Shown: piece by piece, positions 1 through 64,000 of the stretch
How positions within the stretch are numbered: position 1 is the first letter of the stretch
How the letters are laid out: each line of letters starts with the position of its first letter
Assembly: GCA_000002435.2 (NCBI GenBank)
Contig: CM018791.1
Origin: Giardia intestinalis
Lineage: Eukaryota
Strand: one strand, 5' to 3'
Length of the DNA: 64,000 bases
Position numbers and translations under genes: made by a program
The notes under the pieces: generated by a model
Databases searched by the model: none
Seen by the model: the letters and a program-made list of their open reading frames with translations, nothing else
Told to the model about the DNA's origin: nothing

Positions 1-3000
1 GCAAGCATCGCCAGTTTCATAAATTGTCGACTGGGCTCTTCGAGTAAGGCCGGGAGATGCTTCTTGTAAGTGGCTGGGAAGAGGGTTATGTAATTGGTCC
101 CATAGTGCAGAACAAACTTGTCATACAAGCTGGAAAAGATATAGCAGGCAGAATCGCTGGATAGCTTGTTGTGCAGGTCACGCACGAGTTGGAACTTCTC
201 TGGAGTTGTGGTAGCCGAGAGTATGAGGGACGAGACGAACTTAAGTTCTGCCAAAATGTATTTAGTAAAACACTCGATCGCCTCCGTCAGCTTATTTATC
301 ATGTGCTTTTCGAGATAGTCTAAAGCTTCCAGAAGATTTTCCTTCATCCGCCTCACAGAAACAGTAATCATGGACGCATAAAACTGATCGGGGAACACAA
401 CAATGATCGACCTGAGATTCTCGATCTTGTCTATGATGGAACGAGGGGTAGAGAAGTCAAGAAGAGGAAACTCCTGCTCATGGTTTCCAAAGAGAAGGAG
501 GCCTTTTATTTCTTTAATCTTCAGACAACGCTCATAATCAAACGATAGAAGAGTCTCTATTTGCTTGTCAGTAGAAAACCACTCTCTGTAGCTGGTCATG
601 AGGCTCATTGGGCTGAAGTCATCCGAAAAAAGATCCTGAGTCAGGTCTAATAAGCACGAGAACTCATTGGCCCTATCAGAAAGCTCTAAGCGTGTGACCA
701 CTCCTCGTTCTTTTATTGCCAGGAGCGAAAGCTTCCGATGAGTGAGAAGAGCAGTATATGTGTTAAGCAAATCTGTGCTAAAAGAAGTGCTCTCCTCCCG
801 CTTAGAGTAGTGGCGTGACAAAACACGTTGCCGCTGCTGCGTCAAGATGTCTGCATATGTGTCAGAAGCCAACGAGGCTCCGCAGGTCATGGCATCTGAG
901 TTGTTGCTAATGTCATTTGGCTGGAAGTTCATGGGCGAGGCGGGCGAGGCGCTGGGGCCGCGCTTGACATTACCAATGTTTGTATTAGAGGCGTCCTGTC
1001 TGTTAGCTACTACGGCTGAATTTCCCATCAAGACAAGCGGTAAGTCTAAGTACATGTCTGCAATAGTGTGATCATAAATTTCTATGAGCTTATTCTCTTT
1101 CTGGAGCGAGAGTAGAACATCATAGCCCTCCTTCAGTTCCAGCCTAGCATCTATAGAATTCAGCATGGTGTCGTCCTCGGCTTCAGTTAGTGGTTCGTCC
1201 TGTAACTCATTAGTTTTATCCTCGCCGGCTGTTATATATCCTGCCATCACCTTGAAGCGCATGCTCTGTTCCTGCAGAGATATGGCAAACTTCTGCTTTG
1301 AATATCTCGTCATGTAATTAGCAAAGTAGGTGAACCCGATGCTATCGAAATGCGTTCGTTCCACAGCAGCCCAATTGATCCCCGTGATGACACAAATAGA
1401 TAGGTTGAAGGAAAATGTCATCAGCACATCGAAAAAACTATAGTGATATCCGACAGTGGTGACTACTGAGGGAACAGAAACAAGTCGGGCATCTTCCTCA
1501 CTACAGGCTAAAGCGCACCCTGCAATCTTATCAGTTCTGATGTCGTGTTCTGCTGCCAATGCTTCTTGTGCAGAAAGCATCTTCTCGTCTCCTTCCACAT
1601 CCATGGCTGTTTCAATTGTTAAGTCTGTTCTTCGTCGGTGTATAGTCTTAAGATCGTGCGCATCCCCACCCTGTGGAAGAGAGTCTTCGTAGTTCTCGGG
1701 GTTAAATGATTCTTCTGGGCTTGATGCAGCGCCGAGTCCTGCACCAGGCATGGTTTGCACTGTGTCAAGTCGGCTCATGTCACTAATAGTCTGCTGGTCA
1801 GCACTATATAAGAAGGAGAGGTGCGACTTCTGTGTGAAGAGAGCGTTGTGCACAAAGTCAAAGCGTGAAAACCCATAGTTATACATTCGTGATGCAATCA
1901 GGGACAGATCGTCGAGGGTCGAAATACTCTGCATCCCCTGATCTGAATACTTGAACTCCTTGAGGGGTTTGAGGGCTAACATAAAGACCTTGTGGCACGC
2001 ACGCTCTGCCAGGTCATTGAGGGCAGAGGCAACCATGCGGGCTAAAGTAAAATAGATCCGGGTGGCATCGTAGATCTTAACTGTTGCCAGAGCAGTTGCA
2101 GCGCTCGCAGCTTTTGTGGACTGTTCTGGGTCCTGCTCTTGCCCCTGTTCCTGAGAGTCTTGTGTGTCCTTCTCCAATTTTGTTACAACGTGGTTGTGTA
2201 GGTACTGATAATATATTAAGATAGTGGCGAGAATGATCGAGTACGGGACGAGAGCAGTGTGATAGAACAGGAAGTATTTGAGAGCTTTGATGAATATGGT
2301 ATCGTTTGTTTTAATAAGATTATCAATAGTGCACGGGTCCTCGCTGCCTCGTAAAGCGGCAAACTCTACAGACAGCTTCTTGCGGGTGTCGTGCAGCTGG
2401 TCCATGTTGCAGAAGTAGTCCACACGCTCTTTAAAGAGGTCGTGACTCTCGAAAAATTTGATGTGCTCATAGTGCTGATTTATCTTTGCAATCATTCCAT
2501 CAAGATATTGAATGAATGAAGCGATGGTCTGCTCAATGACCGGGGTATATTCCAAAAGCTGATCCTTCCGACCGATGAGCTCGTGAGCAGAACCAAGTAC
2601 AATATTACCATCATTATCAATTTTAAGGTTACAACTACGAGTGTTAGATTGATCCAGAGTGCTTAGATCTAAAAAGATATCCATCAGTGCTTCAGATATT
2701 TTTACGAGATTGCCGATTAATGGCTGTGCAGTGGCGACATAGCAAGGTTGAAATCTAATCTGGGCAGCAAGAGTTTGGCGTAGCGACAATAGGCGACTTT
2801 GGCGTTTAGAAAACTCAGTACCATATAGAACTAGGTTACAATCCCAAGCAGACGTGGTTGGAATTCTGTGGCTGAACAAACCCAAAGGTAGGGTTGGTTC
2901 ATAAATTAAAGAAGTGGGCATAACGTCGGTGGCAGACGCAGACAGACCAACCGTATAAAGACTGGGCCGCAGAACCCCCATCTTTGGAACGACTATTTCA

Positions 3001-4631
3001 TGCTCTTTCATGACTGAAGGAGTATTTTCAAGAACACTAAAGACCCGGCTATGGAACCTTTGCTGAGCAGCAGCAACGGATAGAAAAAACTCATTCTCAA
3101 GCGCGCTAATGTGTCGCTGATAAGCTTCCTCTAGTTGCAACTTAAAGTCGCGTTCAGGATCATGCACAACGTCATCCAGCGCCTCCTTCTGGGAGTCTTC
3201 TTCCCTCCGTACATCATCAAGCATTGCATTGAGTACCTGGGTCATCTTTATCACCCGACTATCCACTTTAGTGCTCAAGGGTAGCAAGGGAATACGGGCG
3301 TTGGAAGCGATGGTCTGGACTAGATGGCTACGGCGGGCTGGAAGAGCAGGAGAATTGGCCCGCAAAATTGGGTTACTGTGTGTTACCTGAGACTGGGACC
3401 GTACTGGAGACTTTTGAGGTTCTGTGGAATGAGTGCTCTGCAATTGTGTCATGGTGAGATCGCGCTCCTCTAAACCCTGGTCATCTCTGGTGCACGAGAG
3501 CTTGGGTAACGCTTTTGGTACGCTGCCTACACGCTCTCCTGAGCGCTTCAGTAAACCACTGCGGTTTTGGAGCAGAAATGAATCTGTTTCCACTCCTGCT
3601 TGCGAACGAGATGGTATCAAATCCTTGGATGTTAAAACCGAGGAAGATCGCTTAGTGGGTAGGAGGGAAAGTGATGCTGTTGGCCCAGTTGATTTTGTAA
3701 GGGACGTAGCAAGGATAGATCCCTTGCTCCTTTTATTTAGATCTTCAAGAAGTAACTCTCGCTCGTTGTATGCCAGATGGCGTGCATATGTAAGAAGGAG
3801 TTGATTCAATGCGCGCTTTAAAAGAGGCGAGCGTTGGAGTTGACGCTGTATGGCCCAGTAGACATGGGTCAGATATAATTTTAGGTTCTGTAGGATGCAG
3901 TTATCTCTGTATGAAGAAGCATCCTCGAGCGGTCTTTCTTCCTCCAATATTGGCTGCGCTTCCCCCACCTTTTCAAAGATGTTGTGCGCAGCAGACCCGC
4001 CTGGATGGCCAGGTTGAAAGTAGCCCGGCCCCTGCTCCTGCACAAGCTGCATACGCGCAAGGTTCTTGACCTCTGTGTTTGTGAGGGTCTTCGTCACAGA
4101 CTTCTTATCGCGACGCCACGTCTTTGGAGCCAGCATAAGCTCCGAGAAGCTATCGATGCCGGGATCATCTAAAAGAAATATACGGTTTAGAGGAGTGGGC
4201 ATGCGTTTCCTGAAAGTTCCATTGAGTGTGTCTATGGTAATATCAACGATTCCCATCCCCATAGAAAGGTTTGCATAGACCAGGTTCCCCGGTAGATAAC
4301 AAGGTATTGCAGCGATGTGGTCTTCTAGTTCGACCACAAAGGATACATTCTTGATCAGTGCAGGCCACGGCCTGCGCACAGGATCTTCTAAGCCTGCCAC
4401 GGGAGGCCTGAAGTAGTGCTGCCGGCAGAGGCGCTCGATTGACACATCTCTTCTAAGCAATACCACTCTGCACTCGTAGCTGTCGTCCTGCCGAGGCTCT
4501 GAGTCTTCTCCAGAAGTTCTAAGTGAGAGCAACGCTGATAGCATTGTGTTGTTCTGCATTCCCCTGAGCGCCCGCGGAACCGTGACATGAGTCGGCGGCG
4601 GGGGCCGGTGCTTTGAACTGGATATGAACAT
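1..4631 (-). CDS. Large hypothetical protein, N-terminal >=1543 aa. ATG at 4629-4631; the ORF runs off the window at position 1. Hydrophobic helix-like segments (e.g. ...LVPYSIILATILIYYQYLH...). No family recognised.
   Basis: By-eye translation of the minus strand from the CAT at 4629-4631 met no in-frame stop down to position 1. The ORF track shows no minus-strand ORF >=60 aa anywhere in 1-4380, as expected if one truncated frame is open. AT-rich tract directly upstream of the ATG. Confidence 0.6.
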   Translation of the reverse strand, partial: MFISSSKHRPPPPTHVTVPRALRGMQNNTMLSALLSLRTSGEDSEPRQDDSYECRVVLLRRDVSIERLCRQHYFRPPVAGLEDPVRRPWPALIKNVSFVVELEDHIAAIPCYLPGNLVYANLSMGMGIVDITIDTLNGTFRKRMPTPLNRIFLLDDPGIDSFSELMLAPKTWRRDKKSVTKTLTNTEVKNLARMQLVQEQGPGYFQPGHPGGSAAHNIFEKVGEAQPILEEERPLEDASSYRDNCILQNLKLYLTHVYWAIQRQLQRSPLLKRALNQLLLTYARHLAYNERELLLEDLNKRSKGSILATSLTKSTGPTASLSLLPTKRSSSVLTSKDLIPSRSQAGVETDSFLLQNRSGLLKRSGERVGSVPKALPKLSCTRDDQGLEERDLTMTQLQSTHSTEPQKSPVRSQSQVTHSNPILRANSPALPARRSHLVQTIASNARIPLLPLSTKVDSRVIKMTQVLNAMLDDVRREEDSQKEALDDVVHDPERDFKLQLEEAYQRHISALENEFFLSVAAAQQRFHSRVFSVLENTPSVMKEHEIVVPKMGVLRPSLYTVGLSASATDVMPTSLIYEPTLPLGLFSHRIPTTSAWDCNLVLYGTEFSKRQSRLLSLRQTLAAQIRFQPCYVATAQPLIGNLVKISEALMDIFLDLSTLDQSNTRSCNLKIDNDGNIVLGSAHELIGRKDQLLEYTPVIEQTIASFIQYLDGMIAKINQHYEHIKFFESHDLFKERVDYFCNMDQLHDTRKKLSVEFAALRGSEDPCTIDNLIKTNDTIFIKALKYFLFYHTALVPYSIILATILIYYQYLHNHVVTKLEKDTQDSQEQGQEQDPEQSTKAASAATALATVKIYDATRIYFTLARMVASALNDLAERACHKVFMLALKPLKEFKYSDQGMQSISTLDDLSLIASRMYNYGFSRFDFVHNALFTQKSHLSFLYSADQQTISDMSRLDTVQTMPGAGLGAASSPEESFNPENYEDSLPQGGDAHDLKTIHRRRTDLTIETAMDVEGDEKMLSAQEALAAEHDIRTDKIAGCALACSEEDARLVSVPSVVTTVGYHYSFFDVLMTFSFNLSICVITGINWAAVERTHFDSIGFTYFANYMTRYSKQKFAISLQEQSMRFKVMAGYITAGEDKTNELQDEPLTEAEDDTMLNSIDARLELKEGYDVLLSLQKENKLIEIYDHTIADMYLDLPLVLMGNSAVVANRQDASNTNIGNVKRGPSASPASPMNFQPNDISNNSDAMTCGASLASDTYADILTQQRQRVLSRHYSKREESTSFSTDLLNTYTALLTHRKLSLLAIKERGVVTRLELSDRANEFSCLLDLTQDLFSDDFSPMSLMTSYREWFSTDKQIETLLSFDYERCLKIKEIKGLLLFGNHEQEFPLLDFSTPRSIIDKIENLRSIIVVFPDQFYASMITVSVRRMKENLLEALDYLEKHMINKLTEAIECFTKYILAELKFVSSLILSATTTPEKFQLVRDLHNKLSSDSACYIFSSLYDKFVLHYGTNYITLFPATYKKHLPALLEEPSRQFMKLAML

Positions 4632-4657
4632 GTCAATTATTTGATATCTGAATTACA

Positions 4658-4664
4658 ATTCACT
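4658..4664 (-). terminator. Giardia-type polyadenylation signal AGTGAAT for the arginine deiminase gene
   Basis: Matches AGTRAAY; 4 nt after the ADI stop (4668-4670). Lies between that stop and the next gene's ATG (4631). Confidence 0.7.
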
Positions 4665-4667
4665 GTT

Positions 4668-6410
4668 TCACTTGATATCGACGCAGATGTCAGCCTGCTC
4701 CAGGCCCAGATAACGCGTATAGGCTGCAGGTGCACCCTCAACCGCCTTGGGAGTAAAGGGCGTGAGCTGCGGGATCTTGTCCAGGACGGCCTTCAGAGAC
4801 CCGGCCTTGGCGGCACCCTTCAGGCTGACAACAGGCATCGACGGCATCCTCCACGTGATGTAAGGGACCCTTCCCTCAGATACGAGCTTTTGGTAGAGCC
4901 CGTACGCATCTGCGATGATCTCCCTGCTGGGAGCAGCATCATCTCTCAAGTTGATCTTCAGACCATCAATAAGGTCGTCCACGCTTGAGGGAATGTAGAT
5001 CACGCAATCAAACTTCTTCCCCGCCGCATCAACTGGCTCGCCATTCTTCTCATATATGGCGGCAATTCCGTCACCCTCCTGCTCACACGCCTTGACGGCA
5101 GCAGGGGCCAGCGGCGTGCGGTAAACAACCTGAGATGCGCAGTGCAGAGAGCCGTACATGCGGGTGATTCCTCGGAACGGAACGTAAACTAGATCGAGCC
5201 CGTTCGGCAAGTTGTTTGATTTGCAGTATGAGATGTACGCAGGATCTGCCTTGATGAAGTCCACTGTTGGTTGGTGGACGCTGAGGACGCAGTTGTTTCC
5301 CAGATTGAGATTATTGCAGCCATATGCAAGCTGGTACTCATGAGGAATGCGGACGATCGTGTAACCATTTTCGCTGAGCCACTGCTGGAACTCAACATTT
5401 GCCTTCGCCAAGACGTAATTTCCACAAGTGACTGCGGAGCTCTTTGCTTTTTTCACTGCATCAGCACCGACATCAATCCACTCGTCGACGTACCTCAGGC
5501 CCATCCCGGAGCAAATATAGTCATCGAGCACCACTAGCTTGTCGTGGAGGACGCTGAAGGTGCAGTCAAGGTGCATACGGTCCTGGTGCTGATCAAAGCA
5601 GTCCTTGACGACAGCAAACCGCCGGGTCCCGAGGAGATCTTTAGACATAAGATACTGCGCTCCGACATAGGTGCTGCGCAAGCCCACACCCATCATCGCC
5701 AGCCCGGGCGACACAGGCACGAAGTCCCCACCCTCGAGCATGCAGTGCGGTCCTCCCTCACGGCAGTCTCCCACGACGCGGGCCCCGAGGCGCTTCCAGA
5801 AGATCAGGGCCAGGACCTGCTCGCGCCTCCTCTGCGGCGCCTGAAACTGGCCCATGACTATTCCGCGCCGGGTGGTTATCTGCTGGTCACGCATAAAGAC
5901 CATGTTATTGCTATCGTGGATCTCCACAGAGTTGGTAACGAGAGCCGTGTTGCGGACACCAGGAGCTAGGTGGATGACGGGCTCGGATAAAATCACGTCT
6001 ACAAGGTTTCTGGTCGACAGGGCCGAAAGGACCTTGCGTTTGTACTCGTCCGAAACACAGTACTTCATCTTGGGGGTGATGCGTGCACCTGTGGCATGGA
6101 GCTCGTACTTCAGCGAGGCCATTGCTTGATCCATGAGGACCTCCCTCTCAGCCGGAGAGGCCTCGGAGAGGACGTCGTACGGCATATAAACCCGGCACCC
6201 CTTCTCCTTGAGAACGGCCTGGAAGCCCTCGTGATCGCGTCTGAGCTCGTCGGGGCATATGGGCTCCTCAAGCAAGTTCCCCTCGGGGTTGAGAGAGGTC
6301 AAGAACGACGTTCCCTGAGGGAGGTGCACGACGACTATCTCTGCGCGCTCGTTCTCTCCCCCCTGGGTTGCCTGTGCAAGCTTCTCTTTATCCTTGGAGA
6401 AGTCAGTCAT
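4668..6410 (-). CDS. ADI: Arginine deiminase (arginine dihydrolase pathway), 580 aa, with the long C-terminal extension typical of the Giardia enzyme
   Basis: Full-length ORF starting MTDFSKDKEKLAQ... The 580-aa length matches the published Giardia ADI. High-GC3 codon usage. A-rich tract before the ATG. AGTGAAT 4 nt after the stop. Confidence 0.9.
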   Translation of the reverse strand: MTDFSKDKEKLAQATQGGENERAEIVVVHLPQGTSFLTSLNPEGNLLEEPICPDELRRDHEGFQAVLKEKGCRVYMPYDVLSEASPAEREVLMDQAMASLKYELHATGARITPKMKYCVSDEYKRKVLSALSTRNLVDVILSEPVIHLAPGVRNTALVTNSVEIHDSNNMVFMRDQQITTRRGIVMGQFQAPQRRREQVLALIFWKRLGARVVGDCREGGPHCMLEGGDFVPVSPGLAMMGVGLRSTYVGAQYLMSKDLLGTRRFAVVKDCFDQHQDRMHLDCTFSVLHDKLVVLDDYICSGMGLRYVDEWIDVGADAVKKAKSSAVTCGNYVLAKANVEFQQWLSENGYTIVRIPHEYQLAYGCNNLNLGNNCVLSVHQPTVDFIKADPAYISYCKSNNLPNGLDLVYVPFRGITRMYGSLHCASQVVYRTPLAPAAVKACEQEGDGIAAIYEKNGEPVDAAGKKFDCVIYIPSSVDDLIDGLKINLRDDAAPSREIIADAYGLYQKLVSEGRVPYITWRMPSMPVVSLKGAAKAGSLKAVLDKIPQLTPFTPKAVEGAPAAYTRYLGLEQADICVDIK

Positions 6411-6684
6411 GTACTAGGATTTTTTTCTCCGGAAGTTTACACACCTCACGTGTAGACGTTTAGCTCTTCTCAAAAAGCATATAATAAATATATTAAATGC
6501 CAGGTTGGCGTTTTTCTATTGGCAGTTACACGCCGCGTTTCGCAGCCTCCCCCAATCCTCTTTGAATCTCTTTGACCGGTGTCGGTGGATCTACAGTTAC
6601 AGACCACAGTTTACTGTATAACCTCCCCTAAGTGAGGACGTGATGGACCTTAAGGGGCTCGAGGACCCCTCCGCCCCAATGCAA
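6411..6684 (-). promoter_or_regulatory. Upstream/promoter region of arginine deiminase, 274 bp (unusually long for this locus). It also contains the 3' UTR of the upstream ankyrin gene.
   Basis: A-rich initiator (gagaaaaaaatcctagtacATG on the minus strand). AT-rich block (aaaaagcatataataaatatattaaatg). Small hairpin tacacCTCACgtgta containing CACGTG. Direct repeat tctttgaatctctttga. Confidence 0.5.
6609..6615 (-). terminator. Polyadenylation signal AGTAAAC for the ankyrin/coiled-coil gene 6685..8967
   Basis: AGTRAAY match ~70 nt downstream of the stop, inside the ADI upstream region. Confidence 0.5.
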
Positions 6685-8967
6685 TCAAAGAACGCGGGGG
6701 TGTCTGTCTTCCCACTGGCTTCCACTACCTCTGGCCATCCAAGGATTCGGCCTATCCAAGGACGAATTGTTTCTGTCGGTGATGGCAGAGTATATCGGAT
6801 CCGAGTAGGGCTGTTCATGTCTCAGATGCGAGGGCTGCGCAGTGTGCGCCCTGTCAGTAAATGAAGTGCTTGTCAGTAACGACGGCGGGTCGAAGTGCGC
6901 CTGCGAGTCATTGTGGACCTCTGGATTCGCGTGGGCGGGATTAAAGTTGGTTCCGCGCGAGGTATACTCATTGTAGTCATCCGCCTGATTGGTGAAGGTG
7001 GTGCGCAAAGAAGCTTCACGAGGAACGTCTTTTGTTATGGGCGCAGGATGATCGTACTCTGTGTGAGACTCAAATGATGTCTTAATCTCATAGGGGTGCT
7101 CCACTTCCGCGGTCGAGTTGTAGAGGCTCTGGTGATCGCTAGCTTTACCGGACCCATACGAATCATTAGCGTTTCTAATGGTTGTATCGCGGCTCGCAGA
7201 CCTGCTTGTGTTAAAAGAGTGGTACGATCCGTTGGGCGTTGGATCGACAATCGGCCTAAGGCGACGACGGCGAGATGTAGAGAGCTCCGACATGGCCTGC
7301 ATATTCCTCATGCTATTATCAAGGCCAAAGCTGTTTGTTAGGCTTCTGTCACCACTCCTATCGCCATCTCTATCCTTGTCCTGTGTGCGTTCTAATTCAG
7401 TTCGCGAACGTGTTGTGTGCGATTGACTTCGAGAAGTAGAACGATCACGAAGCGTTCCTGTACGTCCATTTGGACTGTAAGTCTTTGTTGTCGTTGTCAC
7501 GGTGGTAACCTCTCTAACTATGTTGCTTTGATCAGCCATCGTTGAATCGTAGAGTCCGCTACTATTGGCACTAGCATGCATAGAATCGCTGGACAGATGC
7601 TGATTTGTGCGAGAGCGATGAGAGGTCAGGGCGCGCCTCTCTGTGGACTTGTTAGAAGCTGAGGTAGCCGACATTCCGTGGTAGTCAGATGTAGCCGAAT
7701 TTGGTGCTGCCCTCATAGTGCGTTGACGAAATACGAAATCAGGCTCTGTTTGAGGCATAAGTGGAGACTTTTCTCCCATGTACATCCTGTACGTCTTTAG
7801 TTGATCGGTTCTGCTGTCAAGAAGACTCTGCGTTTTCTGAAGCTTCTCAAGAGCCTTTTCATAGTCATCCTTCAGCCCGACAATAGAGGTGACCTGGTTC
7901 ATTTCTCTTTGTCTTTCTGCGCGCATGTCCTTTATCTGTCGTTCAAGCTCCTTGATGTAGGCAGCATTCTGCATCATTTCTGCGTTGATTCGATCACAGA
8001 TGTCTTCTGACGTCAGATTGTAACCTGTGTGGCTCTTGAAGACAGGGCTTCTTATGATGTACTCCAGCGCTGCAGCCTTCGTGCGCAGCTGTGCATTCTC
8101 CTCCTCGAGATCATAGATGTTTGACTTGTCTTTCTTAGCTGATGTTTTTGTTTTGCCCTTGCTGGTGTTTATTTGCGAATTAGCAGTCACTGAGGCCAGT
8201 TCCTCCAGTTGACTTTGTATGCGGTGCATATGATCGACGAAGCGGCTTATCAACAGATTAGAAGGCTCTGGACCCCCGTTGAACGTATTGAGGTAATAGT
8301 TCCGATCCTCGCCCATCACTTCTTGAAGACAGGTTCTAAAGCTAGCAATCTCTTTGTTAAGGTTCTCCACTTCAAAGGTGAGGTCAGGGACATCTGATTC
8401 TTGGCCTGTCAGGTGCTGCAAGGCAAGCCTGAGAAGTTTAGGTGCAAACATGTTCTTGCACTCTCCTGCCGTGCGGATCGCCTGGCGAATGTCGTCGGGC
8501 CTGAAGATACCAGAAAATCCCAGAGATATGACAATCCCTTGCTTCATAGACATGACTGCGTAGTCAAGAGCAGTGCGGTTGCTCTGGTCCTGCTCCCTAG
8601 TGCCGTATTTGAGCATAATATTGATAGAGTTAATGGCCCCAGCATGGGCCGCAACCATAAAGGCTGTCTTACCATCTGGCATGGTGTCCTTGTGCTCGAA
8701 GGGGGCCAAGATCTCTACCAGGCCCGCGTGGTCTGCTTCGCATGCCATCATCAATGCAGTAGAATGAGACGTCTGACTAAGTATTCCGCACTCCTTGGGA
8801 GCCAAGATTTTTACGGTTTCTGCGTCTCCCTGTCGCACTGCACACATCAAGCCCGTCTCACCGAAAGTGTTCCTCTTCCCCGCACATTCTTTCAAGTGCA
8901 CACTGACAACATCGTGTCGCCGCGTAGAAATCGCATGGAACCAATCTTGGGAAGAAAAGGTGGGCAT
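6685..8967 (-). CDS. Ankyrin-repeat plus coiled-coil protein ('protein 21.1'-like), 760 aa. N-terminal ankyrin repeats, central coiled coil, S/T/R/D-rich low-complexity C-terminal half.
   Basis: G-TALM-AA ankyrin motifs at the N-terminus. Heptad-rich middle (e.g. LEEENAQLRTKAAALE). ATG confirmed at 8965-8967. AGTAAAC about 70 nt downstream of the stop. Confidence 0.8.
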   Translation of the reverse strand: MPTFSSQDWFHAISTRRHDVVSVHLKECAGKRNTFGETGLMCAVRQGDAETVKILAPKECGILSQTSHSTALMMACEADHAGLVEILAPFEHKDTMPDGKTAFMVAAHAGAINSINIMLKYGTREQDQSNRTALDYAVMSMKQGIVISLGFSGIFRPDDIRQAIRTAGECKNMFAPKLLRLALQHLTGQESDVPDLTFEVENLNKEIASFRTCLQEVMGEDRNYYLNTFNGGPEPSNLLISRFVDHMHRIQSQLEELASVTANSQINTSKGKTKTSAKKDKSNIYDLEEENAQLRTKAAALEYIIRSPVFKSHTGYNLTSEDICDRINAEMMQNAAYIKELERQIKDMRAERQREMNQVTSIVGLKDDYEKALEKLQKTQSLLDSRTDQLKTYRMYMGEKSPLMPQTEPDFVFRQRTMRAAPNSATSDYHGMSATSASNKSTERRALTSHRSRTNQHLSSDSMHASANSSGLYDSTMADQSNIVREVTTVTTTTKTYSPNGRTGTLRDRSTSRSQSHTTRSRTELERTQDKDRDGDRSGDRSLTNSFGLDNSMRNMQAMSELSTSRRRRLRPIVDPTPNGSYHSFNTSRSASRDTTIRNANDSYGSGKASDHQSLYNSTAEVEHPYEIKTSFESHTEYDHPAPITKDVPREASLRTTFTNQADDYNEYTSRGTNFNPAHANPEVHNDSQAHFDPPSLLTSTSFTDRAHTAQPSHLRHEQPYSDPIYSAITDRNNSSLDRPNPWMARGSGSQWEDRHPRVL

Positions 8968-9096
8968 GGAGACAATAAACTTTTTTGGCGGGATTAAGTA
9001 AAGGTCGCCTCAGAAGTCAGATAATACAGATTACTTAAAGATTTACACTGAGCAAGTATACACCCCGGCAGGATTGCAGAAAACCCTACGTCGGCT
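8968..9096. promoter_or_regulatory. Bidirectional promoter region shared by the divergent paralogous ankyrin/coiled-coil genes
   Basis: 129-bp spacer between two ATGs on opposite strands. AT-rich tracts adjacent to both ATGs. Confidence 0.5.
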
Positions 9097-12000
9097 ATGG
9101 TTCAAATCTTATCGACTCCTTGTAAAAGTTACAAAAAAGAAGGAGTCCGCGCTATGAATTTCTCCGTTAGTACCAAGAAAGAGTGGTTTGCAAGTATCCT
9201 CGCGCATCGCTATGAGACTGTGCGCGCTTCCATGAAGAAGTTCAGCAAGTCCACAGACGTGGATGGGGAAACTGGGCTCATGTTGGCCACTCGCAACAGC
9301 GATATGGAAATGATCCGGATTCTCATGCCCGTTGAGGCGAAGCTCACCAATAAGGATGGGCTGACCGCATTAATGATTGCTGCGATGCTTGATAACAAGG
9401 ATACGTGTGAAGTCCTTGCAAAGGTGGAGAGTGACGTCATCCTCAAGGATGGCCAGAATGCACTTATGATCGCGGCTGCTAATGGCTCTCTTTCCGCTAC
9501 CAAAATGCTCCTGCGCCACATACAGTACGTTACAGACGATCTGGGGTGGACGGCTCTTGACCACGCAGCAAACGGAGGACATCTCAAGTGCGTGCAACTG
9601 CTTGTTGCAGAAGTCCCGTCCCTTACTGTTAGCGACTTCGAGAACGCTATCTCTGTGGCCTATGACAAGGGCCATTCGCATGTCGTCGATTACCTAGCGT
9701 CTATGATTTACCAGGCAGAAAAGGACACATATGGTGATGATAGTATGACTACTGGCAGCCCGTCCGGACAGACAAGGTCGCGCTCTTCCAGCAAAAGTCA
9801 CAAGAAGAACTCGCTAGAACAAGAAAATAAATCGCTCAAACAGATGAATGCCAAGCTGAATGAAGAGGTCGAAAGGCTGCGAGCTACAGACAAGCGGCGG
9901 CTACGCGAAACACCAAACGATGCTGAGCTGGAGGCAAGAATTCAGGAACTGGAGCGCGAAAACGATATGCTGCGCCAGACAATCCAAAAGAGAGACACTG
10001 GCAATAGCTCTAAGCATGGCGACAACTTGGACGCTAAGTATGACGATCTTTGGCATCAGAAAGAGAAGCTTGAGCAGGAGCTAGAGCACACTCGCAGAAA
10101 TCTGGAGGAGGCAAAGTCAGCTTACAATCGTGTCGATGATACGGAGGTCACGGCCCTCCGAGCTGAGCTGATAGAAGCTAGGGAAATTCAGGAGCAGCGA
10201 ACGCAGACGATCTCAACACTAAACAGGCAGATCGATGACATGCGAAGAGAGCTAGATTATTTGCGTGGAGACAACAAAGCCACGCGTGGAGATGCAGAGA
10301 ACATGGCCACCAGCGCGTCCCAGTTGGCAGGAGAGCTTCAGGACGCTCGTCATGAAATAGACAGACTGAATACCACAATCACCGAGCTCAGACAAGCTGG
10401 GAATCGCAATCCATACGATTCGAATATGGCTGTCCTTCAGCAAGGCCACGCCCAGATGCAGGACATTCAGGCCGAGAACAGAGCGCTGAAGCAGGAGCTT
10501 GACTACTATAGAAACATGCAAGCCAATCAGCCACCGTATCCTGGCTTGGCAGCACAGTCCTCGATGACACACTCTTTTAGGGACTACACTTCACAAGAAA
10601 AGGTAGACCTTAACGGCCCACATGTAATAAGATCAAAGCAGGATCCAGAGAGGGAGCGGACGCTCGACCTACTTCGGTTAGAAAATGCAGATCTGCGTGA
10701 GGTCATAAGGATGCGCGTGAACCCTGTAGCCTTAGACACTGACCCAGAGTCCATTGATGGGAAAATACTTCGGTTAGATAAGCTTAGGGTCGAGAATGAT
10801 CTTCTTAGGCACGAAATCCTGCTTAAGCACTCAATTCTTACCCTCAACATGGAGAAGGATCTTCAGACCATCCGAGCAGAAAATGTTCTTCTGCGCGACG
10901 CGCTTCGGTCCCGCACCTCTACATATGTCCCTCAGGATCTTATTGACCAACTCACTCGACAGAATGACATTATTGCAGCGGAGAACATAGAATATAGGCG
11001 TGCCATTGGCCAAGCAGCTTCTGTGCACCAGCCGTCATACCAAGACGGATATTCGCCTACTCTCAACCCCACTCTGCATGGAAATGGCGGATCCATACCA
11101 CCAGCAGTTATCCAGGAGATAGAGTCTCTGCGGCAGGAGAATCAGACACTCAAGCATCAACTGGCGACTGCACAGCTTGCCCCTTCGGTAGAAACTTTAC
11201 ATAGCACGCAACTTGTACAGCCCAACCACCCACCACTTGAGCTTCAGCGCGAGCTGGATAGACTCACAAATGAGAATATCGATTTGCGCTCCACAATTCA
11301 TCGTCTTCAGAGCAATCAGAATCAACCCCTTGGTAACTCAGTGTCAGACGCAACAGAGATCAGCATGCTGCGCTCAGAAAATGCTAGCCTCAGAGAGGCC
11401 ATGCGCACTCAGGTGCATGACACTAGCACAGGACTGCTTCACAGCCTCACTACAGAGATTGAGACGTTAAAGCAGGAAAACATTATGCTCAAGAATGCCC
11501 TTCATAACCAGCCACCTCCACCACAGCCCCAATCTGTCATCACTAATGTTGTTCCTCCGGAGACCACCTACGAGCTTGAAAGACTCAGAAACGAAAATGT
11601 GACACTCAAAGTTGAGCTAGATAAAACGCGCGCTAGCCTAATGACAGAGATAAACTCCCGTACTATGCAGAGCCAGGCCTCCTCCCAGCATCTTTTAACC
11701 GAGCTGGACACATACAAAGCGCAGATTCAGCGTCTTGAGCGCGAGAATGAACTACTCAGGTCCCTTCCACCTCAAAACATGGGCATGATGGGGACAAACG
11801 GGCCCATGCAAATCGTTATTCCAGGCCTTACACCAAATCGCGAGAACGTTAAGCGGGACGCTGATGGAAACACCAACCTTATCCGTGCTGTTAAAAATAA
11901 CAACATGGACCTTGTTCGCCGATTCTGGCCTGTCGAAGCTGGAGTCCAAAATAACAGAGGCGAATCTGCTCTGATGACCGCAATAGAAATGAACAACACA

Positions 12001-13470
12001 GACGCAGCCCTAATGCTTGTTGAAAGGGAGTCCGGGCTTCAGGATGCGACGGGCCGCTCGGCGCTCATGTGTGCCGCTGAACGGGATAATTACGAGGTTG
12101 CAGTCGAGCTTGCGCAACATGAGCAGGGCTTGAAAATGCCAGATGGTACAACTGCACTCATGATAGCAGCATCCAAGAACCATGTGCGGATCTGCAAGCT
12201 ACTTTCGGAGCAAGAGGGTCAGATGCGGAACACAGAGGGCAACACGGCTCTGCACATTGCTGCAAATCTTGATCACGCAGAAGCATGCGCAGTACTTGTG
12301 GAGCATGCAGGGCTCATTAAGGACAAGGCGGGCCATCTTGCCCTTCACAATGCGTGCATCAGAGGGAATAAGAACGCAGCCCGCGCTCTCTATCGCAAAG
12401 AGAATGGCTTCCATCAGTTTGATGGTTGGACTCCGTTGATGGGTGCAGCGGCCATTGATGACATGACAGAGCTTCGGTTCTATCTTGAGAACTACGTCGG
12501 AATGAAGGACAAGGATGGCATGACTGCGCTCATGTATGCTGCGGTTTGCAACAATCCCAATGCCATTCTGCAGCTCTTGGAGAGGGAATCAGGAATGCGC
12601 ACTAACAAGGGCTACACCGCGCTCATGCTTGCAGCTGAGAAAAATAACGTCAATGCGGTGCAGGTCCTCATGCCCAAGGAGGCTACAATTATGAACAACG
12701 AACGGGAAACGGCCCTGATGATCGCATCTCGGGCAGGTGCCACAGAGTCTGCACGCATCCTGGTGCCCACAGAGGGTGGCATCCGCATGCTGGATGGAAC
12801 GTCCGCACTTAGACTCGCGCTCGATTACAACAACCAAGAACTAGCCCGGTTCTTAGCAGAGCGAGAAGGGATTGCTGTGGGCCAACTCACGCGTGACTTC
12901 CACGGCCGAACAGATCTCATGCGCGCCGCAGAAGAGGGAGACGCCGTATCGGTTTACTGTCTGTTGCCAAGTCAGGGCGGACTTGTTGATGTCGACGGGA
13001 AGACGGCGCTCATGTACGCCTGCGAGCGTGGGCATGTTCAGTGTGCAAGGCTGCTCAAGGAGAAGGAAGCAAGGATGCGCCGGACGATGCGCGACTCATG
13101 GGAGGGTCAGACGGCGCTTATGTTTGCAGCGCAGGCAGGAAGTGTGGAGATCGTAGACCTGCTAATCGACGTTGAGGGAGGCTGCTCTTGCGCCAACGGA
13201 TGGACTGCTCTGATGAGCGCAGCCAGATTCAACAAGGTGGCATGTGTTGAGGCGCTCCTGGACCGCGAGGCGCGCATGCAGACAAATGAGCGGTTCGCTG
13301 CTGGGGCAGGATACACGGCCCTTATGGCTGCCGCAGAATGGTCGTTCATTAAGTGTGTGCGCGCACTGCTTCCTCGCGAGCATGATATCAGGCACTCCAG
13401 CGGAAAGACCGCGATAGACTTTGCGAAGACGAGCACCATCCTCGAGTGCATCAACAACTACCGTCCTTAG
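9097..13470 (+). CDS. Ankyrin-repeat plus coiled-coil protein ('protein 21.1'-like), 1457 aa. About 4 N-terminal ankyrin repeats, ~650-aa coiled coil, ~17 C-terminal ankyrin repeats. The true start may be the second ATG near 9154 (MNFSVSTKKEWF...).
   Basis: ORF in track. N-terminus is paralogous to the divergently transcribed gene at 6685..8967 (WF..I..R...GETGLM.A.R..D.E...IL.P.E). Alignment and an AT-rich tract (aaaagttacaaaaaagaagg) favour the second Met. Confidence 0.8.
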   Translation: MVQILSTPCKSYKKEGVRAMNFSVSTKKEWFASILAHRYETVRASMKKFSKSTDVDGETGLMLATRNSDMEMIRILMPVEAKLTNKDGLTALMIAAMLDNKDTCEVLAKVESDVILKDGQNALMIAAANGSLSATKMLLRHIQYVTDDLGWTALDHAANGGHLKCVQLLVAEVPSLTVSDFENAISVAYDKGHSHVVDYLASMIYQAEKDTYGDDSMTTGSPSGQTRSRSSSKSHKKNSLEQENKSLKQMNAKLNEEVERLRATDKRRLRETPNDAELEARIQELERENDMLRQTIQKRDTGNSSKHGDNLDAKYDDLWHQKEKLEQELEHTRRNLEEAKSAYNRVDDTEVTALRAELIEAREIQEQRTQTISTLNRQIDDMRRELDYLRGDNKATRGDAENMATSASQLAGELQDARHEIDRLNTTITELRQAGNRNPYDSNMAVLQQGHAQMQDIQAENRALKQELDYYRNMQANQPPYPGLAAQSSMTHSFRDYTSQEKVDLNGPHVIRSKQDPERERTLDLLRLENADLREVIRMRVNPVALDTDPESIDGKILRLDKLRVENDLLRHEILLKHSILTLNMEKDLQTIRAENVLLRDALRSRTSTYVPQDLIDQLTRQNDIIAAENIEYRRAIGQAASVHQPSYQDGYSPTLNPTLHGNGGSIPPAVIQEIESLRQENQTLKHQLATAQLAPSVETLHSTQLVQPNHPPLELQRELDRLTNENIDLRSTIHRLQSNQNQPLGNSVSDATEISMLRSENASLREAMRTQVHDTSTGLLHSLTTEIETLKQENIMLKNALHNQPPPPQPQSVITNVVPPETTYELERLRNENVTLKVELDKTRASLMTEINSRTMQSQASSQHLLTELDTYKAQIQRLERENELLRSLPPQNMGMMGTNGPMQIVIPGLTPNRENVKRDADGNTNLIRAVKNNNMDLVRRFWPVEAGVQNNRGESALMTAIEMNNTDAALMLVERESGLQDATGRSALMCAAERDNYEVAVELAQHEQGLKMPDGTTALMIAASKNHVRICKLLSEQEGQMRNTEGNTALHIAANLDHAEACAVLVEHAGLIKDKAGHLALHNACIRGNKNAARALYRKENGFHQFDGWTPLMGAAAIDDMTELRFYLENYVGMKDKDGMTALMYAAVCNNPNAILQLLERESGMRTNKGYTALMLAAEKNNVNAVQVLMPKEATIMNNERETALMIASRAGATESARILVPTEGGIRMLDGTSALRLALDYNNQELARFLAEREGIAVGQLTRDFHGRTDLMRAAEEGDAVSVYCLLPSQGGLVDVDGKTALMYACERGHVQCARLLKEKEARMRRTMRDSWEGQTALMFAAQAGSVEIVDLLIDVEGGCSCANGWTALMSAARFNKVACVEALLDREARMQTNERFAAGAGYTALMAAAEWSFIKCVRALLPREHDIRHSSGKTAIDFAKTSTILECINNYRP
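11857..13440 (+). repeat. Coding array of ~17 tandem ankyrin repeats (Giardia '21.1'-type: E.G....G.TALM.AA) in the C-terminal third of the 1457-aa protein
   Basis: Recurring ~33-aa units, e.g. GESALMTAIEMNNTDAALMLVERESGLQDATGRSALMCAAERDN... through ...GKTAIDFAKT. Confidence 0.75.
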
Positions 13471-13504
13471 GGCAGAGGAGATGTAAACACACCGCACCAA
13501 AGCA

Positions 13505-13511
13505 ATTTACT
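13505..13511 (-). terminator. Polyadenylation signal AGTAAAT for small TM gene A
   Basis: AGTRAAY match ~30 nt after the stop at 13543, in the 72-bp convergent spacer. A near-match TGTAAAC (13482-13488, plus strand) may serve the convergent gene. Confidence 0.55.
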
Positions 13512-13542
13512 AGAGACGATCAGAAGAATAAGTCTAAGGTGG

Positions 13543-13953
13543 TTAGCAAACTCCGCACATGGCCAGCGAGCCGATTATGATGACGCAGATAGCACACACT
13601 ACAAGTACAACAAAAGCGACGTGAGTGAACCAGGTTTCTACTGGCATACTGGAGGACCAATTCTCATACCAAGGCTGCGCCAGGCCCCACCAAAGCATCA
13701 TGGCACCGCGGAAAAGGTGGTGGGCGATAAAGCCAGACCAGGAGTTCTCGATGAAGGAGTCCCCAAAGCCCGTCCCGAAATCAGAGATGAGAGTGATGAC
13801 CATCCAGAAGAGGAGGGCAAGCTGGTAGACGTGATTCCCGACATGGTCGGTGCCCAGCAGCATCTTAGTGAGCATACCAATGCCGCCTGCAGCAGCCCCA
13901 ACGACCGTGAACCACTTCGCAGTCTCACCCGCGCAACCGGACGCCTTAGTCAT
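13543..13953 (-). CDS. Small ~4-TM membrane protein, 136 aa. Paralog A of a tandem pair. Weak TMEM14-like GG-x-G helix motif.
   Basis: ATG at 13951-13953. Hydrophobic segments with small-residue motifs (AAAGGIGM). ~25% identity to the next gene. AGTAAAT downstream of the stop. Confidence 0.65.
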   Translation of the reverse strand: MTKASGCAGETAKWFTVVGAAAGGIGMLTKMLLGTDHVGNHVYQLALLFWMVITLISDFGTGFGDSFIENSWSGFIAHHLFRGAMMLWWGLAQPWYENWSSSMPVETWFTHVAFVVLVVCAICVIIIGSLAMCGVC

Positions 13954-14068
13954 TTTAAATTCCTCGCAACAGTATTTTTTAAATTTGTCCGCAAGCCGAT
14001 TTTCGCATTGCAGTCGCCGATCTCAGGCAACAAGCACGTTATAGATCGAGCATGGAGAGTGGGCGGAG

Positions 14069-14482
14069 TCAGGCGCAAAAGTGAAGAGCTATTCCCAAAA
14101 TCATGACCAAGGCTCCTCCCGTGAGTAAGATGATCCAAAGCACCTTTGTGAGAATGAAAAGTGTTGTAACAGATGCTAAAAGCTGCGTCCAGGTAGTGTA
14201 GCAAGGGAGCATAAGCGAGATTATGATCATACAAGCGCCCCGCTTTACGGGCATTCTTCCTGTCTCTGAGATATACTTAGCATTGAGCGTGTTTGCCGGC
14301 TCCAAACTGAAATCCGCAAGACCCATGAGGACAAGCCACATGGATAAGACTAAGTGTAGCAGAAAGTCGCCCACATATGAGCCCTGGAAAAGAAGAGACG
14401 CAGATGCAAGAGCCCCTGCTGTGCAGGAACCAACGCTGATCCACTTGATCACGCTTGAGAGGACATCTGTGCGATCAGCCAT
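14069..14482 (-). CDS. Small ~4-TM membrane protein, ~138 aa. Paralog B of the tandem pair. The track ORF 14069..14689 begins at a TTG; the true ATG is at ~14480-14482 (MADRTDVL...).
   Basis: The first codon of the track ORF is TTG (CAA on the plus strand at ~14687-14689). The first in-frame ATG gives a protein the same size as paralog A. Shared K-W...G..G...W.V...DF...RGA.M signature. Confidence 0.6.
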   Translation of the reverse strand: MADRTDVLSSVIKWISVGSCTAGALASASLLFQGSYVGDFLLHLVLSMWLVLMGLADFSLEPANTLNAKYISETGRMPVKRGACMIIISLMLPCYTTWTQLLASVTTLFILTKVLWIILLTGGALVMILGIALHFCA

Positions 14483-14553
14483 TGAGCGGTGGCCCAAAAT
14501 CTGCTTTAAAATTACATCGAAGCTAGGCGAAAAGTCTGGACAGTCTGAGTGGC

Positions 14554-16029
14554 ATGACAAATGCGTACATGGGGGCGACAGACATAGAGAGCACCGCTCT
14601 GCAGGAGCGATGTTCAACTCTGCAGAAGGAAAACTATGAGTTGAGACAGCGGGTCTTTTCTCTTGAGAAGAAACTTGCAGACACGTCAAACAGCCTTAAA
14701 GATGAGTGTGCACGCGAGAGGGCCCGGTACAGAGCTCTAGAGGCGAAGATGGATGAATTTCAGCTTACAACAGAAAGGCATGCTACAAAGCGTGTTGAGG
14801 ACCTTATGCTTGAATGTAGGGATTTAAAGGCCAACTTATCACGAGAGCGGGACCGCACAAAAGCAATGGAGCAGGAGCTCGATGCCCTGTCCAGCTATGC
14901 CAGCGAACGGATCAACCTTTCTCGCCGCCTGGAAATAGCAGAGTCTCGAGTGTCAGACCTAGAAACTCTCCTCGATGTAGATCGAAAGCAGTTCCTTGCA
15001 GAGGCGGCAGAGCAGCGGGCAATGCTCGAAAGCAGGCACCGTGCAGAGGTCCAGGCTGCCGTTGAGGAAGCAATCCGGGCCACCAATGAGAACATTTCCA
15101 CCGAAACGCGCCTCCTCAGAGACCAGAACCAAATCTTGCAGAAGTCAGTTCTTATTTTGAAGGGTTCGGGCGGCAATACAGGTACGAGGCGGGTTCCCAC
15201 AATCAGCAGGATGGAGTCAGAGCTTCCTGGTACCAGCGTGAGCCGCTCACGAACGACCTCTCAGCTCTCCATGGCCAAGGCATCTGTCTCCGGGCATATA
15301 AACTGCGACGAAATAGAAAAGTTTGAAATGGACATCAGCAGAGGTTTAGAAATGAGGATAGGAGAACTCAAAATGACTGTCAAGCATCTTCAAGCAAAAC
15401 TCGAAGAGCAGGCGTCCGATTTTAAGCGGGAGAAAAACGAGGCTAGTGAGTTTATCGCCAATCTCATCTCGAAGTTCAACAAGGAACGTGCAGATCTCCT
15501 CTTCGAAATAAAGTCTCTCGAAAAGCTCGTCTATGCTAAGTGCAAAGAACTCTACAAGCTGCGGACTTTGGCGCAAATGCTTCTTCAGCGCAGGACTGAT
15601 CTGGAAGCGTTTTTATCTAAGCTCTTGGCTGCAACCCTCGACCTGGAGACGAGGGCTATCAGCCCCTACACGATGGCTGAGTACTTTGACGTTGAAATGG
15701 GCCGCCGGCGGTCCTGGTCGCCGTCTCCACCACCAGATTACCGATACACTAGCGGTGCCATCCCCCGAAGCATTTCCTCGGGTTCCGCTCCTGCAGCAGG
15801 AGCGGGGACTTGTCGGGAACTTGCCGCCATCATGACCCGGACTAACCTGAATTCAAACGAGGCTCTCTCCTCCATCACACCGAAGATGCCGCGCACCATG
15901 GCAGAAATGGAGCGCTCTCTAAATACTGCTATCCGAGTGCGCTCTGATCCACTGATAAATTCATTGAGTTCACAAGAGGTTGCTAATATTGTACGCGACT
16001 GGATTACGAAAATAGACATCCCCCTCTAG
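14554..16029 (+). CDS. Coiled-coil protein, 491 aa, hypothetical (probably cytoskeletal)
   Basis: ORF with an ATG start. Heptad-rich, e.g. LQKENYELRQRVFSLEKKL. Its stop lies only 10 bp from the stop of the convergent 3147-aa gene. Confidence 0.7.
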   Translation: MTNAYMGATDIESTALQERCSTLQKENYELRQRVFSLEKKLADTSNSLKDECARERARYRALEAKMDEFQLTTERHATKRVEDLMLECRDLKANLSRERDRTKAMEQELDALSSYASERINLSRRLEIAESRVSDLETLLDVDRKQFLAEAAEQRAMLESRHRAEVQAAVEEAIRATNENISTETRLLRDQNQILQKSVLILKGSGGNTGTRRVPTISRMESELPGTSVSRSRTTSQLSMAKASVSGHINCDEIEKFEMDISRGLEMRIGELKMTVKHLQAKLEEQASDFKREKNEASEFIANLISKFNKERADLLFEIKSLEKLVYAKCKELYKLRTLAQMLLQRRTDLEAFLSKLLAATLDLETRAISPYTMAEYFDVEMGRRRSWSPSPPPDYRYTSGAIPRSISSGSAPAAGAGTCRELAAIMTRTNLNSNEALSSITPKMPRTMAEMERSLNTAIRVRSDPLINSLSSQEVANIVRDWITKIDIPL

Positions 16030-16039
16030 CCCCATTCAC

Positions 16040-19000
16040 CTAGCTGTACCATCTGAATGTCTCTCTTTGATACCCTACAATTGCGCCATCTACCACAGCC
16101 AAAGAGTCGGCTAGTATCTCAGTCTCACAGACCTTCCTTATGTGTTCTGAAACGTCAGAATCGAGGGAGTATACGAGCTGCTTATTCACGAGCATGTACC
16201 CTGCAAAGCCATCGTCGTACCCCCCGAAGAAGGCAATGTGCTGTACAGGCGCTGGGACACTCAGTGCTTTTATGTGTATGTTTCCCAAGGTGTACAGGTA
16301 TATGTAATATTGGAGCGTCCTTTCCGAGTCCACTGTTGTGTCGTCATTTAGGACAGAGAGACCAACAGCAATGAGCCCTTGCCGCTCATGCACTGCGCAG
16401 TAAGTGATTGCTAGCTTTTCTTCATATGAGATTCTAAATTTGGCTAAGAGGTAGGGAGAGTCTGTTTCTCGTGAACCATAGGATACAGTCCGATGCAGTG
16501 AATTATATTCCAGGACATGAAGAACATGGGGCGAGTAGTAGCAAACCAGTGAGAGCTCGGGAACGTGGAGAAAACTTGACATGGCCAGTCGGCTGTAGTA
16601 TCCTACATCGAGGGGACAATGCTGAATGATAAATAATTGTGGCTGTGCATCAGTAGACAGGTTGCGGATATTGGCCAATATGATCCCCTGGTCGGTGTAT
16701 AAGTGGAGGACATACCCATAGAAGGGCATGTACCCTGCACTGTCGATCTTAGTTATAATGGCATTTTTGCTTGTAGAGCACCGTCTACCGAGTGTGCTGG
16801 CCAGCTTGAATGTAGTGATGTGCATTCCTATGGTCTTGCCTTGCTTAGCTAGCTGAGCCACGGGGATGTTTGTCAATAACCGTGGCTGCGAGCCAGAAGC
16901 ACGTGAGAATCCTAGAATAACGATCTGCCCTGGAGGTGGGTGTTGTGCTCCTGATAGCAATTGATCTGGAGTGTTGAGGCTTCCTGACTCTTGTTCACGC
17001 CCAAGGTTACCACCGGTGAAGACGGAGGAAAGCCCTCCGGACCCTCCTTTTGGAGCTACGTGGAAGGAGTCCAAGAATACCTTAGACAGCTCGAATACGC
17101 TGATCTCTTGGCGATTAATATCAAAGTAGAGCATGTAGGTATCTATGACAATGCAGTCTTTGGTGGTCCAAAGCAATCCATTTATGTGATTTGCCAGAGT
17201 AACGTGTCGTCCTGCAACACAGAGCGCTGGCTGGTTAAAGTGCCGAAATATTAGATCGCACTTTTCAGTTACACTTTGCACAGACCCTGGTGTCAACTGT
17301 TCAAAAGGAACCGTATGCAGATATCTTCTTATATCAACGCTGTGCGTTAGAACTAGCTCTTCGGCCATCTTTGTGGGCTTGTGCACGTTATCCATCAGCG
17401 CCAGCAACTTGGAAAGCTCGTCTTGATGCAATCGTATAGGATAGGTCCCAAAGTAAAGACTCGTAGCGATGCTTGCCTCACCTGGAGAATACTCCGCAGT
17501 GCCACTGGGAAAGAGATTCAGTGCATCCAGAGATTGCTGCTTAGATCCAAATAGTAACTCAATCCACGACCGGAGCCCTCCCTGGTCTGCTTGATTGGAG
17601 AAGATTGTAGATTCTAGAGCAGTTCTCTGAGCATGCACTGTGTCGATCGCCTGCGAGGGTGTGGATTGCAAGGCTTCCGTTACAGTTTCGGCGTCAGAGG
17701 AAAGCTGCAATCCGTTAGTATTTGTAAAAATATACGGAGTATAGAAGAGTTCCGGAATGGCCTCGTGGAATGAGCTGCCCAGCTCCACTTTCTCCCAGTG
17801 AGATCGCAGGCTAATGAAAAGTCGTGAGAAGGCATCCAAACACCCACCTTGGAGATTGCGTTGTAACGACGTAAAGGGCTCCACACAAAAACAATAATAA
17901 GGAAGAGTCATGTTGTTACTTATGAACGTTCTGAAGAGGGGGCTTGCCGAAAGTAACTTCATGGCGGAGGGAGACAGATTGGCTCTTTCAAGGCCTTTTC
18001 TAAAGAAAGAAATGGCGTCTTCACTGCTCGCTGTAGCAGCCTTCTCCAGTGTCTGCATGCTTTGCTTAAGGATGTCGTTAAGGAAAGCAGTTGCAGCCAT
18101 CTTGTCCTGAAGAGATGTGCTTTGCAGCTCACCAAGGGACATCTCTGCATACTTGGCGATGCTCTTACAGAGGGAGGTGTTGCTCTGTGCAGGCAGCGGA
18201 TACCTTAGATTTCGCGGCTTAGCAGATTTTCGTGGAGACAATGCTGGGAAAATGGGGTATATGTAAGATACAACAGGGGAACGCGCTGCGATCATGTTCA
18301 TTGCCGAGAGCAATGTGAATACAGAGAACTGGATCATTGTCAGAGAAATGGTATTGTTAGCCATCAAGAGAGAGATACGGCGACCCAAGATCAGCCGTAG
18401 CTGTCCAAGGAGCTCTGCCTGGAAAGTAGACACAATGGTCTCGAAGTCCAAGAGAACACCCTTCTTCTTATAAGGGGACTTGGAATAGTAGTAGCAGGTG
18501 CCATAAGCGCTTCCACTACCAGATTCTCCGCACCCGAACCGACGGTAATAACCGTAATTGTGAATCAGCTTAACTGCATGCTCTTGCGTTTTGAAGAGTA
18601 GGACATGCACAGCCCCATTAGATTCGATTATCTGCAAGGCAGGTTGCATTCGAATAAAGAAGAACGGAACCATGTATAGGATTCGCGAATACTCAATGGA
18701 CAGTTCAACCTCCTTATACTTATGGTAGGCCCTATTCTGAGTAGACATACAATAGTCGTAGAGCCCATACGATATCCGCCGGCCAAAGCTGTCCTGCTTC
18801 CTAGAAAAGCTATTTTCTAGATGGATGCTTCGAGGGTTATCCTTTGTGCACAAGAGACGCCTCAGAATAGAGAACGACTCTGCTTCTTGATGCTCCTTAA
18901 TAGCAGAGTTTGCGGGTTCATCTGCAGCTTGAAGTGCTCCAGTGGAGTCGTCTGCATCGCTCTCTGATCGCTGGTCAAATCGCGCCCAATTGAATAGAAA

Positions 19001-22000
19001 CGTCTGACTTTGGTGTCCAGTGTATGCTACAAAGTTGGGCTCAGTGTCCATTACTGAGAAGCACATCTTTTCCTGATATTTATCCGTAATCACAAGCTGC
19101 TCTCCCATTGGCGGGGCTTGCTTCTCAGCCTTGTCAATAAGGTCTGAGGATACACGGAGGCTGAGCACCCCGTATCCTGTATAGACCAGGGATACCACTA
19201 AGACGTCGCCAAACTCTATAAGACGACGGCTTGTGCTGGTATTTGTCACACTATACTGCCTTAAGCTCGTTGAACTGAGGGGTGGCAACGCACCGCCAAT
19301 ATCAGTCAGACAAGAATCTGCCAAGCGACCATTGACGTCAGACTGGATGAAGGTGGGACTTAGGCGCACAGAGGGATATGAAAATACAGATGGACTTAGT
19401 AACACCAACTTTTGGCTACTGAGATGATGCATTTGCTTATATATGGGGTGTGGCAGAAAGAAGTGAGCCACGATAGACTCCCTGGAGTATAGATACTTCT
19501 GATAGAATAGATGTAAAGCAGTGGATGAATCAGCCAGGTCTCCTCCCTTATGTCTACCTTCGGTCTTTGTTTGCCCATCCAAAGAAAACGCTGTGTCAGC
19601 AGAAGCGTTCATCATTTCGAGATGAGCTAAGGTTGAAAAGATCCCGAAAGAGTCTACAGACGCGACAATAGTCTTGGGAGATCTATATTTTGGTGTGTAG
19701 CTGCAGATAATGCATACGTTTCCACAGATTGCCCGTATCATTTCGAGTGAAAGCCCTTGGAGAGCTATGGAAGACAGACAGCCTGGGCAGACGTAACGCT
19801 CAGCCGAATCTCCATCTGCCCTTGCATTCTGCATACTAGGCATGTTGATAAACGGGTTTCCAATGGGGCAAAAGCGCAGTTCATCAGGTAGATATGGAGT
19901 CCATCGAGCGGAGTTCCCATCCGTAGAGAAGGGAAGCACGTCGATAGATGCACTTGTGCGAAGAACGTCAAGCTTTTTGTGGAGTTGCTCTGCAGCTGCC
20001 TTTGAGTAGGTATTCAAGCAGGTGCACACTAAGGAAAGCGGAGCAGATTGCCACACAGTAGCGAGGCCGTTGACTGATGATAGTCTGGTAGCTAGCTCTT
20101 GAAGAAATTCTGCCGGGTCATCATCACTCTTTGCAAATACACACACAGAACGAAGTATGGATATTGTTGTAGCTATGTAAGAATGCGTGGTCGTGAAGTG
20201 ATCCAAAAGTGCGGCCATCATATCGAGTATCTTTCGAAGCAACGAGACACTGCCATCCAACGCGCTGTAGTTTCTACTGGCCTCATCCAAGCCCAGAAGG
20301 GATAGCACATCTGCACCGACCTGGGAAAATAGCGCCAATGCAGCTAGAGAAACGAGTCCTGTTGTCATGTGAATGTATTCTGTATATAATAATTCATCGG
20401 AGAGCCCGAGAACATGTCTCAACGAAGCTAGAGAACTAGGGCAAGACACTGACTCATCTGCAACAAGTGGTAGCACTGCATAAGTCACTAGCATTTTCTC
20501 AAAACGATCATACTGCCCCTTGACAAGCAAATTGAAAAGAAGAAATGCGAAGAAGTCTGTGATGCCGTATAGTGTAGTAAATGTCTTAAGAATTGGTTCT
20601 TCTGACACTGAAAAATCTGTGCTTTCCAAAAGCTGCTCGATGCCAATAAGAAGCTCAGGAATTGCCTCCTTCCTTGGTGCCCAGTCTTTCCATATCAGTC
20701 TCGTTAGGGTAGAGGAGACAGCGACGTCGTCTATTGATAAAATAACGGGCAACAGAAGCATCTTTTCGTAAAAATAAAGATCTGCCACAACAGGGACAGC
20801 TTTGATAATAGAATACGCCTCCTCCCTTACAGCGTTTGTGTACAGGTCATAAATTAGTGCAATCAAGTCCTTATTTGAGAACGATGTCGTGACTGGAAAG
20901 GGCAGAGACATGCATTTAAGAAGCTGCACTAACATAATTGTGTGCGTATCATTGTCCTGTGAATACCTCCGCAAAAGAGCTACAAACTGCTCCATTGGCC
21001 TGCCGTACGAGGTGGCGCCAATACAGTTGGCAATCTCATCTGATACACGACAGAAAAGAAGTAATTGATACATGATAAAGCAGACGGGTGCTGTTCTTTC
21101 GCCAACACCGCGAAGGAGATAGTACCCCTCCGAGAAAACCATGTGGTGTAACTGGCAAAGTTTCACGTAGAAGGACTGCTCTGCTACCGTCCATTGCCAG
21201 CTCTGCAATTCAGTCACTTCTTTAGATGGACTTGCATCAGGAAAGTAGAGCGCAACTGGAACAATGATAAGCTCGTGATAAAGTTTCGTCAACAAAAGAA
21301 GTAGGTGTGGATGTGACTCACGCTGAGAGCTGATAATGAATTCAAACAGAAGCCTTGTAAATACAACAACCACATGAAGAGCTTGCATCCGTAGGGGCCA
21401 GTGCAGTATGGAGAAGTAGGCGATGAGAAGCTTATACCCACAGGCACGACTAAATATCTCTTCTACCTCTGCGTCCTGCAACATATGAAGAAGCTTCAGA
21501 AGAAGAGCCGGTTCGAACTCTTGCTTGTAGCGAGGCGTCTTCCCACTGCACCCATTCTCTCCAAGGAAGAGAAGGGAGAGTATCTGGAACAACCCACTTA
21601 TGTCGTAATTCCAGACATCCTGTGGCATGATGGCTCTGACTAGCTCACCATCTGCGGTATCATCATACATTATAAACGAATAGCCAATGGTCTCTGCGTA
21701 AGCCCATGTAAATGTTGGTGCTTGAAAACGTTGGAAGTGTTGTCGGTCGTTTTGTTGCTGAGTGTAAATGGCAACAGGGTAGATCCTTGTCGGATATGAG
21801 ACTGCAACACTATTGACGGCGCAAAAGGCGTCATCGCTAAGATATAGAAGCCTTATTGCCGCGTCTATGTCCAGGCGTGCTTCTAGCAGTGAGCTTGAAG
21901 TATCAATGTCCAGAGGGATAGATGTGATAAAAGAATCCCCTTTGCTGAGAATTGTGTAACACAATAAAACAAGGTTTTCAGGCGAAAACGTTGCCTCAAT

Positions 22001-25000
22001 GTATATCCACTCAGCTCTTTCATCCAATGGAACAATATACTTGCTAGACGACGTGCTTAGACTTGTAGAAAAGAAAACTGATCCATCCTGTATCCAAATG
22101 GTCAAGGTTATTGCCTCTGGTTGCGGCCTAGTTGTGTCACCTGCTCCCTTGTGAATAGTCAACGTAAGAGTCATCGTATAGCTATTTTTCACGTGGCAAT
22201 AAGTAAAGATTGTAGCATTTATCGAACTCAGCGAGACTGTTTTGCGTGCCCTTTTAAGTGGAGAGCTCCCCGAGCGCAATATTAAAAAGTTCCCTGGAAC
22301 AATTGCTTCTGCTTGTAAGGTTTGAGTCACCTGATCAGGACTCGGCTCCAACAATGGATGTACCTGAATTTGAAATAGCACATTAAAGTAGGAGAGAAAG
22401 CGCAGCATTCCGTCTTCATCAGCAGAAGCCTCTTGCCGCTCCGTTAGCAGATAGTAACAGGGGAGCTCGCTGCCCAATTGCTTCAGTAAATATCGAGCAA
22501 CGGCATTGTGGAGAATAAGGGAACTAGACTGCTTTAGCAGCAGAGAGAGCAGACGCACATCTAGAGGCGAATCCTCATCGGCAGCAGAGAAGAATGCGGG
22601 GAAGATATTGACTTTCGCAGTAAAGTCTGCAATGATGCGAAGTGTGTGTTGCTCCCCGCTGAGAATGCATGAACGTATAAACAGGTTGAGGGCCAGACGA
22701 GAAAAGTAAGCTTTACCACCTGTCGTAAGTTCATGCAAATATTCTAAGGACGCAGCTATGCACCGTAGTGAACGATGAGAAGAGGCTTTCCAAAGTGTTA
22801 GCGACGGGGTTGACAAGAACAGGAGACGAATAGAAATATCGTCATGGCCTGCTGCAGGATCGTGGAGCACCAAGTCATACAAAGCAGATTGAAATACTGT
22901 GAAGTCACGAGACACAAGCTTACTCCATTTTCCTGCCTGATAACTGTGTGAAGAGTCTCTAATAGACTGGAGTCTGCCCCGGAGCGAACGCTTATTGCCA
23001 CCAACAGACAGAAAGGACGGAATGCCTTGAAACAAAGAGCCAGAGATGATATAGCAGGACATAGATGAAGCACATAGAAAGATAAGGCACTGGTGAATGA
23101 GGTCAAGCCGGGCACTCTTGTCGCTAAGTACAAGCGTCATGATCTTCCTTAGTAGCGTTCTTAGATCAAAGTCATACCCTCGAACGTACTGCTCAGGTTG
23201 AGCTTCGTGGATTGTCTCCTCTAATAATGCAGACAAGTTGAGCATTTCCCCAATAAGAATAAACATGAGTATAAGCACATTCTGGGGTGATATTGACAAC
23301 TTCTCAAATTCAACCAAGACATAGTCGAAAAGATGAATCAACTCAACCGAGGTAGATGCCTTCCAAAAGGTAACTAGTTGATGCTCCTTCTTATTAAAAT
23401 GGCCGAGTGTAATGTGTTGGAAGAGCATGCAAAGTAGAACGATTTCCAGACATGGCCCCCCATACGCGATAACCTCACGAACGACACGAGAGTAAACGTC
23501 AAGAAAGACATTACCGGAGGGAGGTTCGCTGATGCACAATGTTGAGACATAGGCGAATTCTAAGAAGGTAATCAGATTATCGCACAGGAGTTTGAACATT
23601 TGCTGCTGAAGCATGGATGAGTAGCCTTTATATACCCATGAGACAGACAGAAAACTGTCAAGAAATTTAGCTGTTGTCAGTGAGGCTGTCTCATTCGGCG
23701 CAGTAAAGCACTCGTTATATATAGTCTTGCAAGTAGTGTGCAGCGAGCTCCCTGGCGTTGAGGGGTCGATCAATTCTCTAGTGATAGATCTATACACGGT
23801 CGGGGACACTTCTAGAAGTCCAAGGAGTGCCTCTTGAAAGATGGGAACATCCTCTGGAGAAAGTGTAGTATGCAGAGATTGTAAAAACGGGACGCATTCT
23901 TTATAAATAAAGGGTAGCGCTACGTAAGTAATCATAGTAATGCAATGGGCCTCAGCTTGGTCAAGCCACGTGGATCCCGTAGGGGCTCCGATAGCAAGAC
24001 ACACTCTGTAGAGAATCAACATAAGATGGAGGAGAAACGCAGCATCAACGTTTGCCGCCATATGCCGCTTAATGTTGGTCTTAATTAAACCTAGAAATAG
24101 ATTGAAAACGGCATCCATCCGCACCGGCGCCAACTGAAAGATTTTAATAAGAGTACATACAAGAAAATCTGAGTCTAGAGTATCTAGTGAAACCGTTATG
24201 CTGAAGTACTTAGTTAGTATGCTAAGCAGGACATTCTCTAGCTTATCACTAAGTAAGCGACTAGTCAGATCACTTTTCACAACGAGCTTTCCTCCTTTGG
24301 AAGAAGAGGCTTGATGGGCAATCAGATTGCACCGAAGGCTAGCAAGGCGCTGGATACAATCCACATAGAACGCGAGAGCAAGAGATATTTCATGAAGTCC
24401 CGTACCATCCTTGGAAAGCAACACATCAAGCTTTTCTAACGCATATAAAAAGCCTGTAGACCGATACATGGTACGTAGAGACCCAGAGGTTCTGCTTATG
24501 TGTACGGGCGAAACCCTTGAGAAAACAATCTCTCTTAAGCACGATAAGGAGCTCTTTAATGCCCATATAAATGTTTCATATTCTTCTACACAGTTCAGCA
24601 TTGTAAAGATAGCGTCAATAGCTGTGCTCTGAAGTGTGAGGAGGTCGACAGGCTGCAGATATGCGGTGCATACGTGTGGCCTGCTGGCAGATGTCTTGCA
24701 AATGTGAGATATAACACGTAACCTTCTAGAAAATAGAAACTTTGGTGAGATCTGAGTTTTCTCTCTCATTTGTGTGATGAGAGCATAGTGATGCACATCT
24801 TCTAATAGTGAAGCGAGCGAAAACAAAAATCTAAGACCTTCCTTGCTGTAAAGCGCTAGGTCGATAAGGCCAATTTGGTCCGTGGTATCCATAACAAGCT
24901 TCCCGTCGCTAGGTAAAAGTACATCCACATTCTGACCGGAGACTGCGACTCGCAGACTTTTTCTCAAGATGCCAAAGCATACTGTTGCTAGGTGGCTATT

Positions 25001-25483
25001 GGGATTGAGCCTGATGAAGAAAAGCAAAGCAATCATGCGGTTCAAAAGGGTCAAGAGCATGTGGCGAGGCCCAGCATCCTGATACAAGAAAGCAGTAAAT
25101 AAGGATGAAGACTCAGGTTGGAGCGCTTCGTCACACTGGTAAATATTATAGAGGGTAGCTGTAAGCATGTAGACAAGCGGTAGACGAAGGGCTGAGAGAT
25201 TTTGTTTTGCTGGATACACCTGGCTTTCACTGAGTGTACAATCAAGGAGCGCCCTTAGCGGCGTTTGACCTAGGAACTGGCGCGCATCGTGAACGTACGC
25301 ATTGTCTAATAGGAGTGAAGTCTTCAAAAGGGTTTTGTGCACCTCCTGAGAAGAGCTCAATATAGTGGTCAGAATCAGGGGCTTCAGTTGTTGACTATTG
25401 CTGGACTTGTCTATGTCCTCTGTCTCTAAGCCCTTCAACAGCTCACTGTGGAATCTAAGAACAGCGGCAACAAGACAGTCCAT
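16040..25483 (-). CDS. Giant hypothetical protein, 3147 aa. N-terminal ~2500 aa is leucine-rich and alpha-helical; the C-terminal ~450 aa is beta-rich (possible propeller). No catalytic motif recognised.
   Basis: Single uninterrupted 9.4-kb ORF with an ATG start (CAT at 25481-25483). Its start lies just downstream of the ACS polyadenylation motif. Confidence 0.75.
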   Translation of the reverse strand: MDCLVAAVLRFHSELLKGLETEDIDKSSNSQQLKPLILTTILSSSQEVHKTLLKTSLLLDNAYVHDARQFLGQTPLRALLDCTLSESQVYPAKQNLSALRLPLVYMLTATLYNIYQCDEALQPESSSLFTAFLYQDAGPRHMLLTLLNRMIALLFFIRLNPNSHLATVCFGILRKSLRVAVSGQNVDVLLPSDGKLVMDTTDQIGLIDLALYSKEGLRFLFSLASLLEDVHHYALITQMREKTQISPKFLFSRRLRVISHICKTSASRPHVCTAYLQPVDLLTLQSTAIDAIFTMLNCVEEYETFIWALKSSLSCLREIVFSRVSPVHISRTSGSLRTMYRSTGFLYALEKLDVLLSKDGTGLHEISLALAFYVDCIQRLASLRCNLIAHQASSSKGGKLVVKSDLTSRLLSDKLENVLLSILTKYFSITVSLDTLDSDFLVCTLIKIFQLAPVRMDAVFNLFLGLIKTNIKRHMAANVDAAFLLHLMLILYRVCLAIGAPTGSTWLDQAEAHCITMITYVALPFIYKECVPFLQSLHTTLSPEDVPIFQEALLGLLEVSPTVYRSITRELIDPSTPGSSLHTTCKTIYNECFTAPNETASLTTAKFLDSFLSVSWVYKGYSSMLQQQMFKLLCDNLITFLEFAYVSTLCISEPPSGNVFLDVYSRVVREVIAYGGPCLEIVLLCMLFQHITLGHFNKKEHQLVTFWKASTSVELIHLFDYVLVEFEKLSISPQNVLILMFILIGEMLNLSALLEETIHEAQPEQYVRGYDFDLRTLLRKIMTLVLSDKSARLDLIHQCLIFLCASSMSCYIISGSLFQGIPSFLSVGGNKRSLRGRLQSIRDSSHSYQAGKWSKLVSRDFTVFQSALYDLVLHDPAAGHDDISIRLLFLSTPSLTLWKASSHRSLRCIAASLEYLHELTTGGKAYFSRLALNLFIRSCILSGEQHTLRIIADFTAKVNIFPAFFSAADEDSPLDVRLLSLLLKQSSSLILHNAVARYLLKQLGSELPCYYLLTERQEASADEDGMLRFLSYFNVLFQIQVHPLLEPSPDQVTQTLQAEAIVPGNFLILRSGSSPLKRARKTVSLSSINATIFTYCHVKNSYTMTLTLTIHKGAGDTTRPQPEAITLTIWIQDGSVFFSTSLSTSSSKYIVPLDERAEWIYIEATFSPENLVLLCYTILSKGDSFITSIPLDIDTSSSLLEARLDIDAAIRLLYLSDDAFCAVNSVAVSYPTRIYPVAIYTQQQNDRQHFQRFQAPTFTWAYAETIGYSFIMYDDTADGELVRAIMPQDVWNYDISGLFQILSLLFLGENGCSGKTPRYKQEFEPALLLKLLHMLQDAEVEEIFSRACGYKLLIAYFSILHWPLRMQALHVVVVFTRLLFEFIISSQRESHPHLLLLLTKLYHELIIVPVALYFPDASPSKEVTELQSWQWTVAEQSFYVKLCQLHHMVFSEGYYLLRGVGERTAPVCFIMYQLLLFCRVSDEIANCIGATSYGRPMEQFVALLRRYSQDNDTHTIMLVQLLKCMSLPFPVTTSFSNKDLIALIYDLYTNAVREEAYSIIKAVPVVADLYFYEKMLLLPVILSIDDVAVSSTLTRLIWKDWAPRKEAIPELLIGIEQLLESTDFSVSEEPILKTFTTLYGITDFFAFLLFNLLVKGQYDRFEKMLVTYAVLPLVADESVSCPSSLASLRHVLGLSDELLYTEYIHMTTGLVSLAALALFSQVGADVLSLLGLDEASRNYSALDGSVSLLRKILDMMAALLDHFTTTHSYIATTISILRSVCVFAKSDDDPAEFLQELATRLSSVNGLATVWQSAPLSLVCTCLNTYSKAAAEQLHKKLDVLRTSASIDVLPFSTDGNSARWTPYLPDELRFCPIGNPFINMPSMQNARADGDSAERYVCPGCLSSIALQGLSLEMIRAICGNVCIICSYTPKYRSPKTIVASVDSFGIFSTLAHLEMMNASADTAFSLDGQTKTEGRHKGGDLADSSTALHLFYQKYLYSRESIVAHFFLPHPIYKQMHHLSSQKLVLLSPSVFSYPSVRLSPTFIQSDVNGRLADSCLTDIGGALPPLSSTSLRQYSVTNTSTSRRLIEFGDVLVVSLVYTGYGVLSLRVSSDLIDKAEKQAPPMGEQLVITDKYQEKMCFSVMDTEPNFVAYTGHQSQTFLFNWARFDQRSESDADDSTGALQAADEPANSAIKEHQEAESFSILRRLLCTKDNPRSIHLENSFSRKQDSFGRRISYGLYDYCMSTQNRAYHKYKEVELSIEYSRILYMVPFFFIRMQPALQIIESNGAVHVLLFKTQEHAVKLIHNYGYYRRFGCGESGSGSAYGTCYYYSKSPYKKKGVLLDFETIVSTFQAELLGQLRLILGRRISLLMANNTISLTMIQFSVFTLLSAMNMIAARSPVVSYIYPIFPALSPRKSAKPRNLRYPLPAQSNTSLCKSIAKYAEMSLGELQSTSLQDKMAATAFLNDILKQSMQTLEKAATASSEDAISFFRKGLERANLSPSAMKLLSASPLFRTFISNNMTLPYYCFCVEPFTSLQRNLQGGCLDAFSRLFISLRSHWEKVELGSSFHEAIPELFYTPYIFTNTNGLQLSSDAETVTEALQSTPSQAIDTVHAQRTALESTIFSNQADQGGLRSWIELLFGSKQQSLDALNLFPSGTAEYSPGEASIATSLYFGTYPIRLHQDELSKLLALMDNVHKPTKMAEELVLTHSVDIRRYLHTVPFEQLTPGSVQSVTEKCDLIFRHFNQPALCVAGRHVTLANHINGLLWTTKDCIVIDTYMLYFDINRQEISVFELSKVFLDSFHVAPKGGSGGLSSVFTGGNLGREQESGSLNTPDQLLSGAQHPPPGQIVILGFSRASGSQPRLLTNIPVAQLAKQGKTIGMHITTFKLASTLGRRCSTSKNAIITKIDSAGYMPFYGYVLHLYTDQGIILANIRNLSTDAQPQLFIIQHCPLDVGYYSRLAMSSFLHVPELSLVCYYSPHVLHVLEYNSLHRTVSYGSRETDSPYLLAKFRISYEEKLAITYCAVHERQGLIAVGLSVLNDDTTVDSERTLQYYIYLYTLGNIHIKALSVPAPVQHIAFFGGYDDGFAGYMLVNKQLVYSLDSDVSEHIRKVCETEILADSLAVVDGAIVGYQRETFRWYS

Positions 25484-25546
25484 TAGTTTTTGAAAGTGTC
25501 AGAGGAACTACGAGCTACAATTCGACAACAACCTCACTGGCCGCTA

Positions 25547-25553
25547 GTTTACT
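25547..25553 (-). terminator. Polyadenylation signal AGTAAAC for ACS
   Basis: AGTRAAY match 7 nt after the ACS stop. It sits in the 76-bp spacer that must also hold the promoter of the 3147-aa gene. Confidence 0.7.
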
Positions 25554-25559
25554 TCCCGT

Positions 25560-27749
25560 TTAGTGCGAGAGCGTGATCTTGACGTCAACAGCTGCAATGC
25601 CTGGGTTCTTCCCCTCCTTCTGCTCCTCGAAGACAAGAAGCGGGTTCATGTCCAGTTCTGTGATCTCAGAGAAGTCGTTGACCAGCTGGGCAAGCTTGAC
25701 CATCGTATCAAGAAGCCCCTTGATGTCGCTTCGAGGCTGGCCACGCACACCGTTGAGGATCTCGTAGATCTTCGTCTTCTTGAGTTGCGCCTCTGCGTCC
25801 TCTCTGTCATACTTGTAGGCCAAATCGAACGCGACGTCCTTGATGTAATTAGCATAGATGCCACCCTGGCCAACCATGATCATGGGGCCCCATGTGGGAT
25901 CGCGGTTGACACCAACAATCATCTCAGTTGTCTTTTGGTACTTGGAGAAGTCGACCATCTGCTGGATCTCGACGCCCTTAAGAACCGCACCCTTGGGTCC
26001 GTTCTTCGCGGCATTGGCCATGATCTCCTTGAACGCGGCTGTCGCCTCGGCCTCTGTCTTTATGTTGAGCTTCACACCGCCGCAGTCACTCTTGTGGATG
26101 ATCTGGGGAGAGACAATCTTCATAACGACAGGGAACGTGACCTCCTTGGCGAACGTCGCAGCCTCTGCCTCGTTGGTTGCCAGCTTCGTTTTGGGCGCAT
26201 TCACGCCATAGAGGGTGAAGATCTCAGACGTCTCGTGGGAGAGCAGGACCGTGCGGCCATCAGCGCGGGCGCCAGCGATGATCTTCTTGATGCGCTCGTT
26301 GTCCACCTTAAAGACTTCAACCTTCTTTTCAGCAAGGGTCTTACGATTCTTGATCTTCCTGTACTTGAGCACGGCCCCAGTCGCGTGGATTGCAGGCTCA
26401 GGGAACGGGAAGACAGGCATCTTGGCATTATTCAGAATCTTCGATGGCTCCTGCATCGTGAGACCGCCCATGAAGGCGCTGACGACCAGCCTGTCAGGAT
26501 ACTTGGCGTACATCCTTGTGCATAGCTCGGCAACCTCGCAAGGCTTGGTCTGCCCCTGAGGAGTGACGAGGATGACGGCGCCGGCGACGGTCTCTGGGGG
26601 CTCCTTGAAGCAGATCTCAAGCGCATCTTCGTAGCGTTTAGGCGGTGCGTCGCCAACAATGTCGACAGGGTTCTTCACAGAAGCTTCGCCGGGAAGGACC
26701 TTGGCAAGCGCCTCCTTTGTCTTGTCGGAAAGCGCTGCCATCCCAACGTGGTAAGTCTCGAAGGCATCAGTCGTGACGATTCCAGGGCCACCCGCATTTG
26801 TGACAATGACAAAGTTGTCACCCTTCGGAAGGCGGTGGGAGACGAAGAGACGGCCAAGGTCAAAAAGGTCAGACATGGTTGCCGCACGCAGGACGCCAGC
26901 CTTCTCGAAGGCAAGGTCGAATGCGATATCGTTCCCAGCCAGGGCCCCCGTGTGGGATGAGGCGGCAGCGGCACCGGCAGCCGATGTCCCGGACTTCAAG
27001 ATGATGACAGGCTTCTTGTGGACGCAGGTGGGGATCTGCTCAAGGAACTTCCTGCCATCGACGATGGACTCAAGGTAAAGGAGGATGATATCGGTGTTCG
27101 GGTCCTCCGCGACCTCCATGATGAGGTCGACTTCATCCACGTCAGCCTTGTTTCCAAGGCTGATGAAGTTGGAGAAGCCGATTCCATTGGTCAGAGCCCA
27201 ATCAAGGATGGAAGTGAGCATGGCACCGGACTGAGAGAGAAAAGCGATGCTGCCCTTGGACGGCTTGGCAGAAGCGAAGGTGCAGTTCAGGTTCGGGGTA
27301 ACAATACCGAGGCAATTAGGTCCGACGAGACGAATCCCAGCGTCCTTGCAAATCTTGGTGAGGTCTTGCTCCATCTGCACACCTTCGCCGCCAATCTCCT
27401 TGAAGCCAGCGGTGATGACGACGAGGCTCTTAACCTTCTTCTGAGCACACTCCTTTGCCGCAGCAAGGACGGCCTTTGAGGGGATAACGACAATGACGAC
27501 GTCGATGCTGTCAGGGACATCAAGCACGCTCTTATAAGTCTTGTACCCCAGGATCTCAGTGGCCGTCGGATTTATGGGATAGACCTTCCCAGTGTAGCCG
27601 GACTCCTTTATGTTTGTCACGACCGTGTTCCCGACTTTCCCGGCGTTGGGGGAGGCGCCGATGACCGCAACAGAAGCAGGGTTTGTCAAGAAGGAAAGCT
27701 TGCCCATTTTCTTATACTTTGTTGAATAATTTTGACGCATCAGAATCAA
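25560..27749 (-). CDS. ACS: Acetyl-CoA synthetase (ADP-forming; NDP-forming acyl-CoA synthetase with fused alpha/beta domains), 729 aa as listed. The second ATG at ~27707 (MGKLSFLTNPASVAVIGAS...) is the more likely start (715 aa).
   Basis: CoA-binding N-terminus (VAVIGASPNAGKVG), succinyl-CoA-synthetase-like alpha domain and ATP-grasp beta domain. High GC3. AGTAAAC 7-13 nt after the stop. The first 14 track residues (MILMRQNYSTKYKK) read like a translated AT-rich promoter. Confidence 0.9.
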   Translation of the reverse strand: MILMRQNYSTKYKKMGKLSFLTNPASVAVIGASPNAGKVGNTVVTNIKESGYTGKVYPINPTATEILGYKTYKSVLDVPDSIDVVIVVIPSKAVLAAAKECAQKKVKSLVVITAGFKEIGGEGVQMEQDLTKICKDAGIRLVGPNCLGIVTPNLNCTFASAKPSKGSIAFLSQSGAMLTSILDWALTNGIGFSNFISLGNKADVDEVDLIMEVAEDPNTDIILLYLESIVDGRKFLEQIPTCVHKKPVIILKSGTSAAGAAAASSHTGALAGNDIAFDLAFEKAGVLRAATMSDLFDLGRLFVSHRLPKGDNFVIVTNAGGPGIVTTDAFETYHVGMAALSDKTKEALAKVLPGEASVKNPVDIVGDAPPKRYEDALEICFKEPPETVAGAVILVTPQGQTKPCEVAELCTRMYAKYPDRLVVSAFMGGLTMQEPSKILNNAKMPVFPFPEPAIHATGAVLKYRKIKNRKTLAEKKVEVFKVDNERIKKIIAGARADGRTVLLSHETSEIFTLYGVNAPKTKLATNEAEAATFAKEVTFPVVMKIVSPQIIHKSDCGGVKLNIKTEAEATAAFKEIMANAAKNGPKGAVLKGVEIQQMVDFSKYQKTTEMIVGVNRDPTWGPMIMVGQGGIYANYIKDVAFDLAYKYDREDAEAQLKKTKIYEILNGVRGQPRSDIKGLLDTMVKLAQLVNDFSEITELDMNPLLVFEEQKEGKNPGIAAVDVKITLSH

Positions 27750-27822
27750 TTTCCTTTTTCGGAATCATGCACTGACGATGACGGGCCCGAAAAGCCTTAT
27801 TTACACATACACAGGAGATAAG

Positions 27823-29808
27823 TTAATAGCCTCCGAAGCTATAGCGGCCGCTTTGTGTTCCTGAGAAACCCTGCTGTGCAGGCCTCCCGGCGCTAATTGG
27901 CCTATATGCGGAGGATGGCGACTGGGAGCCGTGGGGACGATTGCTGAGCGTAGGCGTACGAGGCCCCGACTGACCAGAAAAGCTACCTCGATTTGTCATC
28001 GGGCTGGCGGCGGGGGCATATCTAGAAGGCCCCGAGACCGGTCGAGTCCCTACAGATCCTTGCTGCGTGGGCGTTCGAGACTGTACATAGTCAGAGCCCC
28101 TGGAAGACATGCTCCCACGAGGCTGGGCACTTCGGGACATTCCTGGAGAGGAGCCTGATGAGTAGCTTGAGCTCATGCGATTCGATTGAGACATCCTAGC
28201 TGATGTGTGTGCCTGTTGTTGTGCCTGGGACATCTGTGGGGTCTGCTGCTGTGAATACATATGCGGTTGGGTATGACCATACGCCTGCTGGGCCGTATGT
28301 GCCGCAGACTGCTCTCCTGCCTGTTGCGCAGCAGCAGCGGCAGCTTCTGCAGCCAACTCTTCCAGCTTCCGAGGCGGTGTCGGTGGCCGGAGCTTTGTCA
28401 AACTGCCAGACCTGACAGTAGGATCGCTAGACGTACGATTGTAGGCGCCCTGACCTGCTTGACCCATCTTCGTAAGGGCTACATTTGCAAGAAGGGGTGC
28501 TGCATTCTGCCTTCCCACTTTCTGATTTTCATAGTTAGACCCAAGTGCCTTTCCATAACTTGGATTGGCACTGCGCATGCCACCAATCCCTTGGCTCTTT
28601 TGTGTCGCCGACATCTGGGAAATGTGAACAGGTGGCATCCCCATTGTGCTTTGTGGCCTGCGTGCAGACGTTGGCCGGTCACTCTGCCGAGAGATATCGC
28701 TCCTTTCAGAGATGGACTCGTTGCGGACATCTTCGCCACGTGGAGCCACGAGGATGGCCTCAAACTCATCACGGGGCACATATATGGACGACGCATCATA
28801 GGCGCTCCGTGTCGCTGTGCCGACCTTGGCAAGAATACTAACAGGCTTTGCAACAACAGCATAGCCCTCGAGGGAACTTGTAACCGGCGCTAGGTACCCG
28901 TCTGATCGGCGTTTGTGCAGAGGGAGATCCAGGTCAAAACTAATCGCAGGAAGCAGCGATGGATCCATCCGCACGGGAATACATCTCACCTGTTGCCCCG
29001 AGCGATAGGAGGGGGTCCGGGGTCTGAAAATCAATGACGATTGTGAGCCTACTGGACGCCCATTGGCATCAAAGTTAGCATATGTGGATGGTATCTGAGC
29101 CGTCACTAGGCCGTCCCGCCAGGTTATGTGCTTCTCTGGAGCCGGAGGGACTTCTACATGAATCTGGCAGTCAGAGAGGATAGCATGGATTCCCTTCTGC
29201 CTCACTAACTCTTCTGGATTGGGTTGTGCCATGACTGCGTTGAGAAAAGTATTCCGATGCAAGATTTCCTGGTGGTTAAGCTTAAGTCCTCTGGTGCTTC
29301 CAAAAATATCCTTGAACTCTCCGTATTTTGTGCGCCGGCGATTTGCAAATTCGTGAAGCTGACGTACATAATTCTGATGAGGCTTGGAGCTGAACCTTTT
29401 TGTAGTGATGAACTGAAGGGCTCTGTGAGGCGGCCAATGGAACCTGTGTACTAAGTATCCCGCCAATAAAACAACAGACCGCGAATCACCGTTGACAGAG
29501 TGGATCAAAACACACTCGTCTTTTTCGACCGCCTCGTTGACAAAACGAACGACCTGCGTAATCGTCTCATCCCTAGAATCAAACATGGTGCTATTCCCGT
29601 CCTCGTCAAATTGATATGAAAGATATCTAATCCCCACACCCTGAAAGCAATTTGTAAAGGTGTGGCTACAGCAATTAATCACTCGCGTCACTGAATTAGT
29701 AAATACAAAGTCTCGGTCCTCCGCTGCATAGCATCCACCCACAAATATGTTATCTAAAACACGGTTGGCCATGAATAGGGGCACATCGAGCATCTCACTT
29801 GAGGCCAT
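27823..29808 (-). CDS. Dual-specificity-phosphatase-fold pseudophosphatase (catalytic Cys replaced by Ser) with a ~450-aa Q/S/P-rich low-complexity C-terminus, 661 aa
   Basis: N-terminal DUSP domain: DNIFVGGCYAAED...VTRVINC...CVLIHSVNGDSRSVVLLAGYLVHRF. This matches VHCxxGxSRS except C->S. The codon is TCT, read as AGA on the plus strand in ...gagtggatcaaaac... near 29500. Candidate general-acid Asp (FDEDG) and the P-loop Arg are retained. Confidence 0.75.
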   Translation of the reverse strand: MASSEMLDVPLFMANRVLDNIFVGGCYAAEDRDFVFTNSVTRVINCCSHTFTNCFQGVGIRYLSYQFDEDGNSTMFDSRDETITQVVRFVNEAVEKDECVLIHSVNGDSRSVVLLAGYLVHRFHWPPHRALQFITTKRFSSKPHQNYVRQLHEFANRRRTKYGEFKDIFGSTRGLKLNHQEILHRNTFLNAVMAQPNPEELVRQKGIHAILSDCQIHVEVPPAPEKHITWRDGLVTAQIPSTYANFDANGRPVGSQSSLIFRPRTPSYRSGQQVRCIPVRMDPSLLPAISFDLDLPLHKRRSDGYLAPVTSSLEGYAVVAKPVSILAKVGTATRSAYDASSIYVPRDEFEAILVAPRGEDVRNESISERSDISRQSDRPTSARRPQSTMGMPPVHISQMSATQKSQGIGGMRSANPSYGKALGSNYENQKVGRQNAAPLLANVALTKMGQAGQGAYNRTSSDPTVRSGSLTKLRPPTPPRKLEELAAEAAAAAAQQAGEQSAAHTAQQAYGHTQPHMYSQQQTPQMSQAQQQAHTSARMSQSNRMSSSYSSGSSPGMSRSAQPRGSMSSRGSDYVQSRTPTQQGSVGTRPVSGPSRYAPAASPMTNRGSFSGQSGPRTPTLSNRPHGSQSPSSAYRPISAGRPAQQGFSGTQSGRYSFGGY

Positions 29809-29869
29809 AATTTCTTTAAACTTTGAATTTTTATCTCGCTAATGCCCACCACAACATGCACAGAGCCGG

Positions 29870-29876
29870 ATTTACT
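29870..29876 (-). terminator. Polyadenylation signal AGTAAAT for the coiled-coil gene 29895..30500
   Basis: AGTRAAY match 19 nt after the stop. Confidence 0.55.
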
Positions 29877-29894
29877 ACCAGTGGATACTACATC

Positions 29895-30500
29895 TTAGAA
29901 GAACTTCGACACCGTCTTTATTGTACTAAGTTCAAATCGAATGTCTGCAAGTTCCTTCTGGATCGCGAGGAGACACGAGGCGTCGCCACCAGCTTTTCTG
30001 TCATTAGAATCACATGCAAGAGACTCCATTGTACTTTTGGCCTCGTCCCTAAACGCCTCTAAGGTGTGTCGTGTGTCATCTATCTGTTCCTGAAGGTTTA
30101 AGATGTCATCGCTGTTCGCTTCCAGAACGTCCCGCACCTTTGCTAGGGTCTGTGTGAGCTGGCGAAACTGCCGCTGAGTCTCCAAGTGCCGTGTCTCCTG
30201 TGTTTCAATGAAACTGTTAATTCCCATCTCATCAAGAACCTCTCGTACTAGGTTCTTTATGAAGGTCTTGCTCACTCCTGTGGCCTCCATGCTTGCACTT
30301 TGCTCCAGCTCGTTGGCTGGGGTCGTTGCAGACGCCGTAAGGGCTTTGCTCTCTGTGTATCTCTCGCGAGCATTGAGATTTGAGCTGTGGGTGTGCGGCC
30401 GCCTGGCCGGTGACTGGGGTCGGTAAATGTAATCTCTATGAACTGCCGCCGCCTCCGAGAGATGCGGGTTCATGCATTTGACCGTCAAAAACTTGGACAT
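29895..30500 (-). CDS. Small coiled-coil protein, 201 aa, hypothetical. An alternative start at the second ATG (~30473) is possible.
   Basis: ORF with heptad-rich C-terminal half. AGTAAAT ~19 nt downstream of the stop (29870-29876). Its 5' end overlaps, or abuts by 4 nt, the divergent gene at 30472. Confidence 0.55.
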   Translation of the reverse strand: MSKFLTVKCMNPHLSEAAAVHRDYIYRPQSPARRPHTHSSNLNARERYTESKALTASATTPANELEQSASMEATGVSKTFIKNLVREVLDEMGINSFIETQETRHLETQRQFRQLTQTLAKVRDVLEANSDDILNLQEQIDDTRHTLEAFRDEAKSTMESLACDSNDRKAGGDASCLLAIQKELADIRFELSTIKTVSKFF

Positions 30501-30816
30501 TTTTATGCCGTATCGTCTGGATGTTTACGTGCCAGAGGAAGCTGTGGAGACTGTTAAAGAGGCTCTTTTTGCAGCGGGGGCAGGGAAAATAGGCAACTAT
30601 GACTGCTGTTGTTATACAACAAAAGGTGTTGGCCAGTTTAGGCCGCTTCCAGGCTCCAATCCAGCCAAGGGTAGCTTGGGTAACGTATGTGTCTGTGCCG
30701 AAGATAAGCTAGAGATGATCGTCGCTGACGGTTGTATAGACTCTGTGATAGAGGCCTTGCGAAAAGCTCACCCCTACGAGACACCGGCTTTCCAGTATTG
30801 GAAGGTCAACTCGTAG
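30472..30816 (+). CDS. Stand-alone PII/CutA-like domain protein, 114 aa (103 aa if it starts at the second ATG, ~30505). Resembles the inserted domain of YqfO-type NIF3 proteins.
   Basis: Motif string VYVPEEAVETVKEALFAAGAGKIGNYDCCCY..KGVGQFRPLPGSNPAKG...HPYETPAFQY. It resembles the GAGxIGNYxxCSF...GxGxFxPxxGANPxxG...HPYEEP signature I recall for the NIF3 insert domain, and the HPYExPE of CutA. AGTGAAC 17 nt after the stop. Confidence 0.5.
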   Translation: MHLTVKNLDIFMPYRLDVYVPEEAVETVKEALFAAGAGKIGNYDCCCYTTKGVGQFRPLPGSNPAKGSLGNVCVCAEDKLEMIVADGCIDSVIEALRKAHPYETPAFQYWKVNS

Positions 30817-30833
30817 AACGGTCGAAGCAAACG

Positions 30834-30840
30834 AGTGAAC
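30834..30840 (+). terminator. Polyadenylation signal AGTGAAC for the PII-like gene
   Basis: AGTRAAY match 17 nt after the TAG at 30814-30816. Confidence 0.6.
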
Positions 30841-30913
30841 TATGCAAACGGATAAAGAGCTCCTGACTTTATGTGGCTATTTACAAGAGGATAGGTACCC
30901 ACATGGGAGTCAA

Positions 30914-32176
30914 TCAGTAGTCATCGCCTGCGCTGAAGACCTCCGTTCCCCAACTGCCCACCATAAAAGTATGTTCAAACTGAGACGTGTGGCAGCCCGA
31001 CTTGTCACTGAGTTTGGGATACGCGTTGACAACCCCGTTCTTGACGAGCGTGTCGAGAGCAAGTTGGAAGTTCTTCTCTCCCATGGACTCAAGAGTCCTG
31101 GGACTCCATGCCAAGGTGCCAAACATGGTGCGCAGCTTAGTGAAAAGCTTCTTGGACATCTCGGGCCCCTTGATGAAGGCCGGCTGGAGTGACATGGACT
31201 TCGACGAGACCATGTAGTGAGAAACAGGGTACTCATCGCTGATCATCCCGCGGCCCGTGGATGCAAACGTTTCACATGCAAATGTCTCCCCTTCAAGCAT
31301 GCGGCCATACTCTTTTCCCTTTCCTCTGCAGTTTGGTATAGATTTGCCTGAATGTATCTTATACTTTCCAACCATGTGTCCAGACAGGTTGCGGACCGGT
31401 TGAAGCTTAATAGGTGCGTTCTGGTTCTTGTAATCCATCTCGTACGAGCAGATGATCTCTTCTATCTTATTTCCTAATTCAGATATGAGGACATCGGGAC
31501 CTGCAAGCTTAATTGCCTCTGTTGTAGCCTCCAAGCTGGCCTGCGCCAGGGGGTCGAACATAGGATCAAAGTGAATAGTGAAGGCAGAATCGATAATATA
31601 CCCATCGCAGTGAATCCCAAAGTCAACTTTGATAACATCCTTCTCAGCGATGATATGGTCATCGTGCTTGATGGGAGTATAGTGGGCAGCACAGTGGTTG
31701 TATGACAGACCAAGCGGAAAGGCCTGAGCACACCAGGCATTGTCATCTGGCTTATACGTGCAGAACTCGTCCTCAGAATGGCCGCACAAGAGGCGAATGC
31801 GGCTCTCTATGTCCTCCGCTGCGGCGTACATGCTGACTCCTACCTTGAGAACAGACCTAGCATAGGTACGAACTTGGCGGTGTATCTCGGCAGCCCTACG
31901 CATGCACTTGCGTATGTGCTCGTTATCAGCCGGTACAAAGTCTGACGACTGGGGATCGGCAGACCAAAGGAGGCGTCCCACTGGGTATGGTTTCTCCCCG
32001 AAAAAGTCATGAACCGGGAGTGTCGGAGGGGTAGTTTGCCCACAGGTGTACAGGGGGGCCTCCAAGGTGACGTTAGGAATCGGGTTGGAGTCGATGAGAG
32101 CCATCCACAAAGTAAATGACAGATGAAATAAAAGAAAAATGAAAAACCCAGTACAATTATTTTTCCACAAGACCAT
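30914..32176 (-). CDS. Methionine aminopeptidase 2 (type II MetAP). 420 aa as listed; the true start is more likely the ATG at ~32102-32104 (MALIDSNP..., ~396 aa).
   Basis: Pita-bread fold motifs (KVDFGIHCDGYIIDSAFT, HYTPIKHDD, ..SGHMVGKYKIH..) match MetAP2. The first 24 track residues (MVLWKNNCTGFFIFLLFHLSFTLW) are a translated AT-rich promoter. Confidence 0.85.
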   Translation of the reverse strand: MVLWKNNCTGFFIFLLFHLSFTLWMALIDSNPIPNVTLEAPLYTCGQTTPPTLPVHDFFGEKPYPVGRLLWSADPQSSDFVPADNEHIRKCMRRAAEIHRQVRTYARSVLKVGVSMYAAAEDIESRIRLLCGHSEDEFCTYKPDDNAWCAQAFPLGLSYNHCAAHYTPIKHDDHIIAEKDVIKVDFGIHCDGYIIDSAFTIHFDPMFDPLAQASLEATTEAIKLAGPDVLISELGNKIEEIICSYEMDYKNQNAPIKLQPVRNLSGHMVGKYKIHSGKSIPNCRGKGKEYGRMLEGETFACETFASTGRGMISDEYPVSHYMVSSKSMSLQPAFIKGPEMSKKLFTKLRTMFGTLAWSPRTLESMGEKNFQLALDTLVKNGVVNAYPKLSDKSGCHTSQFEHTFMVGSWGTEVFSAGDDY

Positions 32177-32212
32177 TACAATATGCTGTGGCCAGCTGTG
32201 ACTCGTTGTGAC

Positions 32213-33940
32213 TCACCGGTTTCGCGCACCATTGGGGTCTGTCTTCTCTTTATCTTTCTCGCAGCACAATAACAACACCAGTTCTACGGTTATGCAGACA
32301 CAGACGGCCAGACCCAGCAAAAGGAGCTGCCACAAAAGATCGTTCAGGACGGGACTGACTGAGATGAGCGTTACTAGGTAAATTGAATCTATATCATTGT
32401 CGTAGTCTGGAGTGAAGGTGAGTAGCATTGTGTACGATCCCTCATCCTTTCGCAAGCGCGCCAGCCACTCTATGCACGCGGAGGCTAGGAAATTTGTGGG
32501 ATCTGAGCAATAGAATTTAAAATTGGAAGGTGATAAATCTGTAACAGGAACCTTTAAACTTATTATTCTAGTCAGATTGTTCAAGCTCTTACTTTGCAGA
32601 TACACGTTCACTAATAGTATCGCTTCACTCATGGATGTATCCTCTGCATTAGAATCCACTGGTAGCTGTAAGAGCTTCTGAGAGACGAAGGAGATGTGGT
32701 CGCTGGCCACATAGGCGTTGATGAAACCCCAGGCGCCCAGTTTGGTGTTGGGCACGGGATAGCGAAGGACAAGGTCTTCTCTGGTACCCCCCGTGGTGTA
32801 ATTGGGGAATGTCAGTATGACCTCAGACGTTATGATGTTATTGGAAGAGATCAGCTGCGTAAGTATGTTGCATATTAAAGTGAATCTGGGTGCATCGTGG
32901 CAAATTGTGTATATAAAACTCAGTTGTGTGAGGAGCTTGAATTCTTGATAGGACGTCCACTGGAAGATTGGAATAGTTGACGAATAGTTTTTGTTGAAGA
33001 TCACGACTTGAATTTCCACTAGCTGATCGTCTGGCACCCTAATATTGGAACAGTCTTCTGTCTGGAGCAGCTCAATGCTTGTGCCAATATAATATGGGGC
33101 TATGGTGGTCAAGAAGTTGATGAAGCACGCGTGCCCGCGGTCGCTGAACACTTTCTGGACAGGGAATATCATGGCACCGCCGTAAATGGAGTTCTTGAAA
33201 TCTAACGTAAATACTCCATCAATCCCTGCCCTCCTAGTAACAGCAAAGATGGCTTCTCTGCAGGGAAAGATGCAGATGCTTTGGATTTCCGGCATGTTGA
33301 ACGAAAACTGAGCAAGGTCAAAGTTGGTGAATAGAAACTGTGCAGTGGAGTTGACTTCCATGTAAAGGGCGATCTTTAGTAACTGCGCGCGTGTCAGTGC
33401 CGAACACATGTAGGTAGGCTTTCCATGGATGGTTAAGGCAGATGTCAGGTAGTCATATGTGACCGTCACAACATTATTTTCATAGCAGTTGCTAAAGTCC
33501 AAGGTGTTGATGGTAACGGGCCCTATTGGTATCCACGTGTAGATGTTTAGATTATATATTGCCACAGACAGGACCTCTAAGCTACTGAGCGAATGGACGC
33601 ATTGGTCTATTGCATTAAGCTTATTGTTTGGCATGTTCGTAAAGCAGCTGAAGCAGATCTCGGCAGGATCTTCATAGCCGCTATAATTAAACACAGGAAA
33701 GACTCTGAAAAAAGAGTTGAAGTTGCTCGATATATTGAGCTCTGCAAAGCACCCGATATTGAGGATATTGCATTCTTGCTCTCCAGTTGCTTGAGCTAAA
33801 ATGCATATGGTGCCTCTGAGGGGATTCACGTTGACAACTCGAGCAGGGTACCAGCACTCCACGTAAGAGGGCACGGAAAAGATCACGCCAGACATGTCAA
33901 AGATGACCTGGTCAAGCCCAAAGGCTTCCAGGCCTAGCAA
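32213..33940 (-). CDS. Cys/Asn-rich type-I-like membrane protein, ~560-575 aa. Large N-glycosylation-site-rich ectodomain, single C-terminal TM, short cytoplasmic tail (...CCEKDKEKTDPNGARNR). Start uncertain: the track start is a TTG; the first ATG is ~45 nt inside.
   Basis: ORF. C-terminal hydrophobic stretch LLWQLLLLGLAVCVCITVELVLLLCC. Many NxS/T sites. An in-frame hydrophobic signal-peptide-like segment (ILWICAILLGLEA) lies upstream of the first ATG with no ATG of its own. Confidence 0.6.
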   Translation of the reverse strand: MLGLEAFGLDQVIFDMSGVIFSVPSYVECWYPARVVNVNPLRGTICILAQATGEQECNILNIGCFAELNISSNFNSFFRVFPVFNYSGYEDPAEICFSCFTNMPNNKLNAIDQCVHSLSSLEVLSVAIYNLNIYTWIPIGPVTINTLDFSNCYENNVVTVTYDYLTSALTIHGKPTYMCSALTRAQLLKIALYMEVNSTAQFLFTNFDLAQFSFNMPEIQSICIFPCREAIFAVTRRAGIDGVFTLDFKNSIYGGAMIFPVQKVFSDRGHACFINFLTTIAPYYIGTSIELLQTEDCSNIRVPDDQLVEIQVVIFNKNYSSTIPIFQWTSYQEFKLLTQLSFIYTICHDAPRFTLICNILTQLISSNNIITSEVILTFPNYTTGGTREDLVLRYPVPNTKLGAWGFINAYVASDHISFVSQKLLQLPVDSNAEDTSMSEAILLVNVYLQSKSLNNLTRIISLKVPVTDLSPSNFKFYCSDPTNFLASACIEWLARLRKDEGSYTMLLTFTPDYDNDIDSIYLVTLISVSPVLNDLLWQLLLLGLAVCVCITVELVLLLCCEKDKEKTDPNGARNR

Positions 33941-33942
33941 AA

Positions 33943-35880
33943 TTGCACAAATCCACAGTATTGATCGTTTTTAAATTGGGCATGACTAGTGGTAGCTCTA
34001 GTAAGGTCCGTCTTTTCTACACACAAGAGGGTGTACTTACCCTCACCGGGCCGTCTATCCCTGAAACGAGGGGGGTCGCTGCCCTTGCTCTTCTGCGTTA
34101 TCTCCCCACCTTGCAGGGGGTCCACTTCACAGAGCGGAGCCGTGACATCTTGGAGTGCAATGAAGCCACTGGCGAAGGCTTAGATGATGTGTACATATTA
34201 ACATCAGATGAGGAGAGCCTCCGTCTTCAAGACCTTGTGCAGGCGACCCTGGCAGAAGAGGTTACTCCGTGGGACAGCTTGCAACATCGACAGAGACAGA
34301 AGGCGAGCTCTCGCTATGACTGCGCGTTCAGTGTCTGTGTCCTTGTTGTAGGGTCTACCCTTCTATCAACCAGAGACAAGCAGAATCTTGTGATTAGCGA
34401 CCTCAACTTGCCTGGAAAATCTGATGTAACCCCCACGGCTAAGCTCAGCTTTTACGAGGCTCTTTACATGTATCCTGCATTAGATAGTAAACATTCGGGA
34501 GACACATCTTCACGTGGGGTTCCGAAGCTCATTCTGCCGGGGTATATGCTTCTTCTCAGCGACGTCTTCTTTAGCATGAAGGTCCCACAGTTTCCCAAGT
34601 TAATGATCAGGCCTCAATCGCAAGTGTGGAACCTGAGGGAAGATCTGCCACGTGACTGGTCTCTCAGCAAGCATCGAGAAGCAACAAGGCTCTTCAGCCA
34701 ACTCGGGTTTGTGCGCGCGTGCCACAGTAGTGCAGGTCAGACAACTATCCTGGGTCAGGAGATATATAACGGCTGCTTCCGAAATATGCATCTTAAGCCT
34801 CTTACATCTGAGCTTCTTGCTCGGGCGGGGGAGATCTACAAGAAGACAGTTGTTCCTATTGACGCTGAGATAGTAGACTCTAAGAGTGGAGCGATTCAAC
34901 TACACACCGGCGCTGACCACGGAAACGTCCCAGTGGTTATATCTGAAGTATATCATGGCGACTCCTATCTTAGAGAAGTCACGGTAGAGATAGCACAGTT
35001 GGCACGGCGGAATGCGTGCGTGCTAGTGCTCCTAAATAGCACCTTTCAGCAGGACTTCATCGCAGTCACTAATGCCCCAAATAAGTTTCTCCTGTACATA
35101 CGAGACCCGTTTGAAGAGCTGTTTGCCACAGCTTCAGAGTGTCCGCATGACAACACACTGAATACGGATGTGCCCGAACCTCTGCCCAAACGTGTTGATG
35201 AGAGTAAGCCCCTGTCAACGATTAAGGTCCATAGTGCTACAGATTGCAAGGATAACCCTCTCATAGAAGGCCCGCCTCTTGCTGCTCTCCTTCCGCCCTA
35301 TGCTATTACCAGTAGAGACATTTGCTATTCAGTCACGCCAGATCCTCTAGCATCTGCGTATCTCCAAGATATCGGTGAAGTAACAGATTGCACAATAGAA
35401 TTTCTTAATGTAACTTTATTATGGCAACACACAAAAGGGCATGTCTATCCCCATCACCGGTACACAAGACTCAAGGAGTCTCAGCACCTTATCTACTCCT
35501 CTAGTTCGAGTACACGCATATTAAGTACTACAACCCTTCTCACCGAGGTTACAGTGCTTAGCGACTCCACAGGCCCAGAGAAAGCTTACGTCGTCATCCC
35601 CCATGCTTTGTTTCACGAGCTTTTCCTTCAGCTTGTCCCATCGTCTGTGAGCCGGGACAACTTTGAACTGAGTGACCCCGAGACGGGTGCTGACATGCGT
35701 GACGAGCTGCCTTGTCTCTGGCCGCTGTGTGTTTTGTGTATAATCCACAGACTCAGCGTACCACGTGCCAAATTACTAATTCTACGCACTAAGTTTCCGC
35801 TGCCGCCAGATGAGGTCCCAACGAGTGCACAGCCCGGCCTCCGGTACCTTTTAGATTTAGATGCATCGAATATTAAATAG
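33943..35880 (+). CDS. Hypothetical protein, 645 aa as listed. The true ATG is probably at ~33982 (MTSGSSSKVRLF..., ~632 aa).
   Basis: The track start codon is TTG. The first ATG lies 39 nt downstream. No recognisable domain. Confidence 0.6.
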   Translation: MHKSTVLIVFKLGMTSGSSSKVRLFYTQEGVLTLTGPSIPETRGVAALALLRYLPTLQGVHFTERSRDILECNEATGEGLDDVYILTSDEESLRLQDLVQATLAEEVTPWDSLQHRQRQKASSRYDCAFSVCVLVVGSTLLSTRDKQNLVISDLNLPGKSDVTPTAKLSFYEALYMYPALDSKHSGDTSSRGVPKLILPGYMLLLSDVFFSMKVPQFPKLMIRPQSQVWNLREDLPRDWSLSKHREATRLFSQLGFVRACHSSAGQTTILGQEIYNGCFRNMHLKPLTSELLARAGEIYKKTVVPIDAEIVDSKSGAIQLHTGADHGNVPVVISEVYHGDSYLREVTVEIAQLARRNACVLVLLNSTFQQDFIAVTNAPNKFLLYIRDPFEELFATASECPHDNTLNTDVPEPLPKRVDESKPLSTIKVHSATDCKDNPLIEGPPLAALLPPYAITSRDICYSVTPDPLASAYLQDIGEVTDCTIEFLNVTLLWQHTKGHVYPHHRYTRLKESQHLIYSSSSSTRILSTTTLLTEVTVLSDSTGPEKAYVVIPHALFHELFLQLVPSSVSRDNFELSDPETGADMRDELPCLWPLCVLCIIHRLSVPRAKLLILRTKFPLPPDEVPTSAQPGLRYLLDLDASNIK

Positions 35881-36010
35881 AGAGCAATAGATTTTACGAG
35901 GATTGCTGGAGATATTATTTCGCCAAAATTAAAGTAACAATAATTCTTGTTTCTTGCAGCTATCTCTTGTAAATTCTTTGCTTGAAACATTGAAGAAAGA
36001 AAATAAGTAA

Positions 36011-36043
36011 ATCTACAGCGCCACAAAATATTCCACTGTAGAT
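36011..36043. repeat. Perfect 8-bp inverted repeat (atctacag ... ctgtagat) with a 17-nt loop, 40 bp upstream of the glycogen-debranching-enzyme ATG
   Basis: Read directly from the sequence in the 202-bp AT-rich spacer 35881..36082. An AGTAAAT at ~36006-36012 just upstream could be the polyA signal of the preceding gene. Confidence 0.5.
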
Positions 36044-36082
36044 ATACTTTTTACATATTTTTTAGTTTACAGGACAAAAAGA

Positions 36083-39000
36083 ATGGCGACTGTGCAAGTG
36101 GTGATAAGTGACTTTGGGCGCAAGCTGAGTCCTGATGCGCCCATCTTCATTGATCCCTCCTCTGTTGCTATCCTTCGCGTGACGGTCCAGCCTTACGAGT
36201 TCATGCATTTGGCAGAGTTCTGTGAGGGTCGTTATCTGGAAGCACAGTGCCTCCACAATAAGCAGCTCTCTCTGAAACTTGACTTCTCTGTCATGGGAAC
36301 TGCTTTGAACTGTGACATACCGGTGGGTAAGCTTTCTCCGGGCCTTTATCAGATGCGTCTCCGATACCGTGAGATTGCCGTGCATGCCTTTCAGATTGCC
36401 CCGGAGCACAACCAGTCTTTCTTTGTGACTGTGAATCCTCCTGTCAGCACAGAGGGAATCTCTATGTGTACTGTTTACAGTCATGCACTTGGGCCCATTG
36501 ACAAGTGGAACGACATCCTTGGCAACATGATCGACTCCAAAGGCTTTAACATGATCCACTTCACACCTATCAATAGGTTCGGCTCCTCTGGCTCCTGCTA
36601 TTCTCTGAGCTCATGGACAGAGTGGCACAAGGCCGTCGGAACAGAGCTCAAGCTTCGCGAGTTCGTCTCGGAACGGTTGAATAAGAACGGAGTTCTGGCA
36701 ATGTATGATGTTGTGCTCAACCATGTTGCCCCGACATCGAGGATGATCCGCACAAACCCGAGCTACTGCTTCAATGTCGAAGACTATCCGTATCTTCTTC
36801 CTGCCGCCCTTCTGGACATGAATCTTCGAGTCATCGAGGCGTCCATCCTGCGCAATGGTTGGAATGGCTCGGGCACAGGGGTCTTTGGAGACGAGACATC
36901 TCTGACACCGGAAGTTATAAGAACATTCAGACAATCCAAGGACGCTACTGGGATACATGCTCCTGGACACGTGAAGGACGCGTACTACGATCTTCAATCT
37001 CTCCTTTCCGAGCATGAGAGAAGAGTCCTCACTCTCTATAATCTGCGCTGCTGCTACTGGGAGAGCGCTAGCGGTGAAGTTGGAATTCATCACGCGAAGG
37101 CATCTGAGTTCTGTCACACCCTCACGATGTTTGTCGGCAACGTTTTCGACCAGCTGCACCTTTATGAGTACGAGCTCCTTGATACCGACAGCGTCGTGTC
37201 ATCGTTTTTGGACATGATTGGGCATCTCCGAGAGAGCGAGATTCACAGTTTTGTAGAATTCTGCTACTCCACGGTTGTAGATCAATATGAAAAGTATACG
37301 ATTGTCGGACGTGAAAGGTGTGCCAGTACATTACGCATGGATAGAATTTTCCGGGCCATAGGGACCGCAAACAAGAATCTTTGGGAGCCTGTTGCGGTTG
37401 GGAGCTGCACGGATAGTCTTGTGAGCTCGAAGATAGCCGATAGCTTTTCCAGCAAGTCCACGGCGATCTCTCAGATTAAAAGCGTTCTTGACGATGACTC
37501 TGAAGGCAAGGCCATGACGGGAGATGAGCTCCAAGCCAAGTTACACCAGGTCACAGAGGCTATCAGGGACATCTGTAGAACTATCAATGAAAGAGTCTAC
37601 GTCCGCAGTAGGGAGGATCGCCAAGCAATTCTTTCGGCTATTGGTGGAGGCGTTTGGTACAGGTTGTTTGTAGACGTGAAGCCGGCGTTCCAGGCCCTCT
37701 GCTTCAGTGACAGGCCGCGATTCAATATTTTCTTACATGGTTTCCAGCCTGTTCTTTCTCACCTAGACGACAAGCTCTCCTCTGATGACATACTAAAGTG
37801 TCTCGAGATGAATCCAACGGAGACCCTTAAGCAAATGGAGTCGGGTAAGGTACTCTGTATGGCATGTAATGGCTGGGTTATGGGGGCCGCCTATGACTTT
37901 ACGATGCGCGAACACCGTGCTTACCTCCGTTGTAGCGTAATCACCTGGGGAGACTGCATAAAGCTGGCGTATTATCTCCCTGATGGGTCTCGAAATAAGC
38001 CCCTTTGGACCGCTGCTCTTGTCTACATTGAACGCTGTGCTAGCATCTTCAACTCTATCCGCATAGATAATGCACACTCCACAGACAAGACTCTTCTCCG
38101 ACATCTTCTCTCGGCAGCTCGCCGTGTCAATCAAGATATATACATCATGCTAGAATGCTTCCTAGGCAGCGCTGATGCAGATGCGAGCTTCCTTCAGGAG
38201 GTGGGAGCAAACTCCCTTGTTCATGAGCTCATCAACGTGACCAGCATAGGTGAGCTTTGTGGTACTGTTGTCTTTGGAGGCGAGCCTGTTGGGCAGGTTA
38301 AGGATAACTTTTCGCTCTGTGTTCCTGCACTGATGTTCGATGTTACTCATGATAACAATCCTCCAGGAGCTGAGGTCTCATATCACCAGCGAGAAAATCT
38401 GCTTGTTCTGGCAGCTATTGCGTGCAGCAACTGCAGGGGCGGGATGGCCACAACGTTTCTTATGGGCATAGGGTATCCAGAAAAGATTGAGGTCACGAAT
38501 CCAAGCGACTACAATACGCTTTGTAAGGATGGAAGGATTGAGATGAACAAGGGCCTTGGACTTATCCATGCACGCACTCTCCTGTCTAGGTTGCACGTTG
38601 AGCTGCTAAGGAATAAGTATACACAAGTCTATGCTCACTGCCACTACGACAAGCTCATGACTGTCGAGCGCATGAACCCCACGACAGGCGAGTCATATAT
38701 CTTTGTCCTTCGTCCAGCCTTTAAGTATAACTGTGCAGAGTGGATAGGGGTCATTGATATTGAGTTTCTCGGAAGTTATGTGCGTCCGTACATGTGTTAT
38801 CGTCCAGATGGATACTACAGGACAATAGACGACCTCCAGCCAGACAGGGTCCCGTTCGCGATCAGCTCTGAAGAGAATCGATTTGTGTTGAGCTTCAATG
38901 ACAGCAACTTCCCCAAGGGCAGCGTCCTCATTTTCCGCAAGAACTCTGCGCGAGAGTATTCAGAGATTATGAGCCTCGCCGTATCCGACGCCAGTGTTCA

Positions 39001-41278
39001 AACGTTTAAGAATAGCTTTATGAGGATTCCTCCATTCCATCAGAAATGGTTCCTTTGTCAGGTTTGTGAAGACGAGGGCGATTATGTGCAGCAGGGGCCA
39101 TATGTGTTTGCCAACGACCGCGGGTATCTCCTTCCCAGTTATAGCGGCTTTGATGGAATACGGGACTCCTTGTATGTCTCTGATGTTTCTGGCCCAGTTG
39201 CGGCGAACATTCGCTACGGCGACTGGCTCCTCGACTACATATGTGACAGGGACCAAAAGTACTACGAGAGATTCTGTGCCAACGATGTGGACACCAGTGA
39301 TGAGACTCGAGAAGCTGTGAGCTCGGTGCTGATGGCTCTCCACCGCTATGTCCGAATGATTAAGCGTATTCCAACCTCCTTGAGACCTAGATGCCTACGC
39401 CATGTCTATGCCGTGTTCGACGAAGCCATAAATACAGCCATTCTAGTGAAAGAAGGCTTCATTGCGCCATCCGCAATAAACACCGTCGCCAAGCTTACTG
39501 ACCTCCAGCTTGTCTTTTGCCATATGTACAGGGCGTCGTTATCCTTTATTGGCTTCGAGCCCTCGCACAGCAACGTTGACCTGAAGTATGCAAATGTTGT
39601 CCTGAGTCTCCTCGAGCAAATGGACACCTTTGCCAATGATGGCTTGCTGAATACGCTTCGTGAGGATCTCTACAACGAGGATTCTCGTCTGAACAATGTC
39701 TCTCTCTGCGCTGGATACCCGCACTTCTTCCGTGGAATGTTTCGCTCGTGGGGCCGTGATATCGCACTTTCGGTGACTGGGGTATGCACCATCCATAAGT
39801 CACGCCAAGCAATAGCGAGGCAGATCATTGTCACAAGCTTCTCGCTCCTGCGCCACGGGCTGCTACCAAATCTGCAGGACAGTGGCAGAAGGCCGCGCTA
39901 CAACGCACGCGACGCAGTCTGGTTTATGCTGTCTGCGCTTCTAGACTACATTCGATACACCGGCGACGAGTCCATCCTCGACCAGGCTGTTGTACGCTTC
40001 TACCCCAGTGATAGGCAGGAAGACTACGAGCTAGCTGATGGGTTCTATGTACTGAAGGACCTTGTCTCTGGGAACGAAACAGCCCTCTGCAGCCGTTACA
40101 TAGCTACAATAAGGGAGCTTGTAATAGAGATTCTCTCACGTCACCACGAGGGTATCCACTTCAGGGAGTGGAACGCTGGTTATCAGATTGATGAGCACAT
40201 GCGTGACGAGGGCTTCAACATTGATATCGTTGTAGATGATGTCTATGGTCTCGTGTCCGGAGGAAATGCAAGCAACTGTGGAACGTGGATGGACAAGATG
40301 GGGTCCTGTGATTGGGTCAACCGTGGTGTTCCAGGAAGCAGCAGGCACGGTGCCAATATCGAAATTAATCTGTGCTGCCTGGGTGTTTTGGACTTTATAT
40401 GTAAAAAGGGCAAGGCATTCATGCCTTCTGCTAAATGCACTGGCCATATCTCGTTTGAGGAGATAGAAGAATGGAGGAACAAGCTCAGCAGGACCATCGA
40501 AGATGCTGATGGGATCACCGCAACGCTTTCGACAAATCCCGGTACTGTCATATCCAGTGGAAACGACGCACTTATCCGCACCATTCACAGGCAGAGTAAG
40601 TCTAGGATGCTTCGTGACACCATCACTCCAGACTTTCTTCAGGCTTTTAAGGACTGTAAGAATGATAAGAGCAAGATGAAGTGGAGGCGCGTGGACCCAC
40701 AGAATACATACTTCAGGCCAAACTACTTCATTGGCCTTTCATTCTTGAAGGACAACGAGTCTCTACTGACCAGCTTGAAAACGGAGGTGTCGGATGGCTT
40801 ACATGAGCTCCATAATGGCGTCATGGAGGATCGCTATATCATCCACGCCCGCCGTCATCTCAAGGTCACGCATGCTGAGAGACAGTATGGCAAGCCACGT
40901 GACGTGGTGCCTTGGTACATGATTGGTATGAGAACAGTGCACCACCTGGACCTGGCCTTCCGCGCCTACTATGATCTTCATGACTCGTCATCATTTGAAA
41001 CGGCCGGAGGCATGTCGTATCACAACGGCCCTGCATGGACTCATGTCTATGCCCGCGCAATCACGTCGGCTATCCTTTCTGGGTATCATGAGCCTGAGAG
41101 GTTATTTATTAACCTGGTATCCTTCCTGAATAACCACTCTAACGTCAATGGCAGCTTTAAGTCAATCCCGGAGCTTCAGCAGGGCGATGGCAGCTTTTGC
41201 TATGCCTCGTGCACCTCACAGGCGTGGGCTGTAGGAGGGTTTGCGGAAGCCCTGGCTCTGCTCTTAAAGCGCGAGTGA
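36083..41278 (+). CDS. Glycogen debranching enzyme (4-alpha-glucanotransferase / amylo-alpha-1,6-glucosidase), 1731 aa
   Basis: N-terminal GH13-type glucanotransferase motifs (GFNMIHFTPINRFGSSGSCYSLSSW; YDVVLNHVAP). C-terminal GDE/amylo-1,6-glucosidase six-hairpin region (...DGSFCYASCTSQAWAVGG). ATG preceded by an A-rich tract. Confidence 0.85.
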   Translation: MATVQVVISDFGRKLSPDAPIFIDPSSVAILRVTVQPYEFMHLAEFCEGRYLEAQCLHNKQLSLKLDFSVMGTALNCDIPVGKLSPGLYQMRLRYREIAVHAFQIAPEHNQSFFVTVNPPVSTEGISMCTVYSHALGPIDKWNDILGNMIDSKGFNMIHFTPINRFGSSGSCYSLSSWTEWHKAVGTELKLREFVSERLNKNGVLAMYDVVLNHVAPTSRMIRTNPSYCFNVEDYPYLLPAALLDMNLRVIEASILRNGWNGSGTGVFGDETSLTPEVIRTFRQSKDATGIHAPGHVKDAYYDLQSLLSEHERRVLTLYNLRCCYWESASGEVGIHHAKASEFCHTLTMFVGNVFDQLHLYEYELLDTDSVVSSFLDMIGHLRESEIHSFVEFCYSTVVDQYEKYTIVGRERCASTLRMDRIFRAIGTANKNLWEPVAVGSCTDSLVSSKIADSFSSKSTAISQIKSVLDDDSEGKAMTGDELQAKLHQVTEAIRDICRTINERVYVRSREDRQAILSAIGGGVWYRLFVDVKPAFQALCFSDRPRFNIFLHGFQPVLSHLDDKLSSDDILKCLEMNPTETLKQMESGKVLCMACNGWVMGAAYDFTMREHRAYLRCSVITWGDCIKLAYYLPDGSRNKPLWTAALVYIERCASIFNSIRIDNAHSTDKTLLRHLLSAARRVNQDIYIMLECFLGSADADASFLQEVGANSLVHELINVTSIGELCGTVVFGGEPVGQVKDNFSLCVPALMFDVTHDNNPPGAEVSYHQRENLLVLAAIACSNCRGGMATTFLMGIGYPEKIEVTNPSDYNTLCKDGRIEMNKGLGLIHARTLLSRLHVELLRNKYTQVYAHCHYDKLMTVERMNPTTGESYIFVLRPAFKYNCAEWIGVIDIEFLGSYVRPYMCYRPDGYYRTIDDLQPDRVPFAISSEENRFVLSFNDSNFPKGSVLIFRKNSAREYSEIMSLAVSDASVQTFKNSFMRIPPFHQKWFLCQVCEDEGDYVQQGPYVFANDRGYLLPSYSGFDGIRDSLYVSDVSGPVAANIRYGDWLLDYICDRDQKYYERFCANDVDTSDETREAVSSVLMALHRYVRMIKRIPTSLRPRCLRHVYAVFDEAINTAILVKEGFIAPSAINTVAKLTDLQLVFCHMYRASLSFIGFEPSHSNVDLKYANVVLSLLEQMDTFANDGLLNTLREDLYNEDSRLNNVSLCAGYPHFFRGMFRSWGRDIALSVTGVCTIHKSRQAIARQIIVTSFSLLRHGLLPNLQDSGRRPRYNARDAVWFMLSALLDYIRYTGDESILDQAVVRFYPSDRQEDYELADGFYVLKDLVSGNETALCSRYIATIRELVIEILSRHHEGIHFREWNAGYQIDEHMRDEGFNIDIVVDDVYGLVSGGNASNCGTWMDKMGSCDWVNRGVPGSSRHGANIEINLCCLGVLDFICKKGKAFMPSAKCTGHISFEEIEEWRNKLSRTIEDADGITATLSTNPGTVISSGNDALIRTIHRQSKSRMLRDTITPDFLQAFKDCKNDKSKMKWRRVDPQNTYFRPNYFIGLSFLKDNESLLTSLKTEVSDGLHELHNGVMEDRYIIHARRHLKVTHAERQYGKPRDVVPWYMIGMRTVHHLDLAFRAYYDLHDSSSFETAGGMSYHNGPAWTHVYARAITSAILSGYHEPERLFINLVSFLNNHSNVNGSFKSIPELQQGDGSFCYASCTSQAWAVGGFAEALALLLKRE

Positions 41279-41475
41279 CATTCTTGTAAATACCTTCTTT
41301 TGATTAGAAGCCTTGCGCTTGTTGTCTGCACGTCCAAGACCGGACATGGGCTCCAAAAGTTCATCTTAGTCAGATCTCTTTGGTCTCGCAGTATGTGTAT
41401 TATGATACCGTTCTAATAGAGAGACGACTCCAACTAGGAGGCAGATGGGACGGATTTAAGTGACGAAGAAAAAAC

Positions 41476-42573
41476 ATGTCGGCTCAAGATGTATGCGACG
41501 ATGTTCCCGACTCCTGGTCTCTCCACCCCCTCGTCATCCAGCACGTGCCCAGTGAAGAAGACAAGCGCCGGTGTCCCGCTTTGGTGGGCGTCGAAGACAT
41601 TCTCTATGGGGACGGGCCTGCTTGTGTTCAGACCACCTACAGGACTCAGGGAAACAATGCAATAGAGTTAGCAAAGGGAGCAAAGACGGACGAGGAACGT
41701 CGTGAAAAACTAGATTTGGCACTGCGATTCTATGATGGAGCTCTGGAGGTTGACTTAACTTCAGACATCGAAAATGGTGTCATTACGCAGAAAGAGGCCG
41801 ATGAGCGTGCAGCAGCGTTACTCTCCAACAAGGCAGAGGCTCTACGCCTACTCGGACATCTCTCTGAAGCATACAAGGCGGCAACCCTGGCGCTTGCTCG
41901 TGATAAAGAGTGCTGGAAGGCATATCTACGACGGGCCCGCATATGTGAAGAGCTGGATGATATTGCAAGGGCAGTCAACAACTACAAGAGGGCCTACGAT
42001 ACGTCTTTTAGGGCGGATGTACTGCGATTATTGCAAAAGACACGCGACATCTATACAAAGAAGGCGCTGGAATATGCTGCTATTGCTGCATATTACCAGC
42101 AGCATGACCCGAGGACAGCTGGGCGCGTTGGATTAGTGCTTCCCTTTTGCAACCTAAAGAATACACTCTCAGACGCTATCGCCAATGCAAAAGTTTTACA
42201 CGTGGTTTACCCAGAGTTTGGGTCTATAGAGAGGATAGAGTCATTTGATTACACCACTCCTCTCGCTATCTACCTAGACATCCTCTATGGAACCCCTCGT
42301 GGAAACCAAGAGTTCGACACCAATTACAAGGCGGGTGAAGTAATCTTACTGTACGGAATTGGTTGGTGTGACATAATAGGGGCATCTGGGCACATAGAGA
42401 GCTTCAGCTCGATGTCTGCAACCTTTGTGGAGGCGGATCCTAGCTTCACCTTTGGCCAGTTACTCGACAAAGGATGCACAATACCTCTCGTGCCAACACT
42501 CTTCGCCGTTAGCAAAAACATAAAACCCTTATTCTTGAAATCATATTGCGGAACACAAGATTCTATAAGCTGA
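41476..42573 (+). CDS. Hypothetical protein with TPR-like helical repeats, 365 aa
   Basis: ORF with ATG preceded by gaagaaaaaac. Helical-repeat-like segment (KAEALRLLGHLSEAYKAATLALARDKECWKAYLRRARICEELDDIARAVNNYKRAY). Confidence 0.55.
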   Translation: MSAQDVCDDVPDSWSLHPLVIQHVPSEEDKRRCPALVGVEDILYGDGPACVQTTYRTQGNNAIELAKGAKTDEERREKLDLALRFYDGALEVDLTSDIENGVITQKEADERAAALLSNKAEALRLLGHLSEAYKAATLALARDKECWKAYLRRARICEELDDIARAVNNYKRAYDTSFRADVLRLLQKTRDIYTKKALEYAAIAAYYQQHDPRTAGRVGLVLPFCNLKNTLSDAIANAKVLHVVYPEFGSIERIESFDYTTPLAIYLDILYGTPRGNQEFDTNYKAGEVILLYGIGWCDIIGASGHIESFSSMSATFVEADPSFTFGQLLDKGCTIPLVPTLFAVSKNIKPLFLKSYCGTQDSIS

Positions 42574-42666
42574 TAGAAGAAACCTAAAATCCAAAATTTA
42601 AAACATTTTAAATATTTAAAATCCCGGCATAAAAGTTATTTCTCCCAAAAAAGGCACTCGGCTGTC

Positions 42667-43572
42667 ATGGACCTACCTGACATTCAGCTGCGGGAAGACG
42701 TCTACGACATCTCTCAGAATAATCAGAATGACGGGAACCTCTTCCAGAACGGTGCCCTGGCCCCTTCGAATTCACTCTTGGCGACGTCCTTGGAGTCGCT
42801 TTCCTTCCAGCTGGCCCGCCAAAAACAGGTTGCAGGCGGTCAGGTACCGGACTTTGACGTGCTCGCCACGCGTCTTACCGAGTTGGCAACCTTCGCAGCT
42901 TCAGATGTTGTTGATTTAAAGTCCTACGTTGAGGTCATAAACAGCAACGCATCCGTGGCTGTAAAGATAAACGCTTACTACTTGGCGTCTATGAAGGCGT
43001 GCGCGCATTCCCAGCGTAACTATCGTATGACGTTGGCCTCTTTACGCGAGGATCTTGTTAGAACTTGTGCAGAGGTAGACCCCGCCTTTTGGGTGACCTA
43101 CTTCTCTAAGGTAACCTTCCCGATAAAGCTGACGGAGAATGATAAGAAGCATCTGATGATGGTAGACAATGCCTTTGTCGAGTATGTGGAGGCCGATTAC
43201 GAGGAGCTTGGTGCGGTTCTGCTCAAAGAGGAGACGTGCACTGCCCCGGTCTCCCAGGCCCACCTCCCGGGCTTCCGCATCAACTTCCAGTTTAAGGACA
43301 GGTCCGTCATTTCTAGTACGTGTCGCTACCAACTAGACTCGACTATTAGCTTAGTCGTAGAGCGCAATGTGGCAGGGCCAGATGCCCTAGGGGTCCTTAA
43401 TTCCCTGGGCACTAACTACTACGGCCTCTTTTCTATCTTCTGCCCGCCCTCGTCTGCAGACCTAGACCCTAATAATGGCAACGTTAGCGCCCACCAGATC
43501 GCGCTGACTCGGGCAAAGAAGATCGTTGAGACGGCTGTTATCTTAAAGGCGGCCCTTACCGACCATGTCTAG
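42667..43572 (+). CDS. Hypothetical protein, 301 aa
   Basis: ORF with AT-rich upstream tract. AGTAAAC 11 nt after the stop. Confidence 0.55.
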   Translation: MDLPDIQLREDVYDISQNNQNDGNLFQNGALAPSNSLLATSLESLSFQLARQKQVAGGQVPDFDVLATRLTELATFAASDVVDLKSYVEVINSNASVAVKINAYYLASMKACAHSQRNYRMTLASLREDLVRTCAEVDPAFWVTYFSKVTFPIKLTENDKKHLMMVDNAFVEYVEADYEELGAVLLKEETCTAPVSQAHLPGFRINFQFKDRSVISSTCRYQLDSTISLVVERNVAGPDALGVLNSLGTNYYGLFSIFCPPSSADLDPNNGNVSAHQIALTRAKKIVETAVILKAALTDHV

Positions 43573-43582
43573 TTGCGAGGCG

Positions 43583-43589
43583 AGTAAAC
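43583..43589 (+). terminator. Polyadenylation signal AGTAAAC for gene 42667..43572
   Basis: AGTRAAY match 11 nt after the stop. Confidence 0.6.
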
Positions 43590-43655
43590 GAAATTTGATG
43601 GCCACAAAAGCATAAAATCTGGAAAAATCTAAAAATATAAGGTGCAAGAGAGTCG

Positions 43656-45197
43656 ATGGAGTATCAGGACATTAGTTTAGATCAGCCGGATCCCGTTCCA
43701 AGTTTCCATCTTTGCATTGATGGGATTACCCGGCACATGCAGGCCTATGAGTCCTCTCTGTTTGCACTTGAAGCAGAAAACCGCATTCTTAGGGAGCGCG
43801 TCACGTACCTCACCCAACAACTGGAAAGCGCTAAGCAACAGCTAATCCACGGGTCTCAAGGCGTGACACTAAAGAACCGTACGTCCCTTGTCACCGATAC
43901 GCAAACTACTCTTGCTAATCTAGGTAATCTAAAGAGCGCATACTCTAACGTTATCCCTGCCCCGCCTGATGACCAAGCCAAGATACGTTCAGCTAGCAGC
44001 GATACGGCGACGCAGCTTCGCGTCTCTCCTGGAAAGCGGCTTCCATCCAAGCAGCTGACGCATCTCCGAACGCTCCAGATGCACTCGCGCGCGGTCTCTG
44101 CCGTTACCTGGGTTCAGGATTTCTTCATAACGGCGTCTCGCGACGCCTCGTGCCGCGTCTGGTATGTTCCCAAGGAGCAATCCGACTCTTCTAGGCCTGG
44201 GCCGCTTATGACATATCGGACGGCAGCCCCTCTGACCTCGGCGCGGTGCATTTCCAATCGCTACCTGATGCTTTCCAACACATCCTCCGAGGTCATCGTA
44301 CACAGCGTCTCAGCGCCTGCAATCGCATCCCTCGGTGTATATGCAAACGTGGAGAGCATGAACAGCACACTCATCAGGACAGAGACAGACGAGAAGTCCC
44401 TCAGCTTTAAGTCTCCTGTGTGGTCCATAGTCGAGCTAGACGGCCACGCCGTGTGTGTAGGGGCGGGATTTGCTGCACTTGTCGAGTTCAACGGAGAAAA
44501 ATGTGCTATTACGAAGACCATCAGACTTTTAGATCCGTTCTGTCCCAAGAACGACGAGCCAATGCTCTGTAGCTTTGTGACACGCGTGGGAGGAACCATA
44601 ATTGCCACTATTCGTGAGAGGTATATTAAGGCTGACGATTTACAGCCGCCAGGCTTCATTCCAGACCCGGCAGATGTCGTAAATTATCGCCGATCTGGAA
44701 TGCGTCTTGTCAAGATCAATCCAGAGGCGCTATCCAATAACGCCACAGTCGTTACATTTACCACGCAGAGTATGCAATGCATACAGGTAACAGGCTTGGC
44801 ACCCATATTTAATACGCACGTAATAGTTTCCACGACAACTCCAGACACGAAACTTTTATCATACAGAGTTGACGATCACTCTTCCGGAGCAATAAAAGTG
44901 ATATCAGCCACAGAATGCAATGACAGTGACATTTTTACTGCCATTTCAACGTGTGATGGATACGTGGTAACGGCAGTGAATGCAGCGATCAACGCACATC
45001 CACGCATCTACATCTTCCAGGCACACCTTCCACAAAATAGAGACGCCCCCATCGAGCTCAAGCGTGTAGATACCGCCGTTCTTGATTCTGTGTACGGGTC
45101 AATTACCGCCATAGGCACACGCAGGGTGGAGGATGGGATCGTTGTAGTGCTGTGCGGGTGTGACGGGGATATTCATGTGAAGTGCTACGGGATTTAA
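43656..45197 (+). CDS. Hypothetical protein with N-terminal coiled coil followed by WD40-like beta-propeller blades, 513 aa
   Basis: LFALEAENRILRERVTYLTQQLESAKQQL coiled coil. WD-like blade HSRAVSAVTWVQDFFITASRDASCRVWYV. Confidence 0.55.
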   Translation: MEYQDISLDQPDPVPSFHLCIDGITRHMQAYESSLFALEAENRILRERVTYLTQQLESAKQQLIHGSQGVTLKNRTSLVTDTQTTLANLGNLKSAYSNVIPAPPDDQAKIRSASSDTATQLRVSPGKRLPSKQLTHLRTLQMHSRAVSAVTWVQDFFITASRDASCRVWYVPKEQSDSSRPGPLMTYRTAAPLTSARCISNRYLMLSNTSSEVIVHSVSAPAIASLGVYANVESMNSTLIRTETDEKSLSFKSPVWSIVELDGHAVCVGAGFAALVEFNGEKCAITKTIRLLDPFCPKNDEPMLCSFVTRVGGTIIATIRERYIKADDLQPPGFIPDPADVVNYRRSGMRLVKINPEALSNNATVVTFTTQSMQCIQVTGLAPIFNTHVIVSTTTPDTKLLSYRVDDHSSGAIKVISATECNDSDIFTAISTCDGYVVTAVNAAINAHPRIYIFQAHLPQNRDAPIELKRVDTAVLDSVYGSITAIGTRRVEDGIVVVLCGCDGDIHVKCYGI

Positions 45198-45255
45198 ATT
45201 TAATGCTGCTTCAGAGTTAATTCAGAGCCTGTGAACATTAGTTGGCAGAGATTGA

Positions 45256-46854
45256 CTACAGCCTCGACTTTGCCTCCATAACCTCCTTTCTGAACCTCTT
45301 ATCAGTTATGTACTCGTTTAGGACCCTGTTGATTGTGCGCATATAAAAGCGCTGTTGCGCTATTTGCAAGGTGTAAACAAACAGGACCAGGACAGCTATT
45401 GCTACAAGCAGAAGCACAATCATCGCTATGATAAATGTCTTGTTACTGTAATGAAACGTAACAGCTATGGTATCGCGGACAAGGTTGGAGCCGTTGCGAC
45501 GCTTTATGAGTAGATAGTTGTCGGGCTTTGGCAAAATGCCGTCAGTAGATGTAAGGCCTATATACTTGCAATCTCGTGTGTTAAGATCTGCAAAATCCAA
45601 AGCTATATACAGGTCTAGGAGCACGTCCCTGTACTTGTGAGTCGTTTGTAGATAGATCTTGTAATTACAGCCCATGGTGTTGTCACAATAGAAGATTGGA
45701 CGAAGATCGACGGTCGTTCTATTTTCTAATATGTACTGCAGCGTGAGGCACGTCTCAAATTTCATTGGAAGGACTGGCGTGCTATCATCAGTTATAGGCT
45801 CCTCGAAGTTGTTTGTGCGGAGAATGCAAATCTTTTCTGAAAAGGGGAAGTGTCTGCTTACCAATGCGTTTGCGTAAAGATTGACAGAGGCAGGCATCCC
45901 GTTGCCTGCAAGGGAAAAGTTCACCGAGGTCGCTGTGGAGGAAAATGATAGTAGATAGGAGAGTGAACGATGCTCCGTGGTCCCATCAAGGTTCGTTATT
46001 GGCCCAGGGCGCTGGATACAGTGGTATACATCGACAGACCCTAAGCCGGTAAACTTACCATAAACTATGGAGATGTATTCTGGGCTTGGGAGCTTTTTAA
46101 TGCTAAGAAGCTTGCCGGCGTCAAACACATAGTCGGAGTTGGGAAGCATGGTGCATGCTTCAAAACTCTTGATGAACCTACGATAGAGATAGAAGCCCAT
46201 TAACCAACAGATAACTGTAAGTATGACAAACCCGACGAGGTAGAGAAGTGAAACATATGCAGCGATCTGGCCTCTCCACGATTTCGAGTACTCTAGCTTG
46301 CAGTTCATGATCAACTCATTGAAAATTGAGTGATTCTCTGGCAGAACAGTGTACCTTTTTGCTATTTCTCTTAGACGCTGATCGTAGAAATATTGCCATC
46401 GACAATACATGCTTCTGAAAGGCGGCAAGTTGTCCAGCGAAACGTTGCCTTCATTCTTGCAGTCAACGTTAGAATCAGCAGCGCTATATTCACTGGACTC
46501 GCTAGTGGAGCTAATAATGCTGGTGACGCTCTCTAGACTCTTGTGAGTGGTGCTTGATAGCCCTCTTTTTTCTGTTTTGGCAGTGGCCGTTGATGCTGCT
46601 GTTAGTGCCGTGCTGTTGGAGTGGGGATCGGTGATGGTATCTGTCTGCGTGCTGTACATATGCGTATTAAAAAGAGCCATCTCTTCTTGTTGTGGGACGT
46701 AAGTTCCTGCTATTTGCTTGGACAAGAATCCGGGCCGTTTAGATCGATGTTTGGTGGGTGCGTTTGGGTTTGGGCTTGGTAGTTTGGATACTGGGCTGGC
46801 CTTTCTTTTACCTCTTTTTGAAGAAGCACTCTGTAAACCAGGATTGTCACGCAT
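45256..46854 (-). CDS. Hypothetical two-pass membrane protein, 532 aa. Basic, low-complexity N-terminus; TM around residue 200; C-terminal TM.
   Basis: ATG confirmed (CAT 46852-46854). Hydrophobic segments IAAYVSLLYLVGFVILTVICWLMGFYLY and IIAMIVLLLVAIAVLVLFVY. Confidence 0.6.
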   Translation of the reverse strand: MRDNPGLQSASSKRGKRKASPVSKLPSPNPNAPTKHRSKRPGFLSKQIAGTYVPQQEEMALFNTHMYSTQTDTITDPHSNSTALTAASTATAKTEKRGLSSTTHKSLESVTSIISSTSESSEYSAADSNVDCKNEGNVSLDNLPPFRSMYCRWQYFYDQRLREIAKRYTVLPENHSIFNELIMNCKLEYSKSWRGQIAAYVSLLYLVGFVILTVICWLMGFYLYRRFIKSFEACTMLPNSDYVFDAGKLLSIKKLPSPEYISIVYGKFTGLGSVDVYHCIQRPGPITNLDGTTEHRSLSYLLSFSSTATSVNFSLAGNGMPASVNLYANALVSRHFPFSEKICILRTNNFEEPITDDSTPVLPMKFETCLTLQYILENRTTVDLRPIFYCDNTMGCNYKIYLQTTHKYRDVLLDLYIALDFADLNTRDCKYIGLTSTDGILPKPDNYLLIKRRNGSNLVRDTIAVTFHYSNKTFIIAMIVLLLVAIAVLVLFVYTLQIAQQRFYMRTINRVLNEYITDKRFRKEVMEAKSRL

Positions 46855-46896
46855 TAAGGAGCAAACTTTTCCAGCAGATATCTAAAATTTTAATCA
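46855..46896. promoter_or_regulatory. 42-bp bidirectional promoter spacer between the divergent membrane-protein and IQ-protein genes
   Basis: Sequence aggagcaaacttttccagcagatatctaaaattttaatca lies between CAT (46852-46854) and ATG (46897). Confidence 0.45.
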
Positions 46897-49356
46897 ATGT
46901 CTCAAATCGAGGTTCCTCCACGCTCCTTACTCTGCAAGCATTTTGCAACCGAGGGCTCCCCTGATGTCTTCGACACAGCAGTCCAAACACTCTACACGCG
47001 TTTCTTCAACTCCATGCGCAAGATTGTTGCTGCCACAACCGGTCAATCTCATTTGGCTGCCCCTAAAATGTGCACTAGAGACACACAAACGTATTCGTTT
47101 AAGAACGCTATAGTACAAACCAAGCGAGAGGCCTTCACTCAGCCACAGAGAAGCACCCTACTAAATTCTGACAAAACGCCGGGAGAATACACTATGATCG
47201 GTCGGTCCGACCGTTACGAAACATCTGAGAAGTATCTACGGCGCAGAGACGCGGCCATCATTCTTATACAAGCGTGTTGGCGACGGTACAAGGCTATGTG
47301 CCGGGCAGATTCTATCCGTGTTGAGCGCGCTACGGTGCAGCAACAGCAGCAGGAGCTTGAAAATCAAACTGCCATAACTCGCGAGAAAGAGCGACAATTT
47401 CAACTGAACCGTCGCATCTGTCCTCGCACTTCTGAGGACTTTCAACTCCTGTACGATGAGGTGGCTGTTTGGGTTCGTCAGCAGACCTTTTCGATCAAGG
47501 AAGCAAATCTTCCTCCAGAGGCAAAACAGGCAAGCTTTGAGCTACTGCTAGAGAAGGAGACACGCCTTTTGCAGAATATCGATCTACTGAAGCGTCAAGC
47601 CCATTACTTAAACCGTTCTGACAGGGTCGGCCAGTTTTTCCACCGAATATCTAAGCCGCGAAAGTGGCAAATATCTGACGGAAGTTTTGTCGATGTGATG
47701 ACACCGTACAGTCTCAGAGCTGCTTCTTTGCGTGACCTATATTATGCCCTGGAAGAGTCTTCCTGCTTTGTTGGGCCGAATGCGGATACTATCAACTCTT
47801 GCGCAGGATACACAGTGACACCATCGTCAATCAGCAACTATCGAAAGACCATAGCAAGCAAATTCGAGGGCTCCATGATTGATCAGCGGCTGGACGTGCT
47901 TCTACAAGTTAAGTGGTGCCTAAAGGAGTTTGATTGTGACCTAACCAGAGAAGCCATTTCACTAATAGATAGGGAAGCCGATCTGCTAAGTAGAGGACGC
48001 TCTCAGACAAGTCTCGGAGGGCTCCGCAGGCGCCTTCTTGCTCTCTTTCTTCAGTTTGCAGAGACACCGGAATTTAATCCAGGGACACTAGAGCTCATCT
48101 CAGACGAGGCGGACTTGGTTTATAGGCCTAACACCTTGCCAATCATAGACTTTAGATCACTCAGTCCTTTGCATCGTGAAAAGCTTGCCCGTATCAAAAT
48201 GAGCAGACAACGCATGAAGCAGCTGAGCTCCGTGGATGAAGCCAGAGAGAAGATGCAACTCGTTGGCCGCGTCCCTACAGAGCCTGGAGCTGCTGACACT
48301 GCATATAAAGACTTATCCCACGTGGGGAAGTACGCCAGGCAAGACTCCGATACAGGCAGGTCGCCCATTTGCACTGATAGACCTGACGGCGCTGGCGATA
48401 GCGACAGTGACCTCTTCAATCCAAACATCGACCGGACCAACTTACGATTGGTTCACCTCAATTCTCCTTTGCGGAAGAAGTACCGTGGAATGTATGTGGA
48501 CGAGGACACATTTTGTGACTTTCCTGGAATAGGGATCCCACTGGTTTCTGAGGAGGCTTTTATCAACGATGGTATAAACTACGTGATAGAATACGTGGAT
48601 ACAAATACAGATGCAATGAAGATATTTGATGAGAACTACTATGGGGTAGGTCAATCCCCAGCAGGAGAGCAGGGCACTGTTTTGCCATCAACATTAGCAC
48701 CAAACCAAGCATTAGCAGAGCAAAGTACTATTTTAGAAGGAGAAGAGGGGTATGAAGAGAATTTAGATCATGATTTGATTAACGATAGTGGCTCGAGCGA
48801 CAGATATGGCCAGGGTCCCAACTTTGAGCCAGAAACAGTTGCGGTGATCGCACATCACCTTCACGGAGATGACCCAGATATTTTGGGTCACGTTATTGCT
48901 CAATCTGGGGAGGAGGCCGTTACTCCTCAGGATGAACGGAAGGATCTAGATGAATCCCTAAAGGTGGGTCACGTGGACATGGACGATGCTCCGATACGAG
49001 AGATAGAAGAGCAGGATATGGAAAGCATAGAAGATGATGAAGATATGCTACTTGAGGATATCGATAACGAGGCAGATATGAATGGTGCGCGTGGAGTCAC
49101 TAATGAGGGTTTTCGCAATGTAGACAATCTAAATCTAGTTGAAAGTATTGAAAACGCAGGACATGTGATTGATTCTCGCGTGAACTTTGAGGAACTTCGA
49201 GAGCACAGCGACCCAGGAGGCAGCAATAGCGATCCCGGAGTCGTGCTTAGCGAGGAACTTCCAGAAAACCAGGAGCTAAGGCCTGAAGGGCATCTAAATG
49301 AAAAGATCGATGAAGAAAACCGAGACGATGACTTCTTGGAGGACGAGATGGAGTAA
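46897..49356 (+). CDS. Hypothetical IQ-motif protein with a strongly acidic C-terminal tail, 819 aa (possibly a calmodulin-binding flagellar or cytoskeletal component)
   Basis: IQ-like motif AIILIQACWRRYKAMCRAD. A C-terminal ~170 aa rich in D/E (...EDDEDMLLEDIDNEADM...DDDFLEDEME). Confidence 0.6.
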   Translation: MSQIEVPPRSLLCKHFATEGSPDVFDTAVQTLYTRFFNSMRKIVAATTGQSHLAAPKMCTRDTQTYSFKNAIVQTKREAFTQPQRSTLLNSDKTPGEYTMIGRSDRYETSEKYLRRRDAAIILIQACWRRYKAMCRADSIRVERATVQQQQQELENQTAITREKERQFQLNRRICPRTSEDFQLLYDEVAVWVRQQTFSIKEANLPPEAKQASFELLLEKETRLLQNIDLLKRQAHYLNRSDRVGQFFHRISKPRKWQISDGSFVDVMTPYSLRAASLRDLYYALEESSCFVGPNADTINSCAGYTVTPSSISNYRKTIASKFEGSMIDQRLDVLLQVKWCLKEFDCDLTREAISLIDREADLLSRGRSQTSLGGLRRRLLALFLQFAETPEFNPGTLELISDEADLVYRPNTLPIIDFRSLSPLHREKLARIKMSRQRMKQLSSVDEAREKMQLVGRVPTEPGAADTAYKDLSHVGKYARQDSDTGRSPICTDRPDGAGDSDSDLFNPNIDRTNLRLVHLNSPLRKKYRGMYVDEDTFCDFPGIGIPLVSEEAFINDGINYVIEYVDTNTDAMKIFDENYYGVGQSPAGEQGTVLPSTLAPNQALAEQSTILEGEEGYEENLDHDLINDSGSSDRYGQGPNFEPETVAVIAHHLHGDDPDILGHVIAQSGEEAVTPQDERKDLDESLKVGHVDMDDAPIREIEEQDMESIEDDEDMLLEDIDNEADMNGARGVTNEGFRNVDNLNLVESIENAGHVIDSRVNFEELREHSDPGGSNSDPGVVLSEELPENQELRPEGHLNEKIDEENRDDDFLEDEME

Positions 49357-49470
49357 GAAAGCGTGTCCTCAGTGTTCGGGATGAAGTTAAAGAGCCATAC
49401 CGGGGTTGAAAGACTTCTATGGTAAAATTGGTTGTACGTAGAAGAATGTTTCAAAAGGGTAGTACTGTTT

Positions 49471-49477
49471 GTTTACT
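49471..49477 (-). terminator. Polyadenylation signal AGTAAAC overlapping the TAA stop of the proteasome alpha gene
   Basis: The minus strand reads ...CAG ACA GAG TAA ACA AAC...; the stop codon is embedded in the AGTAAAC motif. Confidence 0.6.
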
Positions 49478-50216
49478 CTGTCTGCACTGCAAGCTCCCCT
49501 AGGCGTCTATCCACCTCAATAGGAGTCAAGCGCTTGAGGCCGGTTTTGGTGTAAATGGCCACTTCGACGTCGTCCCCCGTGAGTCCGGTCGATATAACGT
49601 TCTGAAAGATCTTCAGGGCACAGTCTAGCCCCTTCTGTGTGCTTTCACAGATCCCGTTTGGAAAGCTCTTGACTTGTACAGTCAGGGCATCAGCGAGCTC
49701 AACCTCCTTTACACCAACTGCTATAGCGAAGTAACCCGTGTTGGTGCCTGCTGGATCTGTTTTAAATAGCAAAGATCGGTCCTGTTCTGGGTCCCATCCC
49801 GCAAACACCGCTATGTTTCCGAAGGGGCGTTGCCAGGCCTCTTGCGTATATATCTGGTTAATGTCTGCGAGACGGGTGCACAAAATGTCTGCTGTTGGTT
49901 GATAGTTCCACTTTCTGAAAAAGTCAACTGCCTCACTTCTGACTCGATCGATAACGCGACGACCGTCTGCAATGCGTCCGCATATCATGCACGCAGAAGT
50001 CTCGTTGATCTCGTGGATGAAGGTGTTGTTTGCTGTGTCAACCAACCGATCTGCACTTTGGAGCTGGGAGACAAGGACAACGCCATCGAGACAGCGAATG
50101 GCAACGTGGGACAGGCCGGAGGTCTTGACGGCCCGAAAAGCATATTCAACTTGAAATAGCTTCCCCTCTGGATTGAAAACGGTCAGCGCCTGGTCGAAGC
50201 CTTCAGTTGTTGACAT
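49473..50216 (-). CDS. 20S proteasome alpha subunit, alpha-6 type (PSMA6 / yeast Scl1 orthologue), 247 aa
   Basis: GFDQALTVFNPEGKLFQVEYAFRAV and LCTRLADINQIYTQEAWQRPFG closely match the PSMA6 signature blocks. AGTAAAC overlaps the TAA stop. Confidence 0.85.
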   Translation of the reverse strand: MSTTEGFDQALTVFNPEGKLFQVEYAFRAVKTSGLSHVAIRCLDGVVLVSQLQSADRLVDTANNTFIHEINETSACMICGRIADGRRVIDRVRSEAVDFFRKWNYQPTADILCTRLADINQIYTQEAWQRPFGNIAVFAGWDPEQDRSLLFKTDPAGTNTGYFAIAVGVKEVELADALTVQVKSFPNGICESTQKGLDCALKIFQNVISTGLTGDDVEVAIYTKTGLKRLTPIEVDRRLGELAVQTE

Positions 50217-50313
50217 TGCTCCTTATAGTTTTAAAAATTTAATGGTTCTTGTCACATATTTTGGCATTAAAAGATTAGAAATGATAACTGCGGGAACTTA
50301 AAGGAACTTTAAA
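50217..50313. promoter_or_regulatory. 97-bp AT-rich bidirectional promoter spacer (proteasome alpha on the minus strand; hypothetical gene on the plus strand)
   Basis: ccttatagttttaaaaatttaatggttcttgtcacatattttggcattaaaagattagaaatgataactgcgggaacttaaaggaactttaaaATG. Confidence 0.45.
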
Positions 50314-51204
50314 ATGAGCAAACTTAACCTTGCCTCGCAGTACCAATCGCTCTGCTCCAGCATCCAGGGGCACCACACACCCCGGTCAGGGACACCATGG
50401 GGAACAATTTTGTCTGCTGCTGACCAATCTCAATCAGATTGCTCCTTTTCTATCGCGGAACCAAGAGAGCCGAGCTTTTGCCAGCGGAGTGCTCCGGCTG
50501 CTTGCTCTGATCCCTCACTCTTTACACCGAGGAGCAACTCTGTAGGCAATTTGCAAAGGATTGCGACTTCTGATTTACAACATGCACGGACAGCAGGCTC
50601 AAACATGCGTCCAAGGTGCATGCGATATACAGAAACGACCACAGTACGCTCTACATCTTGTTCTAAGGAAGACGGCTCCCAGCCCATAATACAAACAGTT
50701 CTAGTACCTTTGCCTCAGACCACGAAGCCACAGGTGCAGGTAGCCCGGACGAGCAGCCGTACCAGGACAGTCTATCCTGCTCCTCTTCCCCAGCTGCCCA
50801 CCTGTAGCACACCATTTTCTAAAAAGTGCTGGACTGAGTGGCGGTCAACTCCCGGCCCAGGAGAATACTCTGTCCAGTCACATAAGGCAATAGGAACCAA
50901 CAATCATGCACATAATTTTGGAGACGTCTATGTCAATGGAGTGCTCATTGAAAGAACAAGCAATGCGGTCCATGAGAAATTGGAACAGGAACGGCGCAGA
51001 CCAAACTTCTACTCATATTCGACCACTAAGAAATATGATAGTCCGTGCTATTTGATAAATCCTCTAGGTGAGCGTAAAGAAGGTGGAAAATTTCAAACAC
51101 GTGACCCGAAACAGACCCTCAGAGATGTTCGCTGCCACGACGGGGTCCGGCTCCGAGACATTATGCGGCAGAAGGCAGTGAAAGACATGGGTGTAACGTT
51201 TTGA
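50314..51204 (+). CDS. Hypothetical protein, 296 aa (S/T/P/Q-rich N-terminal half)
   Basis: ORF with ATG preceded by ggaactttaaa. No recognisable domain. Confidence 0.5.
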   Translation: MSKLNLASQYQSLCSSIQGHHTPRSGTPWGTILSAADQSQSDCSFSIAEPREPSFCQRSAPAACSDPSLFTPRSNSVGNLQRIATSDLQHARTAGSNMRPRCMRYTETTTVRSTSCSKEDGSQPIIQTVLVPLPQTTKPQVQVARTSSRTRTVYPAPLPQLPTCSTPFSKKCWTEWRSTPGPGEYSVQSHKAIGTNNHAHNFGDVYVNGVLIERTSNAVHEKLEQERRRPNFYSYSTTKKYDSPCYLINPLGERKEGGKFQTRDPKQTLRDVRCHDGVRLRDIMRQKAVKDMGVTF

Positions 51205-51274
51205 TTAGAATGTGAATTATTTTATTCTGCGAGGTGGACCTGCACTGGTATCTCTCCAATCATGGTTAGAATCC

Positions 51275-54061
51275 CTAGCTTTTATAAGCACTTCGAATCG
51301 CCTTGTATTTGTTCGCCTGGGCAGTTATATCGTCAAAATTCAGCTCCATCACAACTTGGGCACTCCGCTTGACTTCTGATGCAGCCAGAGATGCTTTTTC
51401 TGCAATGCTATCACAAAATGCACTAGAAACGGGCCTGGTTATATACCTGAAGTGTGTCGTGGCGTGTGTCGACGCGTCAACAGAGCTTTGGGCAGACTTG
51501 TCTGTGTGCTCCACGGTTTCCGTTCCAACTACAGCCTTAAAGGTGCTCTTTGCAGTCTGCGTAGTATGGGTTGCCTTCTGCTTGATCTGATAGAGCCTCA
51601 ACGCCCTTGCCCGCAATTCCCATTCGGACGAAGTATACCCCGGGACAATGTTTCGCTCATAGAAGTGCAGGGGGGTCTGTATAGCAGCCTCCTGTGGTAG
51701 CGCTGATGAGTACTTGGTAGCAGAAGGCCTGGTACCTTTGGCATCGTCACTTGGCCGCGGACGCCTGGATGTCCCATCAGCTCCAACTATGACGAGGTCA
51801 TCTGATGATATGGTTGAAAGCATGGAGTCCAGCCGTCGATACTGAACAAACACGTCCTCAGAACACATACTAGAGTACGCAGTTAGAAATGTATCACCCA
51901 AGACATCTTTAATGGTGAATGGCGAATTGAGCACGTAGTGGGTTGTCTCATTTGCGGTGAGGGCTTCTGTAAGAGACAAGTACTTGACCATGATTGTCTT
52001 ATTAACCAAAGGGACGAAGCCAGGAACACCACGAAGAAATGTACATGAGTCTGACTGCATCTTTTTGTCGCTGCTCTCTGTCAATACCATGCTTGCCATA
52101 TTGTTAACAGGTGGACTGACGTCCGTAACACCGTTGTGAAAACAGGGGTGGAGATCGATTTGATAATCGCCCTGCTCCTGCACGATCGCATCTTTATCTT
52201 TATTGAGGAGATCGTTCTGGAGAATGGTGCAGACACGGGACAAGTCCATGAGCAAGATAAGCGGTAGAAACTCTGGAGATGACAAGGACAGGGACAGAAG
52301 TGACGCCATGAACAATATAGGGTTCGCCAGGAAAATACTCCTAGTCAGAACAGAGGAGAACGCCACAAAGGCGTGGCCGTCTCCCTCTGGAAGAGAAAGG
52401 ATCTGTGAGGCGAGATCTGAAGGCGTCATTTTCAGCGCCTGACTCAGCTCCGCTTGGTCATTCCCTAGACTGAGGTTTGTAGTATTCATTGTTTGCACCT
52501 CACTGCCCTTCTTCAGAGACGTAGAATATCCTGGAAGGGCCACGGGGAAGGGTGCACCTGGCCTACTAACTGCGGGACTAAAACAAAGAACAGGGTCCAT
52601 GCCGCCAAACAGGTAATTAATTCCAAACAGATCTTCACCATCTAGCGGGCCAAAGTTGGTAAGGGTCTTGATGTATGGAAGGGGGTTTGCTGTAGTTCCT
52701 ATCTTGGACGACATGTTTATACTAAACCGAAGAATACGGGAATTAACCGTAGTCTCATCGAGCTTTTCAAGTACCGGAAAGATGGGTGTGGATGTGCTGA
52801 GGACACTGTACGTCTTTTGATACCATGTCCTGGCGACATTGAGTTCATCCATTGTATAAAGCGGGTACTTTGCGCTCACCTCTGGTAAGATTGTAAACCC
52901 ATAATCGTCAATGAATGCCATAAGCTTGGTATGCCAGTGCTTTAGTTGGTTCAGAGAGTTACATGCAAAGTATATCTCTCTGTGCTGGCGTGCAATCAGG
53001 GAAAACTTTGGGTATACGTGTGACTTCGGCACCGACTCGCGTTCGTTCAGCAACTTCTGCAACGCGGTTATTCCATGCCGAATATCCTCAGATGTCTTCG
53101 AAATAATGAGAGAGAGCACGCGGACTTCTCTGACAAAGTAAGCAAAGGCTTTTACAATGCTAACCCTGTTAATACTGTAAATTATCGTTTCGCGACACTT
53201 GGCCTGGAGAGAGGGATCTCCGCATGAGCCTAGGTCGATAGCAAATAACATCAGTGGTATGACAGAACCAGTATAAATCCCACATATTTGTGCATACTGT
53301 ACATCCACGGCTCGAACAAGAGTAGAGATGGAGTGTTCTAAAGCCTGTAGTTGAGATAGGGGAGGGTCTCCGACTACTGTAACTCCAGAAACAACATCTA
53401 CGAGCTCTCCAAGCTGCTTTATTCCCACGTGGTTCTGTTGTCCATTAGTGTCCAAGCTGTTCTCTTTTAGTAGCATGTCCCTGAAGACCAGAACGTCTGA
53501 GTGTGGCAGCACAGAGTTGAGGGAAACCTTGAGGGCATTTGACAGGAGCTTGCTATCAGACGTTGCGCCGAAAACATTTAGAGGCTGATGAATAGCGGTG
53601 ACTAGGGCTTCCAGGTGGGCATAGATGGAATCGACCTGGTCTGCACGAGAAAGTAACTCAAAGGTGTCTCTACATTGCTTGACGACATTTGAGCGGCTCT
53701 CTTCCAGCTGAGCATGATAGGACGTAAATTCGCTAATATGTGTGGCCAGTATCCGAAGAGTATGCGACGTGGTATCCGCTGGGGTTGTATGCGGGCCATT
53801 CGACCCCGTAATGAGGGACACAGATAAATTAAGCATCCTATCAAATTCTCCCCCAGACAAGTCAGAGGTACCGGGTGGAAAGCTTGCATATGCAAGTAAC
53901 ATGTAGCGCGCAACAAAATCTGCAAGAAATGGCTCAACGCTCATGCCTGCTTCATGGGACCGGTGTATTATCTGAGCAACTAGGGGTTTGAGGGCCTTGT
54001 CAGACATGATCCGGTTCCGTATTTTTTGAGAAGTTAGAAATTTGCTGGGTCCAGGCCTCAT
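51275..54061 (-). CDS. Hypothetical protein, 928 aa. The likely true start is the second ATG at ~54004-54006 (MSDKALKPL...).
   Basis: Long ORF. An A-rich tract (ttctcaaaaaatacgg) precedes the second ATG. The first ATG is only 11 nt from the upstream gene's stop. Confidence 0.65.
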   Translation of the reverse strand: MRPGPSKFLTSQKIRNRIMSDKALKPLVAQIIHRSHEAGMSVEPFLADFVARYMLLAYASFPPGTSDLSGGEFDRMLNLSVSLITGSNGPHTTPADTTSHTLRILATHISEFTSYHAQLEESRSNVVKQCRDTFELLSRADQVDSIYAHLEALVTAIHQPLNVFGATSDSKLLSNALKVSLNSVLPHSDVLVFRDMLLKENSLDTNGQQNHVGIKQLGELVDVVSGVTVVGDPPLSQLQALEHSISTLVRAVDVQYAQICGIYTGSVIPLMLFAIDLGSCGDPSLQAKCRETIIYSINRVSIVKAFAYFVREVRVLSLIISKTSEDIRHGITALQKLLNERESVPKSHVYPKFSLIARQHREIYFACNSLNQLKHWHTKLMAFIDDYGFTILPEVSAKYPLYTMDELNVARTWYQKTYSVLSTSTPIFPVLEKLDETTVNSRILRFSINMSSKIGTTANPLPYIKTLTNFGPLDGEDLFGINYLFGGMDPVLCFSPAVSRPGAPFPVALPGYSTSLKKGSEVQTMNTTNLSLGNDQAELSQALKMTPSDLASQILSLPEGDGHAFVAFSSVLTRSIFLANPILFMASLLSLSLSSPEFLPLILLMDLSRVCTILQNDLLNKDKDAIVQEQGDYQIDLHPCFHNGVTDVSPPVNNMASMVLTESSDKKMQSDSCTFLRGVPGFVPLVNKTIMVKYLSLTEALTANETTHYVLNSPFTIKDVLGDTFLTAYSSMCSEDVFVQYRRLDSMLSTISSDDLVIVGADGTSRRPRPSDDAKGTRPSATKYSSALPQEAAIQTPLHFYERNIVPGYTSSEWELRARALRLYQIKQKATHTTQTAKSTFKAVVGTETVEHTDKSAQSSVDASTHATTHFRYITRPVSSAFCDSIAEKASLAASEVKRSAQVVMELNFDDITAQANKYKAIRSAYKS

Positions 54062-54072
54062 CTCAGGTTGGC

Positions 54073-56181
54073 TTACGTAACTAGGTTATTTGTTCGTGCA
54101 CATATAAGTGCTAGCTCGACACTTTCTTCCATTCTTGTAGAGGCCCCTACCAACGCCACATGTACAGCATTTAATCCTCTAGATGACACCGACAGAAGAT
54201 CAGAGTATTGTGCCAACGCAGGGTCTGTCCCCAATCTTAAATCCCTCACGAGAGAGATATAGCTATAGTAGTCCATCGACATCATAAGACTTGCCAGGCT
54301 TTTTAGCCTAATTGATCGCAGAATGGTCTCCTCCAGATGTAAGGATTTGCAATAGTCAGTGTTTCGCAGAAGTGCAGGACTATACTGCTGGTCAGTTGCA
54401 GACGCTATACCCTGAATTATCAAATGCAGTGAATCCCCACTTAGTTGTAGTTCACCGTCTTGCACAGGACGTGCCTGCAACGTTAAGTCGTCGGCTACGT
54501 AGAGCCTTGTGTTCTTATCTGCAGTATTGTATATTTTGGTGTTGGTCACTGTTGTACATGGAACGCTTGCACAAACAGCGTATGGCCCACCGGTGTCATC
54601 ATCTGTTGGCGGGGGAGAGATAATCTGCTCGAATCCATCTATGATGAGATTGCTGAGGTAGATGGGAGACGGCTCGAACAATGAATCAGAGCCAGGGCCA
54701 GAGGGGAAAAAAGCTACCGAGACAGCTAGCTGCTTAAAGGGCAGATACTTTTGCGATCGCACCAATGAAAACTCACAGGTGGATGTGTTAAGAAAGACAA
54801 GCAGCCCCAGCTCCGTAGAAAGCCCATTTTCTGCAGTCGCTAATTTGAGCGATGGTGGTATTTGAATAAGTATCATCCTGCACACGGCTTTCAAAGAAAG
54901 AGTAATTGTTTGCAGGTTATGCGCCTGATTGAAGTGCTTCTTAACGTCCAGCTCAATGCTTGCCAAGGGAGTGTTCGCCCACGACGACGTGTGACGGGGA
55001 GATGGCGCTGGAGATGCATTGTTCATCTTTAAGCGGGCTTGCATATTTGCTATTTCTCTCTCTAGGCCAGCAACTTCCTTCGTTAGTGAAGATATCTTCG
55101 AAGATAGGCTTTTATTTGACATGGGAGGCGATGATGAAAATAGAAGGTCAATATCGCCATTCTCATGCACGGCAAGACAAGCTGCATCATGGAAATGCAT
55201 AGATATCTGTGGATCTAAAGAGTAGAGATGAGGAAGAACCTTTGGGTAGATAGTCTCTGCTACAGTGACACACGTGGCTGAACTGTGAGAGAGGGCCATC
55301 CACTGGACTTGTGTTTGCAGGCCTTTGTCACGGGATCTGATGATGAAGAACGTCGTCTCAGCTGGGGTCCTCGACGGACCCATGATGACACGCTCGTCAG
55401 GGTGAAGCTTGGTTAGCTCCACATGAGTATAAGGCTCTTTGAGCAGCAAGTAATATAGGACATCTGACCTGGATCGAAGAAGAATCTCCAGCGTATATGG
55501 ATTGCAATATATGTCCTTTATTCCCTCAACTTTTAATCTGTCTATAACAACCATGTCCAGTATCTCTGGCACAGATAGGTCAATGTTATATATGCACAGC
55601 TTACCTGTTTCGAATAGAGCCCAGAGCCTAAGATCAGTTTTTCCTTGATGCTCGTGGAGAAGGGGCACAACCTTCAGGAGCCTCTCGTCAAAATCTGAAA
55701 AGCGGTGCACAGCCTTTATCCTGGTATCTTCCTTTGCTAGCATGGCAGTAAACAAACTGGCGTGAGTGTGCCCAACAATAACATGGAGATGCTCTATGCT
55801 ATTCTCCTGCAGCAATCGCACAAAGGGTTGATGAGTCACGTACTGAGAAACAATCTTTAGAGAAAGACGTGCTGCCGACGCGTTAAGAAGGGGATCCGAT
55901 GATGTCAGTACAAGGTCTTTGTCATTATAGCGCAGCAGTCCGGTCTGTCTTGAGAACGAAAAGAATGTGTTTATGTTGTTAGATATGGGATAGATCGTGG
56001 CATTGGCGCTTGCAAGAGACGAGCTGAGCCGTACTGAGCCGTCGGCGTGAATGATTAGAGCATGACATCCATCATCGAGCAAAATCTCTCTCTTTGAGGG
56101 ATTCGTATGAACAGAGAATGCTTCCAGAACTCCATGCACATTCAGAAGAGGTATAATGGATGAGCGCTGAGGAGAAGACAT
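54073..56181 (-). CDS. Hypothetical protein, 702 aa. N-terminal ~150 aa has degenerate calcineurin-like metallophosphoesterase-like motifs (LLNVHG; HVIVGHTHAS). Short coiled coil in the middle.
   Basis: ORF with ATG and AT-rich upstream tract. GHxH-type motif and a short Ser-rich coiled coil (KISSLTKEVAGLEREIANMQARLK). The assignment is tentative. Confidence 0.55.
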   Translation of the reverse strand: MSSPQRSSIIPLLNVHGVLEAFSVHTNPSKREILLDDGCHALIIHADGSVRLSSSLASANATIYPISNNINTFFSFSRQTGLLRYNDKDLVLTSSDPLLNASAARLSLKIVSQYVTHQPFVRLLQENSIEHLHVIVGHTHASLFTAMLAKEDTRIKAVHRFSDFDERLLKVVPLLHEHQGKTDLRLWALFETGKLCIYNIDLSVPEILDMVVIDRLKVEGIKDIYCNPYTLEILLRSRSDVLYYLLLKEPYTHVELTKLHPDERVIMGPSRTPAETTFFIIRSRDKGLQTQVQWMALSHSSATCVTVAETIYPKVLPHLYSLDPQISMHFHDAACLAVHENGDIDLLFSSSPPMSNKSLSSKISSLTKEVAGLEREIANMQARLKMNNASPAPSPRHTSSWANTPLASIELDVKKHFNQAHNLQTITLSLKAVCRMILIQIPPSLKLATAENGLSTELGLLVFLNTSTCEFSLVRSQKYLPFKQLAVSVAFFPSGPGSDSLFEPSPIYLSNLIIDGFEQIISPPPTDDDTGGPYAVCASVPCTTVTNTKIYNTADKNTRLYVADDLTLQARPVQDGELQLSGDSLHLIIQGIASATDQQYSPALLRNTDYCKSLHLEETILRSIRLKSLASLMMSMDYYSYISLVRDLRLGTDPALAQYSDLLSVSSRGLNAVHVALVGASTRMEESVELALICARTNNLVT

Positions 56182-56362
56182 CTATCGATAAATCAACTTT
56201 TAGAATTGTGGGAGGTTTGAAGCACTGTCGAAGGCTACCTAAAGCACTTGCAAACTAGTATACGATATCAGCTTGATGCGGGCATATGCAAAAGCCACTA
56301 GAAGTTCTAGTATCTCCTCAGAGTTGCTCGGTAGAAAGAAAGATAGAAAGAAATAAATTGCC

Positions 56363-57301
56363 ATGTCCATCATTACTACGCGTACAGCTAATATTCATTC
56401 TGCTATCCGTGGTCACAAATCATGCACCCTAGATGGAAAGGTGTACTCTGTTTGTTCAAACCGTCTGCCAATAACCTCAGAGCTCTCTATCGCATGTACT
56501 GTTGCAAGGGACGGTCTCTTAAATGTTAGCTACCTTCGTTTCAACATCGCAACAGAGCTGGATGTGTCATCAGCGGCTATCTGTCGCTTTGGTACGGCTC
56601 TGCTGCTTGCAATACCTTCGGTTGACCGCCCCCTCGAGTTCTTCACGTTCTGTCCAGAGAGCAATCAGCTAAAGGAACTCCGAGGGCCAACAGTAGCCAG
56701 TAGGTGGCGCTTTTCGATAATAGAAGTGAGTCCAGATATTGTCCTCCTCTGCGGAGGTGACTTTGTTCGAAAATGCTACTTGCTGGACTTCGCTAAGAGA
56801 ACACTCTCCGAAACAGGTAAGCTTCCATTTGTTGCATCAAGCATGACTCTCATTACACTCAGTAATGGGCTTATCGCTGCTCCCACGTGCGCGGTAGCAG
56901 GACAGTTTCCAACCAATAAGTGTCTTTTCTATTCTGTATCCACAGGAACGTGGCGCGTCCAATTGCTCCCCATTCCTGAGCATGTCCACTATGGTGTTGT
57001 TGTTCTTGCAGATCAATTGCTACTTCTTCTGACTCCAAGAGCACAGCAGAAGGGCCTTCTAGAGTTCCGTGGATATGTTTACAATCACAAGACCAATGTC
57101 GTGTATAGGATGGAGAGGCCAGACTTTCCATCTTACTGTGATCCGGTAGTATTTGTGAACTCAGGGCGTCTTTACGTGGTGGGTGGCATGCAGAATGGTA
57201 AGGTATCTTCCACCGTTCATGACATCACCCTGACCGCGTTTGTCACATGTTTCAAAAACACAGAACTACGCTCCCTGTTGAAGGAGGAATTCGGTGTGTA
57301 A
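56363..57301 (+). CDS. Hypothetical Kelch/beta-propeller-like protein, 312 aa
   Basis: Recurring blade-like segments (..VLLCGGDF.., ..GRLYVVGGM..) resemble Kelch repeats. Weak evidence. Confidence 0.45.
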   Translation: MSIITTRTANIHSAIRGHKSCTLDGKVYSVCSNRLPITSELSIACTVARDGLLNVSYLRFNIATELDVSSAAICRFGTALLLAIPSVDRPLEFFTFCPESNQLKELRGPTVASRWRFSIIEVSPDIVLLCGGDFVRKCYLLDFAKRTLSETGKLPFVASSMTLITLSNGLIAAPTCAVAGQFPTNKCLFYSVSTGTWRVQLLPIPEHVHYGVVVLADQLLLLLTPRAQQKGLLEFRGYVYNHKTNVVYRMERPDFPSYCDPVVFVNSGRLYVVGGMQNGKVSSTVHDITLTAFVTCFKNTELRSLLKEEFGV

Positions 57302-57373
57302 CACCCAGAACAAAAGCAAGAGTCCAATTCACTATCACATAGCACGCACTTGATGCCACGCCATTACGGGACC

Positions 57374-59041
57374 TCACGGAGTCAGCCTCTCCTGGGTCCT
57401 TGGGAATAGACACGTCTGACGGCAGTTTTCAATTCCAAGCATCAGCATAACGATCCTTTCCAGACCAAGTCCTGCCCCGCCATGTGGTGCACATCCGTAT
57501 CTGAAAGCGTCTATGTATGACCTCAGAGACTCTGGATCCACGTTGCGCTCTCTGCACTGCTTCTCCAAGAGCTCCGGATCGTGAACACGCTGGGCCCCTG
57601 AGCATATCTCTTCGCCACGAATGAACATGTCATAACTATTAGAGTACCTGCCGTCGTGGGGATCGGGCATGGTGTAGAATGGCCTGGCATTCAGAGGGAA
57701 CTTGTCAAGAATATAGAAATCTGTGTTATACTTCTCCTTGATGAGTTTTCCTAGTGCCCGCTCATTTTCAGTGCTTAGATCATCCAATGGAGAGGCTTCA
57801 TATCCCGCCTCTTGGAGCATCTTGATCCCATCGCAGAAAGTGACAATTACAGTCTCATCTGCCCAGACAAGAGGCTCAGGAGCTGTCAGGTCGTATTGTG
57901 TGCGGACAATGGACATCTCCTTTGAACACCTCGCCTCTACCGCTTTGAATATGTGCTTCATAAGATCCCCTAACAGGACAAGGATCTCCGTGTACGACTC
58001 GTATATCTCCATTTCTAAATCAAGACCGATGAACTCACAAAGGTGACGGTGGGTGTGAGAATGTTCAGCTCTAAAGACAGGCCCAACTTCATACACACGA
58101 CCAAAACCACTCGAGATGCACATCTGCTTGTAGAGCTGCGGCGACTGGGCCAAGCATGCCTTAGTGTTGAAATAATTAACGTTAAAAACGGCTGCTCCGC
58201 CTTCTGACGTTCCGGCAACTATCTTGGGGGTATTGATTTCAATGAAGCCAGCCTTATCCAGGAAGGATCGGAATTCGTGCGCAATTGCGCTCCTCACGCG
58301 CATTATGGCTTGATTGGTCGGGGTGCGGAGATCAATGACTCTATAGTCTTGCTTGGTGTCCTTGCCCGGGCGCACATATTGACTGTCTGGTGCTTGATAG
58401 ACAGAGTCTGGACGCATAGCGTCATCCACCTGTAGAGGCATTTGGCTTGCTGCCCGCGATATAGCGTATATCTTTTCAAGTTGAAGCTCGTAGTCCCTAT
58501 GCTCTGCACTGGCCGTTTTAATTGGTGCATCCACAGAGGAGAGAGCTCCACAGACTTCCACAACAGATTCAGGGGGCAAAGAGTTGATGTATTTGATCAT
58601 TGCTCTGTACTCGTCTACTTTCTCAGCCGAACCCTCCGACTTTCCCGGGACGAAACAGCATGCCTGAAGAATCGCCATCTTTCCGCGGAGCATTAGGAAC
58701 GCGCTCTTTCCAGTAGCGCGGACCGTATGAATCCGTGCACGGACCCAAACCTTATGGCCAACAAGATGGGTAAGAGGCCTGTCTATATCAGTCAGCTTGC
58801 GGAATGATGATAGTTCCGGTTGTGACATGTGAAGAGGAGCGTCTCCAAACCGCAAGCGTCTAAATTGAGCGGTTGTGAGAACCGGAGGAATATACGCCTC
58901 TGCAAAGTCCACTCCAGCCTGCTTGCTTTTATTCTCTGCCCTCTTCGCTTGCTTTTCTGCCTCTTTTGCAGCCTTTTTCAGAGCCTTCTTGGACAGTTCA
59001 GCGGGCTGTTGGGGTGCTGGGTCGGCCATTTTAATTCGCAT
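57374..59041 (-). CDS. Aspartyl-tRNA synthetase, cytoplasmic type (class IIb), 555 aa
   Basis: Lys-rich N-terminal extension, anticodon-binding OB fold, and class II motifs FRAEHSHTHRHLCEFIGLDLEM and GCAPHGGAGLGLERIVMLMLGIENCRQTCLFPRTQERLTP. Confidence 0.85.
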   Translation of the reverse strand: MRIKMADPAPQQPAELSKKALKKAAKEAEKQAKRAENKSKQAGVDFAEAYIPPVLTTAQFRRLRFGDAPLHMSQPELSSFRKLTDIDRPLTHLVGHKVWVRARIHTVRATGKSAFLMLRGKMAILQACCFVPGKSEGSAEKVDEYRAMIKYINSLPPESVVEVCGALSSVDAPIKTASAEHRDYELQLEKIYAISRAASQMPLQVDDAMRPDSVYQAPDSQYVRPGKDTKQDYRVIDLRTPTNQAIMRVRSAIAHEFRSFLDKAGFIEINTPKIVAGTSEGGAAVFNVNYFNTKACLAQSPQLYKQMCISSGFGRVYEVGPVFRAEHSHTHRHLCEFIGLDLEMEIYESYTEILVLLGDLMKHIFKAVEARCSKEMSIVRTQYDLTAPEPLVWADETVIVTFCDGIKMLQEAGYEASPLDDLSTENERALGKLIKEKYNTDFYILDKFPLNARPFYTMPDPHDGRYSNSYDMFIRGEEICSGAQRVHDPELLEKQCRERNVDPESLRSYIDAFRYGCAPHGGAGLGLERIVMLMLGIENCRQTCLFPRTQERLTP

Positions 59042-59177
59042 TGGTGAAAAATGCCTAAAAAATGAAAAAATTTAATATAAATCTTGATATCAATAATCCC
59101 ACAACAATCTCTTAAAAAATAATTTATTAGCTTGCAGTTAAATCAAGAATGCAGTAGTATTGCGATTACTTACACGG

Positions 59178-62114
59178 TTAGGCACTCATCTCATAGAACT
59201 TGAAAACAGCCGCTTGGCATCTGGAGGGGCAATCCAGATACAGATACAAGTCTCCCAGAAGGAGCTTCACGGCCCTTAGTAGGTGGGGACTTCCCCGTTC
59301 GCTCATAGGGATCAAGACCATCATTATGTCTAACAGCTCTAGCTCATGCTCTCCTTCGAATGATAGGCTTTCAATCGGCTTTGACTCTGCTAGCACGACA
59401 GGGATCGTGCTATAGGAAGACCTGCTAACGTCTACAAATTGGCAATCCTCAAACAGGACAGAACTAAAGAACCACATAACCACAAGCATGCAGCACAGCT
59501 CATCGGGATCGAAGCGACCCCACAGCTTGTTGCAATGCACATAGTAGATGGCCTTTCTCACGTCGTGTATATATGGAACTGATCCAACATCTAGTCCGCC
59601 ATGGACAAGCTTGCTGCCGACCTGCGAGGCCCAAAGGCGTAACTGAATTACGAGGGCATTGTCTGATGATAGGTCTTTAGTTGTCAATACGAGCGAGTCT
59701 GGATACTCCCGTGCCACAGCCTTATCACCGTCTACACAGGTTATGCACTTAACTTCTCCAGGTCCTGCTTTCTGTTTGGTTGTGCTTACAGGCTCATCCA
59801 ACCTGCTGCTTATGAAACTAGTGTTCTTAACAGTCATGGCACCAAGATGTCCGATGTAATTAAAGAGCTCTGTGATTGCACGGCCAATAAATGTTGCTGA
59901 GATCGCCTGTTTAATGGTGGACTCGGTTGTAAACAGGTAGCACGCATCCTCAATACTATGAATATCGTAAATGTCACGTATTAGAAAGGCCCGCGTGTAA
60001 ATAATAGACGTCAGAGCATGACGGATAGATGACCAAGACGAGAATGATGTGTAAAGGGCATAGTAGTAAGTCTCAGTGAGGGTCTTGATGTAGTCCTTTA
60101 AGTTCTGTGTACGCATCTTAGAGAGGGTGAAAGAGCGAGATGGCGGATAAATAGCAACGCTTGGCAGTCGCACAGTACCTGAGCCGGGCGGAGAGTGTGT
60201 TATGGTGTTATAGTTAGTGAAGCAATTCAGCTGCATTGGTGTACCATATGGAGCTTCAATCCATGCTTTCTTCGCCTGTATGTCATCTTTTGTCACGGTC
60301 TTCAAGTCATTGAGATAGGTTGGACCCCCAATGGTCCCGGGTGCGTATCTCTTCCCCACCTCTACCCTATTAAATCGCGTGCCTGGAGGGCAAATATTAC
60401 GAGGCTCTGTGCTGTTCCATTTTGATGGCATCGTCCCAGCAATCTTATCGAGTGTCTTGAGCGTATGAGGCACCAGACTGGAATCATAGCCCTCACGCAT
60501 CTTTGAGTAGGCTGACACTGTCTTACTTCTATCAACTGGAGGCTCGATTGAAAGTGGCTTTTGTATTTCTCCGACAGAGCGTGCCAGGTTGACCGTGGCT
60601 TTACCACCTCGTCGATGCGTACAGACAGAGGTACCAACCCTGTTGCTGATTGCATCTCTACTAGACTTTAGGTTCATTCCTCCAGAGAGCACGTTGTTGG
60701 GTGTGTCATCTTGTAAGGACACCTTTTTATGATACTCTGCGGTGGCTACTAATAGATCACAAGCCACCTTACACATCATGACAATAATGTCAGTGTCGGC
60801 AGCCTTGGAGTTCTCTATCATATTAATTGCATCTTCGTTATTAAGCTTATAGTATGTCCTGGGGTCTCGGATGTTAAACTGCGGGATTCCAGGATTGATG
60901 GCAGATATATCTGACACTTGTAAATTCTGTGTCGATTTGCTTAGTACAAGTCCGCGTCTACTTAACTTCAAAGGGATCTGCATCGGAGACTTGGGCATGT
61001 TTTGGTAAACAGACCCGCTTGCACCCAGGGCGTTTTGGATGAGCATACTCTCTGCGATCGTATGAGCCGGGCTCTCTTCTGGTTCGTCATCAATAGCAAT
61101 GAATTGCGATGAAGAAGAAAGGTCTTGCAAGGCATCTGACACGGAAAGGGCCATAGGGTTGCCAAGAAATTGGCGGTACGGCTCTAGGTTGATGGTTGTT
61201 TTGTTCTGCAGGCTCATAAGGTCAAATTCTTCCTCCTTATTATGCGATGCATGCATAGCCGATGAACCTTTGGTGTATGTGTGTCTTCGTGTTTGCCAAG
61301 TCTCACTAAGCTCCATGCCAGCGTCCGAGATTCGCAGCCACACATTGTTAAAGATAGTTATTATAAGCCCAAGGGACCTTGTGCAGAGGGACTCGTACTC
61401 CAGTTCGTTTTCAGAAATGATTTCGAGATGATAGAGTTTGTTTACGAGTTCCGCCGCGAGAAGTAGAAGATAGCATTCATTAGATAGCCCCAGAGACGTC
61501 GAGCTTATCTCTGCTTTAAAGACAGCAAGCGTGGGGAGCAACGAATTGGATATTCTTTGCCGCTCGTTGAAGTAAGCATTGCGTGGGTCAAGCACATTGG
61601 CAGTAGAGCTCTTCGCGCCTTTGGAGCCATGCTGCCCCGTGTTAGTGGTCTTTGTATTTGTCGTGAGAATTTGCTCCGTGTCACAGTGAAACGTAGTAAG
61701 ATAGGAGCCGGTCACGACCATGTTGCAGTAGCTCAAGATGTCCAGGTCACTGAGCATCCCCTTTCCATAGCTCCAAAAGACTGTCCGTATAATTTCGGGC
61801 TGGATAACCTCAGCACAATGGTATGGCATGAAAACTCGATTGCAGATGGAGAGAACATTTCTAATCGAGCATAACTCCGTGAAGTAAGCCATCAGGGCAG
61901 AGGCAATGGCGTTAACGATGTCTGTGTAATGAGCCTGCTCTTGCGCATTAAACTTGACAAGTACTCTGGGGTCTAGCTTCAGGCACGGCAGAATGTCAAG
62001 AAACCCCGCTAACGTGCCCGAAATCTCAGCCCTTACCTTGGGATGAGCAAGATTTTCCTGAAGAATTGTCTGCAAAGCGGCGTACTGGCTTTCTAACGAG
62101 TTTAAGTCTATCAT
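59178..62114 (-). CDS. Hypothetical protein, 978 aa
   Basis: Long ORF with an AT-rich 136-bp upstream region (59042-59177). No recognisable domain. Confidence 0.6.
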   Translation of the reverse strand: MIDLNSLESQYAALQTILQENLAHPKVRAEISGTLAGFLDILPCLKLDPRVLVKFNAQEQAHYTDIVNAIASALMAYFTELCSIRNVLSICNRVFMPYHCAEVIQPEIIRTVFWSYGKGMLSDLDILSYCNMVVTGSYLTTFHCDTEQILTTNTKTTNTGQHGSKGAKSSTANVLDPRNAYFNERQRISNSLLPTLAVFKAEISSTSLGLSNECYLLLLAAELVNKLYHLEIISENELEYESLCTRSLGLIITIFNNVWLRISDAGMELSETWQTRRHTYTKGSSAMHASHNKEEEFDLMSLQNKTTINLEPYRQFLGNPMALSVSDALQDLSSSSQFIAIDDEPEESPAHTIAESMLIQNALGASGSVYQNMPKSPMQIPLKLSRRGLVLSKSTQNLQVSDISAINPGIPQFNIRDPRTYYKLNNEDAINMIENSKAADTDIIVMMCKVACDLLVATAEYHKKVSLQDDTPNNVLSGGMNLKSSRDAISNRVGTSVCTHRRGGKATVNLARSVGEIQKPLSIEPPVDRSKTVSAYSKMREGYDSSLVPHTLKTLDKIAGTMPSKWNSTEPRNICPPGTRFNRVEVGKRYAPGTIGGPTYLNDLKTVTKDDIQAKKAWIEAPYGTPMQLNCFTNYNTITHSPPGSGTVRLPSVAIYPPSRSFTLSKMRTQNLKDYIKTLTETYYYALYTSFSSWSSIRHALTSIIYTRAFLIRDIYDIHSIEDACYLFTTESTIKQAISATFIGRAITELFNYIGHLGAMTVKNTSFISSRLDEPVSTTKQKAGPGEVKCITCVDGDKAVAREYPDSLVLTTKDLSSDNALVIQLRLWASQVGSKLVHGGLDVGSVPYIHDVRKAIYYVHCNKLWGRFDPDELCCMLVVMWFFSSVLFEDCQFVDVSRSSYSTIPVVLAESKPIESLSFEGEHELELLDIMMVLIPMSERGSPHLLRAVKLLLGDLYLYLDCPSRCQAAVFKFYEMSA

Positions 62115-62149
62115 CAGAAGAGAAATCGGTTTACTTAAACACTATGTAA

Positions 62150-62764
62150 TTACGAGATCGCAGAAGCAACAGGAGGAGAGAGCATTCGGGCTAGTTCCGG
62201 TTCACAGAGCTTTATTGCTCGGTCGATCCTCTCATTGAATGTTTCTTCTATGGTCACGGCTCCAGAGGCGGAGTACAAGCGGATGCCCATTACATCTTCT
62301 GGAAGCGATTCCGTGGAGGACAACGTTACAGTATGACAAAACTGCCTACCGACAATATAGTTTCTGACATGATCTGAATCACATGCACGCGAAACCAAAA
62401 CGCAATCATCACCAAGAGTATCTATAGATTCCTGAATGATGCTGCAAAGTGCTGTGTAATAAGCTGGAGTGCGATCAATCTGCTTGAGGCTTGTTTTAGC
62501 GGCATCTCGCACCCTATCAATTATACCTTGAACGGCCTCTGCCATGCGAAAGGTACGCGTGATTTCAAGGCGAGAGATCTGGGAGGCACGGTCTTCCTCG
62601 AGGCTTCGGCGTTTTTCACAAAGTAGCTCCTCCACGCGCTCACGGTCAGCACGCTTCTGCGCCCGCGAGGCAATGAATCCCCGCATGGCGATTTCCGCAC
62701 GCGTCTCAAAGACAAGGCTGTCATGCTCGGAGATCGTCGCGTACAGCGAACCTGCGGTAATCAT
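62150..62764 (-). CDS. V-type H+-ATPase subunit E, 204 aa
   Basis: C-terminal block SLPEDVMGIRLYSASGAVTIEETFNERIDRAIKLCEPELARML aligns with the V-ATPase E consensus (...[41 protein letters not shown]...). Charged helical N-terminus. Its ATG lies 30 nt from the tubulin stop. Confidence 0.7.
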   Translation of the reverse strand: MITAGSLYATISEHDSLVFETRAEIAMRGFIASRAQKRADRERVEELLCEKRRSLEEDRASQISRLEITRTFRMAEAVQGIIDRVRDAAKTSLKQIDRTPAYYTALCSIIQESIDTLGDDCVLVSRACDSDHVRNYIVGRQFCHTVTLSSTESLPEDVMGIRLYSASGAVTIEETFNERIDRAIKLCEPELARMLSPPVASAIS

Positions 62765-62784
62765 AAATCTAAATTAAGGGAGAA

Positions 62785-62791
62785 ATTCACT
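62785..62791 (-). terminator. Polyadenylation signal AGTGAAT for alpha-tubulin
   Basis: AGTRAAY match 3 nt after the tubulin TAA, inside the 30-nt spacer before the V-ATPase E ATG (62764). Confidence 0.7.
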
Positions 62792-62794
62792 CGC

Positions 62795-64000
62795 TTAGTA
62801 GGCGTCGTCCTCCTCCATGTCCTCGCCCTCGCCGTCGCCAAGGGTCTCGGCGCCGATCTCCTCGTAGTCCTTCTCGAGGGCGGCGAGGTCCTCGCGGGCC
62901 TCGGAGAACTCGCCCTCCTCCATGCCCTCACCGACGTACCAGTGCACGAAGGCGCGCTTGGCGTACATCAGATCGAACTTGTGGTCCATGCGGGACCAGA
63001 CCTCGGCGATGGCCGTCGTGTTGGAGATCATGAGGCAGGAGCGCTGGACCTTCGCAAGGTCGCCGCCGGGGATGACGGTCGGGGGCTGGTAGTTGATGCC
63101 GACCTTGAAGCCTGTCGGGCACCAGTCGACGAACTGGATCGTGCGCTTCGTCTTGATGACCGCGATGGCCGCGTTGACGTCCTTCGGGACGACGTCGCCG
63201 CGGTACATCATGCAGCACGCCATGTACTTGCCGTGGCGGGGGTCGCACTTGACCATCATGTTCGCCGGCTCGAAGACGGAGTTGGTGAGCTCGGCGACGG
63301 AGAGCTTCTCGTGGTACGCCTTCTCGGACGAGATGATGGGCGCGTACGAGCAGAGCGGGAAGTGGATGCGCGGGTACGGGACGAGGTTCGTCTGGAACTC
63401 CGTCAGGTCGACGTTGAGGGCGCCGTCGAAGCGGAGCGAGGCCGTGATCGAGGAGATGCACTGGGCGATCAGGCGGTTGAGGTTCGTGTATGTCGGGCGC
63501 TCGATGTCGAGGTTGCGGCGGCAGATGTCGTACATGGCCTCGTTGTCGACCATGAAGGCGCAGTCGGAGTGCTCAAGCATCGAGTGCGCGGCGAGGATCG
63601 TGTTGTACGGCTCGACGACGGCCGTCGCGATCTGGGGCGAGGGGTAGACGACGAACTCGAGCTTGGACTTGCGGCCGTAGTCGACGCTCAGGCGCTCGAG
63701 GAAGAGGGACCCGAAGCCGGCGCCCGTGCCTCCTCCGAAGGAGTGGAAGATCAGGAAGCCCTGGAGCCCGGAGCAGTTGTCTGCGAGCTTGCGGACGCGG
63801 TCGAGGACGAGGTCGACGATCTCCTTGCCGATCGTGTAGTGCCCGCGGGCGTAGTTGTTGGCGGCGTCCTCCTTGCCAGAGATCAGCTGCTCGGGGTGGT
63901 AGAGCTGGCGGTACGAGCCCGCGCGGACCTCGTCGACGACCGTGGGCTCGAGGTCAACGAAGACCGCGCGCGGGACGTGCTTGCCGGCGCCCGTCTCCGA
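62795..64000 (-). CDS. Alpha-tubulin, C-terminal ~400 aa. The 5' end lies beyond the window. Ends ...[14 protein letters not shown].
   Basis: The track ORF 62795..63580 begins at an internal Met. Translation of the minus strand up to 64000 continues the alpha-tubulin sequence (...[14 protein letters not shown]... at 63960-64000). Very GC3-rich. AGTGAAT 3-9 nt after the stop. Confidence 0.95.

Follow-up and report, generated by a model that had tools for sequence, protein, structure and literature searches.

Ankyrin repeat proteins (ARPs) are encoded by ~305 of the 4963 genes of Giardia intestinalis WB (PMC7000408), and a TALM-type motif at the repeat start is a hallmark of Giardia ankyrins (PMC3218828). 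Among the closest known systems to the locus studied here are the Protein 21.1 or ARP-1 (TALM-ankyrin) family (PMC3218828; Xu et al. 2020, PMC7000408) and the lateral-crest/disc-margin DAPs; disc-margin proteins make up ~12 of the ~30 ankyrin DAPs, out of the ~305 ARPs (bioRxiv 10.1101/361105). By GFP tagging, Hagen et al. (2011, PMC3243723) localised DAP17096 and DAP17097 to the ventral-disc edge/lateral crest as well as to the basal bodies, and PMC4931700 also gives a disc-edge/lateral-crest localisation for both. Paired family members have been described for the VSPs, whose head-to-head and tail-to-tail pairs (PMC7000408, Table 2) are near-identical, with kilobase-long spacers and often a retrotransposon remnant. 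With regard to transcription, true starts in Giardia are normally preceded by A-rich motifs, and the 5' UTRs are normally very short (PMC7000408, PMC3792122); A/T-rich initiators and 'bidirectional' loci are known (Tolba et al. 2013, PMC3792122; Teodorovic et al. cited there).

The window analysed here is a stretch of 64,000 nucleotides of G. intestinalis contig CM018791.1 (assembly GCA_000002435.2). Two divergent open reading frames were called in it, at 6685-8967 (minus strand, 760 aa) and 9097-13470 (plus strand, 1457 aa), separated by 129 bp, with a second in-frame ATG of the latter at 9154. They are GL50803_17096 and GL50803_17097 of G. intestinalis WB, hereafter 17096 and 17097. An earlier note had read the pair as an inverted duplication sharing one bidirectional promoter. 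Our results probably call for a different reading, in which two neighbouring, divergent members of the TALM-ankyrin family, alike in their N-termini at the level of the family, each carry a minimal promoter of their own, and in which the locus is not a locus-specific inverted duplication.

Identity, start codon and architecture of the two genes

The 17096 coding sequence (DAP17096; XP_001705753.1 / A8BPH5; 6685-8967, minus strand) encodes an ankyrin repeat protein 1 of the Protein 21.1 family, its translation being 100% identical to WB protein P0172; its 760 aa agree with the 17096 entry in Table 1 of PMC3243723, and the DH-isolate orthologue carries the name DHA2_17096. The 17097 product (DAP17097; XP_001705749.2) exactly matches the WB proteins P0184 (1438 aa) and P0185 (the old model, 1457 aa), the longer form being the one entered in Table 1 of PMC3243723. 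WB RefSeq sequence, identifiers and lengths thus agree that these are the same genes as the two published DAPs. The number 17097 also occurs in PMC7058931, where it is an unrelated accession, and that paper was ruled out as a source.

The assignment of both genes to the '21.1-type' ankyrin/coiled-coil class in the earlier note is upheld by the names returned in exact-sequence look-ups, 'Protein 21.1 [Giardia lamblia ATCC 50803]' and 'Ankyrin repeat protein 1'. Only families of the Ank clan scored above the Pfam cut-off in either protein; kinase, zinc-finger and other Pfam domains gave nothing above it, with SIKE and DUF1664 remaining sub-threshold. GxTALM-like repeat starts spaced by ~31 aa number four in 17096 and four plus ~16 in 17097. 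At the family level neither protein differs from other members, the one extra being a 12-fold coiled-coil motif in 17097.

The 17097 coding sequence begins at the second ATG and extends over 9154-13470 (plus strand, 1438 aa), as the earlier note had argued. The upstream ATG at 9097 is specific to assemblage A, the corresponding triplet being CTT or TTG in two other assemblages, and the ATG equivalent to 9154 is also where three orthologues (1440, 1442 and 1272 aa) begin. This is also consistent with the G. muris orthologue, which starts MNFSV (MNFSVNTRKEWF), and with RefSeq, which has already cut the protein from XP_001705749.1 (1457 aa) to XP_001705749.2 (1438 aa). Both genes are already annotated, the start codon already corrected and the products already localised. 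Since 17097 starts at 9154, the true spacer measures 186 bp instead of 129 bp.

Both proteins have an ankyrin module followed by a helical region, in the order predicted earlier, as judged from Pfam Ank_2 matches, a crude heptad score and AF2 models, which are poor (pLDDT 38 for 17096 and 47 for residues 1-910 of 17097) and were used for secondary-structure trends only, with no fold search. In 17096, a WF helix and four TALM-type ankyrin repeats (residues 1-150; starts at 36, 68, 99 and 130) occupy 8518-8967 (minus strand), where Pfam places Ank_2 at residues 12-88 and Ank_5 at 97-137 (Ank_2 E = 5e-17). The region that follows (residues ~195-396; 7780-8385, minus strand) appears helical and coiled-coil-like, with heptad segments at 195-223, 274-307 and 321-392 (2% of residues lie above the threshold in shuffles) and low-confidence AF2 helices reaching as far as residue 396, one of which (320-396) is long. 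It is 50% identical to P0008, its orthologous counterpart in G. muris, the alignment covering residues 8-399; past residue 399 no alignment with P0008 was found. The remaining tail (residues 400-760; 6688-7770, minus strand) is rich in S (15%), T (12%) and R (10%), has zero secondary structure in the AF2 model at pLDDT <35, and is probably disordered, in keeping with the earlier description. Tail length differs between assemblages, the 17096 proteins ranging from 752 to 813 aa. The Giardia polyadenylation signal has the consensus AGTRAA, and a pattern match, AGTAAA, lies ~70 nt downstream of the 17096 stop (6610-6615, minus strand) as a candidate signal.

In 17097, the WF helix, four TALM-ankyrin repeats and a cap (residues 1-190; 9154-9723, plus strand), located by alignment and motif positions, form a module very strongly conserved with G. 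muris (corrected distance 0.35 versus 0.78 for the 17096 module). A long segmented helical or coiled-coil region is predicted at residues ~217-870 (9802-11763, plus strand) from the heptad score and from a low-confidence single-sequence AF2 model with long helices between 217 and 870. This region carries the motif [LIVM]xxENxx[LIVM][RKH], which is present in 12 copies versus 0.07 expected in shuffles, and in seven copies in G. muris; among 150 family representatives, only the representative of 17097's own cluster has at least three copies. The protein ends in a C-terminal array at 11866-13467 (plus strand), defined by Pfam (Ank_2 E = 7e-148 for the ankyrin repeats of 17097) and by motif positions 924-1405 (1457-aa numbering), with three more repeats recognised by eye. 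Such an array had been described before as a block of 17 repeats; the block itself stands, and the count is revised to ~16 TALM-ankyrin repeats.

The N-terminal four-repeat module would presumably serve in protein-protein docking or targeting and the helical region behind it in oligomerisation. Beyond this point the two proteins diverge completely, 17096 ending in its S/T/R-rich, probably disordered tail and 17097 in its array of ~16 repeats.

The shared N-terminal module and the question of duplication

Homology of the two N-termini, on which the earlier claim of an inverted duplication was built, is confirmed: residues 5-137 of 17096 align with residues 26-157 of 17097 at 34% identity over 133 aa (83 bits, E = 5e-20). 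The two proteins have no stronger match, the 17096 N-terminus reaching only 39-54 bits against the 17097 C-terminal array. Only the N-terminal ankyrin part of 17096 (residues 1-150) is homologous to 17097, and comparison of the coiled-coil regions and tail gave no significant alignment (best E = 0.055). At the DNA level, a search of 6685-13470 revealed no inverted repeat, just three chance-like matches of 24-35 nt with 71-74% complementarity. Across the gene bodies, homology therefore amounts to ~133 aa of ankyrin repeats.

The module concerned, a four-repeat unit of ~140-190 aa, occurs in register and in N-terminal position in at least 48 other 50%-identity clusters, and an exhaustive HMMER search with residues 1-200 of 17096 returned 9762 matches at E < 1e-3. 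About 20 non-orthologous representatives score above 17097 (80 bits) against the 17096 N-terminus, including the Protein 21.1 P0114 of G. intestinalis P15 (100 bits, 41% identity) and several G. muris paralogues. For the 17097 N-terminus, 17096 comes in at about 36th; one of those ahead of it is P0101 (132 bits), a protein from assemblage B of G. intestinalis. P0101 and P0137 are the nearest N-terminal relatives. Because the module is common to dozens of family members, the likeness of the two N-termini reflects membership of the family and not a local duplication.

The phylogeny of the module points in the same direction. A neighbour-joining (NJ) tree was built on representatives of 50%-identity clusters, drawn from a mixture of Giardia lineages rather than from one complete single-genome proteome. 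In distance from 17096, 17097 takes 43rd place of 56, and in distance from 17097, 17096 takes 47th place of 56. The 17096 and 17097 orthologue clades were recovered in 290 and 300 of 300 bootstrap replicates, respectively, and an exclusive clade of the two in none of the 300. Quartets joined 17096 with 17097 in 8% of cases for the WB sequences and 24% for those of G. muris, compared with an all-pair median of 30% and values of 0.9-1.0 for true sister pairs. The inverted duplication proposed in the earlier note is thus not supported.

The pair is old. G. muris has kept it as part of a five-gene syntenic block, and the two genes have been together since before the G. intestinalis/G. muris split. 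A second G. muris protein, P0005, the first non-intestinalis match to 17096, was rejected as its orthologue, its locus not being syntenic. One may therefore ask whether an inverted tandem duplication pre-dated the split of the Giardia species, with both copies keeping the same destination while the rest diverged beyond recognition. We regard this as quite unlikely. The genes are adjacent and divergent, have the same module order, are already paired in G. muris, and their products localise to the same two structures (PMC3243723); moreover, bootstraps above the orthologue clades are 0-45, so that great age is possible, and 17096 evolves about twice as fast as 17097, which could hide a sister relationship. 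However, 17096 and 17097 show no specific affinity, the quartets falling below the random third, each gene has many paralogues that are nearer to it than its neighbour is, and the similarity is confined to ankyrin repeats. Random placement of ~305 ARPs (counts from PMC7000408) would by our own arithmetic yield ~19 adjacent ARP-ARP pairs per genome, ~5 of them head-to-head; given that ~305 of 4963 WB genes are ARPs, the adjacency of 17096 and 17097 is expected by chance. In L008, as many as four ankyrin genes stand in a row.

Like the VSP pairs, 17096 and 17097 are two family members, divergent and close together; unlike these, they share 34% identity over 133 aa only, have no DNA similarity, and are separated by 186 bp. 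Since dozens of family members carry it, an N-terminal 'WF + four ankyrin repeats' unit shared by two 21.1 genes of Giardia is no evidence for local duplication.

The intergenic spacer

The two divergent start codons, well under 1 kb apart, enclose a spacer of 186 bp at 8968-9153; its orthologues in other assemblages measure 189-190 bp, and that of G. muris 111 bp. Conservation within it is concentrated at the two ends. The 17096-proximal block at 8968-9007 (minus strand; sense ...CCGCCAAAAAAGTTTATTGTCTCC-ATG) is 73-88% identical across assemblages versus 38-75% in mid-spacer, and includes an A-run of six within 20 nt of the ATG; its G. muris counterpart reads GGAAAAAGTAATAAAAAAAG-ATG. The 17097-proximal block at 9114-9153 (plus strand; GACTCCTTGTAAAAGTTACAAAAAAGAAGGAGTCCGCGCT-ATG) is 85-90% identical across assemblages, equal to the flanking coding sequence, and has A at 15 of its 40 positions with an A-run of six. 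A-rich stretches adjoin each ATG in G. muris, too. The middle at 9008-9113, which includes the assemblage-A-specific ATG once taken as the 17097 start (9097-9099), appears unconstrained, with 38% identity between WB and L002. By analogy with published Giardia promoter features (PMC3792122, PMC7000408), the two blocks are putative A-rich initiators or minimal promoters.

With two ~40-bp conserved blocks that abut their own ATGs and an unconstrained middle, two back-to-back minimal promoters most likely fit the spacer better than one shared element would. Each gene would then be driven by its own A-rich initiator-type promoter, no more than ~40 bp from its ATG, and both promoters would lie back to back in the 186-bp spacer, as is usual for the compact Giardia genome. 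The shared bidirectional promoter of the earlier note is not supported, its length of 129 bp being incorrect and its unity doubtful.

A single bidirectional promoter within the 186-bp spacer, ensuring stoichiometric co-expression of two lateral-crest components, is the obvious competing proposal, and we consider it improbable. It would sit well with the very short spacer in both G. intestinalis and G. muris, with the divergent orientation kept across Giardia, with the documented bidirectional initiation from A/T-rich elements (PMC3792122), and with the co-localisation of the products (PMC3243723). The locus indeed resembles the described initiators in having A-rich stretches ~10-35 nt from the ATGs and a short spacer, but it gives no sign of a single symmetrical two-way initiator, its two conserved blocks being separate and ~105 bp apart. 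The TSS-seq study argues that apparently bidirectional loci mostly consist of two unidirectional initiators close together (PMC3792122), and the supplements of that paper make no mention of 17096 or 17097. A motif shared upstream of both genes, AAAAGTTWA, is not enriched (one match versus 0.8 expected). Furthermore, because the pair lies inside a five-gene syntenic block, its conserved adjacency can be accounted for without selection on these two genes. A scan of the spacer for sigma-70 promoters and intrinsic terminators, models that are inapplicable to a eukaryote, returned nothing, and an Rfam scan of the whole 64-kb window gave no match. In Giardia, closely spaced divergent genes do not in themselves constitute evidence for a shared promoter.

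Localisation and significance of the pair

DAP17096-GFP is a routine lateral-crest marker. The suggestion in the earlier note that the two proteins are components of one cytoskeletal structure has already been borne out experimentally by the published GFP localisation of both (PMC3243723, PMC4931700). The searched passages of PMC3243723 do not discuss gene adjacency, divergent orientation, paralogy or promoter, and adjacency and the shared N-terminal module are likewise absent from the searched passages of the localisation papers.

The joint presence of both neighbours in the lateral crest and the basal bodies exceeds random expectation, and may point to a link in function or history. In its strongest form, such a link would make the divergent pair a functional unit, co-expressed from the spacer and co-assembling at these two sites, for example via the coiled-coils, with the four-repeat module acting as a targeting domain common to a disc-margin subfamily; this proposal we hold to be improbable. 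Two neighbouring family members, each probably with its own minimal promoter, remain the reading that we prefer.

Beyond housekeeping the significance of the locus is small, and the useful outcomes are mainly negative ones, concerning the duplication and the shared promoter. Nevertheless, two co-localising lateral-crest proteins encoded as a head-to-head pair that is kept in G. muris offer a cheap lead for co-regulation or interaction.

Two annotated disc-protein genes and their architecture

The ORFs at 6685–8967 (minus strand, 760 aa) and 9097–13470 (plus strand, 1457 aa from its first ATG) lie head-to-head with their first ATGs 129 bp apart. The former is identical in sequence to G. intestinalis WB XP_001705753.1/A8BPH5, its orthologue in the DH isolate being named DHA2_17096, and the 1457-aa and 1438-aa forms of the latter each match a WB entry exactly (XP_001705749.1 and.2). 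In Hagen et al. 2011 (PMC3243723), Table 1 lists GL50803_17096 with 760 aa and GL50803_17097 with 1457 aa, and their GS and P15 orthologue IDs are adjacent. The finding therefore concerns two annotated and already named genes, DAP17096 and DAP17097. Several antisense ORFs of 100–200 aa overlap the two genes (8401–8997, plus; 9210–9587, 9370–9681 and 10252–10572, minus; and similar others) and look like the spurious overlapping ORFs deleted in the 2020 WB re-annotation (PMC7000408).

Ankyrin families are the only Pfam matches in either protein, and each carries four TALM-type repeats at ∼31 aa spacing at its N-terminus. The N-terminal match reported in the earlier note is significant and is the top match between the two (BLASTP, DAP17096 5–137 versus DAP17097 26–157, 34% identity, 83 bits, E 5e-20); the DAP17096 N-terminus also matches the C-terminal ankyrin array of DAP17097 at 39–54 bits, and beyond the ankyrin module similarity between the proteins is not significant (best E 0.055). 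That C-terminal array, described previously as 17 repeats, is present, but about 16 further TALM-type repeats were counted. Helical, coiled-coil-like regions at ∼195–396 of DAP17096 and ∼217–870 of DAP17097, and an unstructured S/T/R-rich tail from residue 400 of DAP17096, emerge from a crude heptad score combined with AF2 secondary structure of low confidence. This tail (6688–7770, minus) differs in length among assemblages (orthologue P0003, 813 aa; P0004, 797 aa; the P15 orthologue, 752 aa), some of which have additional 'YSDPRLR'-like repeat units near the C-terminus; it is unalignable with G. muris and fast-evolving, unlike the first 400 residues of the protein.

The central helical region of DAP17097 (9814–11765, plus) contains 12 copies of [LIVM]xxENxx[LIVM][RKH] (e.g. 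LRLENADLR, LRVENDLLR and IRAENVLLR), against 0.07 expected in shuffles. Seven copies occur in the G. muris orthologue and one in DAP17096, and among 150 family representatives only DAP17097's own cluster has three or more. If the flanking leucines occupy 'd' positions, the asparagine would fall at 'a', like a register-setting polar core residue.

Kinship of the ankyrin modules

An exhaustive HMMER search with residues 1–200 of DAP17096 against 1.84 billion cluster representatives gave 9762 matches at E<1e-3. Among the best 150 of these, at least 48 clusters besides the orthologues of the two proteins likewise have the module N-terminally and in register, in the form EWFxA...Y..V followed by GxTALM repeats and a TALDYA end. 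When relatives are ranked by the best single HSP per representative, the DAP17096 module scores 221 bits with its G. muris orthologue (P0008) and 80 bits with DAP17097, about 20 non-orthologous representatives falling in between; those outscoring DAP17097 include the G. muris paralogues P0077, P0082, P0009 and P0111 and a P15 'Protein 21.1' (P0114, 100 bits, 41% identity). For the DAP17097 module, DAP17096 ranks about 36th, after P0137, P0096, P0101 (assemblage B, 132 bits) and others.

In a neighbour-joining analysis of 57 modules (190 trimmed columns, 300 bootstraps), the DAP17096 and DAP17097 orthologue clades were recovered in 290 and 300 replicates, respectively, and an exclusive clade of the two in none. 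By corrected distance DAP17097 is 43rd of 56 from DAP17096, and DAP17096 is 47th of 56 from DAP17097. A four-point test grouped them in 8% of quartets with WB sequences and 24% with G. muris sequences. This is less than the one-third random expectation and, relative to all pairs, lies at the 10th percentile; true sisters reach 0.9–1.0. Taken together, the family-wide module, the closer paralogues, the tree and the quartets argue that the resemblance is a family-level one. A very ancient duplication may nevertheless underlie the pair, as the deep nodes of the module tree are poorly supported and DAP17096 has evolved about twice as fast as DAP17097 (0.78 versus 0.35 from the respective G. muris orthologues); however, nothing speaks specifically for such an event. 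The inverted duplication previously claimed is thus not upheld, and a search for a DNA inverted repeat at the pair gave only chance-like matches of 24–35 nt.

Adjacency by itself is no evidence for duplication, since about 305 of the 4963 WB genes are ankyrin-only or ankyrin-plus (PMC7000408; PMC7641422), so that about 19 neighbouring ankyrin pairs, ∼5 of them head-to-head, are expected at random. No further ankyrin genes were found within the 64-kb window. An unrelated locus on an assemblage-B-like G. intestinalis contig (L008, 7475–18775) has four same-strand genes in a row, all with ankyrin repeats (275, 518, 1819 and 1045 aa), which shows that genes of this family often adjoin each other; the 1819-aa gene is an orthologue of P0101, among the representatives nearest the DAP17097 module. 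Near-consecutive GS/P15 locus numbers for other disc-protein genes in Table 1 (gamma-giardin 17230 and Nek/ankyrin 17231; annexins 7796 and 7797; 103807 and 103810; PMC3243723) hint that genes for disc-associated proteins might commonly lie side by side.

The pair lies between arginine deiminase (4668–6410, minus; Pfam ADI in orthologous loci) and a BEACH-domain gene, as it does in P15 and a divergent assemblage, and arginine deiminase is directly downstream of 17096 in every G. intestinalis assemblage examined. In G. muris the two genes are again head-to-head, with different flanks, in a block of five genes (one encoding a coiled-coil protein of 464/491 aa, two small ones of 134–137 aa, then 17097 and 17096); a 522-aa ankyrin gene (L007, 11736–13304) stands in the arginine deiminase position, so that synteny breaks at an ankyrin gene. 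Retention of the pair needs no special explanation, because local synteny between the two species spans about 3000 orthologues (PMC7641422). Two tandem genes 3' of 17097 (13543–13953 and 14069–14482, minus; 136 and 137 aa, apparently hydrophobic products) match a tandem pair (134/137 aa) in the syntenic position of G. muris at 52% and 29–32% identity, and look like an old tandem duplication; no Pfam matches are on record for their orthologues.

Start codon and intergenic spacer

The proposal that 17097 starts at its second in-frame ATG (9154) is borne out. In an alignment of WB, P15 and the divergent assemblage (whose 17096 orthologue is 86% identical), the ATG at 9097 is replaced by CTT/TTG outside WB and the sequence from 9097 to about 9113 is unconstrained; gene-caller starts of the orthologues (1440 and 1442 aa) fall at the second ATG, and the G. 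muris start, MNFSVNTRKEWF, is its exact counterpart. This is already known, RefSeq having moved the start; the 2020 WB re-annotation corrected 626 start codons, this one among them, and noted A-rich stretches ahead of true starts (PMC7000408).

The true spacer is therefore 8968–9153, or 186 bp rather than 129 bp. Compared with the divergent assemblage, the WB spacer is 73% identical over the 40 bp adjoining the 17096 ATG, 38% over the central 106 bp and 85%, equal to flanking coding sequence, over the 40 bp adjoining the 17097 ATG. Both ATG-proximal blocks include a run of six A residues, and the 111-bp G. muris spacer is A-rich directly before both ATGs and GC-rich in the middle. Very short 5' UTRs are on record for Giardia (initiation ≤40 nt from the start codon for 2448 ORFs by TSS-seq), the initiator consensus is A/T-rich, and the authors of the TSS-seq study argue that many 'bidirectional' loci are two nearby unidirectional initiators (PMC3792122). 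The simplest reading of all this would be two back-to-back minimal promoters and not a single common element; the shared bidirectional promoter suggested earlier is disfavoured by the conservation pattern and at best unproven.

Localisation at the lateral crest

That both products belong to one cytoskeletal structure, as suggested, had already been established by experiment. With GFP at the C-terminus, DAP17096 localises to the disc edge and basal bodies, and DAP17097 to the disc edge, basal bodies, anterior axonemes and sometimes the median body. Upon photobleaching the basal-body pool recovers, whereas DAP13981, the lateral-crest protein tested, shows no recovery at the disc (PMC3243723; PMC4931700). 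DAP17096-GFP serves as a lateral-crest marker (bioRxiv 10.1101/213421). Judging by domain content and by how ankyrin DAPs are generally seen in the literature, the ankyrin modules may mediate docking and the coiled coils assembly into a stable perimeter structure. The remaining lead is that a conserved divergent pair encodes two co-localising lateral-crest proteins, which could mean co-regulation or physical interaction.

Follow-up and report, generated by a model that had tools for sequence, protein, structure and literature searches.

A gene annotated simply as 'phosphatase, putative' in Giardia intestinalis WB (XP_001705743.1 / A8BPG1) raises the question of what a dual-specificity phosphatase (DUSP) domain is for once its nucleophilic cysteine has become a serine. 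We analysed the gene within a 64,000-nucleotide stretch of contig CM018791.1 (the window), and its features are collected in Table 1. The translation ends in ...GRYSFGGY, as a sequence-only reading of the same DNA had recorded. The AT-rich stretch directly upstream is probably a Giardia-type initiator or promoter, and the TGTAAAT beyond the stop codon is presumably the polyadenylation signal, with one mismatch to the Giardia consensus AGTRAAY.

Table 1. Features of the Ser-type DUSP-like gene and its flanks, in window coordinates
Feature	Position	Strand	Remark
AT-rich stretch gataaaaattcaaagtttaaagaaatt	29809..29835	-	Directly 5' of ATG
Complete CDS including stop codon	27823..29808	-	661 aa; ORF confirmed
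DUSP-fold core, residues ~11-170	29299..29778	-	Pfam DSPc spans 21-156
Acid loop D68-E69-D70	29599..29607	-	E69 in general-acid column (DUSP22 D57)
P-loop H103-S-V-N-G-D-S-R-S111 (HSVNGDSRS)	29476..29502	-	HSx2Gx2RS instead of HCx2Gx2RS
Ser104 codon TCT, nucleophile position	29497..29499	-	Codon read in sequence
Family-specific C-terminal helix, residues 179-194, with EILHRNTFLNA	29227..29274	-	Family motif EE.LLRNT[FY]LN
Fornicate-conserved extension, residues 225-330	28819..29136	-	dN/dS 0.002 (residues 161-345, A vs B)
RVxF-type motif K226-H-I-T-W-R-D232, candidate PP1c docking site	29113..29133	-	Family consensus basic4-[LIV]-x-[WF]-x-D
SILK-like P322-V-S-I-L-A-K328	28825..28845	-	Canonical SIL[KR] in Spironucleus, Hexamita, others
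Q/S/P/G/A-rich low-complexity tail, residues 346-661	27826..28773	-	Four RPxS and eight S/T-P sites
RPPTPPR, residues 474-480	28369..28389	-	PxxPxR form; TP site inside; within low-complexity tail (motif scan)
TGTAAAT	27799..27805	-	17 nt past stop codon

The DUSP fold proposed from the letters alone was borne out. The Pfam DSPc profile (PF00782) matches with a score of 51.3 bits, well above its cut-off of 33.5 (E = 1.4e-13), and the domain has the PTP-type alpha/beta fold, in which the P-loop lies at the bottom of the pocket. This loop aligns column by column with the HC(S)xxGxSRS of DUSP22, and we likewise find the retained arginine (Arg110) and the serine codon TCT that had been reported there, so that HCx5R reads H-S104-x5-R110. 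S104, G107, S109 and R110 are invariant among 19 orthologues. A competent DUSP carries a general-acid Asp about 30 residues upstream of the P-loop. The sequence-only reading had considered this Asp kept; in the DUSP22 alignment the column itself holds Glu69, and the aspartates are its neighbours, Asp68 and Asp70. The column is occupied by Gln or Ala in the sister diplomonads Spironucleus and Hexamita and in a related sequence; the loss of the acid in favour of Glu, Gln or Ala in diplomonads fits an absence of catalysis. By sequence the protein falls within the general definition of a pseudophosphatase, having a phosphatase fold without a residue that catalysis requires, and by analogy with established PTP/DUSP chemistry it very probably does not act as a Cys-based phosphatase. 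DSPc is the only Pfam domain in the protein and begins near residue 11. The suggestion of a MAPK-like target finds no support here: neither a rhodanese/CH2 domain nor a kinase-interaction motif is present, and targeting of the MAPK-phosphatase kind was ruled out on the absence of this region.

Comparative data indicate that the Cys-to-Ser change is genomic, ancient and selected. The identical full protein is present on 64 contigs. The serine is invariant in the 19 orthologues, which range from Giardia to Carpediemonas and include none with Cys, and its codon has drifted synonymously (TCT in Giardia; TCA, TCC and TCA in three other lineages). Between assemblages A and B all 160 residues of the DSP core are identical at a dS of 0.92, and dN/dS is 0.002 for residues 161-345 and 0.012 for the whole gene; the reading frame is intact and synteny is conserved. 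That TCT might be a sequencing or assembly error for TGT, a caveat attached to the original observation, or that the locus might be a decaying pseudogene of an active DUSP, has nothing in its favour beyond the single base separating the two codons, and can be dismissed on the recurrence of the protein across contigs, the serine in every orthologue and in 141 of 148 relatives, the synonymous codon drift, and the open, syntenic and strongly constrained frame. The lack of any amino acid change in 160 codons at a dS of about 0.9 implies that the Giardia gene does something important. It is among the most constrained that one could expect between assemblages, in an organism with a minimal signalling system.

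The serine is also the rule well beyond Giardia, and the protein is no oddity. Judged by sequence, the Giardia gene belongs to an extensive and unnamed family of Ser-type DUSP-like proteins in protists, with ~119 or more sequence clusters (119 representatives at E <= 1e-30). Among 148 relatives with a residue in the nucleophile column, 141 have Ser, four Cys, two Asp and one Gly; Cryptobia borreli supplies one of the exceptions. Members occur in fornicates, jakobids, kinetoplastids, ciliates, dinoflagellates and apicomplexans, with sequences from Kipferlia, Aduncisulcus, Andalucia, Cryptobia, Trypanosoma, Leishmania, Bodo, ciliates, Polarella, Colpodella and Rhytidocystis; the trypanosomatid orthologues are single proteins with Ser at the nucleophile position. 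The family is recognised by an HSxxGxSR[SAC] P-loop, a Y-L-x-[FY]-x-W-x-D loop, an invariant Trp125, the LRNT[FY]LN helix on the C-terminal side and, farther downstream, the basic-[LIV]-x-[WF]-x-D motif. The Giardia protein has these features, apart from two loop substitutions, F67 for Trp and E69 for Asp. A coherent Ser-type family common to diplomonads, trypanosomatids, ciliates, dinoflagellates and apicomplexan relatives is revealed in this way, and its members are everywhere annotated as ordinary "dual specificity phosphatase", a label whose implied activity is probably wrong. Our literature searches, by accession and for Giardia pseudophosphatase and phosphatome, returned no publication describing the family and no biochemical data on any member; a published phosphatome classification may already name it.

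Could these proteins nevertheless be enzymes, with Ser104 or water as the nucleophile or with a non-protein phospho-substrate? The conservation of the pocket gives this idea some weight. The P-loop His is kept in 134 of 148 relatives, the Gly in 143 of 149 and R110 in 148 of 149, and the Cys-bearing members are nested among Ser-bearing ones; given this nesting and the retained pocket residues, the pocket geometry has evidently been maintained. The general-acid column holds Asp in 112 of 144 sequences and Glu in 22, followed by Gln (four), Asn (two) and Ala (one), with Asp kept in most non-diplomonad members. A purely dead domain needs no acid, and the 112 aspartates count against the non-catalytic explanation that we favour below. 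Cys to Ser is, however, the standard inactive form of PTP and DUSP enzymes, and in diplomonads the acid itself has been replaced. Many of the PDB structures matched here are themselves C-to-S constructs, including the closest solved relative, DUSP22, whose C88S crystal contains bound, intact p-nitrophenyl phosphate (PDB 4woh), and STYX and MK-STYX are active again only when Cys is restored (PMC8269279). We consider catalysis by the native domain very improbable, and a dead enzyme likely. The unhydrolysed ligand in 4woh indicates that a C-to-S pocket of this kind is able to hold a phospho-ligand.

The region beyond the catalytic fold had been described as a 450-residue, Q/S/P-rich disordered tail. 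This holds for residues ~346-661, where Q, S, P, G, T and A make up a fraction of 0.55-0.72, whereas residues 161-345 are conserved and non-repetitive and carry a helix and linear motifs; even the low-complexity part is constrained (dN/dS 0.022, 94% amino acid identity between assemblages A and B). Residues 179-194 form a helix with pLDDT 86-89 that AlphaFold2 models together with the core, and its N186 and N190 hardly vary among ~128 relatives. The helix appears from the model to belong to the domain. It has no counterpart in the solved DUSPs, for which the alignments end at no more than 152 residues. A 59-sequence alignment resolved the helix and left the later blocks unresolved, and a 10-sequence alignment left the extension unmodelled. 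Those later blocks (WRDG, LFRPRTPSY, VRCIPVR.D..LP..SFDLDLP, RRSDGY and PVSIL) make up the conserved extension, and within RPPTPPR in the tail R474, P475, T477, P478 and P479 are invariant across the 19 orthologues.

Two of the conserved blocks resemble docking motifs for protein phosphatase PP1, as RVxF and SILK are defined in PMC11728760. An RVxF-type motif is found in 90 of 100 non-redundant family members, against 14.4±3.7 in shuffled sequences, and the contrast sharpens when a trailing acidic residue is required (83 vs 1.7) or when the stricter [KR][KR][VIL]x[FW] is used (39 vs 1.0); a control window farther downstream has the motif in only 5 of 88. SILK occurs in 22 of 100 members, compared with 1.9±1.4 in shuffles, and MyPhoNE in none of the 100. 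In Giardia, KHITW (226-230) fits [RK]x0-1[VI]{P}[FW] and misses the stricter [KR][KR][VI]x[FW], and the SILK position reads S-I-L-A-K, which departs from canonical [GS]IL[RK]. The model leaves the KHITW region disordered at low pLDDT, in contrast to the confidently modelled helix, and the motif is therefore not packed. On these motifs, we put docking of PP1 by the Giardia protein at close to an even chance, falling slightly short of it.

It is also possible, although we think it rather unlikely, that the protein is a non-catalytic scaffold whose basic-[LIV]-x-[WF]-x-D motif binds no PP1 and serves instead as a dock for some other partner, as a basic patch of the nuclear-localisation type, or as an intramolecular element folding back onto that pocket of the DUSP domain. 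The motif does depart from canonical RVxF: 45% of members have Leu at the V/I position, and the Asp found almost without exception two residues past the aromatic lies outside the RVxF definition and could point to another partner. In known PP1 partners SILK lies N-terminal to RVxF; in the Giardia family it lies C-terminal, and its canonical form is missing in Giardia. Against such a scaffold, two types of PP1 docking motif show independent enrichment within one disordered segment across distant lineages, AlphaFold2 leaves the motif segment undocked from the domain, and the generic cyclin RxL pattern is unenriched among family members (35 vs 32±4). A cyclin RxL reading of the conserved motif was dropped on this last count.

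The best overall explanation, which we hold to be probable with some reserve, is a functional and strongly conserved non-catalytic DUSP-like protein that recruits PP1. The P-loop phosphate cradle (His, backbone Gly and Arg) is kept with Ser where the thiolate nucleophile should be, and by the precedent of C-to-S DUSP mutants the domain would probably bind a phosphorylated ligand without hydrolysing it. The helix would complete the domain, after which a disordered chain may present the conserved short linear motifs: KHITW(RD) as a form of RVxF docking the PP1 catalytic subunit, and PVSIL(A)K as the putative counterpart of the second docking motif, SILK. The protein would then be a PP1-targeting or regulatory subunit, in which the dead DUSP domain, together with a tail that is conserved and phosphorylatable, selects place or substrate and docked PP1 supplies the catalysis. 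The phosphosubstrate-binding pseudophosphatase of the sequence-only reading persists here in its DUSP fold, its genomic serine and its most likely inactivity, and no longer as an oddity.

More speculatively, and with rather less confidence, we suggest that ancient Ser-type dead DUSP domains act as substrate-selecting PP1 subunits and may date back to the last eukaryotic common ancestor: a fossil Cys-phosphatase pocket would read phosphorylated targets, the adjacent RVxF/SILK-type segment would dock PP1, and PP1 would remove the phosphate. If so, the family would have escaped notice because the members that we could name all lie outside animals, fungi and plants. Pseudophosphatases are already a recognised class, and a Cys-to-Ser substitution alone is no news. 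The RVxF- and SILK-type motifs, however, offer a concrete and cheaply tested hypothesis, the recruitment of PP1 by a dead phosphatase, and one that suits parasites open to genetic manipulation, among them Trypanosoma brucei, Leishmania and Giardia.

Several known systems bear comparison with this family. The TriTryp phosphatome survey reported in each genome a single DSP whose catalytic Cys is substituted, and gave no function or motif analysis of these 'STYX'-type proteins (PMC2175518); they may correspond to the Ser-type family, whose trypanosomatid orthologues are likewise single proteins. STYX itself, the prototype pseudophosphatase (PDB 2r0b), has Gly rather than Ser at the nucleophile position. 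The family profile scores 94 bits against DUSP22, its best match among structures (E = 9e-26), and 68 bits against STYX. Membership of the STYX orthologous group was rejected on both counts. DUSP22 (JSP-1) and DUSP15 share with the Giardia protein a catalytic domain at the extreme N-terminus, with the YLxIPxxD acid loop and P-loop in register, but are active Cys enzymes of ~150-200 aa that have neither the LRNTFLN helix, the RVxF-type motif nor the tail. PP1 partners that combine RVxF and SILK, such as inhibitor-2, likewise carry both motif types in disordered segments (motifs as defined in PMC11728760); the Giardia family, where PP1 binding is predicted, differs in its reversed motif order and frequent Leu at the V/I position. 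We found no known PP1 partner with a DUSP-like domain in the literature searched.

Natural Cys-to-Ser DUSP pseudophosphatases are established in MK-STYX/STYXL1 (PMC8269279) and STYXL2 (PMC11147509). MK-STYX has the same substitution in its P-loop and regains activity on back-mutation, but it carries an N-terminal CH2/rhodanese domain and a P-loop His changed to Phe (PMC8269279). The Giardia protein lacks an N-terminal domain and keeps His103, and assignment to MK-STYX/STYXL1 was rejected on that domain and the FS P-loop. STYXL2 (formerly DUSP27, of vertebrate muscle) is the closest in layout, with an N-terminal DSPc domain, Cys changed to Ser and a long, largely unstructured C-terminal region (PMC11147509), a likeness of architecture only. 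STYXL2 is reported absent from invertebrates (PMC11147509), which makes orthology, or a shared origin of the Ser state, unlikely. STYXL2 is vertebrate-specific and binds non-muscle myosin II, and its DSP domain is dispensable (PMC11147509), which by analogy counts against our favoured explanation. The Giardia family, in contrast, possesses a distinct C-terminal helix together with RVxF/SILK-type motifs, and the DSP core is its most constrained part.

The window comes from Giardia intestinalis assemblage A (WB), and its DUSP-like protein A8BPG1 is named "phosphatase, putative" in databases, where the exact protein sequence is recorded on 64 contigs. Pfam DSPc covers residues 21-156 at 51.3 bits (cut-off 33.5), and the best PDB sequence matches are DUSP22, Slingshot-2, DUSP9 and DUSP13. 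Several of those entries are engineered Cys-to-Ser crystallisation constructs, whose HSlaGvSRS aligns with the HSvnGdSRS of A8BPG1. In the profile comparison DUSP22 (94 bits, in its wild-type Cys form), DUSP15, DUSP10 and Slingshot-2 come out as the nearest relatives of solved structure; STYX, which carries Gly, reaches 68 bits against the family profile, and A8BPG1 is not STYX. The comparisons show a folded DUSP-like domain that has Ser in place of the nucleophile and keeps its phosphate-binding loop intact, bearing out the sequence-only reading on the domain, the substitution and its TCT codon.

Features of the A8BPG1 locus and of the rest of the window
Feature	Position	Strand	Description
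A8BPG1 gene	27823..29808	-	661 aa; translation identical to XP_001705743.1 / KAE8303297.1 / UniProt A8BPG1
P-loop of A8BPG1	H103-S104-V-N-G107-D-S109-R110-S111	-	phosphate-binding loop intact
Ser104 codon TCT	29497-29499	-	nucleophile position
Fornicate-only blocks LFRPRTPSY, VRCIPVR.D..LP..SFDLDLP, KRRSDGY	28819-29091 (residues 240-330)		poorly modelled; no domain match
ADP-forming acetyl-CoA synthetase gene	25560..27749	-	adjoins A8BPG1 gene; domains CoA_binding, Succ_CoA_lig, ATP-grasp_5
3147-aa ORF	16040-25483	-	BEACH domain in the counterpart from assemblage B, 3161 aa long and truncated where the assemblage B sequence L004 ends
201-aa ORF	29895-30500	-	no Pfam match
114-aa ORF	30472-30816	+	stand-alone NIF3-family insert domain (PDB 2gx8 residues 164-259, E 2e-15); no Pfam match at 1e-3; called as a gene in assemblage B too, likewise at 114 aa (L004 1993-2337)
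High local G+C	62001-64000, 4001-6000, 12001-14000		up to 0.55-0.59; window background about 0.47-0.50

The serine is old and selected. Ser104, Gly107, Ser109 and Arg110 are present in 19/19 aligned orthologues, which include Giardia assemblages A, B and E, divergent Giardia-like lineages, Spironucleus salmonicida, two Hexamita inflata paralogues and Carpediemonas membranifera. WB encodes Ser104 with TCT, Hexamita and a divergent Giardia lineage with TCA, and Carpediemonas with TCC: the third position drifts synonymously while the amino acid is fixed. When assemblages A and B are compared by the Nei-Gojobori method, codons 1-160, the DSP core, show 0 amino-acid changes at a dS of 0.92, the extension (161-345) has a dN/dS of 0.002, and even the low-complexity tail (346-661) has a dN/dS of 0.022 at 94% identity. 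Purifying selection is extreme across the entire protein. Since Ser104 is invariant, its codon drifting and the gene under strong constraint, neither an orthologous Cys nor a read error stands against the serine, and the earlier caveat that TGT had been misread as TCT can be dropped.

On the general acid the sequence-only reading, which had the candidate Asp retained, holds only loosely: the column aligned to DUSP22 Asp57 holds Glu69 in Giardia. Across the Ser-type family this column reads Asp 112, Glu 22, Gln 4, Asn 2 and Ala 1, with Asp in Kipferlia and Aduncisulcus, Glu in Carpediemonas and Giardia, Gln in Spironucleus and Hexamita, and Ala in a related environmental sequence. The acid has thus decayed in the diplomonad lineage, as fits a non-catalytic domain, but it is kept elsewhere in the family.

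A profile of A8BPG1 residues 1-345, built from ten fornicate sequences and searched against 1.84 billion representative proteins, yielded 9280 matches at E<=1e-3, of which 119 reach E<=1e-30; many of the matches run far beyond the DSPc domain. Among the best 150 of the 9280 matches plus the fornicates, with one generic DUSP left out, the nucleophile column reads Ser 141, Cys 4, Asp 2 and Gly 1; H103 is His in 134/148, G107 Gly in 143/149, R110 Arg in 148/149 and W125 Trp in 151/151. Family members further have in common the loop Y-L-x-[FY]-x-W-x-D and, towards the C-terminus, the motif EE.LLRNT[FY]LN. Named members span Metamonada (Kipferlia, Aduncisulcus), Discoba (the jakobid Andalucia; the kinetoplastids Bodo, Cryptobia, Trypanosoma, Leishmania, Leptomonas and Phytomonas) and Alveolata (the ciliates Pseudomicrothorax, Halteria and Euplotes; the dinoflagellate Polarella; Colpodella; the apicomplexan Rhytidocystis). 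All named trypanosomatid orthologues carry VLVHSxxGxSRS, and their annotations read "dual specificity protein phosphatase, putative" or close to it. The Cys members (P0082 from Cryptobia borreli, P0062, P0075, P0155), the Asp members (P0053, P0113) and the Gly member (P0139) have Ser-bearing sequences as nearest neighbours. For the Cys members this means that Ser and Cys have changed places within the family, and the exceptions could be reversions or independent changes.

The family also has a private helix and enriched motifs beyond the DUSP domain. Residues 171-194, with a helix at 179-194 (EILHRNTFLNA), are modelled with the core at pLDDT 86-89 and conserved in about 128 relatives. Solved DUSPs offer no counterpart, no alignment running past about 152 residues, and the helix looks like a family-specific addition to the domain. 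About 35 residues after it the chain reads E-K-H-I-T-W-R-D-G, in a segment modelled at low confidence and presumably disordered; across the family the consensus here is [KR]x4-[L45 I36 V9]-x-[W58 F29]-x-D77-[TNG]. Counted over the 70 residues that follow the helix in 100 non-redundant members, [RK]x0-1[VIL]{P}[FWY] occurs in 90 (14.4 +- 3.7 in shuffles), in 83 with a trailing acidic residue (1.7 +- 1.3), [RK]x0-1[VI]{P}[FW] in 43 (5.7 +- 2.4) and [KR][KR][VIL]x[FW] in 39 (1.0 +- 1.0). In a control window 100-170 residues downstream the first pattern occurs in just 5/88 members. In form the enriched motif is that of RVxF, a site through which PP1-interacting proteins dock and which PMC11728760 gives as [KR][KR][VI]x[FW]; examples are RVSFVDN in Phytomonas, RITFVDT in Leishmania and RVRW in Kipferlia. 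SILK, a second PP1 docking motif ([GS]IL[RK]; PMC11728760), occurs in 22/100 members against 1.9 +- 1.4 in shuffles, usually 30-45 residues past the RVxF-type motif. No enrichment is seen for a generic cyclin RxL pattern (35 vs 31.9 in shuffles), and MyPhoNE is absent from the members scanned.

In fornicates the SILK-type block is an invariant PVSIL[KR], PVSILAK in Giardia, and further shared blocks include RRSDGY. We take FDLDLP to resemble loosely the FDxxLP element of the Ki-67/RepoMan PP1 motif. Compositional bias is confined to residues ~346-661, where an RPPTPPR motif has an invariant core. The 450-aa Q/S/P-rich tail first described is not featureless, the helix and conserved motifs preceding the biased part.

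Beyond A8BPG1 on its other flank lie a small coiled-coil ORF and, at a greater distance, a methionine aminopeptidase-type gene. Gene order around the locus is the same in assemblage B, and the acetyl-CoA synthetase neighbour is also kept in a more divergent Giardia lineage. An AT-rich stretch directly adjoins the A8BPG1 ATG and TGTAAAT lies 17 nt after its stop codon, which we take to be consistent with Giardia-type initiator and polyadenylation signals. The mechanical acetyl-CoA synthetase ORF begins at TTG; judging from the 715-aa gene call in assemblage B, the true start is probably the ATG at MGKLSFL. The 5' ends of the divergent 201-aa and 114-aa ORFs share 29 nt, and a downstream ATG is probably the true start of the former, since its assemblage B counterpart is called at only 131 aa (L004 2519-2914). 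One record of the assemblage B orthologue ESU42642.1 (cluster of family member P0014) is named [quoted passage not shown], probably a mis-annotation because the sequence offers no support for such a function.

We propose that the DUSP-like domain would bind a phosphorylated ligand without hydrolysing phosphoesters, while the disordered segment would dock PP1c, making A8BPG1 a PP1-targeting or regulatory subunit. A non-catalytic function is very probable, given established PTP chemistry, the return of activity in STYX and MK-STYX only with Cys (PMC8269279), and the pNPP retained by DUSP22 C88S in 4woh. PP1 docking through the candidate motif is a more tentative suggestion. The mechanism is weakened because the motif departs from canonical RVxF (Leu is frequent, Asp at +2 near-invariant), SILK and RVxF stand in reversed order, the SILK copy in Giardia itself is degenerate, and the DSP domain of STYXL2 is dispensable (PMC11147509).

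We found no literature on the A8BPG1 gene or on a link between PP1 and DUSP pseudophosphatases; Chen et al. 2017 falls outside this scope. A survey of parasite phosphatomes only counted DSPc domains and did not flag inactive ones. Natural Cys-to-Ser DUSP pseudophosphatases are already established in MK-STYX/STYXL1 (PMC8269279) and STYXL2 (PMC11147509). Of the "substrate-trap" pseudophosphatase first proposed, the feature is real and the pseudophosphatase core reasonable, but it is no singular case, with Ser in 141 family sequences and these two precedents. MK-STYX, which carries a CH2 domain at its N-terminus and reads Phe-Ser where His-Cys would stand, is excluded as an identity on domains and P-loop residues. 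STYXL2, with an N-terminal Ser-bearing DSPc and a long tail, is closest in architecture, although orthology is unlikely. The Cys-substituted "STYX" DSP in each kinetoplastid genome (TriTryp phosphatome, PMC2175518) may belong to the Ser-type family. Set beside these systems, the family is widely distributed and apparently undescribed; it carries a domain extension of its own along with candidate PP1-docking motifs, and would gain interest if PP1 recruitment were confirmed.

Follow-up and report, generated by a model that had tools for sequence, protein, structure and literature searches.

A stand-alone PII-like domain of the YqfO/SA1388 insert type in Giardia intestinalis, probably acquired from bacteria

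A short gene on the plus strand of a 64-kb stretch of Giardia intestinalis DNA (the whole of which is here called the window) encodes, as a separate protein, the type of domain that is inserted into bacterial YqfO-type NIF3 proteins. An earlier note on this DNA had described the gene as an open reading frame (ORF) for 114 amino acids at positions 30472 to 30816 (+). This ORF is present, the residues quoted from it are exact, and an inner ATG at position 30505 yields a protein of 103 amino acids, followed by a TAG stop codon at positions 30814 to 30816. The shorter coding sequence, GL50803_4355 (positions 30505 to 30816, +), exactly matches XP_001705741.2/KAE8303299.1. All four Giardia lineages have the ATG at position 30505, and the one at 30472 is replaced by ATA in assemblage E (P15) and by AGG in a fourth Giardia lineage (X). 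Since, in addition, the bacterial homologs begin at the equivalent of position 30505, without the upstream extension, and the RefSeq model has been cut from 114 to 103 amino acids, the 103-amino-acid form is the true GL50803_4355 protein. The in-frame extension of the older 114-amino-acid model (MHLTVKNLDIF, positions 30472 to 30504, +) is most likely untranslated; it overlaps the conserved N terminus of a divergent minus-strand gene, which accounts for its own conservation.

A phmmer search of the PDB aligned the protein to residues 164 to 259 of YqfO from B. cereus (2gx8; E = 1.6e-15) and to residues 136 to 234 of SA1388 from S. aureus (2nyd; E = 3.3e-13). [quoted passage not shown] Judged from sequence, the likeness to the YqfO insert is far above chance, and together with the fold search described below, these matches support the proposal of the earlier note that the protein is a PII-like domain of the YqfO/SA1388 insert type. 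The family matches expected from profile searches were significant against the PDB, where they identified the insert domain; Pfam and NCBIfam returned CutA1 only, below threshold, because neither library contains a matching curated profile, and no curated profile matched the domain above threshold in either scan. Furthermore, no Pfam or NCBIfam match of the NIF3 core (PF01784, COG0327) to GL50803_4355 was obtained, the PDB alignments covered the insert only, and tblastn with the NIF3-N and NIF3-C halves detected nothing in the window. With an ORF bounded by ATG 30505 and TAG and no core found in the window, the claimed absence of an attached NIF3 core holds.

A word-indexed search revealed 690 homologs of GL50803_4355. 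The best non-Giardia matches were bacterial proteins of 102 to 108 amino acids that are 55 to 67% identical and go by the names "YqfO family protein" or "Bsu YqfO NIF3/CutA domain." A few bacterial homologs are labeled PF00543 or PF03091 in precomputed annotation. When 1.84 billion cluster representatives were searched with a profile, 3,918 matches at E ≤ 1e-3 were obtained, comprising stand-alone proteins (~105 amino acids) and fused ones (~370 amino acids, with the domain at ~133 to 235); among 135 classified representatives, 81 were stand-alone and 54 fused. Stand-alone COG3323 copies occur widely in bacteria and are known from the work of Reed et al. (2021), where the HPYE signature of IPR015867 divides subgroups D to G from A to C. 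GL50803_4355 shows the insert similarity, the HPYE motif, the predicted fold, and the lack of a NIF3 core that characterize stand-alone COG3323 proteins, and it is a COG3323 stand-alone PII-like domain of subgroup D of that study. Its database name, "Nif3-related protein" (in current RefSeq, "hypothetical protein"), points to the insert and not to the NIF3 core.

Column counts were made for 115 close homologs as well as for the 81 stand-alone and 54 fused cluster representatives. The same 17 positions, including C35, E66, E70, and HPYE, reach at least 90% conservation in the stand-alone as well as in the fused forms. The loop that connects helix 1 to strand 2 (residues 25 to 36, GAGKIGNYDCCC, positions 30577 to 30612, +) contains the family-invariant residues G25, G27, Y32, and C35. 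Residues 41 to 61 (GVGQFRPLPGSNPAKGSLGNV, positions 30625 to 30687, +) form the last part of strand 2 and the counterpart of the T-loop, with G41, G43, F45, P53, and G56 invariant; this segment corresponds to residues ~169 to 193 of SA1388, a stretch labeled as T-loop that shows disorder in the crystal (PMC1779786). On strand 3 (residues 66 to 70, E-D-K-L-E, positions 30700 to 30714, +), E66 and E70 do not vary across the family and K68 hardly does, and all three share one face of the strand. The motif HPYETPA (residues 89 to 95, positions 30769 to 30789, +), located in the loop that leads from helix 2 to strand 4, is a signature common with CutA1, and its residues H89, P90, Y91, E92, and A95 are invariant in the stand-alone and fused forms of the 135 representatives. 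Giardia has C or F in place of the consensus residue E62 and A in place of H13, and its pocket may therefore differ from that of the family.

The cysteine triplet of the protein had been suggested to be a metal or redox site. Among the 115 closest homologs, C35 is present in all, C34 in 86, and C36 in 89, and D-C-C-C-[W/F] is common to most of the closest bacterial ones. In the wider family of 135 representatives, only C35 is conserved, with R, S, or H in place of C34 and A, S, or C at position 36 in most members. Conservation of C34 and C36 is thus confined to the closest subclade, and the metal/redox reading of the triplet is weakened. A Giardia-specific enrichment of cysteine was also considered for the triplet and rejected, as most close bacterial homologs carry CCC.

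The AlphaFold2 monomer model (pLDDT 97.5) has the order beta-alpha-beta-beta-alpha-beta, with strands at residues 3 to 10, 37 to 45, 62 to 73, and 96 to 100 and helices at residues 11 to 23 and 75 to 88. In Foldseek, the top match was the insert of 2gx8 (TM 0.83, rmsd 1.5 Å), followed by CutA1 and PII trimers. A ferredoxin-like (beta-alpha-beta)2 fold, as anticipated in the earlier note, is thus predicted with confidence, the YqfO insert being the nearest structure. The insert of SA1388 forms trimers like GlnK and CutA (PMC1779786).

The resemblance to CutA that had been claimed for the end of the protein proved narrower: HPYETPA alone matches CutA, and the phmmer E value was only about 0.4. 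The CutA1 family test failed for both Pfam PF03091 (15.9 versus 22.4 bits) and NCBIfam NF041095 (13.6 versus 120 bits). Using hhalign, only the C-terminal half could be aligned to E. coli CutA (84% probability), leaving the N-terminal half unaligned. This alignment pairs E66 with CutA E61 and H89-P-Y-E92 with CutA H84-P-Y-Q87, and leaves CutA E59 and E90, opposite V64 and A95 of GL50803_4355, without a conserved counterpart. Pteridines and copper bind the intersubunit pocket of CutA, and mutations of pocket glutamates, of which E61 is one, impair function (PMC12685090).

As to the origin of the gene, every named close relative is bacterial, and the nearest ones are stand-alone proteins of Lentisphaerota and Gammaproteobacteria. 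A neighbor-joining tree of Giardia and bacterial sequences placed Giardia as a monophyletic group (100% bootstrap) within the clade of bacterial stand-alone proteins, which was apart from the fused inserts. Lentisphaerota/PVC sequences were sister to Giardia in roughly 70% of bootstraps, and all deep nodes had values of at most 7%. The closest non-Giardia protein (P0006) lies in a locus of the Lentisphaerota type, consisting of the gene, an M50-like peptidase, and xseA. Because it is closest to stand-alone proteins of bacteria, with 55 to 67% identity, GL50803_4355 was probably acquired from bacteria by lateral transfer. We infer that the donor most likely belonged to a lineage of the Lentisphaerota/PVC type or of the Gammaproteobacteria and that the transfer took place before the assemblages of G. 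intestinalis diverged. Alternatively, there may have been an older acquisition followed by vertical inheritance, or more than one transfer.

The best explanation of these findings, to which we assign a probability of roughly 55%, is that GL50803_4355 is a functional, bacterial-derived single-domain PII-like protein that acts as a trimeric, ligand-binding autonomous sensor or carrier. By analogy, it is most likely a signaling protein that binds a small ligand or metal. It would form a homotrimer, like PII, CutA1, and the lid of SA1388, with three intersubunit clefts lined by Y32, C35, E66, E70, and H89-P-Y-E92 together with the glycine-rich T-loop. These clefts would be the binding sites of a small ligand and possibly also of a metal ion, the pocket may be homologous to the CutA1 pocket for pteridines and copper, and ligand occupancy would alter the engagement of partner proteins by the trimer. 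Since it has no NIF3 core, the protein would be an autonomous sensor or carrier and not an enzyme of the NIF3 dimetal type.

A possible but clearly less probable reading is that the 103-amino-acid trimer is the detached lid of a split YqfO. It would dock in trans on the hexamer of a separate NIF3 core and gate or regulate its dimetal site, as the covalent insert is thought to do in SA1388/YqfO, and its partners would be GL50803_9239 in Giardia and YbgI-type proteins in bacteria. The domain is fused to a NIF3 core in 54 of the 135 representatives, which is a classical hint of a functional link, and the invariant residues are identical in fused and stand-alone forms. Stand-alone forms nearly always co-occur with a core-bearing paralog, the sole core-less case being a mimivirus, whose host genus Acanthamoeba has the DUF34 protein ACA1_096770 (Reed et al. 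2021). However, this co-occurrence is little informative given that the NIF3 core is near-universal, and the same authors conclude that the function of the stand-alone forms differs from that of the core. Furthermore, neither the Giardia window nor any of 85 bacterial loci, the latter covered to 6 kb from the gene, contained a NIF3 core, the tree sets the stand-alone proteins apart from the fused inserts as a clade of their own, and the lid of SA1388 sits on long stems with high mobility, suggesting little direct interface (PMC1779786).

That Giardia has no NIF3 core at all was considered and set aside, because a proteomics table lists GL50803_9239 as a "Nif3-related protein" of 268 amino acids and 29.8 kDa (PMC5913674 supplement). 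A separate Nif3-related protein, for which the earlier note had proposed a check, is thus annotated in Giardia, and GL50803_9239 is presumably the NIF3 core; the available part of the eggNOG COG0327 export of Reed et al. holds no Giardia entry. The presence of GL50803_9239, a putative core detected by proteomics, is in favor of a detached lid. More tentative still is the extension of this reading to Giardia and the many bacteria that combine a stand-alone COG3323 gene with an insert-less NIF3, in which a metabolite- or metal-binding trimer, with a CutA-like pocket for a small heterocyclic metabolite, would reversibly cap the NIF3 toroid (GL50803_9239 in Giardia). If true, a bacterial-derived gene in a tractable eukaryote would provide a clean handle on NIF3/DUF34 function.

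It is improbable, in our view, that GL50803_4355 is a small enzyme, in which Cys35 would serve as nucleophile or redox center, aided by His89, Tyr32 or Tyr91, and a strand 3 Glu, and C34 and C36 would form a redox-active cluster in the subclade. For a binding module, conservation is unusually strong: the Giardia protein is 55 to 67% identical to its bacterial homologs, and 17 positions, including Cys, His, Tyr, and Glu, are conserved family-wide at 90% or more. The PII-like protein SbtB is described as having redox-regulated apyrase activity (PMC9974498). Among the 85 bacterial loci, some redox-type neighbors were found as well: Pseudomonas has a CDGSH Fe-S protein, Microbulbifer has a thioredoxin-TPR protein, and one Lentisphaerota locus contains both a nitroreductase and an OYE flavoenzyme. 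These neighbors, however, are lineage-specific and not conserved. The same holds for the arrangements as a whole: apart from the Lentisphaerota type given above, the gene follows a 1,298-amino-acid ORF and sometimes the CDGSH protein in Pseudomonas, follows the thioredoxin-TPR gene in Microbulbifer, and is found in other Gammaproteobacteria with a divergent block of a ~990-amino-acid ORF, TPMT, and a 91-amino-acid ORF. Since no partner is shared across the 85 loci, no function can be inferred from the neighborhoods. Against an enzyme also speak the replacement of C34 (R/S/H) and C36 (A/S) in most of the family and the fact that the fold family consists mostly of ligand-binding regulators; to our knowledge, no COG3323 or CutA member has a known enzymatic activity.

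In Giardia, the dN/dS ratio of GL50803_4355 is 0.066 (WB versus P15) and 0.033 (WB versus GS), with synonymous sites near saturation in the comparison of WB, P15, and GS, and the ORF is intact in four lineages. P15 and GS keep the order DSP phosphatase, 201-amino-acid gene, GL50803_4355, and MetAP2, and the shorter contig of lineage X keeps the MetAP2 side. The GC content (0.50) and GC3 (0.51) are similar to those of neighbor genes. Seventeen nucleotides past the stop codon, AGTGAAC (positions 30834 to 30840, +) fits the consensus AGTRAAY, which we take to be the Giardia polyadenylation signal. This motif is overall not enriched in the window (35 observed versus 30.8 expected), and many of its copies lie directly 3' of ORF ends. 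In trophozoite RNA-seq data, GL50803_4355 reaches ~96 to 112 normalized units (PMC4670223 supplement). GL50803_4355 is a real, expressed, and functional gene under purifying selection and, by its host-like GC content, conserved synteny, low dN/dS, and trophozoite transcripts, now looks native to Giardia and fully domesticated. A spurious ORF or a decaying, functionless relic of transfer, as might be suspected from the short length of 103 amino acids, a start only 4 nucleotides from that of the divergent gene, and the current RefSeq name, is effectively refuted by dN/dS values of 0.03 to 0.07 at near-saturated synonymous change, the intact ORF and flanking gene order, 55 to 67% identity to bacterial homologs with every family invariant retained, and the detected transcripts.

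The identification of GL50803_4355 as such is not new, since databases name it Nif3-related and the stand-alone family has been described (Reed et al. 2021). In the literature searched, neither Giardia and NIF3 together nor the identifiers GL50803_4355 and GL50803_9239 appear in main texts; the supplements of a diplomonad paper gave no match, and GL50803_4355 does not occur in the examined part of the supplement to the genome paper on G. muris. Few proteins without known function are as widely conserved as NIF3/DUF34 and its PII-like insert. Here, a eukaryote that apparently received the insert domain from bacteria maintains it by itself under strong purifying selection, which argues for a self-contained biochemical activity, presumably ligand binding via the invariant residues of Cys, His, Tyr, and Glu. 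With this gene, a family so far described from bacteria and one giant virus only gains a eukaryotic member, and it is another bacterial-derived Giardia gene absent from the human host; nothing in the analysis suggests that it is essential or a drug target.

Compared with known systems, GL50803_4355 shares with canonical PII proteins (GlnB/GlnK, PF00543) the (beta-alpha-beta)2 fold and a long loop at the T-loop position. This likeness is structural only, with no match to the PF00543 profile at E ≤ 10, and signature motifs for ATP/2-oxoglutarate binding were not detected in the protein. CutA1 (PF03091) has a trimeric PII-like fold (TM 0.6 to 0.7 to the model), and both proteins carry the H-P-Y-E/Q-T-P motif, the strand 3 Glu that in CutA belongs to the intersubunit pocket, and a conserved Cys at the start of strand 2, whose equivalence is positional and not by alignment. 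In contrast, the GAGxIGNY loop and the G-x-G-Q-F-R-P T-loop are absent from CutA1. Similarity over the whole domain is found in the inserts of YqfO (2GX8) and SA1388 (2NYD/3LNL), which belong to Group III of the PII superfamily and share G-x-G...Y32, C35, G-x-G-x-F, P53, G56, E66, E70, and HPYE-x-P-A; here, however, the domain is the entire protein, without NIF3-N, NIF3-C, or the dimetal site. The stand-alone clade also differs from the fused inserts in having its own W/F/Y at position 37, Q44, R46, and often C34 and C36.

Outside bacteria, the mimivirus protein R836 (COG3323) is likewise a stand-alone copy, ascribed to transfer from bacteria in the supplement of Reed et al., citing Moreira & Brochier-Armanet 2008. 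The viral BFVD model J3IYW3 superposes on GL50803_4355 with a TM of 0.91 and 38% identity, but the viral copy is not cellular and, at 148 amino acids, has extra residues. Among bacteria, YqfO03 of Pseudomonas syringae (VT47_06255; 103 amino acids) is a stand-alone COG3323 member that has been purified; the nematicidal activity reported for it (PMC6321441) is no clue to the cellular role. Bacterial stand-alone COG3323 proteins have the same length and architecture as GL50803_4355, with 49 to 67% identity, whereas the latter is nuclear-encoded, with a polyadenylation motif, composition, and gene neighbors of the Giardia type.

Comparison of GL50803_4355 with all PDB chains (phmmer) revealed similarity to residues 164-259 of B. 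cereus YqfO (2gx8; E=1.6e-15) and to residues 136-234 of S. aureus SA1388 (2nyd/3lnl; E=3.3e-13). As the inserted PII-like domain of SA1388 spans residues 128-235 (PMC1779786), it is the insert, rather than the NIF3 core, that is matched. CutA1 proteins were matched via their HPYETPA end only (E about 0.4), and no curated Pfam or NCBIfam profile matched the domain, with CutA1 staying below threshold in both (15.9 bits versus a cutoff of 22.4 and 13.6 bits versus 120, respectively). An AlphaFold2 model built from an alignment of 69 sequences (pLDDT 97.5) has a beta-alpha-beta-beta-alpha-beta topology, and Foldseek against the PDB placed three 2gx8 chains on top (TM 0.81-0.83, rmsd 1.5-1.8 A), followed by CutA1 and PII trimers (TM 0.55-0.70). 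The sequence and fold matches therefore bear out the earlier note, which had predicted this fold and a resemblance to the PII/CutA-like insert of YqfO-type NIF3 proteins; its observation and main interpretation are correct.

A word-indexed search of 5.8 billion proteins yielded 690 homologues. Among the matches listed (the best 120), the Giardia assemblages show 81-100% identity and are followed by bacterial proteins of 102-108 aa with 55-67% identity, named, where a name is given, 'YqfO family protein', 'NGG1p interacting factor NIF3', 'Bsu YqfO NIF3/CutA domain', 'CutA' or 'RtxA'; no homologue from Giardia muris or another eukaryote was among these 120, which is a weak negative. Searching 1.84 billion cluster representatives with a profile gave 3918 matches at E<=1e-3 (2677 of them at E<=1e-10), including stand-alone (~105 aa) and fused proteins (~370 aa, domain at ~133-235).

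The ORF of 114 aa at 30472..30816 (+), from which the protein had originally been read, is present with the residues quoted at the time, and an inner ATG at 30505 opens a 103-aa form. Public collections list both under the Giardia intestinalis WB gene GL50803_4355, the longer as the older RefSeq model XP_001705741.1 ('Nif3-related protein') and the shorter as the current model XP_001705741.2/KAE8303299.1 ('hypothetical protein'; UniRef name 'Nif3-related protein'). The ATG at 30472 is replaced by ATA in assemblage E (P15) and by AGG in a fourth Giardia lineage, the ATG at 30505 is kept in all four lineages, and the starts of bacterial homologues coincide with its equivalent. These comparisons identify the 103-aa form, not the 114-aa form, as the true product. 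The 33 nt upstream of 30505 are conserved because a divergent gene at 29895..30500 (-) overlaps there, whose N terminus (MSKFLTVKC) is maintained with synonymous changes in the four lineages, so that both starts look genuine. The two genes form a head-to-head pair with 4 nt (TTTT) between the start codons, and each promoter would therefore lie inside the coding sequence of the opposite gene. The minus-strand ORF (201 aa) has no Pfam match on record and is annotated as just 131 aa in assemblage B.

Among the best 80 loci in a scan of GTDB species representatives, all 80 encode stand-alone proteins, from Lentisphaerota (Victivallales and relatives; 52-64% identity), Gammaproteobacteria (Pseudomonas, Microbulbifer, Psychrobacter and others; 49-62%), one Kiritimatiellota and one Desulfobulbaceae. 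Fused inserts are merely 29-47% identical to GL50803_4355. Neighbour-joining groups the four Giardia sequences as a monophyletic unit (bootstrap 100%) inside the stand-alone bacterial clade, apart from fused inserts; Lentisphaerota, unnamed MAGs or Kiritimatiellota form the sister group in ~70% of replicates, and gammaproteobacterial sequences do so in 13%. The simplest reading of these sequences is acquisition from a bacterium by lateral transfer, probably from a PVC-like donor, all deep nodes being without support. In Lentisphaerota/Victivallales (L001-L006, L009, L011, L014, L019, L044, L053, L062, L080, L089 and L090; match at ~6001-6321 in most), the gene is followed by one for a Peptidase_M50-like membrane protein of 205-235 aa and by xseA, the gene for the exonuclease VII large subunit, separated by 2-15 nt in loci that had gene calls. 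The nearest non-Giardia protein, P0006, has the same Lentisphaerota-type order of gene, M50-like peptidase and xseA. This arrangement resembles a conserved operon whose functional logic is not obvious; cysS lies directly upstream in L005 and farther upstream in L003.

Conservation was assessed in a close set (the 115 nearest non-Giardia homologues) and a wide set (81 stand-alone and 54 fused cluster representatives). In the wide set, stand-alone and fused sequences alike keep seventeen positions at 90% conservation or more (P10, G25, G27, Y32, C35, G41, G43, F45, P53, G56, E66, E70, H89, P90, Y91, E92 and A95), so that the intrinsic chemistry is alike in both architectures. The conserved segment 36-60 has its counterpart in the disordered 'T-loop' of SA1388, residues 169-193 (PMC1779786). 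When the family profile was aligned with the sequence of E. coli CutA (confirmed as 1naq) using hhalign, the C-terminal half aligned with 84% probability, pairing E66 with CutA E61 and H89-P-Y-E92 with CutA H84-P-Y-Q87. According to a 2025 study (PMC12685090), a conserved inter-subunit pocket of CutA binds pteridines and Cu, and an E59A/E61A/E90A mutant complements poorly. From these aligned residues, we propose a homologous ligand pocket in GL50803_4355. The best-supported reading, to which we assign a probability of roughly 0.55, is an autonomous PII/CutA-like protein: it would form a trimer that acts on its own and binds a small ligand, possibly with the help of a metal, and its output would pass through protein partners.

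The main rival is a 'split YqfO', with the free trimer capping a NIF3 toroid encoded by a separate gene, which we consider possible but unlikely. The domain is fused to NIF3 in other lineages with identical invariants, and the stand-alone form co-occurs with core paralogues; however, the genes are not linked in the bacterial loci examined, the SA1388 lid is mobile and tethered by stems, and the stand-alone proteins are a separate clade. As suspected from the ORF, no NIF3 core is attached: similarity to NIF3-N or NIF3-C was absent from the window and, at 85 bacterial loci, from the DNA up to 6 kb away from the gene. Outside the window, Giardia encodes another 'Nif3-related protein', GL50803_9239 (268 aa, 29.8 kDa), which a proteomics study of metronidazole resistance detected by mass spectrometry (PMC5913674, supplementary file 7). 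By name and size it is probably an insert-less NIF3 core, for which 268 aa is typical (e.g., about 267 aa for Entamoeba NIF3). Its existence led us to reject the notion, drawn from part of an eggNOG table, that Giardia has no NIF3 core.

A Cys-dependent enzyme is improbable; its only support is very strong conservation together with a few redox-type neighbour genes in bacteria. C35 is found in 115/115 close homologues, with C34 in 86 and C36 in 89, and this frequent CCC triplet was therefore inherited from the bacterial sub-clade. In the wide set, C35 occurs in 77/81 stand-alone and 51/54 fused sequences, position 34 being mainly R/S/H and position 36 mainly A/S/C/T; judged from these alignments, C35 is the only one of the three cysteines that is invariant across the family. 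In Pseudomonas and relatives (L022, L030, L040, L043, L063, L065, L074 and L079), a CDGSH iron-sulfur ORF lies between a 1298-aa, purL-sized ORF and the COG3323 gene in L040, L043, L063, L065, L074, L079 and others. In Microbulbifer and Porticoccaceae (L024, L026, L037 and L047), a thioredoxin-TPR (CnoX/YbbN-like) gene is directly upstream. Such neighbours are lineage-specific and hint only weakly at a link to redox or Fe-S processes.

GL50803_4355 is a domesticated, functional gene. Its GC (0.50) and GC3 (0.51) are inside the range of neighbouring genes, and the order DSP phosphatase, 201-aa gene, GL50803_4355, MetAP2 is maintained in assemblages E and B, with the MetAP2 side retained on the shorter contig of the fourth lineage. 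Elsewhere in the window, a 261-aa ORF (62795..63580, -) has a GC of 0.64 and a GC3 of 0.97, versus GC3 of 0.47-0.71 in all other long ORFs; codon bias this extreme could reflect very high expression or a compositionally foreign gene. The stop codon of GL50803_4355 is followed after 17 nt by AGTGAAC, a form of AGTRAAY, which we take to be the Giardia polyadenylation signal. AGTRAAY shows no overall enrichment in the window (35 found, 30.8 expected), and many copies follow the 3' end of a long ORF on the same strand at a distance of no more than a few tens of nt, e.g., at 4658-4664, 6609-6615, 25547-25553, 29870-29876, 49471-49477, 62129-62135 and 62785-62791 (-) and 43583-43589 (+). This placement is consistent with such a signal, and the copies are useful to fix gene ends. 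dN/dS is 0.066 (WB versus P15) and 0.033 (WB versus GS), with synonymous sites near saturation, and in axenic trophozoites the transcript is listed in an RNA-seq supplement (PMC4670223) at about 96-112 normalised units. Selection and expression thus exclude a non-functional ORF.

Stand-alone forms of the insert have been described as COG3323 'subgroups D/E', with subgroups F/G carrying the insert and HPYE as the diagnostic motif (Reed, Hutinet, de Crecy-Lagard 2021, PMC8469502). Their data set does not include Giardia, and our literature search found no paper naming Giardia together with NIF3. According to an older statement, cited again in their supplement, only bacteria share the COG3323 gene of mimivirus; GL50803_4355 is an exception. 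A 54-kb viral contig (IMGVR_UViG_3300034220_000043, L092) carries a partial homologue at 4001-4150 (residues 4-52, 50% identity) that ends at the contig end, and the BFVD viral protein J3IYW3 (148 aa) superposes at TM 0.91 with 38% identity; both probably stem from giant viruses, as does mimivirus R836. GL50803_4355 is an already annotated member of an already described family, to which we add the correct start codon, the bacterial affinity and the domestication of the gene, C35 as the sole family-wide invariant of the Cys triplet, pocket residues common to CutA, and, elsewhere in Giardia, a NIF3-like gene with its own annotation. One family member, Pseudomonas syringae YqfO03, has already been purified (PMC6321441) and, like GL50803_4355, comprises 103 aa.

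Follow-up and report, generated by a model that had tools for sequence, protein, structure and literature searches.

Introduction

A minus-strand gene in a 64,000-nt stretch of Giardia DNA (the window) raises the question of how a secretory signal peptide can be translated when no ATG precedes it. The DNA comes from Giardia intestinalis assemblage A; the gene, GL50803_12989, has been annotated with a 560 aa product that starts MSGVIF. Giardia serves as a reference organism for minimal eukaryotic initiation, with leaders of 0–14 nt, a reduced eIF3, and scanning that is limited or absent. The original prediction had noticed a signal-peptide-like segment without an ATG at the 5' end of this gene and had offered a sequencing or assembly error, non-AUG initiation, or a pseudogenised 5' end as possible explanations. 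Five lineages were compared, namely assemblages A, B, and E and two C/D-like lineages. Judged from this comparison, the signal peptide of GL50803_12989 looks functional in every lineage without an ATG to start it, and a conserved CTG/GTG codon is most likely its start.

Organization of the locus

The minus-strand ORF ending at 32213 is limited upstream by an in-frame TAA (33973-33971). The frame 5' of the annotated ATG reads TAA-KRSILWICAILLGLEAFG, encoding K-R-S-I-L-W-I-C-A-I-L-L-G-L-E-A-F-G-L-D-Q-V-I-F-D, and is followed by the ATG at 33895-33893, which opens MSGVIF, serves as the annotated start in WB and P15, and is found only in assemblages A and E. By direct reading of the minus strand, no in-frame ATG occurs between the TAA at 33973-33971 and 33895. 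The mechanical ORF list and the DHA2_151480 annotation place the start at a TTG inside the hydrophobic core (33938-33940, minus strand). Thus, the hydrophobic stretch, its TAA boundary, the missing ATG, and the TTG start at 33940 described in the original prediction can all be read in the sequence. Directly 5' of an invariant Trp codon lies a CTG (33956-33958, minus strand), proposed here from the comparative data as a near-cognate start. If it is the start, the full CDS spans 32213-33958 on the minus strand with 581 codons plus the stop, an open frame whose orthologues are 61–82% identical and collinear from the CTG onward.

The divergent neighbour on the plus strand (33982-35880) encodes a 632 aa hypothetical protein of no Pfam family, with a conserved ATG and N-terminus. 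Its first ATG (33982-33984) lies, as had been pointed out, within a CATG palindrome near the ORF 5' end (33981-33984); 23 nt separate it from the CTG at 33958, and 86 nt from the annotated ATG. The palindrome is invariant in all lineages and contains a second, previously missed ATG on the minus strand (33983-33981), which is out of frame (MPNLKTINTV...stop), represents the reverse complement of the neighbour's start context, and precedes an A5 run. Between the two genes lies AATTTAAAAA (33968-33977, minus strand), a conserved AT-rich initiator-like element common to both, with TTTAAAA invariant in 7 sequences.

Evolution of the ATG-less segment

The stretch of 20 codons that separates the CTG from the first ATG (33896-33955, minus strand) appears, by dN/dS, codon-position bias, and stop counts, to be translated without a preceding ATG. 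Across the five lineages its dN/dS is 0.07–0.37, against about 0.1 elsewhere in the gene. Over these 20 codons, variable sites at codon positions 1/2/3 number 6/6/13 (Fisher p=0.010); extending the count to 36 codons gives 15/9/27 (p=4e-5). The ORF frame of the segment carries 0 stops compared with 1–4 in the other frames, and a run of 111 nt holds 0 indels, whereas two 1-nt indels occur in the 25 nt just 5' of it. By these substitution patterns the ATG-less segment evolves as translated sequence, and the purifying selection seen in five lineages marks the hydrophobic stretch as more than a product of chance. The suggested pseudogenised 5' end can therefore be set aside, as dN/dS of 0.07–0.37, the third-position excess, and the lack of stops and indels all speak against it.

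Moreover, protein-coding conservation reaches 5' of the first in-frame AUG. The first downstream in-frame ATG falls at codon 21 in A and E, at codon 32 in the C/D-like lineages and some B isolates, and 107 codons after the CTG in the B isolate L004. The MSGVIF ATG is missing from the B and C/D-like lineages and is thus not conserved. Furthermore, no AUG is common to all lineages, the ATG at 33983-33981 lying in another frame in A and B, running into a TAA in the C/D-like lineages, and being open only in E. In four of the five lineages (A, B, and the two C/D-like), the open frame has no in-frame AUG upstream.

Layout of the encoded protein

The signal-peptide-like segment, (L/M)WICAILLGLEAFG (33917-33958, minus strand), aligns without gaps, shows coding periodicity, and combines a hydrophobic core with small residues at -3/-1 (A-F-G). 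The core reads WICAILLGL followed by E-A-F-G in A and WIF(A/V)(I/V)LL(G/C)L followed by A-A-S in the other lineages, and its Kyte-Doolittle mean over residues 2–11 is 2.0–3.1 in all of them. These features fit a cleavable signal peptide with an inferred cleavage site. Hydrophobic windows are nearly all located at the N-terminus and at residues ~540–565, with one to three isolated single windows elsewhere. The predicted C-terminal TM segment LLWQLLLLGLAVCVCITVELVLLLCC (32261-32338, minus strand) is supported by hydropathy and by a low-confidence AF2 helix (537-572), and is followed by a charged tail ...EKDKEKTDPNGARNR (...DPNGARNR) and the stop codon. In assemblage A the protein contains 22 Cys, with a single CxxC motif (CFSC), and 6 N-x-S/T sequons; 17 ectodomain Cys are invariant across the five lineages, and the sequons number 5–11. 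The Cys-bearing ectodomain with one C-terminal hydrophobic segment described originally is thus confirmed, and the need for a signal peptide fits such a putative type-I layout. A signal peptide beginning M-W-I would have no basic n-region, which is a point against the proposal.

The search for Pfam families yielded only DUF6558_C at a sub-threshold E=0.014, which was ignored, and AlphaFold2 on the 5-sequence alignment was unusable (mean pLDDT 35, pTM 0.24). Apart from the family itself, an exhaustive profile search over 1.8 billion representatives retrieved only two fragments and a single weak homologue, P0034 (E=1.5e-4; hhalign probability 81%). The latter comes from a source of 60–75% GC, and in it a similar hydrophobic stretch is preceded by an ATG at a distance of 33 codons, but it is too doubtful a match to be given weight. 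A follow-up search turned up no relatives. No G. muris orthologue was detected.

A candidate near-cognate start codon

The codon before the invariant Trp is CTG in A, E, and B and GTG in the C/D-like lineages, and no other strong near-cognate is common to all five. A purine occupies -3 of this codon in all lineages. Such CTG/GTG conservation across the five lineages is found in only 1 of the 55 all-Leu/Val columns of the gene. Additionally, the codon marks the 5' boundary of the conserved segment in all lineages. Assemblage B has a TGA three codons upstream of the Trp, closer to the CTG by two codons than is the TAA of A, while the C/D-like lineages have a TAA at the same place as A. In the C/D-like lineage CD_2, the only near-cognates between the TAA and the hydrophobic core are GTG (position 0) and ATT (+2).

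The position of the codon also agrees with Giardia promoter geometry. The 5' UTRs of Giardia measure 0–14 nt, transcription starts within an AT-rich consensus, and true start codons follow an A-rich motif (PMC4949329, PMC3610916, PMC3792122, PMC7000408); the motifs of both transcription start sites and start codons are AT/A-rich (PMC3792122, PMC7000408). Upstream of GL50803_12989, the A-run ends 8–10 nt before the CTG/GTG in all lineages, and the other genes of the window have an A-rich run 0–17 nt before their ATG. In contrast, 72 nt separate the annotated ATG (33893-33895) from the A-run, and the 45 nt upstream of this ATG contain no AT-rich element.

Taken together, near-cognate CUG/GUG initiation probably equips a type-I membrane protein with a signal peptide of 14 residues. 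The non-AUG initiation offered in the original prediction thereby gains support, with the CTG at 33958-33956 (or GTG) as the site; the TTG at 33940 given by the ORF track does not hold, for it would halve the hydrophobic core. The proposed mechanism concerns translation of the signal peptide of a Giardia-specific, apparently type-I membrane protein from a non-AUG start. One 10-bp AT-rich initiator, AATTTAAAAA (33977-33968), in the 23-bp gap between the divergent genes probably serves both. Minus-strand transcripts would begin within or just after it and would thus be without the ATG at 33983-33981. The first usable codon would be the CUG at 33958-33956 (GUG in two lineages), about 9–14 nt from the mRNA 5' end, a spot where Giardia mRNAs normally have AUG. 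Initiator Met-tRNA may pair with this near-cognate codon to give M-W-I-C-A-I-L-L-G-L-E-A-F-G, a short Giardia-style signal peptide that is probably cleaved after A-F-G. We infer the TSS position, the use of the CTG/GTG codon itself, Met as the first residue, and the cleavage. The broader proposition, that CUG/GUG is the sole start of a conserved secretory membrane protein, read by the pared-down short-leader machinery of Giardia in a state that predates assemblage divergence, has about an even chance of being correct. Giardia initiation has been reported to obey a first-AUG rule (PMC4949329), which counts against the proposal.

Alternative readings of the 5' end

The start might be non-AUG but a different codon, either the AUU two codons after the CUG or the AUA just before it in A and B, or initiation might be directed by the 5' end regardless of codon; we regard this as unlikely. 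All five lineages do have ATT at +2, A and B also have ATA at -1, and Giardia translates mRNAs with 1-nt leaders (PMC3792122 and PMC4949329, citing Li and Wang 2004). However, the AUA is not conserved, being replaced by GCA, ACA, or AAA in other lineages. Since any Ile codon is a near-cognate, nothing can be learned from finding ATT in every lineage. The Trp codon that separates positions 0 and +2 does not vary, and position 0 toggles between CTG and GTG only. Furthermore, in eukaryotic near-cognate initiation CUG and GUG generally far outperform AUU and AUA, which weighs against either of the latter as the start.

It is equally doubtful that the annotation is right and that translation starts at the first AUG (MSGVIF, 33895), leaving the hydrophobic reading as an untranslated leader or a relic. 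This start is used by the WB and P15 annotations and, as the first AUG on any transcript from the A-rich element, it fits the first-AUG rule (PMC4949329). But it would require a leader of at least 72 nt instead of the usual 0–14 nt, with no AT-rich element near the ATG, and the 20 codons upstream show coding periodicity and low dN/dS. Moreover, neither B nor the C/D-like lineages have this ATG, and in L004 a start 107 codons past the CTG would cost the protein conserved sequence that includes Cys. The Cys-rich ectodomain, with its sequons and its C-terminal anchor, would also be deprived of a targeting signal.

Use of the upstream ATG (33983-33981) through recoding, that is, +1 frameshifting or polymerase slippage on A5, or stop readthrough, is very improbable. 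The A5 run minus one A would give MPNLKRSILWICAILLGLEAFG, a textbook signal peptide, and the ATG is conserved in all lineages. However, it is conserved as the mirror of the neighbour's start codon, and since it is located upstream of the initiator-like element it is probably not transcribed on the minus strand. Its relation to the ORF is +1 in A and B, in frame with a TAA at codon 4 in the C/D-like lineages, and in frame and open in E. This variation by lineage effectively rules out frameshifting, readthrough, and splicing alike, as a separate event would be needed in each (+1 in A, UAA readthrough in the C/D-like lineages, none in E). Slippage on the run could not work in B, where a TGA intervenes before the CTG is reached. 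No conserved slippery site with a conserved frame relation was found, the five lineages being +1, +1, 0 with stop, 0 with stop, and 0 open; a layout of AUG, stop, and CDS as expected for readthrough occurs only in the two C/D-like lineages.

A sequencing or assembly error, or a strain-specific frameshift with a pseudogenised 5' end in the sequenced isolate, is extremely unlikely. One public contig, L015 (SRR26410991), carries A4 instead of A5 and is the only one with an in-frame ATG apart from E. Over 1461 nt, 5 indels but 0 substitutions distinguish it from the window; all of the indels are in homopolymers, and one breaks the ORF downstream. An A5-to-A4 error giving MPNLKRSILW... had been considered and was dropped on the comparative data, this sole A4 contig being a homopolymer-error artefact. 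The 5' region is identical in the window and in six independent assemblage-A assemblies (L005-7, L009-11), and the versions of B and of the C/D-like lineages are likewise reproduced, for B in L004, L008, L012, and L013 and for the C/D-like lineages in L002/L016 and L003/L017. With 6 A, 4 B, and 2+2 C/D-like assemblies agreeing within lineage, the error explanation of the original prediction fails. Additionally, the B and C/D-like lineages are also without a usable ATG, and selection on the ATG-less segment is intact. The sister lineage E does carry an in-frame ATG upstream of the hydrophobic stretch, which the original prediction would have taken as a sign of simple error. However, this ATG arises from a 1-nt deletion found only in E; the state is derived and so gives no sign of error in the window. 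As a point against the CUG/GUG proposal, the E AUG might serve if some transcripts begin further upstream.

A few genes of Giardia are cis- or trans-spliced (PMC10711314). A spliced 5' exon providing the AUG, for which such genes offer precedent, is scarcely credible here, as assemblage A has no AG between the TAA at 33973-33971 and the CTG by direct reading, and no intron 3' motif CTRACACRCAG lies near the gene, its 4 window-wide matches, all elsewhere, equalling chance expectation.

Comparison with known systems

Genes translated solely from a conserved near-cognate codon include the GUG-initiated eIF4G2/DAP5/NAT1 and the GUG-initiated Candida albicans P2A. Like GL50803_12989, they have no in-frame AUG, coding conservation 5' of the first AUG, and a near-cognate kept across species. 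They differ in their long scanned leaders and Kozak-type context, whereas the proposed GL50803_12989 start codon would lie ~9–14 nt from the cap, and Giardia has minimal initiation factors (PMC4705826). In yeast ALA1 (ACG) and GRS1 (UUG), a non-AUG start adds an N-terminal mitochondrial targeting peptide (PMC3245939 and PMC3306390). There, too, the targeting peptide is placed 5' of the first AUG, but two isoforms are made, the AUG form is cytosolic, and the destination is mitochondrial; in GL50803_12989 the signal peptide is apparently obligatory, the downstream AUG is unconserved, and the pathway is secretory.

For the Giardiavirus capsid protein, a non-AUG start was proposed after an indel that breaks the AUG-started ORF (PMC8230311). 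It is the only report of non-AUG initiation in a Giardia context that was found, and it differs in being viral, IRES-driven, and possibly initiated from the A site rather than on a capped cellular mRNA. The literature yielded no report of non-AUG initiation of a Giardia cellular gene, no Giardia ribosome-profiling study, and no paper naming GL50803_12989, and no rows for the gene were found in searchable proteomic or transcriptomic supplements. VSPs are recognized by a CRGKA-type C-terminal pentapeptide and many CxxC motifs (PMC3610916, PMC7000408). GL50803_12989 shares with VSPs and HCMPs the type-I arrangement, in which a short signal peptide, here a putative one, precedes a Cys-containing ectodomain that ends in a C-terminal TM with a short tail. 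However, it has no CRGKA tail, one CxxC, and no Pfam match and is a single-copy syntenic gene, which places it outside the VSP family.

Annotation and significance

In the 2020 WB reference, 626 Giardia start codons were corrected using the A-rich motif (PMC7000408). Those corrections likewise place the true start after an A-rich stretch in agreement with orthologues, but all of them moved to another ATG. In GL50803_12989 the position indicated by motif and orthologues holds CTG or GTG, and the re-annotation thus kept the downstream ATG (KAE8303301.1, 560 aa). The reference models of this gene are inconsistent, with lengths of 560, 563, 548, 575, and 580 aa plus one 'partial' and starts at ATG (560 aa), TTG (575 aa), or CTG as M (580 aa, QR46_0159), besides the 'partial' model (GSB_150610). 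The 'MWIF' starts of P0003/P0005 were considered as ATG and rejected, as the DNA has GTG, called by a bacterial-style gene finder.

As the signal peptide is absent from most models, a membrane protein that probably belongs to the surface or secretory pathway of this human parasite is misclassed as non-secretory, and the same ATG-only blind spot could affect other genes. If the proposal is true, ATG-only models may hide more non-AUG genes in diplomonads, especially signal-peptide-bearing ones now labelled 'cytosolic' or '5'-partial'. An obligatory CUG/GUG at the usual AUG spot would show that start choice is set largely by cap or promoter distance, with near-cognates tolerated, and GL50803_12989 would be a natural substrate for testing such distance-governed choice.

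Two further points concern the region. As a point against the CUG/GUG proposal, TGTGGATTT may owe part of its conservation to the promoter of the neighbour. In addition, RNAalifold predicts a possible hairpin, GGCCUGG/CCAGGUC, ~21 nt 3' of the CUG, whose pairs are nearly invariant, with covariation ~0 and a single-sequence z-score of -1.18.

Gene structure and encoded protein

The minus-strand open reading frame (ORF) of GL50803_12989, which ends at 32213, runs from a TAA (33973-33971) through KRSILWICAILLGLEAFGLDQVIFD to its first ATG (33895-33893, MSGVIF...). In the window, no ATG in this frame stands ahead of the hydrophobic stretch as far back as the TAA. The original prediction of a TAA-bounded hydrophobic segment devoid of ATG is therefore correct in every particular for the window sequence, as are its TTG start in the mechanical ORF list (33940, in the middle of the hydrophobic stretch) and its C-terminal transmembrane-like segment in a Cys-bearing protein. 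An upstream ATG in another frame (33983-33981, minus strand; MPNLKTINTV...stop) is followed by an A5 run (33972-33968, minus strand). It belongs to a CATG (33981-33984): the first three bases are the reverse complement of the minus-strand ATG, and the divergent plus-strand neighbour (33982..35880) takes its start codon from the last three. A hairpin (GGCCUGG...CCAGGUC) is predicted in all lineages at 33898-33927 on the minus strand, ~21 nt 3' of the CUG discussed below; its covariation is almost nil, its single-sequence z-score is -1.18, and it is indistinguishable from coding conservation.

By homology search and cluster look-up, the window belongs to Giardia intestinalis assemblage A and the gene is GL50803_12989. 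Its annotation in WB is a protein of 560 aa starting with MSGVIF, and the DH counterpart (DHA2_151480) has 575 aa and starts at the TTG. Annotated starts vary among pipelines: some models use ATG or TTG, QR46_0159 begins at the CTG rendered as M, and GSB_150610 is flagged 'partial'. Six N-termini are on public record for this one gene (proteins P0006, P0007, P0014, P0016, P0017 and P0018), with lengths of 560, 563 and 548 aa (ATG), 575 aa (TTG as M), 580 aa (CTG as M) and 559 aa (partial). No discussion of this inconsistency was found in the literature.

The protein contains 22 Cys and 6 N-x-S/T sequons, and its sole C-terminal hydrophobic segment (32261-32338, minus strand) is followed by a short charged tail. 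The product is a Giardia-specific hypothetical protein with a predicted type-I layout. Pfam holds no family for it, sequence inspection revealed none of the VSP hallmarks, and the AlphaFold model (pLDDT 35) is unusable. The sole distant homologue is a weak one, the 731-aa protein P0034 (contig L014, 3001-5196, SRR14944320) of a GC-rich organism (60-75% GC), which matches the family with E=1.5e-4 in hmmsearch and a probability of 81% in hhalign. Its locus lacks synteny to GL50803_12989. P0034 starts at an ATG with an Arg/Gly-rich extension of 33 residues, after which comes a similar LLALFLVLAASAAELDDMITVPY stretch.

Authenticity of the sequence

Syntenic orthologous loci were compared from assemblage E (P15, GLP15_4944; L001), assemblage B (GS, BAH15c1 and others; L004, L008, L012, L013) and two more lineages with 61-65% protein identity (L002/L016 and L003/L017). 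The latter, termed C/D-like, probably represent dog assemblages C and D, as judged from ENA samples and divergence. Six independent assemblage-A assemblies, drawn from AI and AII and including GCA_000498715.1, have the same 5' region base for base. Four assemblage-B assemblies likewise agree with one another, as do the two samples from each C/D-like lineage. This agreement disposes of the sequencing or assembly error suggested originally, and the sole deviant contig is an artefact.

An error of A5 for A4 was suspected at first because removal of one A yields MPNLKRSILWICAILLGLEAFG, and contig L015 (SRR26410991; protein P0032) has exactly this reading. Relative to the window, L015 shows no substitution over 1461 nt (window ~32990-34450) and five indels, all of them single-base changes in homopolymer runs (G5>4, C5>4, C6>5, A5>4, T6>7). 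One accidentally makes an ATG-initiated signal peptide (P0032), and one cuts the ORF short farther down. This pattern, together with the agreement among assemblies, rules out the homopolymer error in the window; L015 is the artefact. It serves as a warning against taking one 'repaired' public contig for an orthologue.

Evolution of the ATG-less segment

The five lineages were aligned from the codon ahead of an invariant Trp. In the 20 codons before the first ATG of assemblage A, pairwise dN/dS is 0.07-0.37, against ~0.08-0.12 elsewhere in the gene. Codon positions 1/2/3 hold 6/6/13 variable sites in these 20 codons (Fisher p=0.010) and 15/9/27 in the 36 codons up to a conserved ECWY motif (p=4e-5); as five lineages are few and related, these p-values are indicative. 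The segment has no stop in the GL50803_12989 frame in any lineage, and 1-4 in the other two frames. Furthermore, its 111 nt are free of indels, and the 25 nt directly upstream contain two independent single-base indels. This comparison demonstrates that the ATG-less segment evolves in the manner of translated sequence.

The downstream ATG varies in position: A and E have it at codon 21, the C/D-like lineages and some B isolates at codon 32. In the B isolate L004, the ATG is replaced by ACG and the first in-frame ATG comes 107 codons past the CTG. The Met codon of Y-M-ECWY (codon 32) is polymorphic within B, being ATG in GS and BAH15c1 and ACG in SRR21529646 (L004). Any downstream-ATG start would remove conserved sequence and always the hydrophobic segment.

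Start codon and promoter geometry

The codon before the invariant Trp, here called position 0, is CTG (33958-33956) in A, E and B and GTG in both C/D-like lineages. Where the hydrophobic core begins, the only near-cognates common to all five lineages are position 0 and ATT at +2. In assemblage B, just CCA-ATA-CTG remains between a TGA and the Trp; in one C/D-like lineage (CD_2), AAA-CGA-CCA-ACA-GTG follows the TAA, with no near-cognate beyond this GTG and the ATT. Among the 55 all-Leu/Val columns of the gene, CTG/GTG is kept in all five lineages in one, or in four if TTG is allowed (~0.02-0.07), and retention of a strong near-cognate at position 0 is therefore unusual. Additionally, a purine occupies -3 of the CTG/GTG in 5/5 lineages. 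Part of the nucleotide conservation directly around the start (TGTGGATTT) may be due to the promoter of the neighbour.

Between the CATG and the CTG/GTG lies AATTTAAAAA, in which TTTAAAA is invariant in seven sequences. Despite surrounding indels, the A-run ends 8-10 nt ahead of the CTG/GTG in every lineage. In other long ORFs of the window, an A-rich run ends 0-17 nt ahead of the ATG. The annotated ATG (33895) is 72 nt from the A-run, with no AT-rich stretch within 45 nt. Giardia 5' UTRs measure 0-12 or 1-14 nt, the transcription start site (TSS) sits within an AT-rich consensus, true starts are directly preceded by an A-rich motif that was the basis for re-annotating 626 WB genes, and a first-AUG rule has been reported (PMC4949329, PMC3610916, PMC3792122, PMC7000408). 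The same initiator-like element also lies 4 nt upstream of the plus neighbour's ATG; thus the divergent genes are 23 bp apart with one common initiator-like element. A second divergent pair, 45256..46854 (minus) and 46897..49356 (plus), has a 42-bp gap (46855-46896) containing TAAAATTTTAAT. Like 33959-33981, it is a compact shared-promoter architecture; unlike GL50803_12989, both of its genes start with ATG.

Proposed initiation and its alternatives

At the level of the compared genomes, the sequence is demonstrably real, a common AUG is absent, and a near-cognate codon and its spacing are conserved. On balance, these observations argue for CUG/GUG initiation yielding a signal peptide for a type-I membrane protein. 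Minus-strand transcripts would begin within the A-rich element or directly downstream of it, so that the upstream ATG would be missing from them. Initiation would take place at the CUG/GUG ~9-14 nt from the 5' end, and the product M-W-I-C-A-I-L-L-G-L-E-A-F-G would be a short signal peptide, as called from hydropathy and the -3/-1 rule. Its probable cleavage site would follow A-F-G in A and A-A-S in the other lineages, and the peptide would route the protein to the secretory pathway. We infer the TSS, exact start codon, first residue and cleavage site from these features.

Non-AUG initiation is familiar in eukaryotes, some genes of which have a conserved, exclusive GUG or CUG start, and the non-AUG starts of yeast ALA1 and GRS1 reportedly supply targeting peptides. 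The proposed start would thus not be a new kind of event. No report of a non-AUG start for a Giardia cellular gene was found in the literature; the only Giardia case found is the IRES-driven initiation of the Giardiavirus capsid (PMC8230311).

Use of the AUU at +2 as a different non-AUG codon, which is likewise common to all lineages, is improbable. The main rival, in which the annotated AUG (33895) is used and the protein has no signal peptide, agrees with the first-AUG rule; it conflicts with the selection data, that AUG is not conserved, and we consider it unlikely.

Recoding from the upstream ATG (frameshift, slippage or readthrough) was rejected, as the lineages would need different events. 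This ATG is conserved because it mirrors the conserved start codon and N-terminus of the neighbour. In A and B it is shifted by +1 from the frame; in both C/D-like lineages it is in frame, with a TAA following at codon 4 (ATG CCA ATT TAA AAA CG...). Only E has it in frame with no stop behind it, via a 1-nt deletion (AATACTG to AAACTG). Its relation to the frame thus differs by lineage, and no single recoding mechanism fits all. In B, a TGA separates the A/T runs from the CTG, so run slippage is unable to restore the frame. The orthologue comparison proposed originally did reveal an in-frame ATG in E, but this one is derived, as the other lineages lack the deletion, and as a usable start it is absent from A, B and the C/D-like lineages. 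Splicing as the AUG source was ruled out: assemblage A has no AG acceptor between the TAA and the CTG, and the Giardia intron 3' motif is absent near the gene, its four one-mismatch matches window-wide (4.2 expected by chance) all lying elsewhere.

Other loci in the window

The MetAP2 ORF (30914..32176, minus strand; 420 aa) has no A-rich run ahead of its first ATG. Its first 24 codons, MVLWKNNCTGFFIFLLFHLSFTLW (32104-32176), are AT-rich and resemble a promoter (GGAAAAATAATTG...TTTTTCATTTTTCTTTTATTTCAT). A start at the second ATG (32106-32104) yields a product of 396 aa, the one called in most orthologous loci. The MetAP2 models of 420-443 aa in some isolates are probably over-extended. In 62001-64000, the GC content reaches 0.59. 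The ORF 62795..63580 (minus strand) extends without a stop for 140 codons ahead of its first ATG, and its reading looks tubulin-like. This ORF is probably the interior of a longer one with its true start further upstream.
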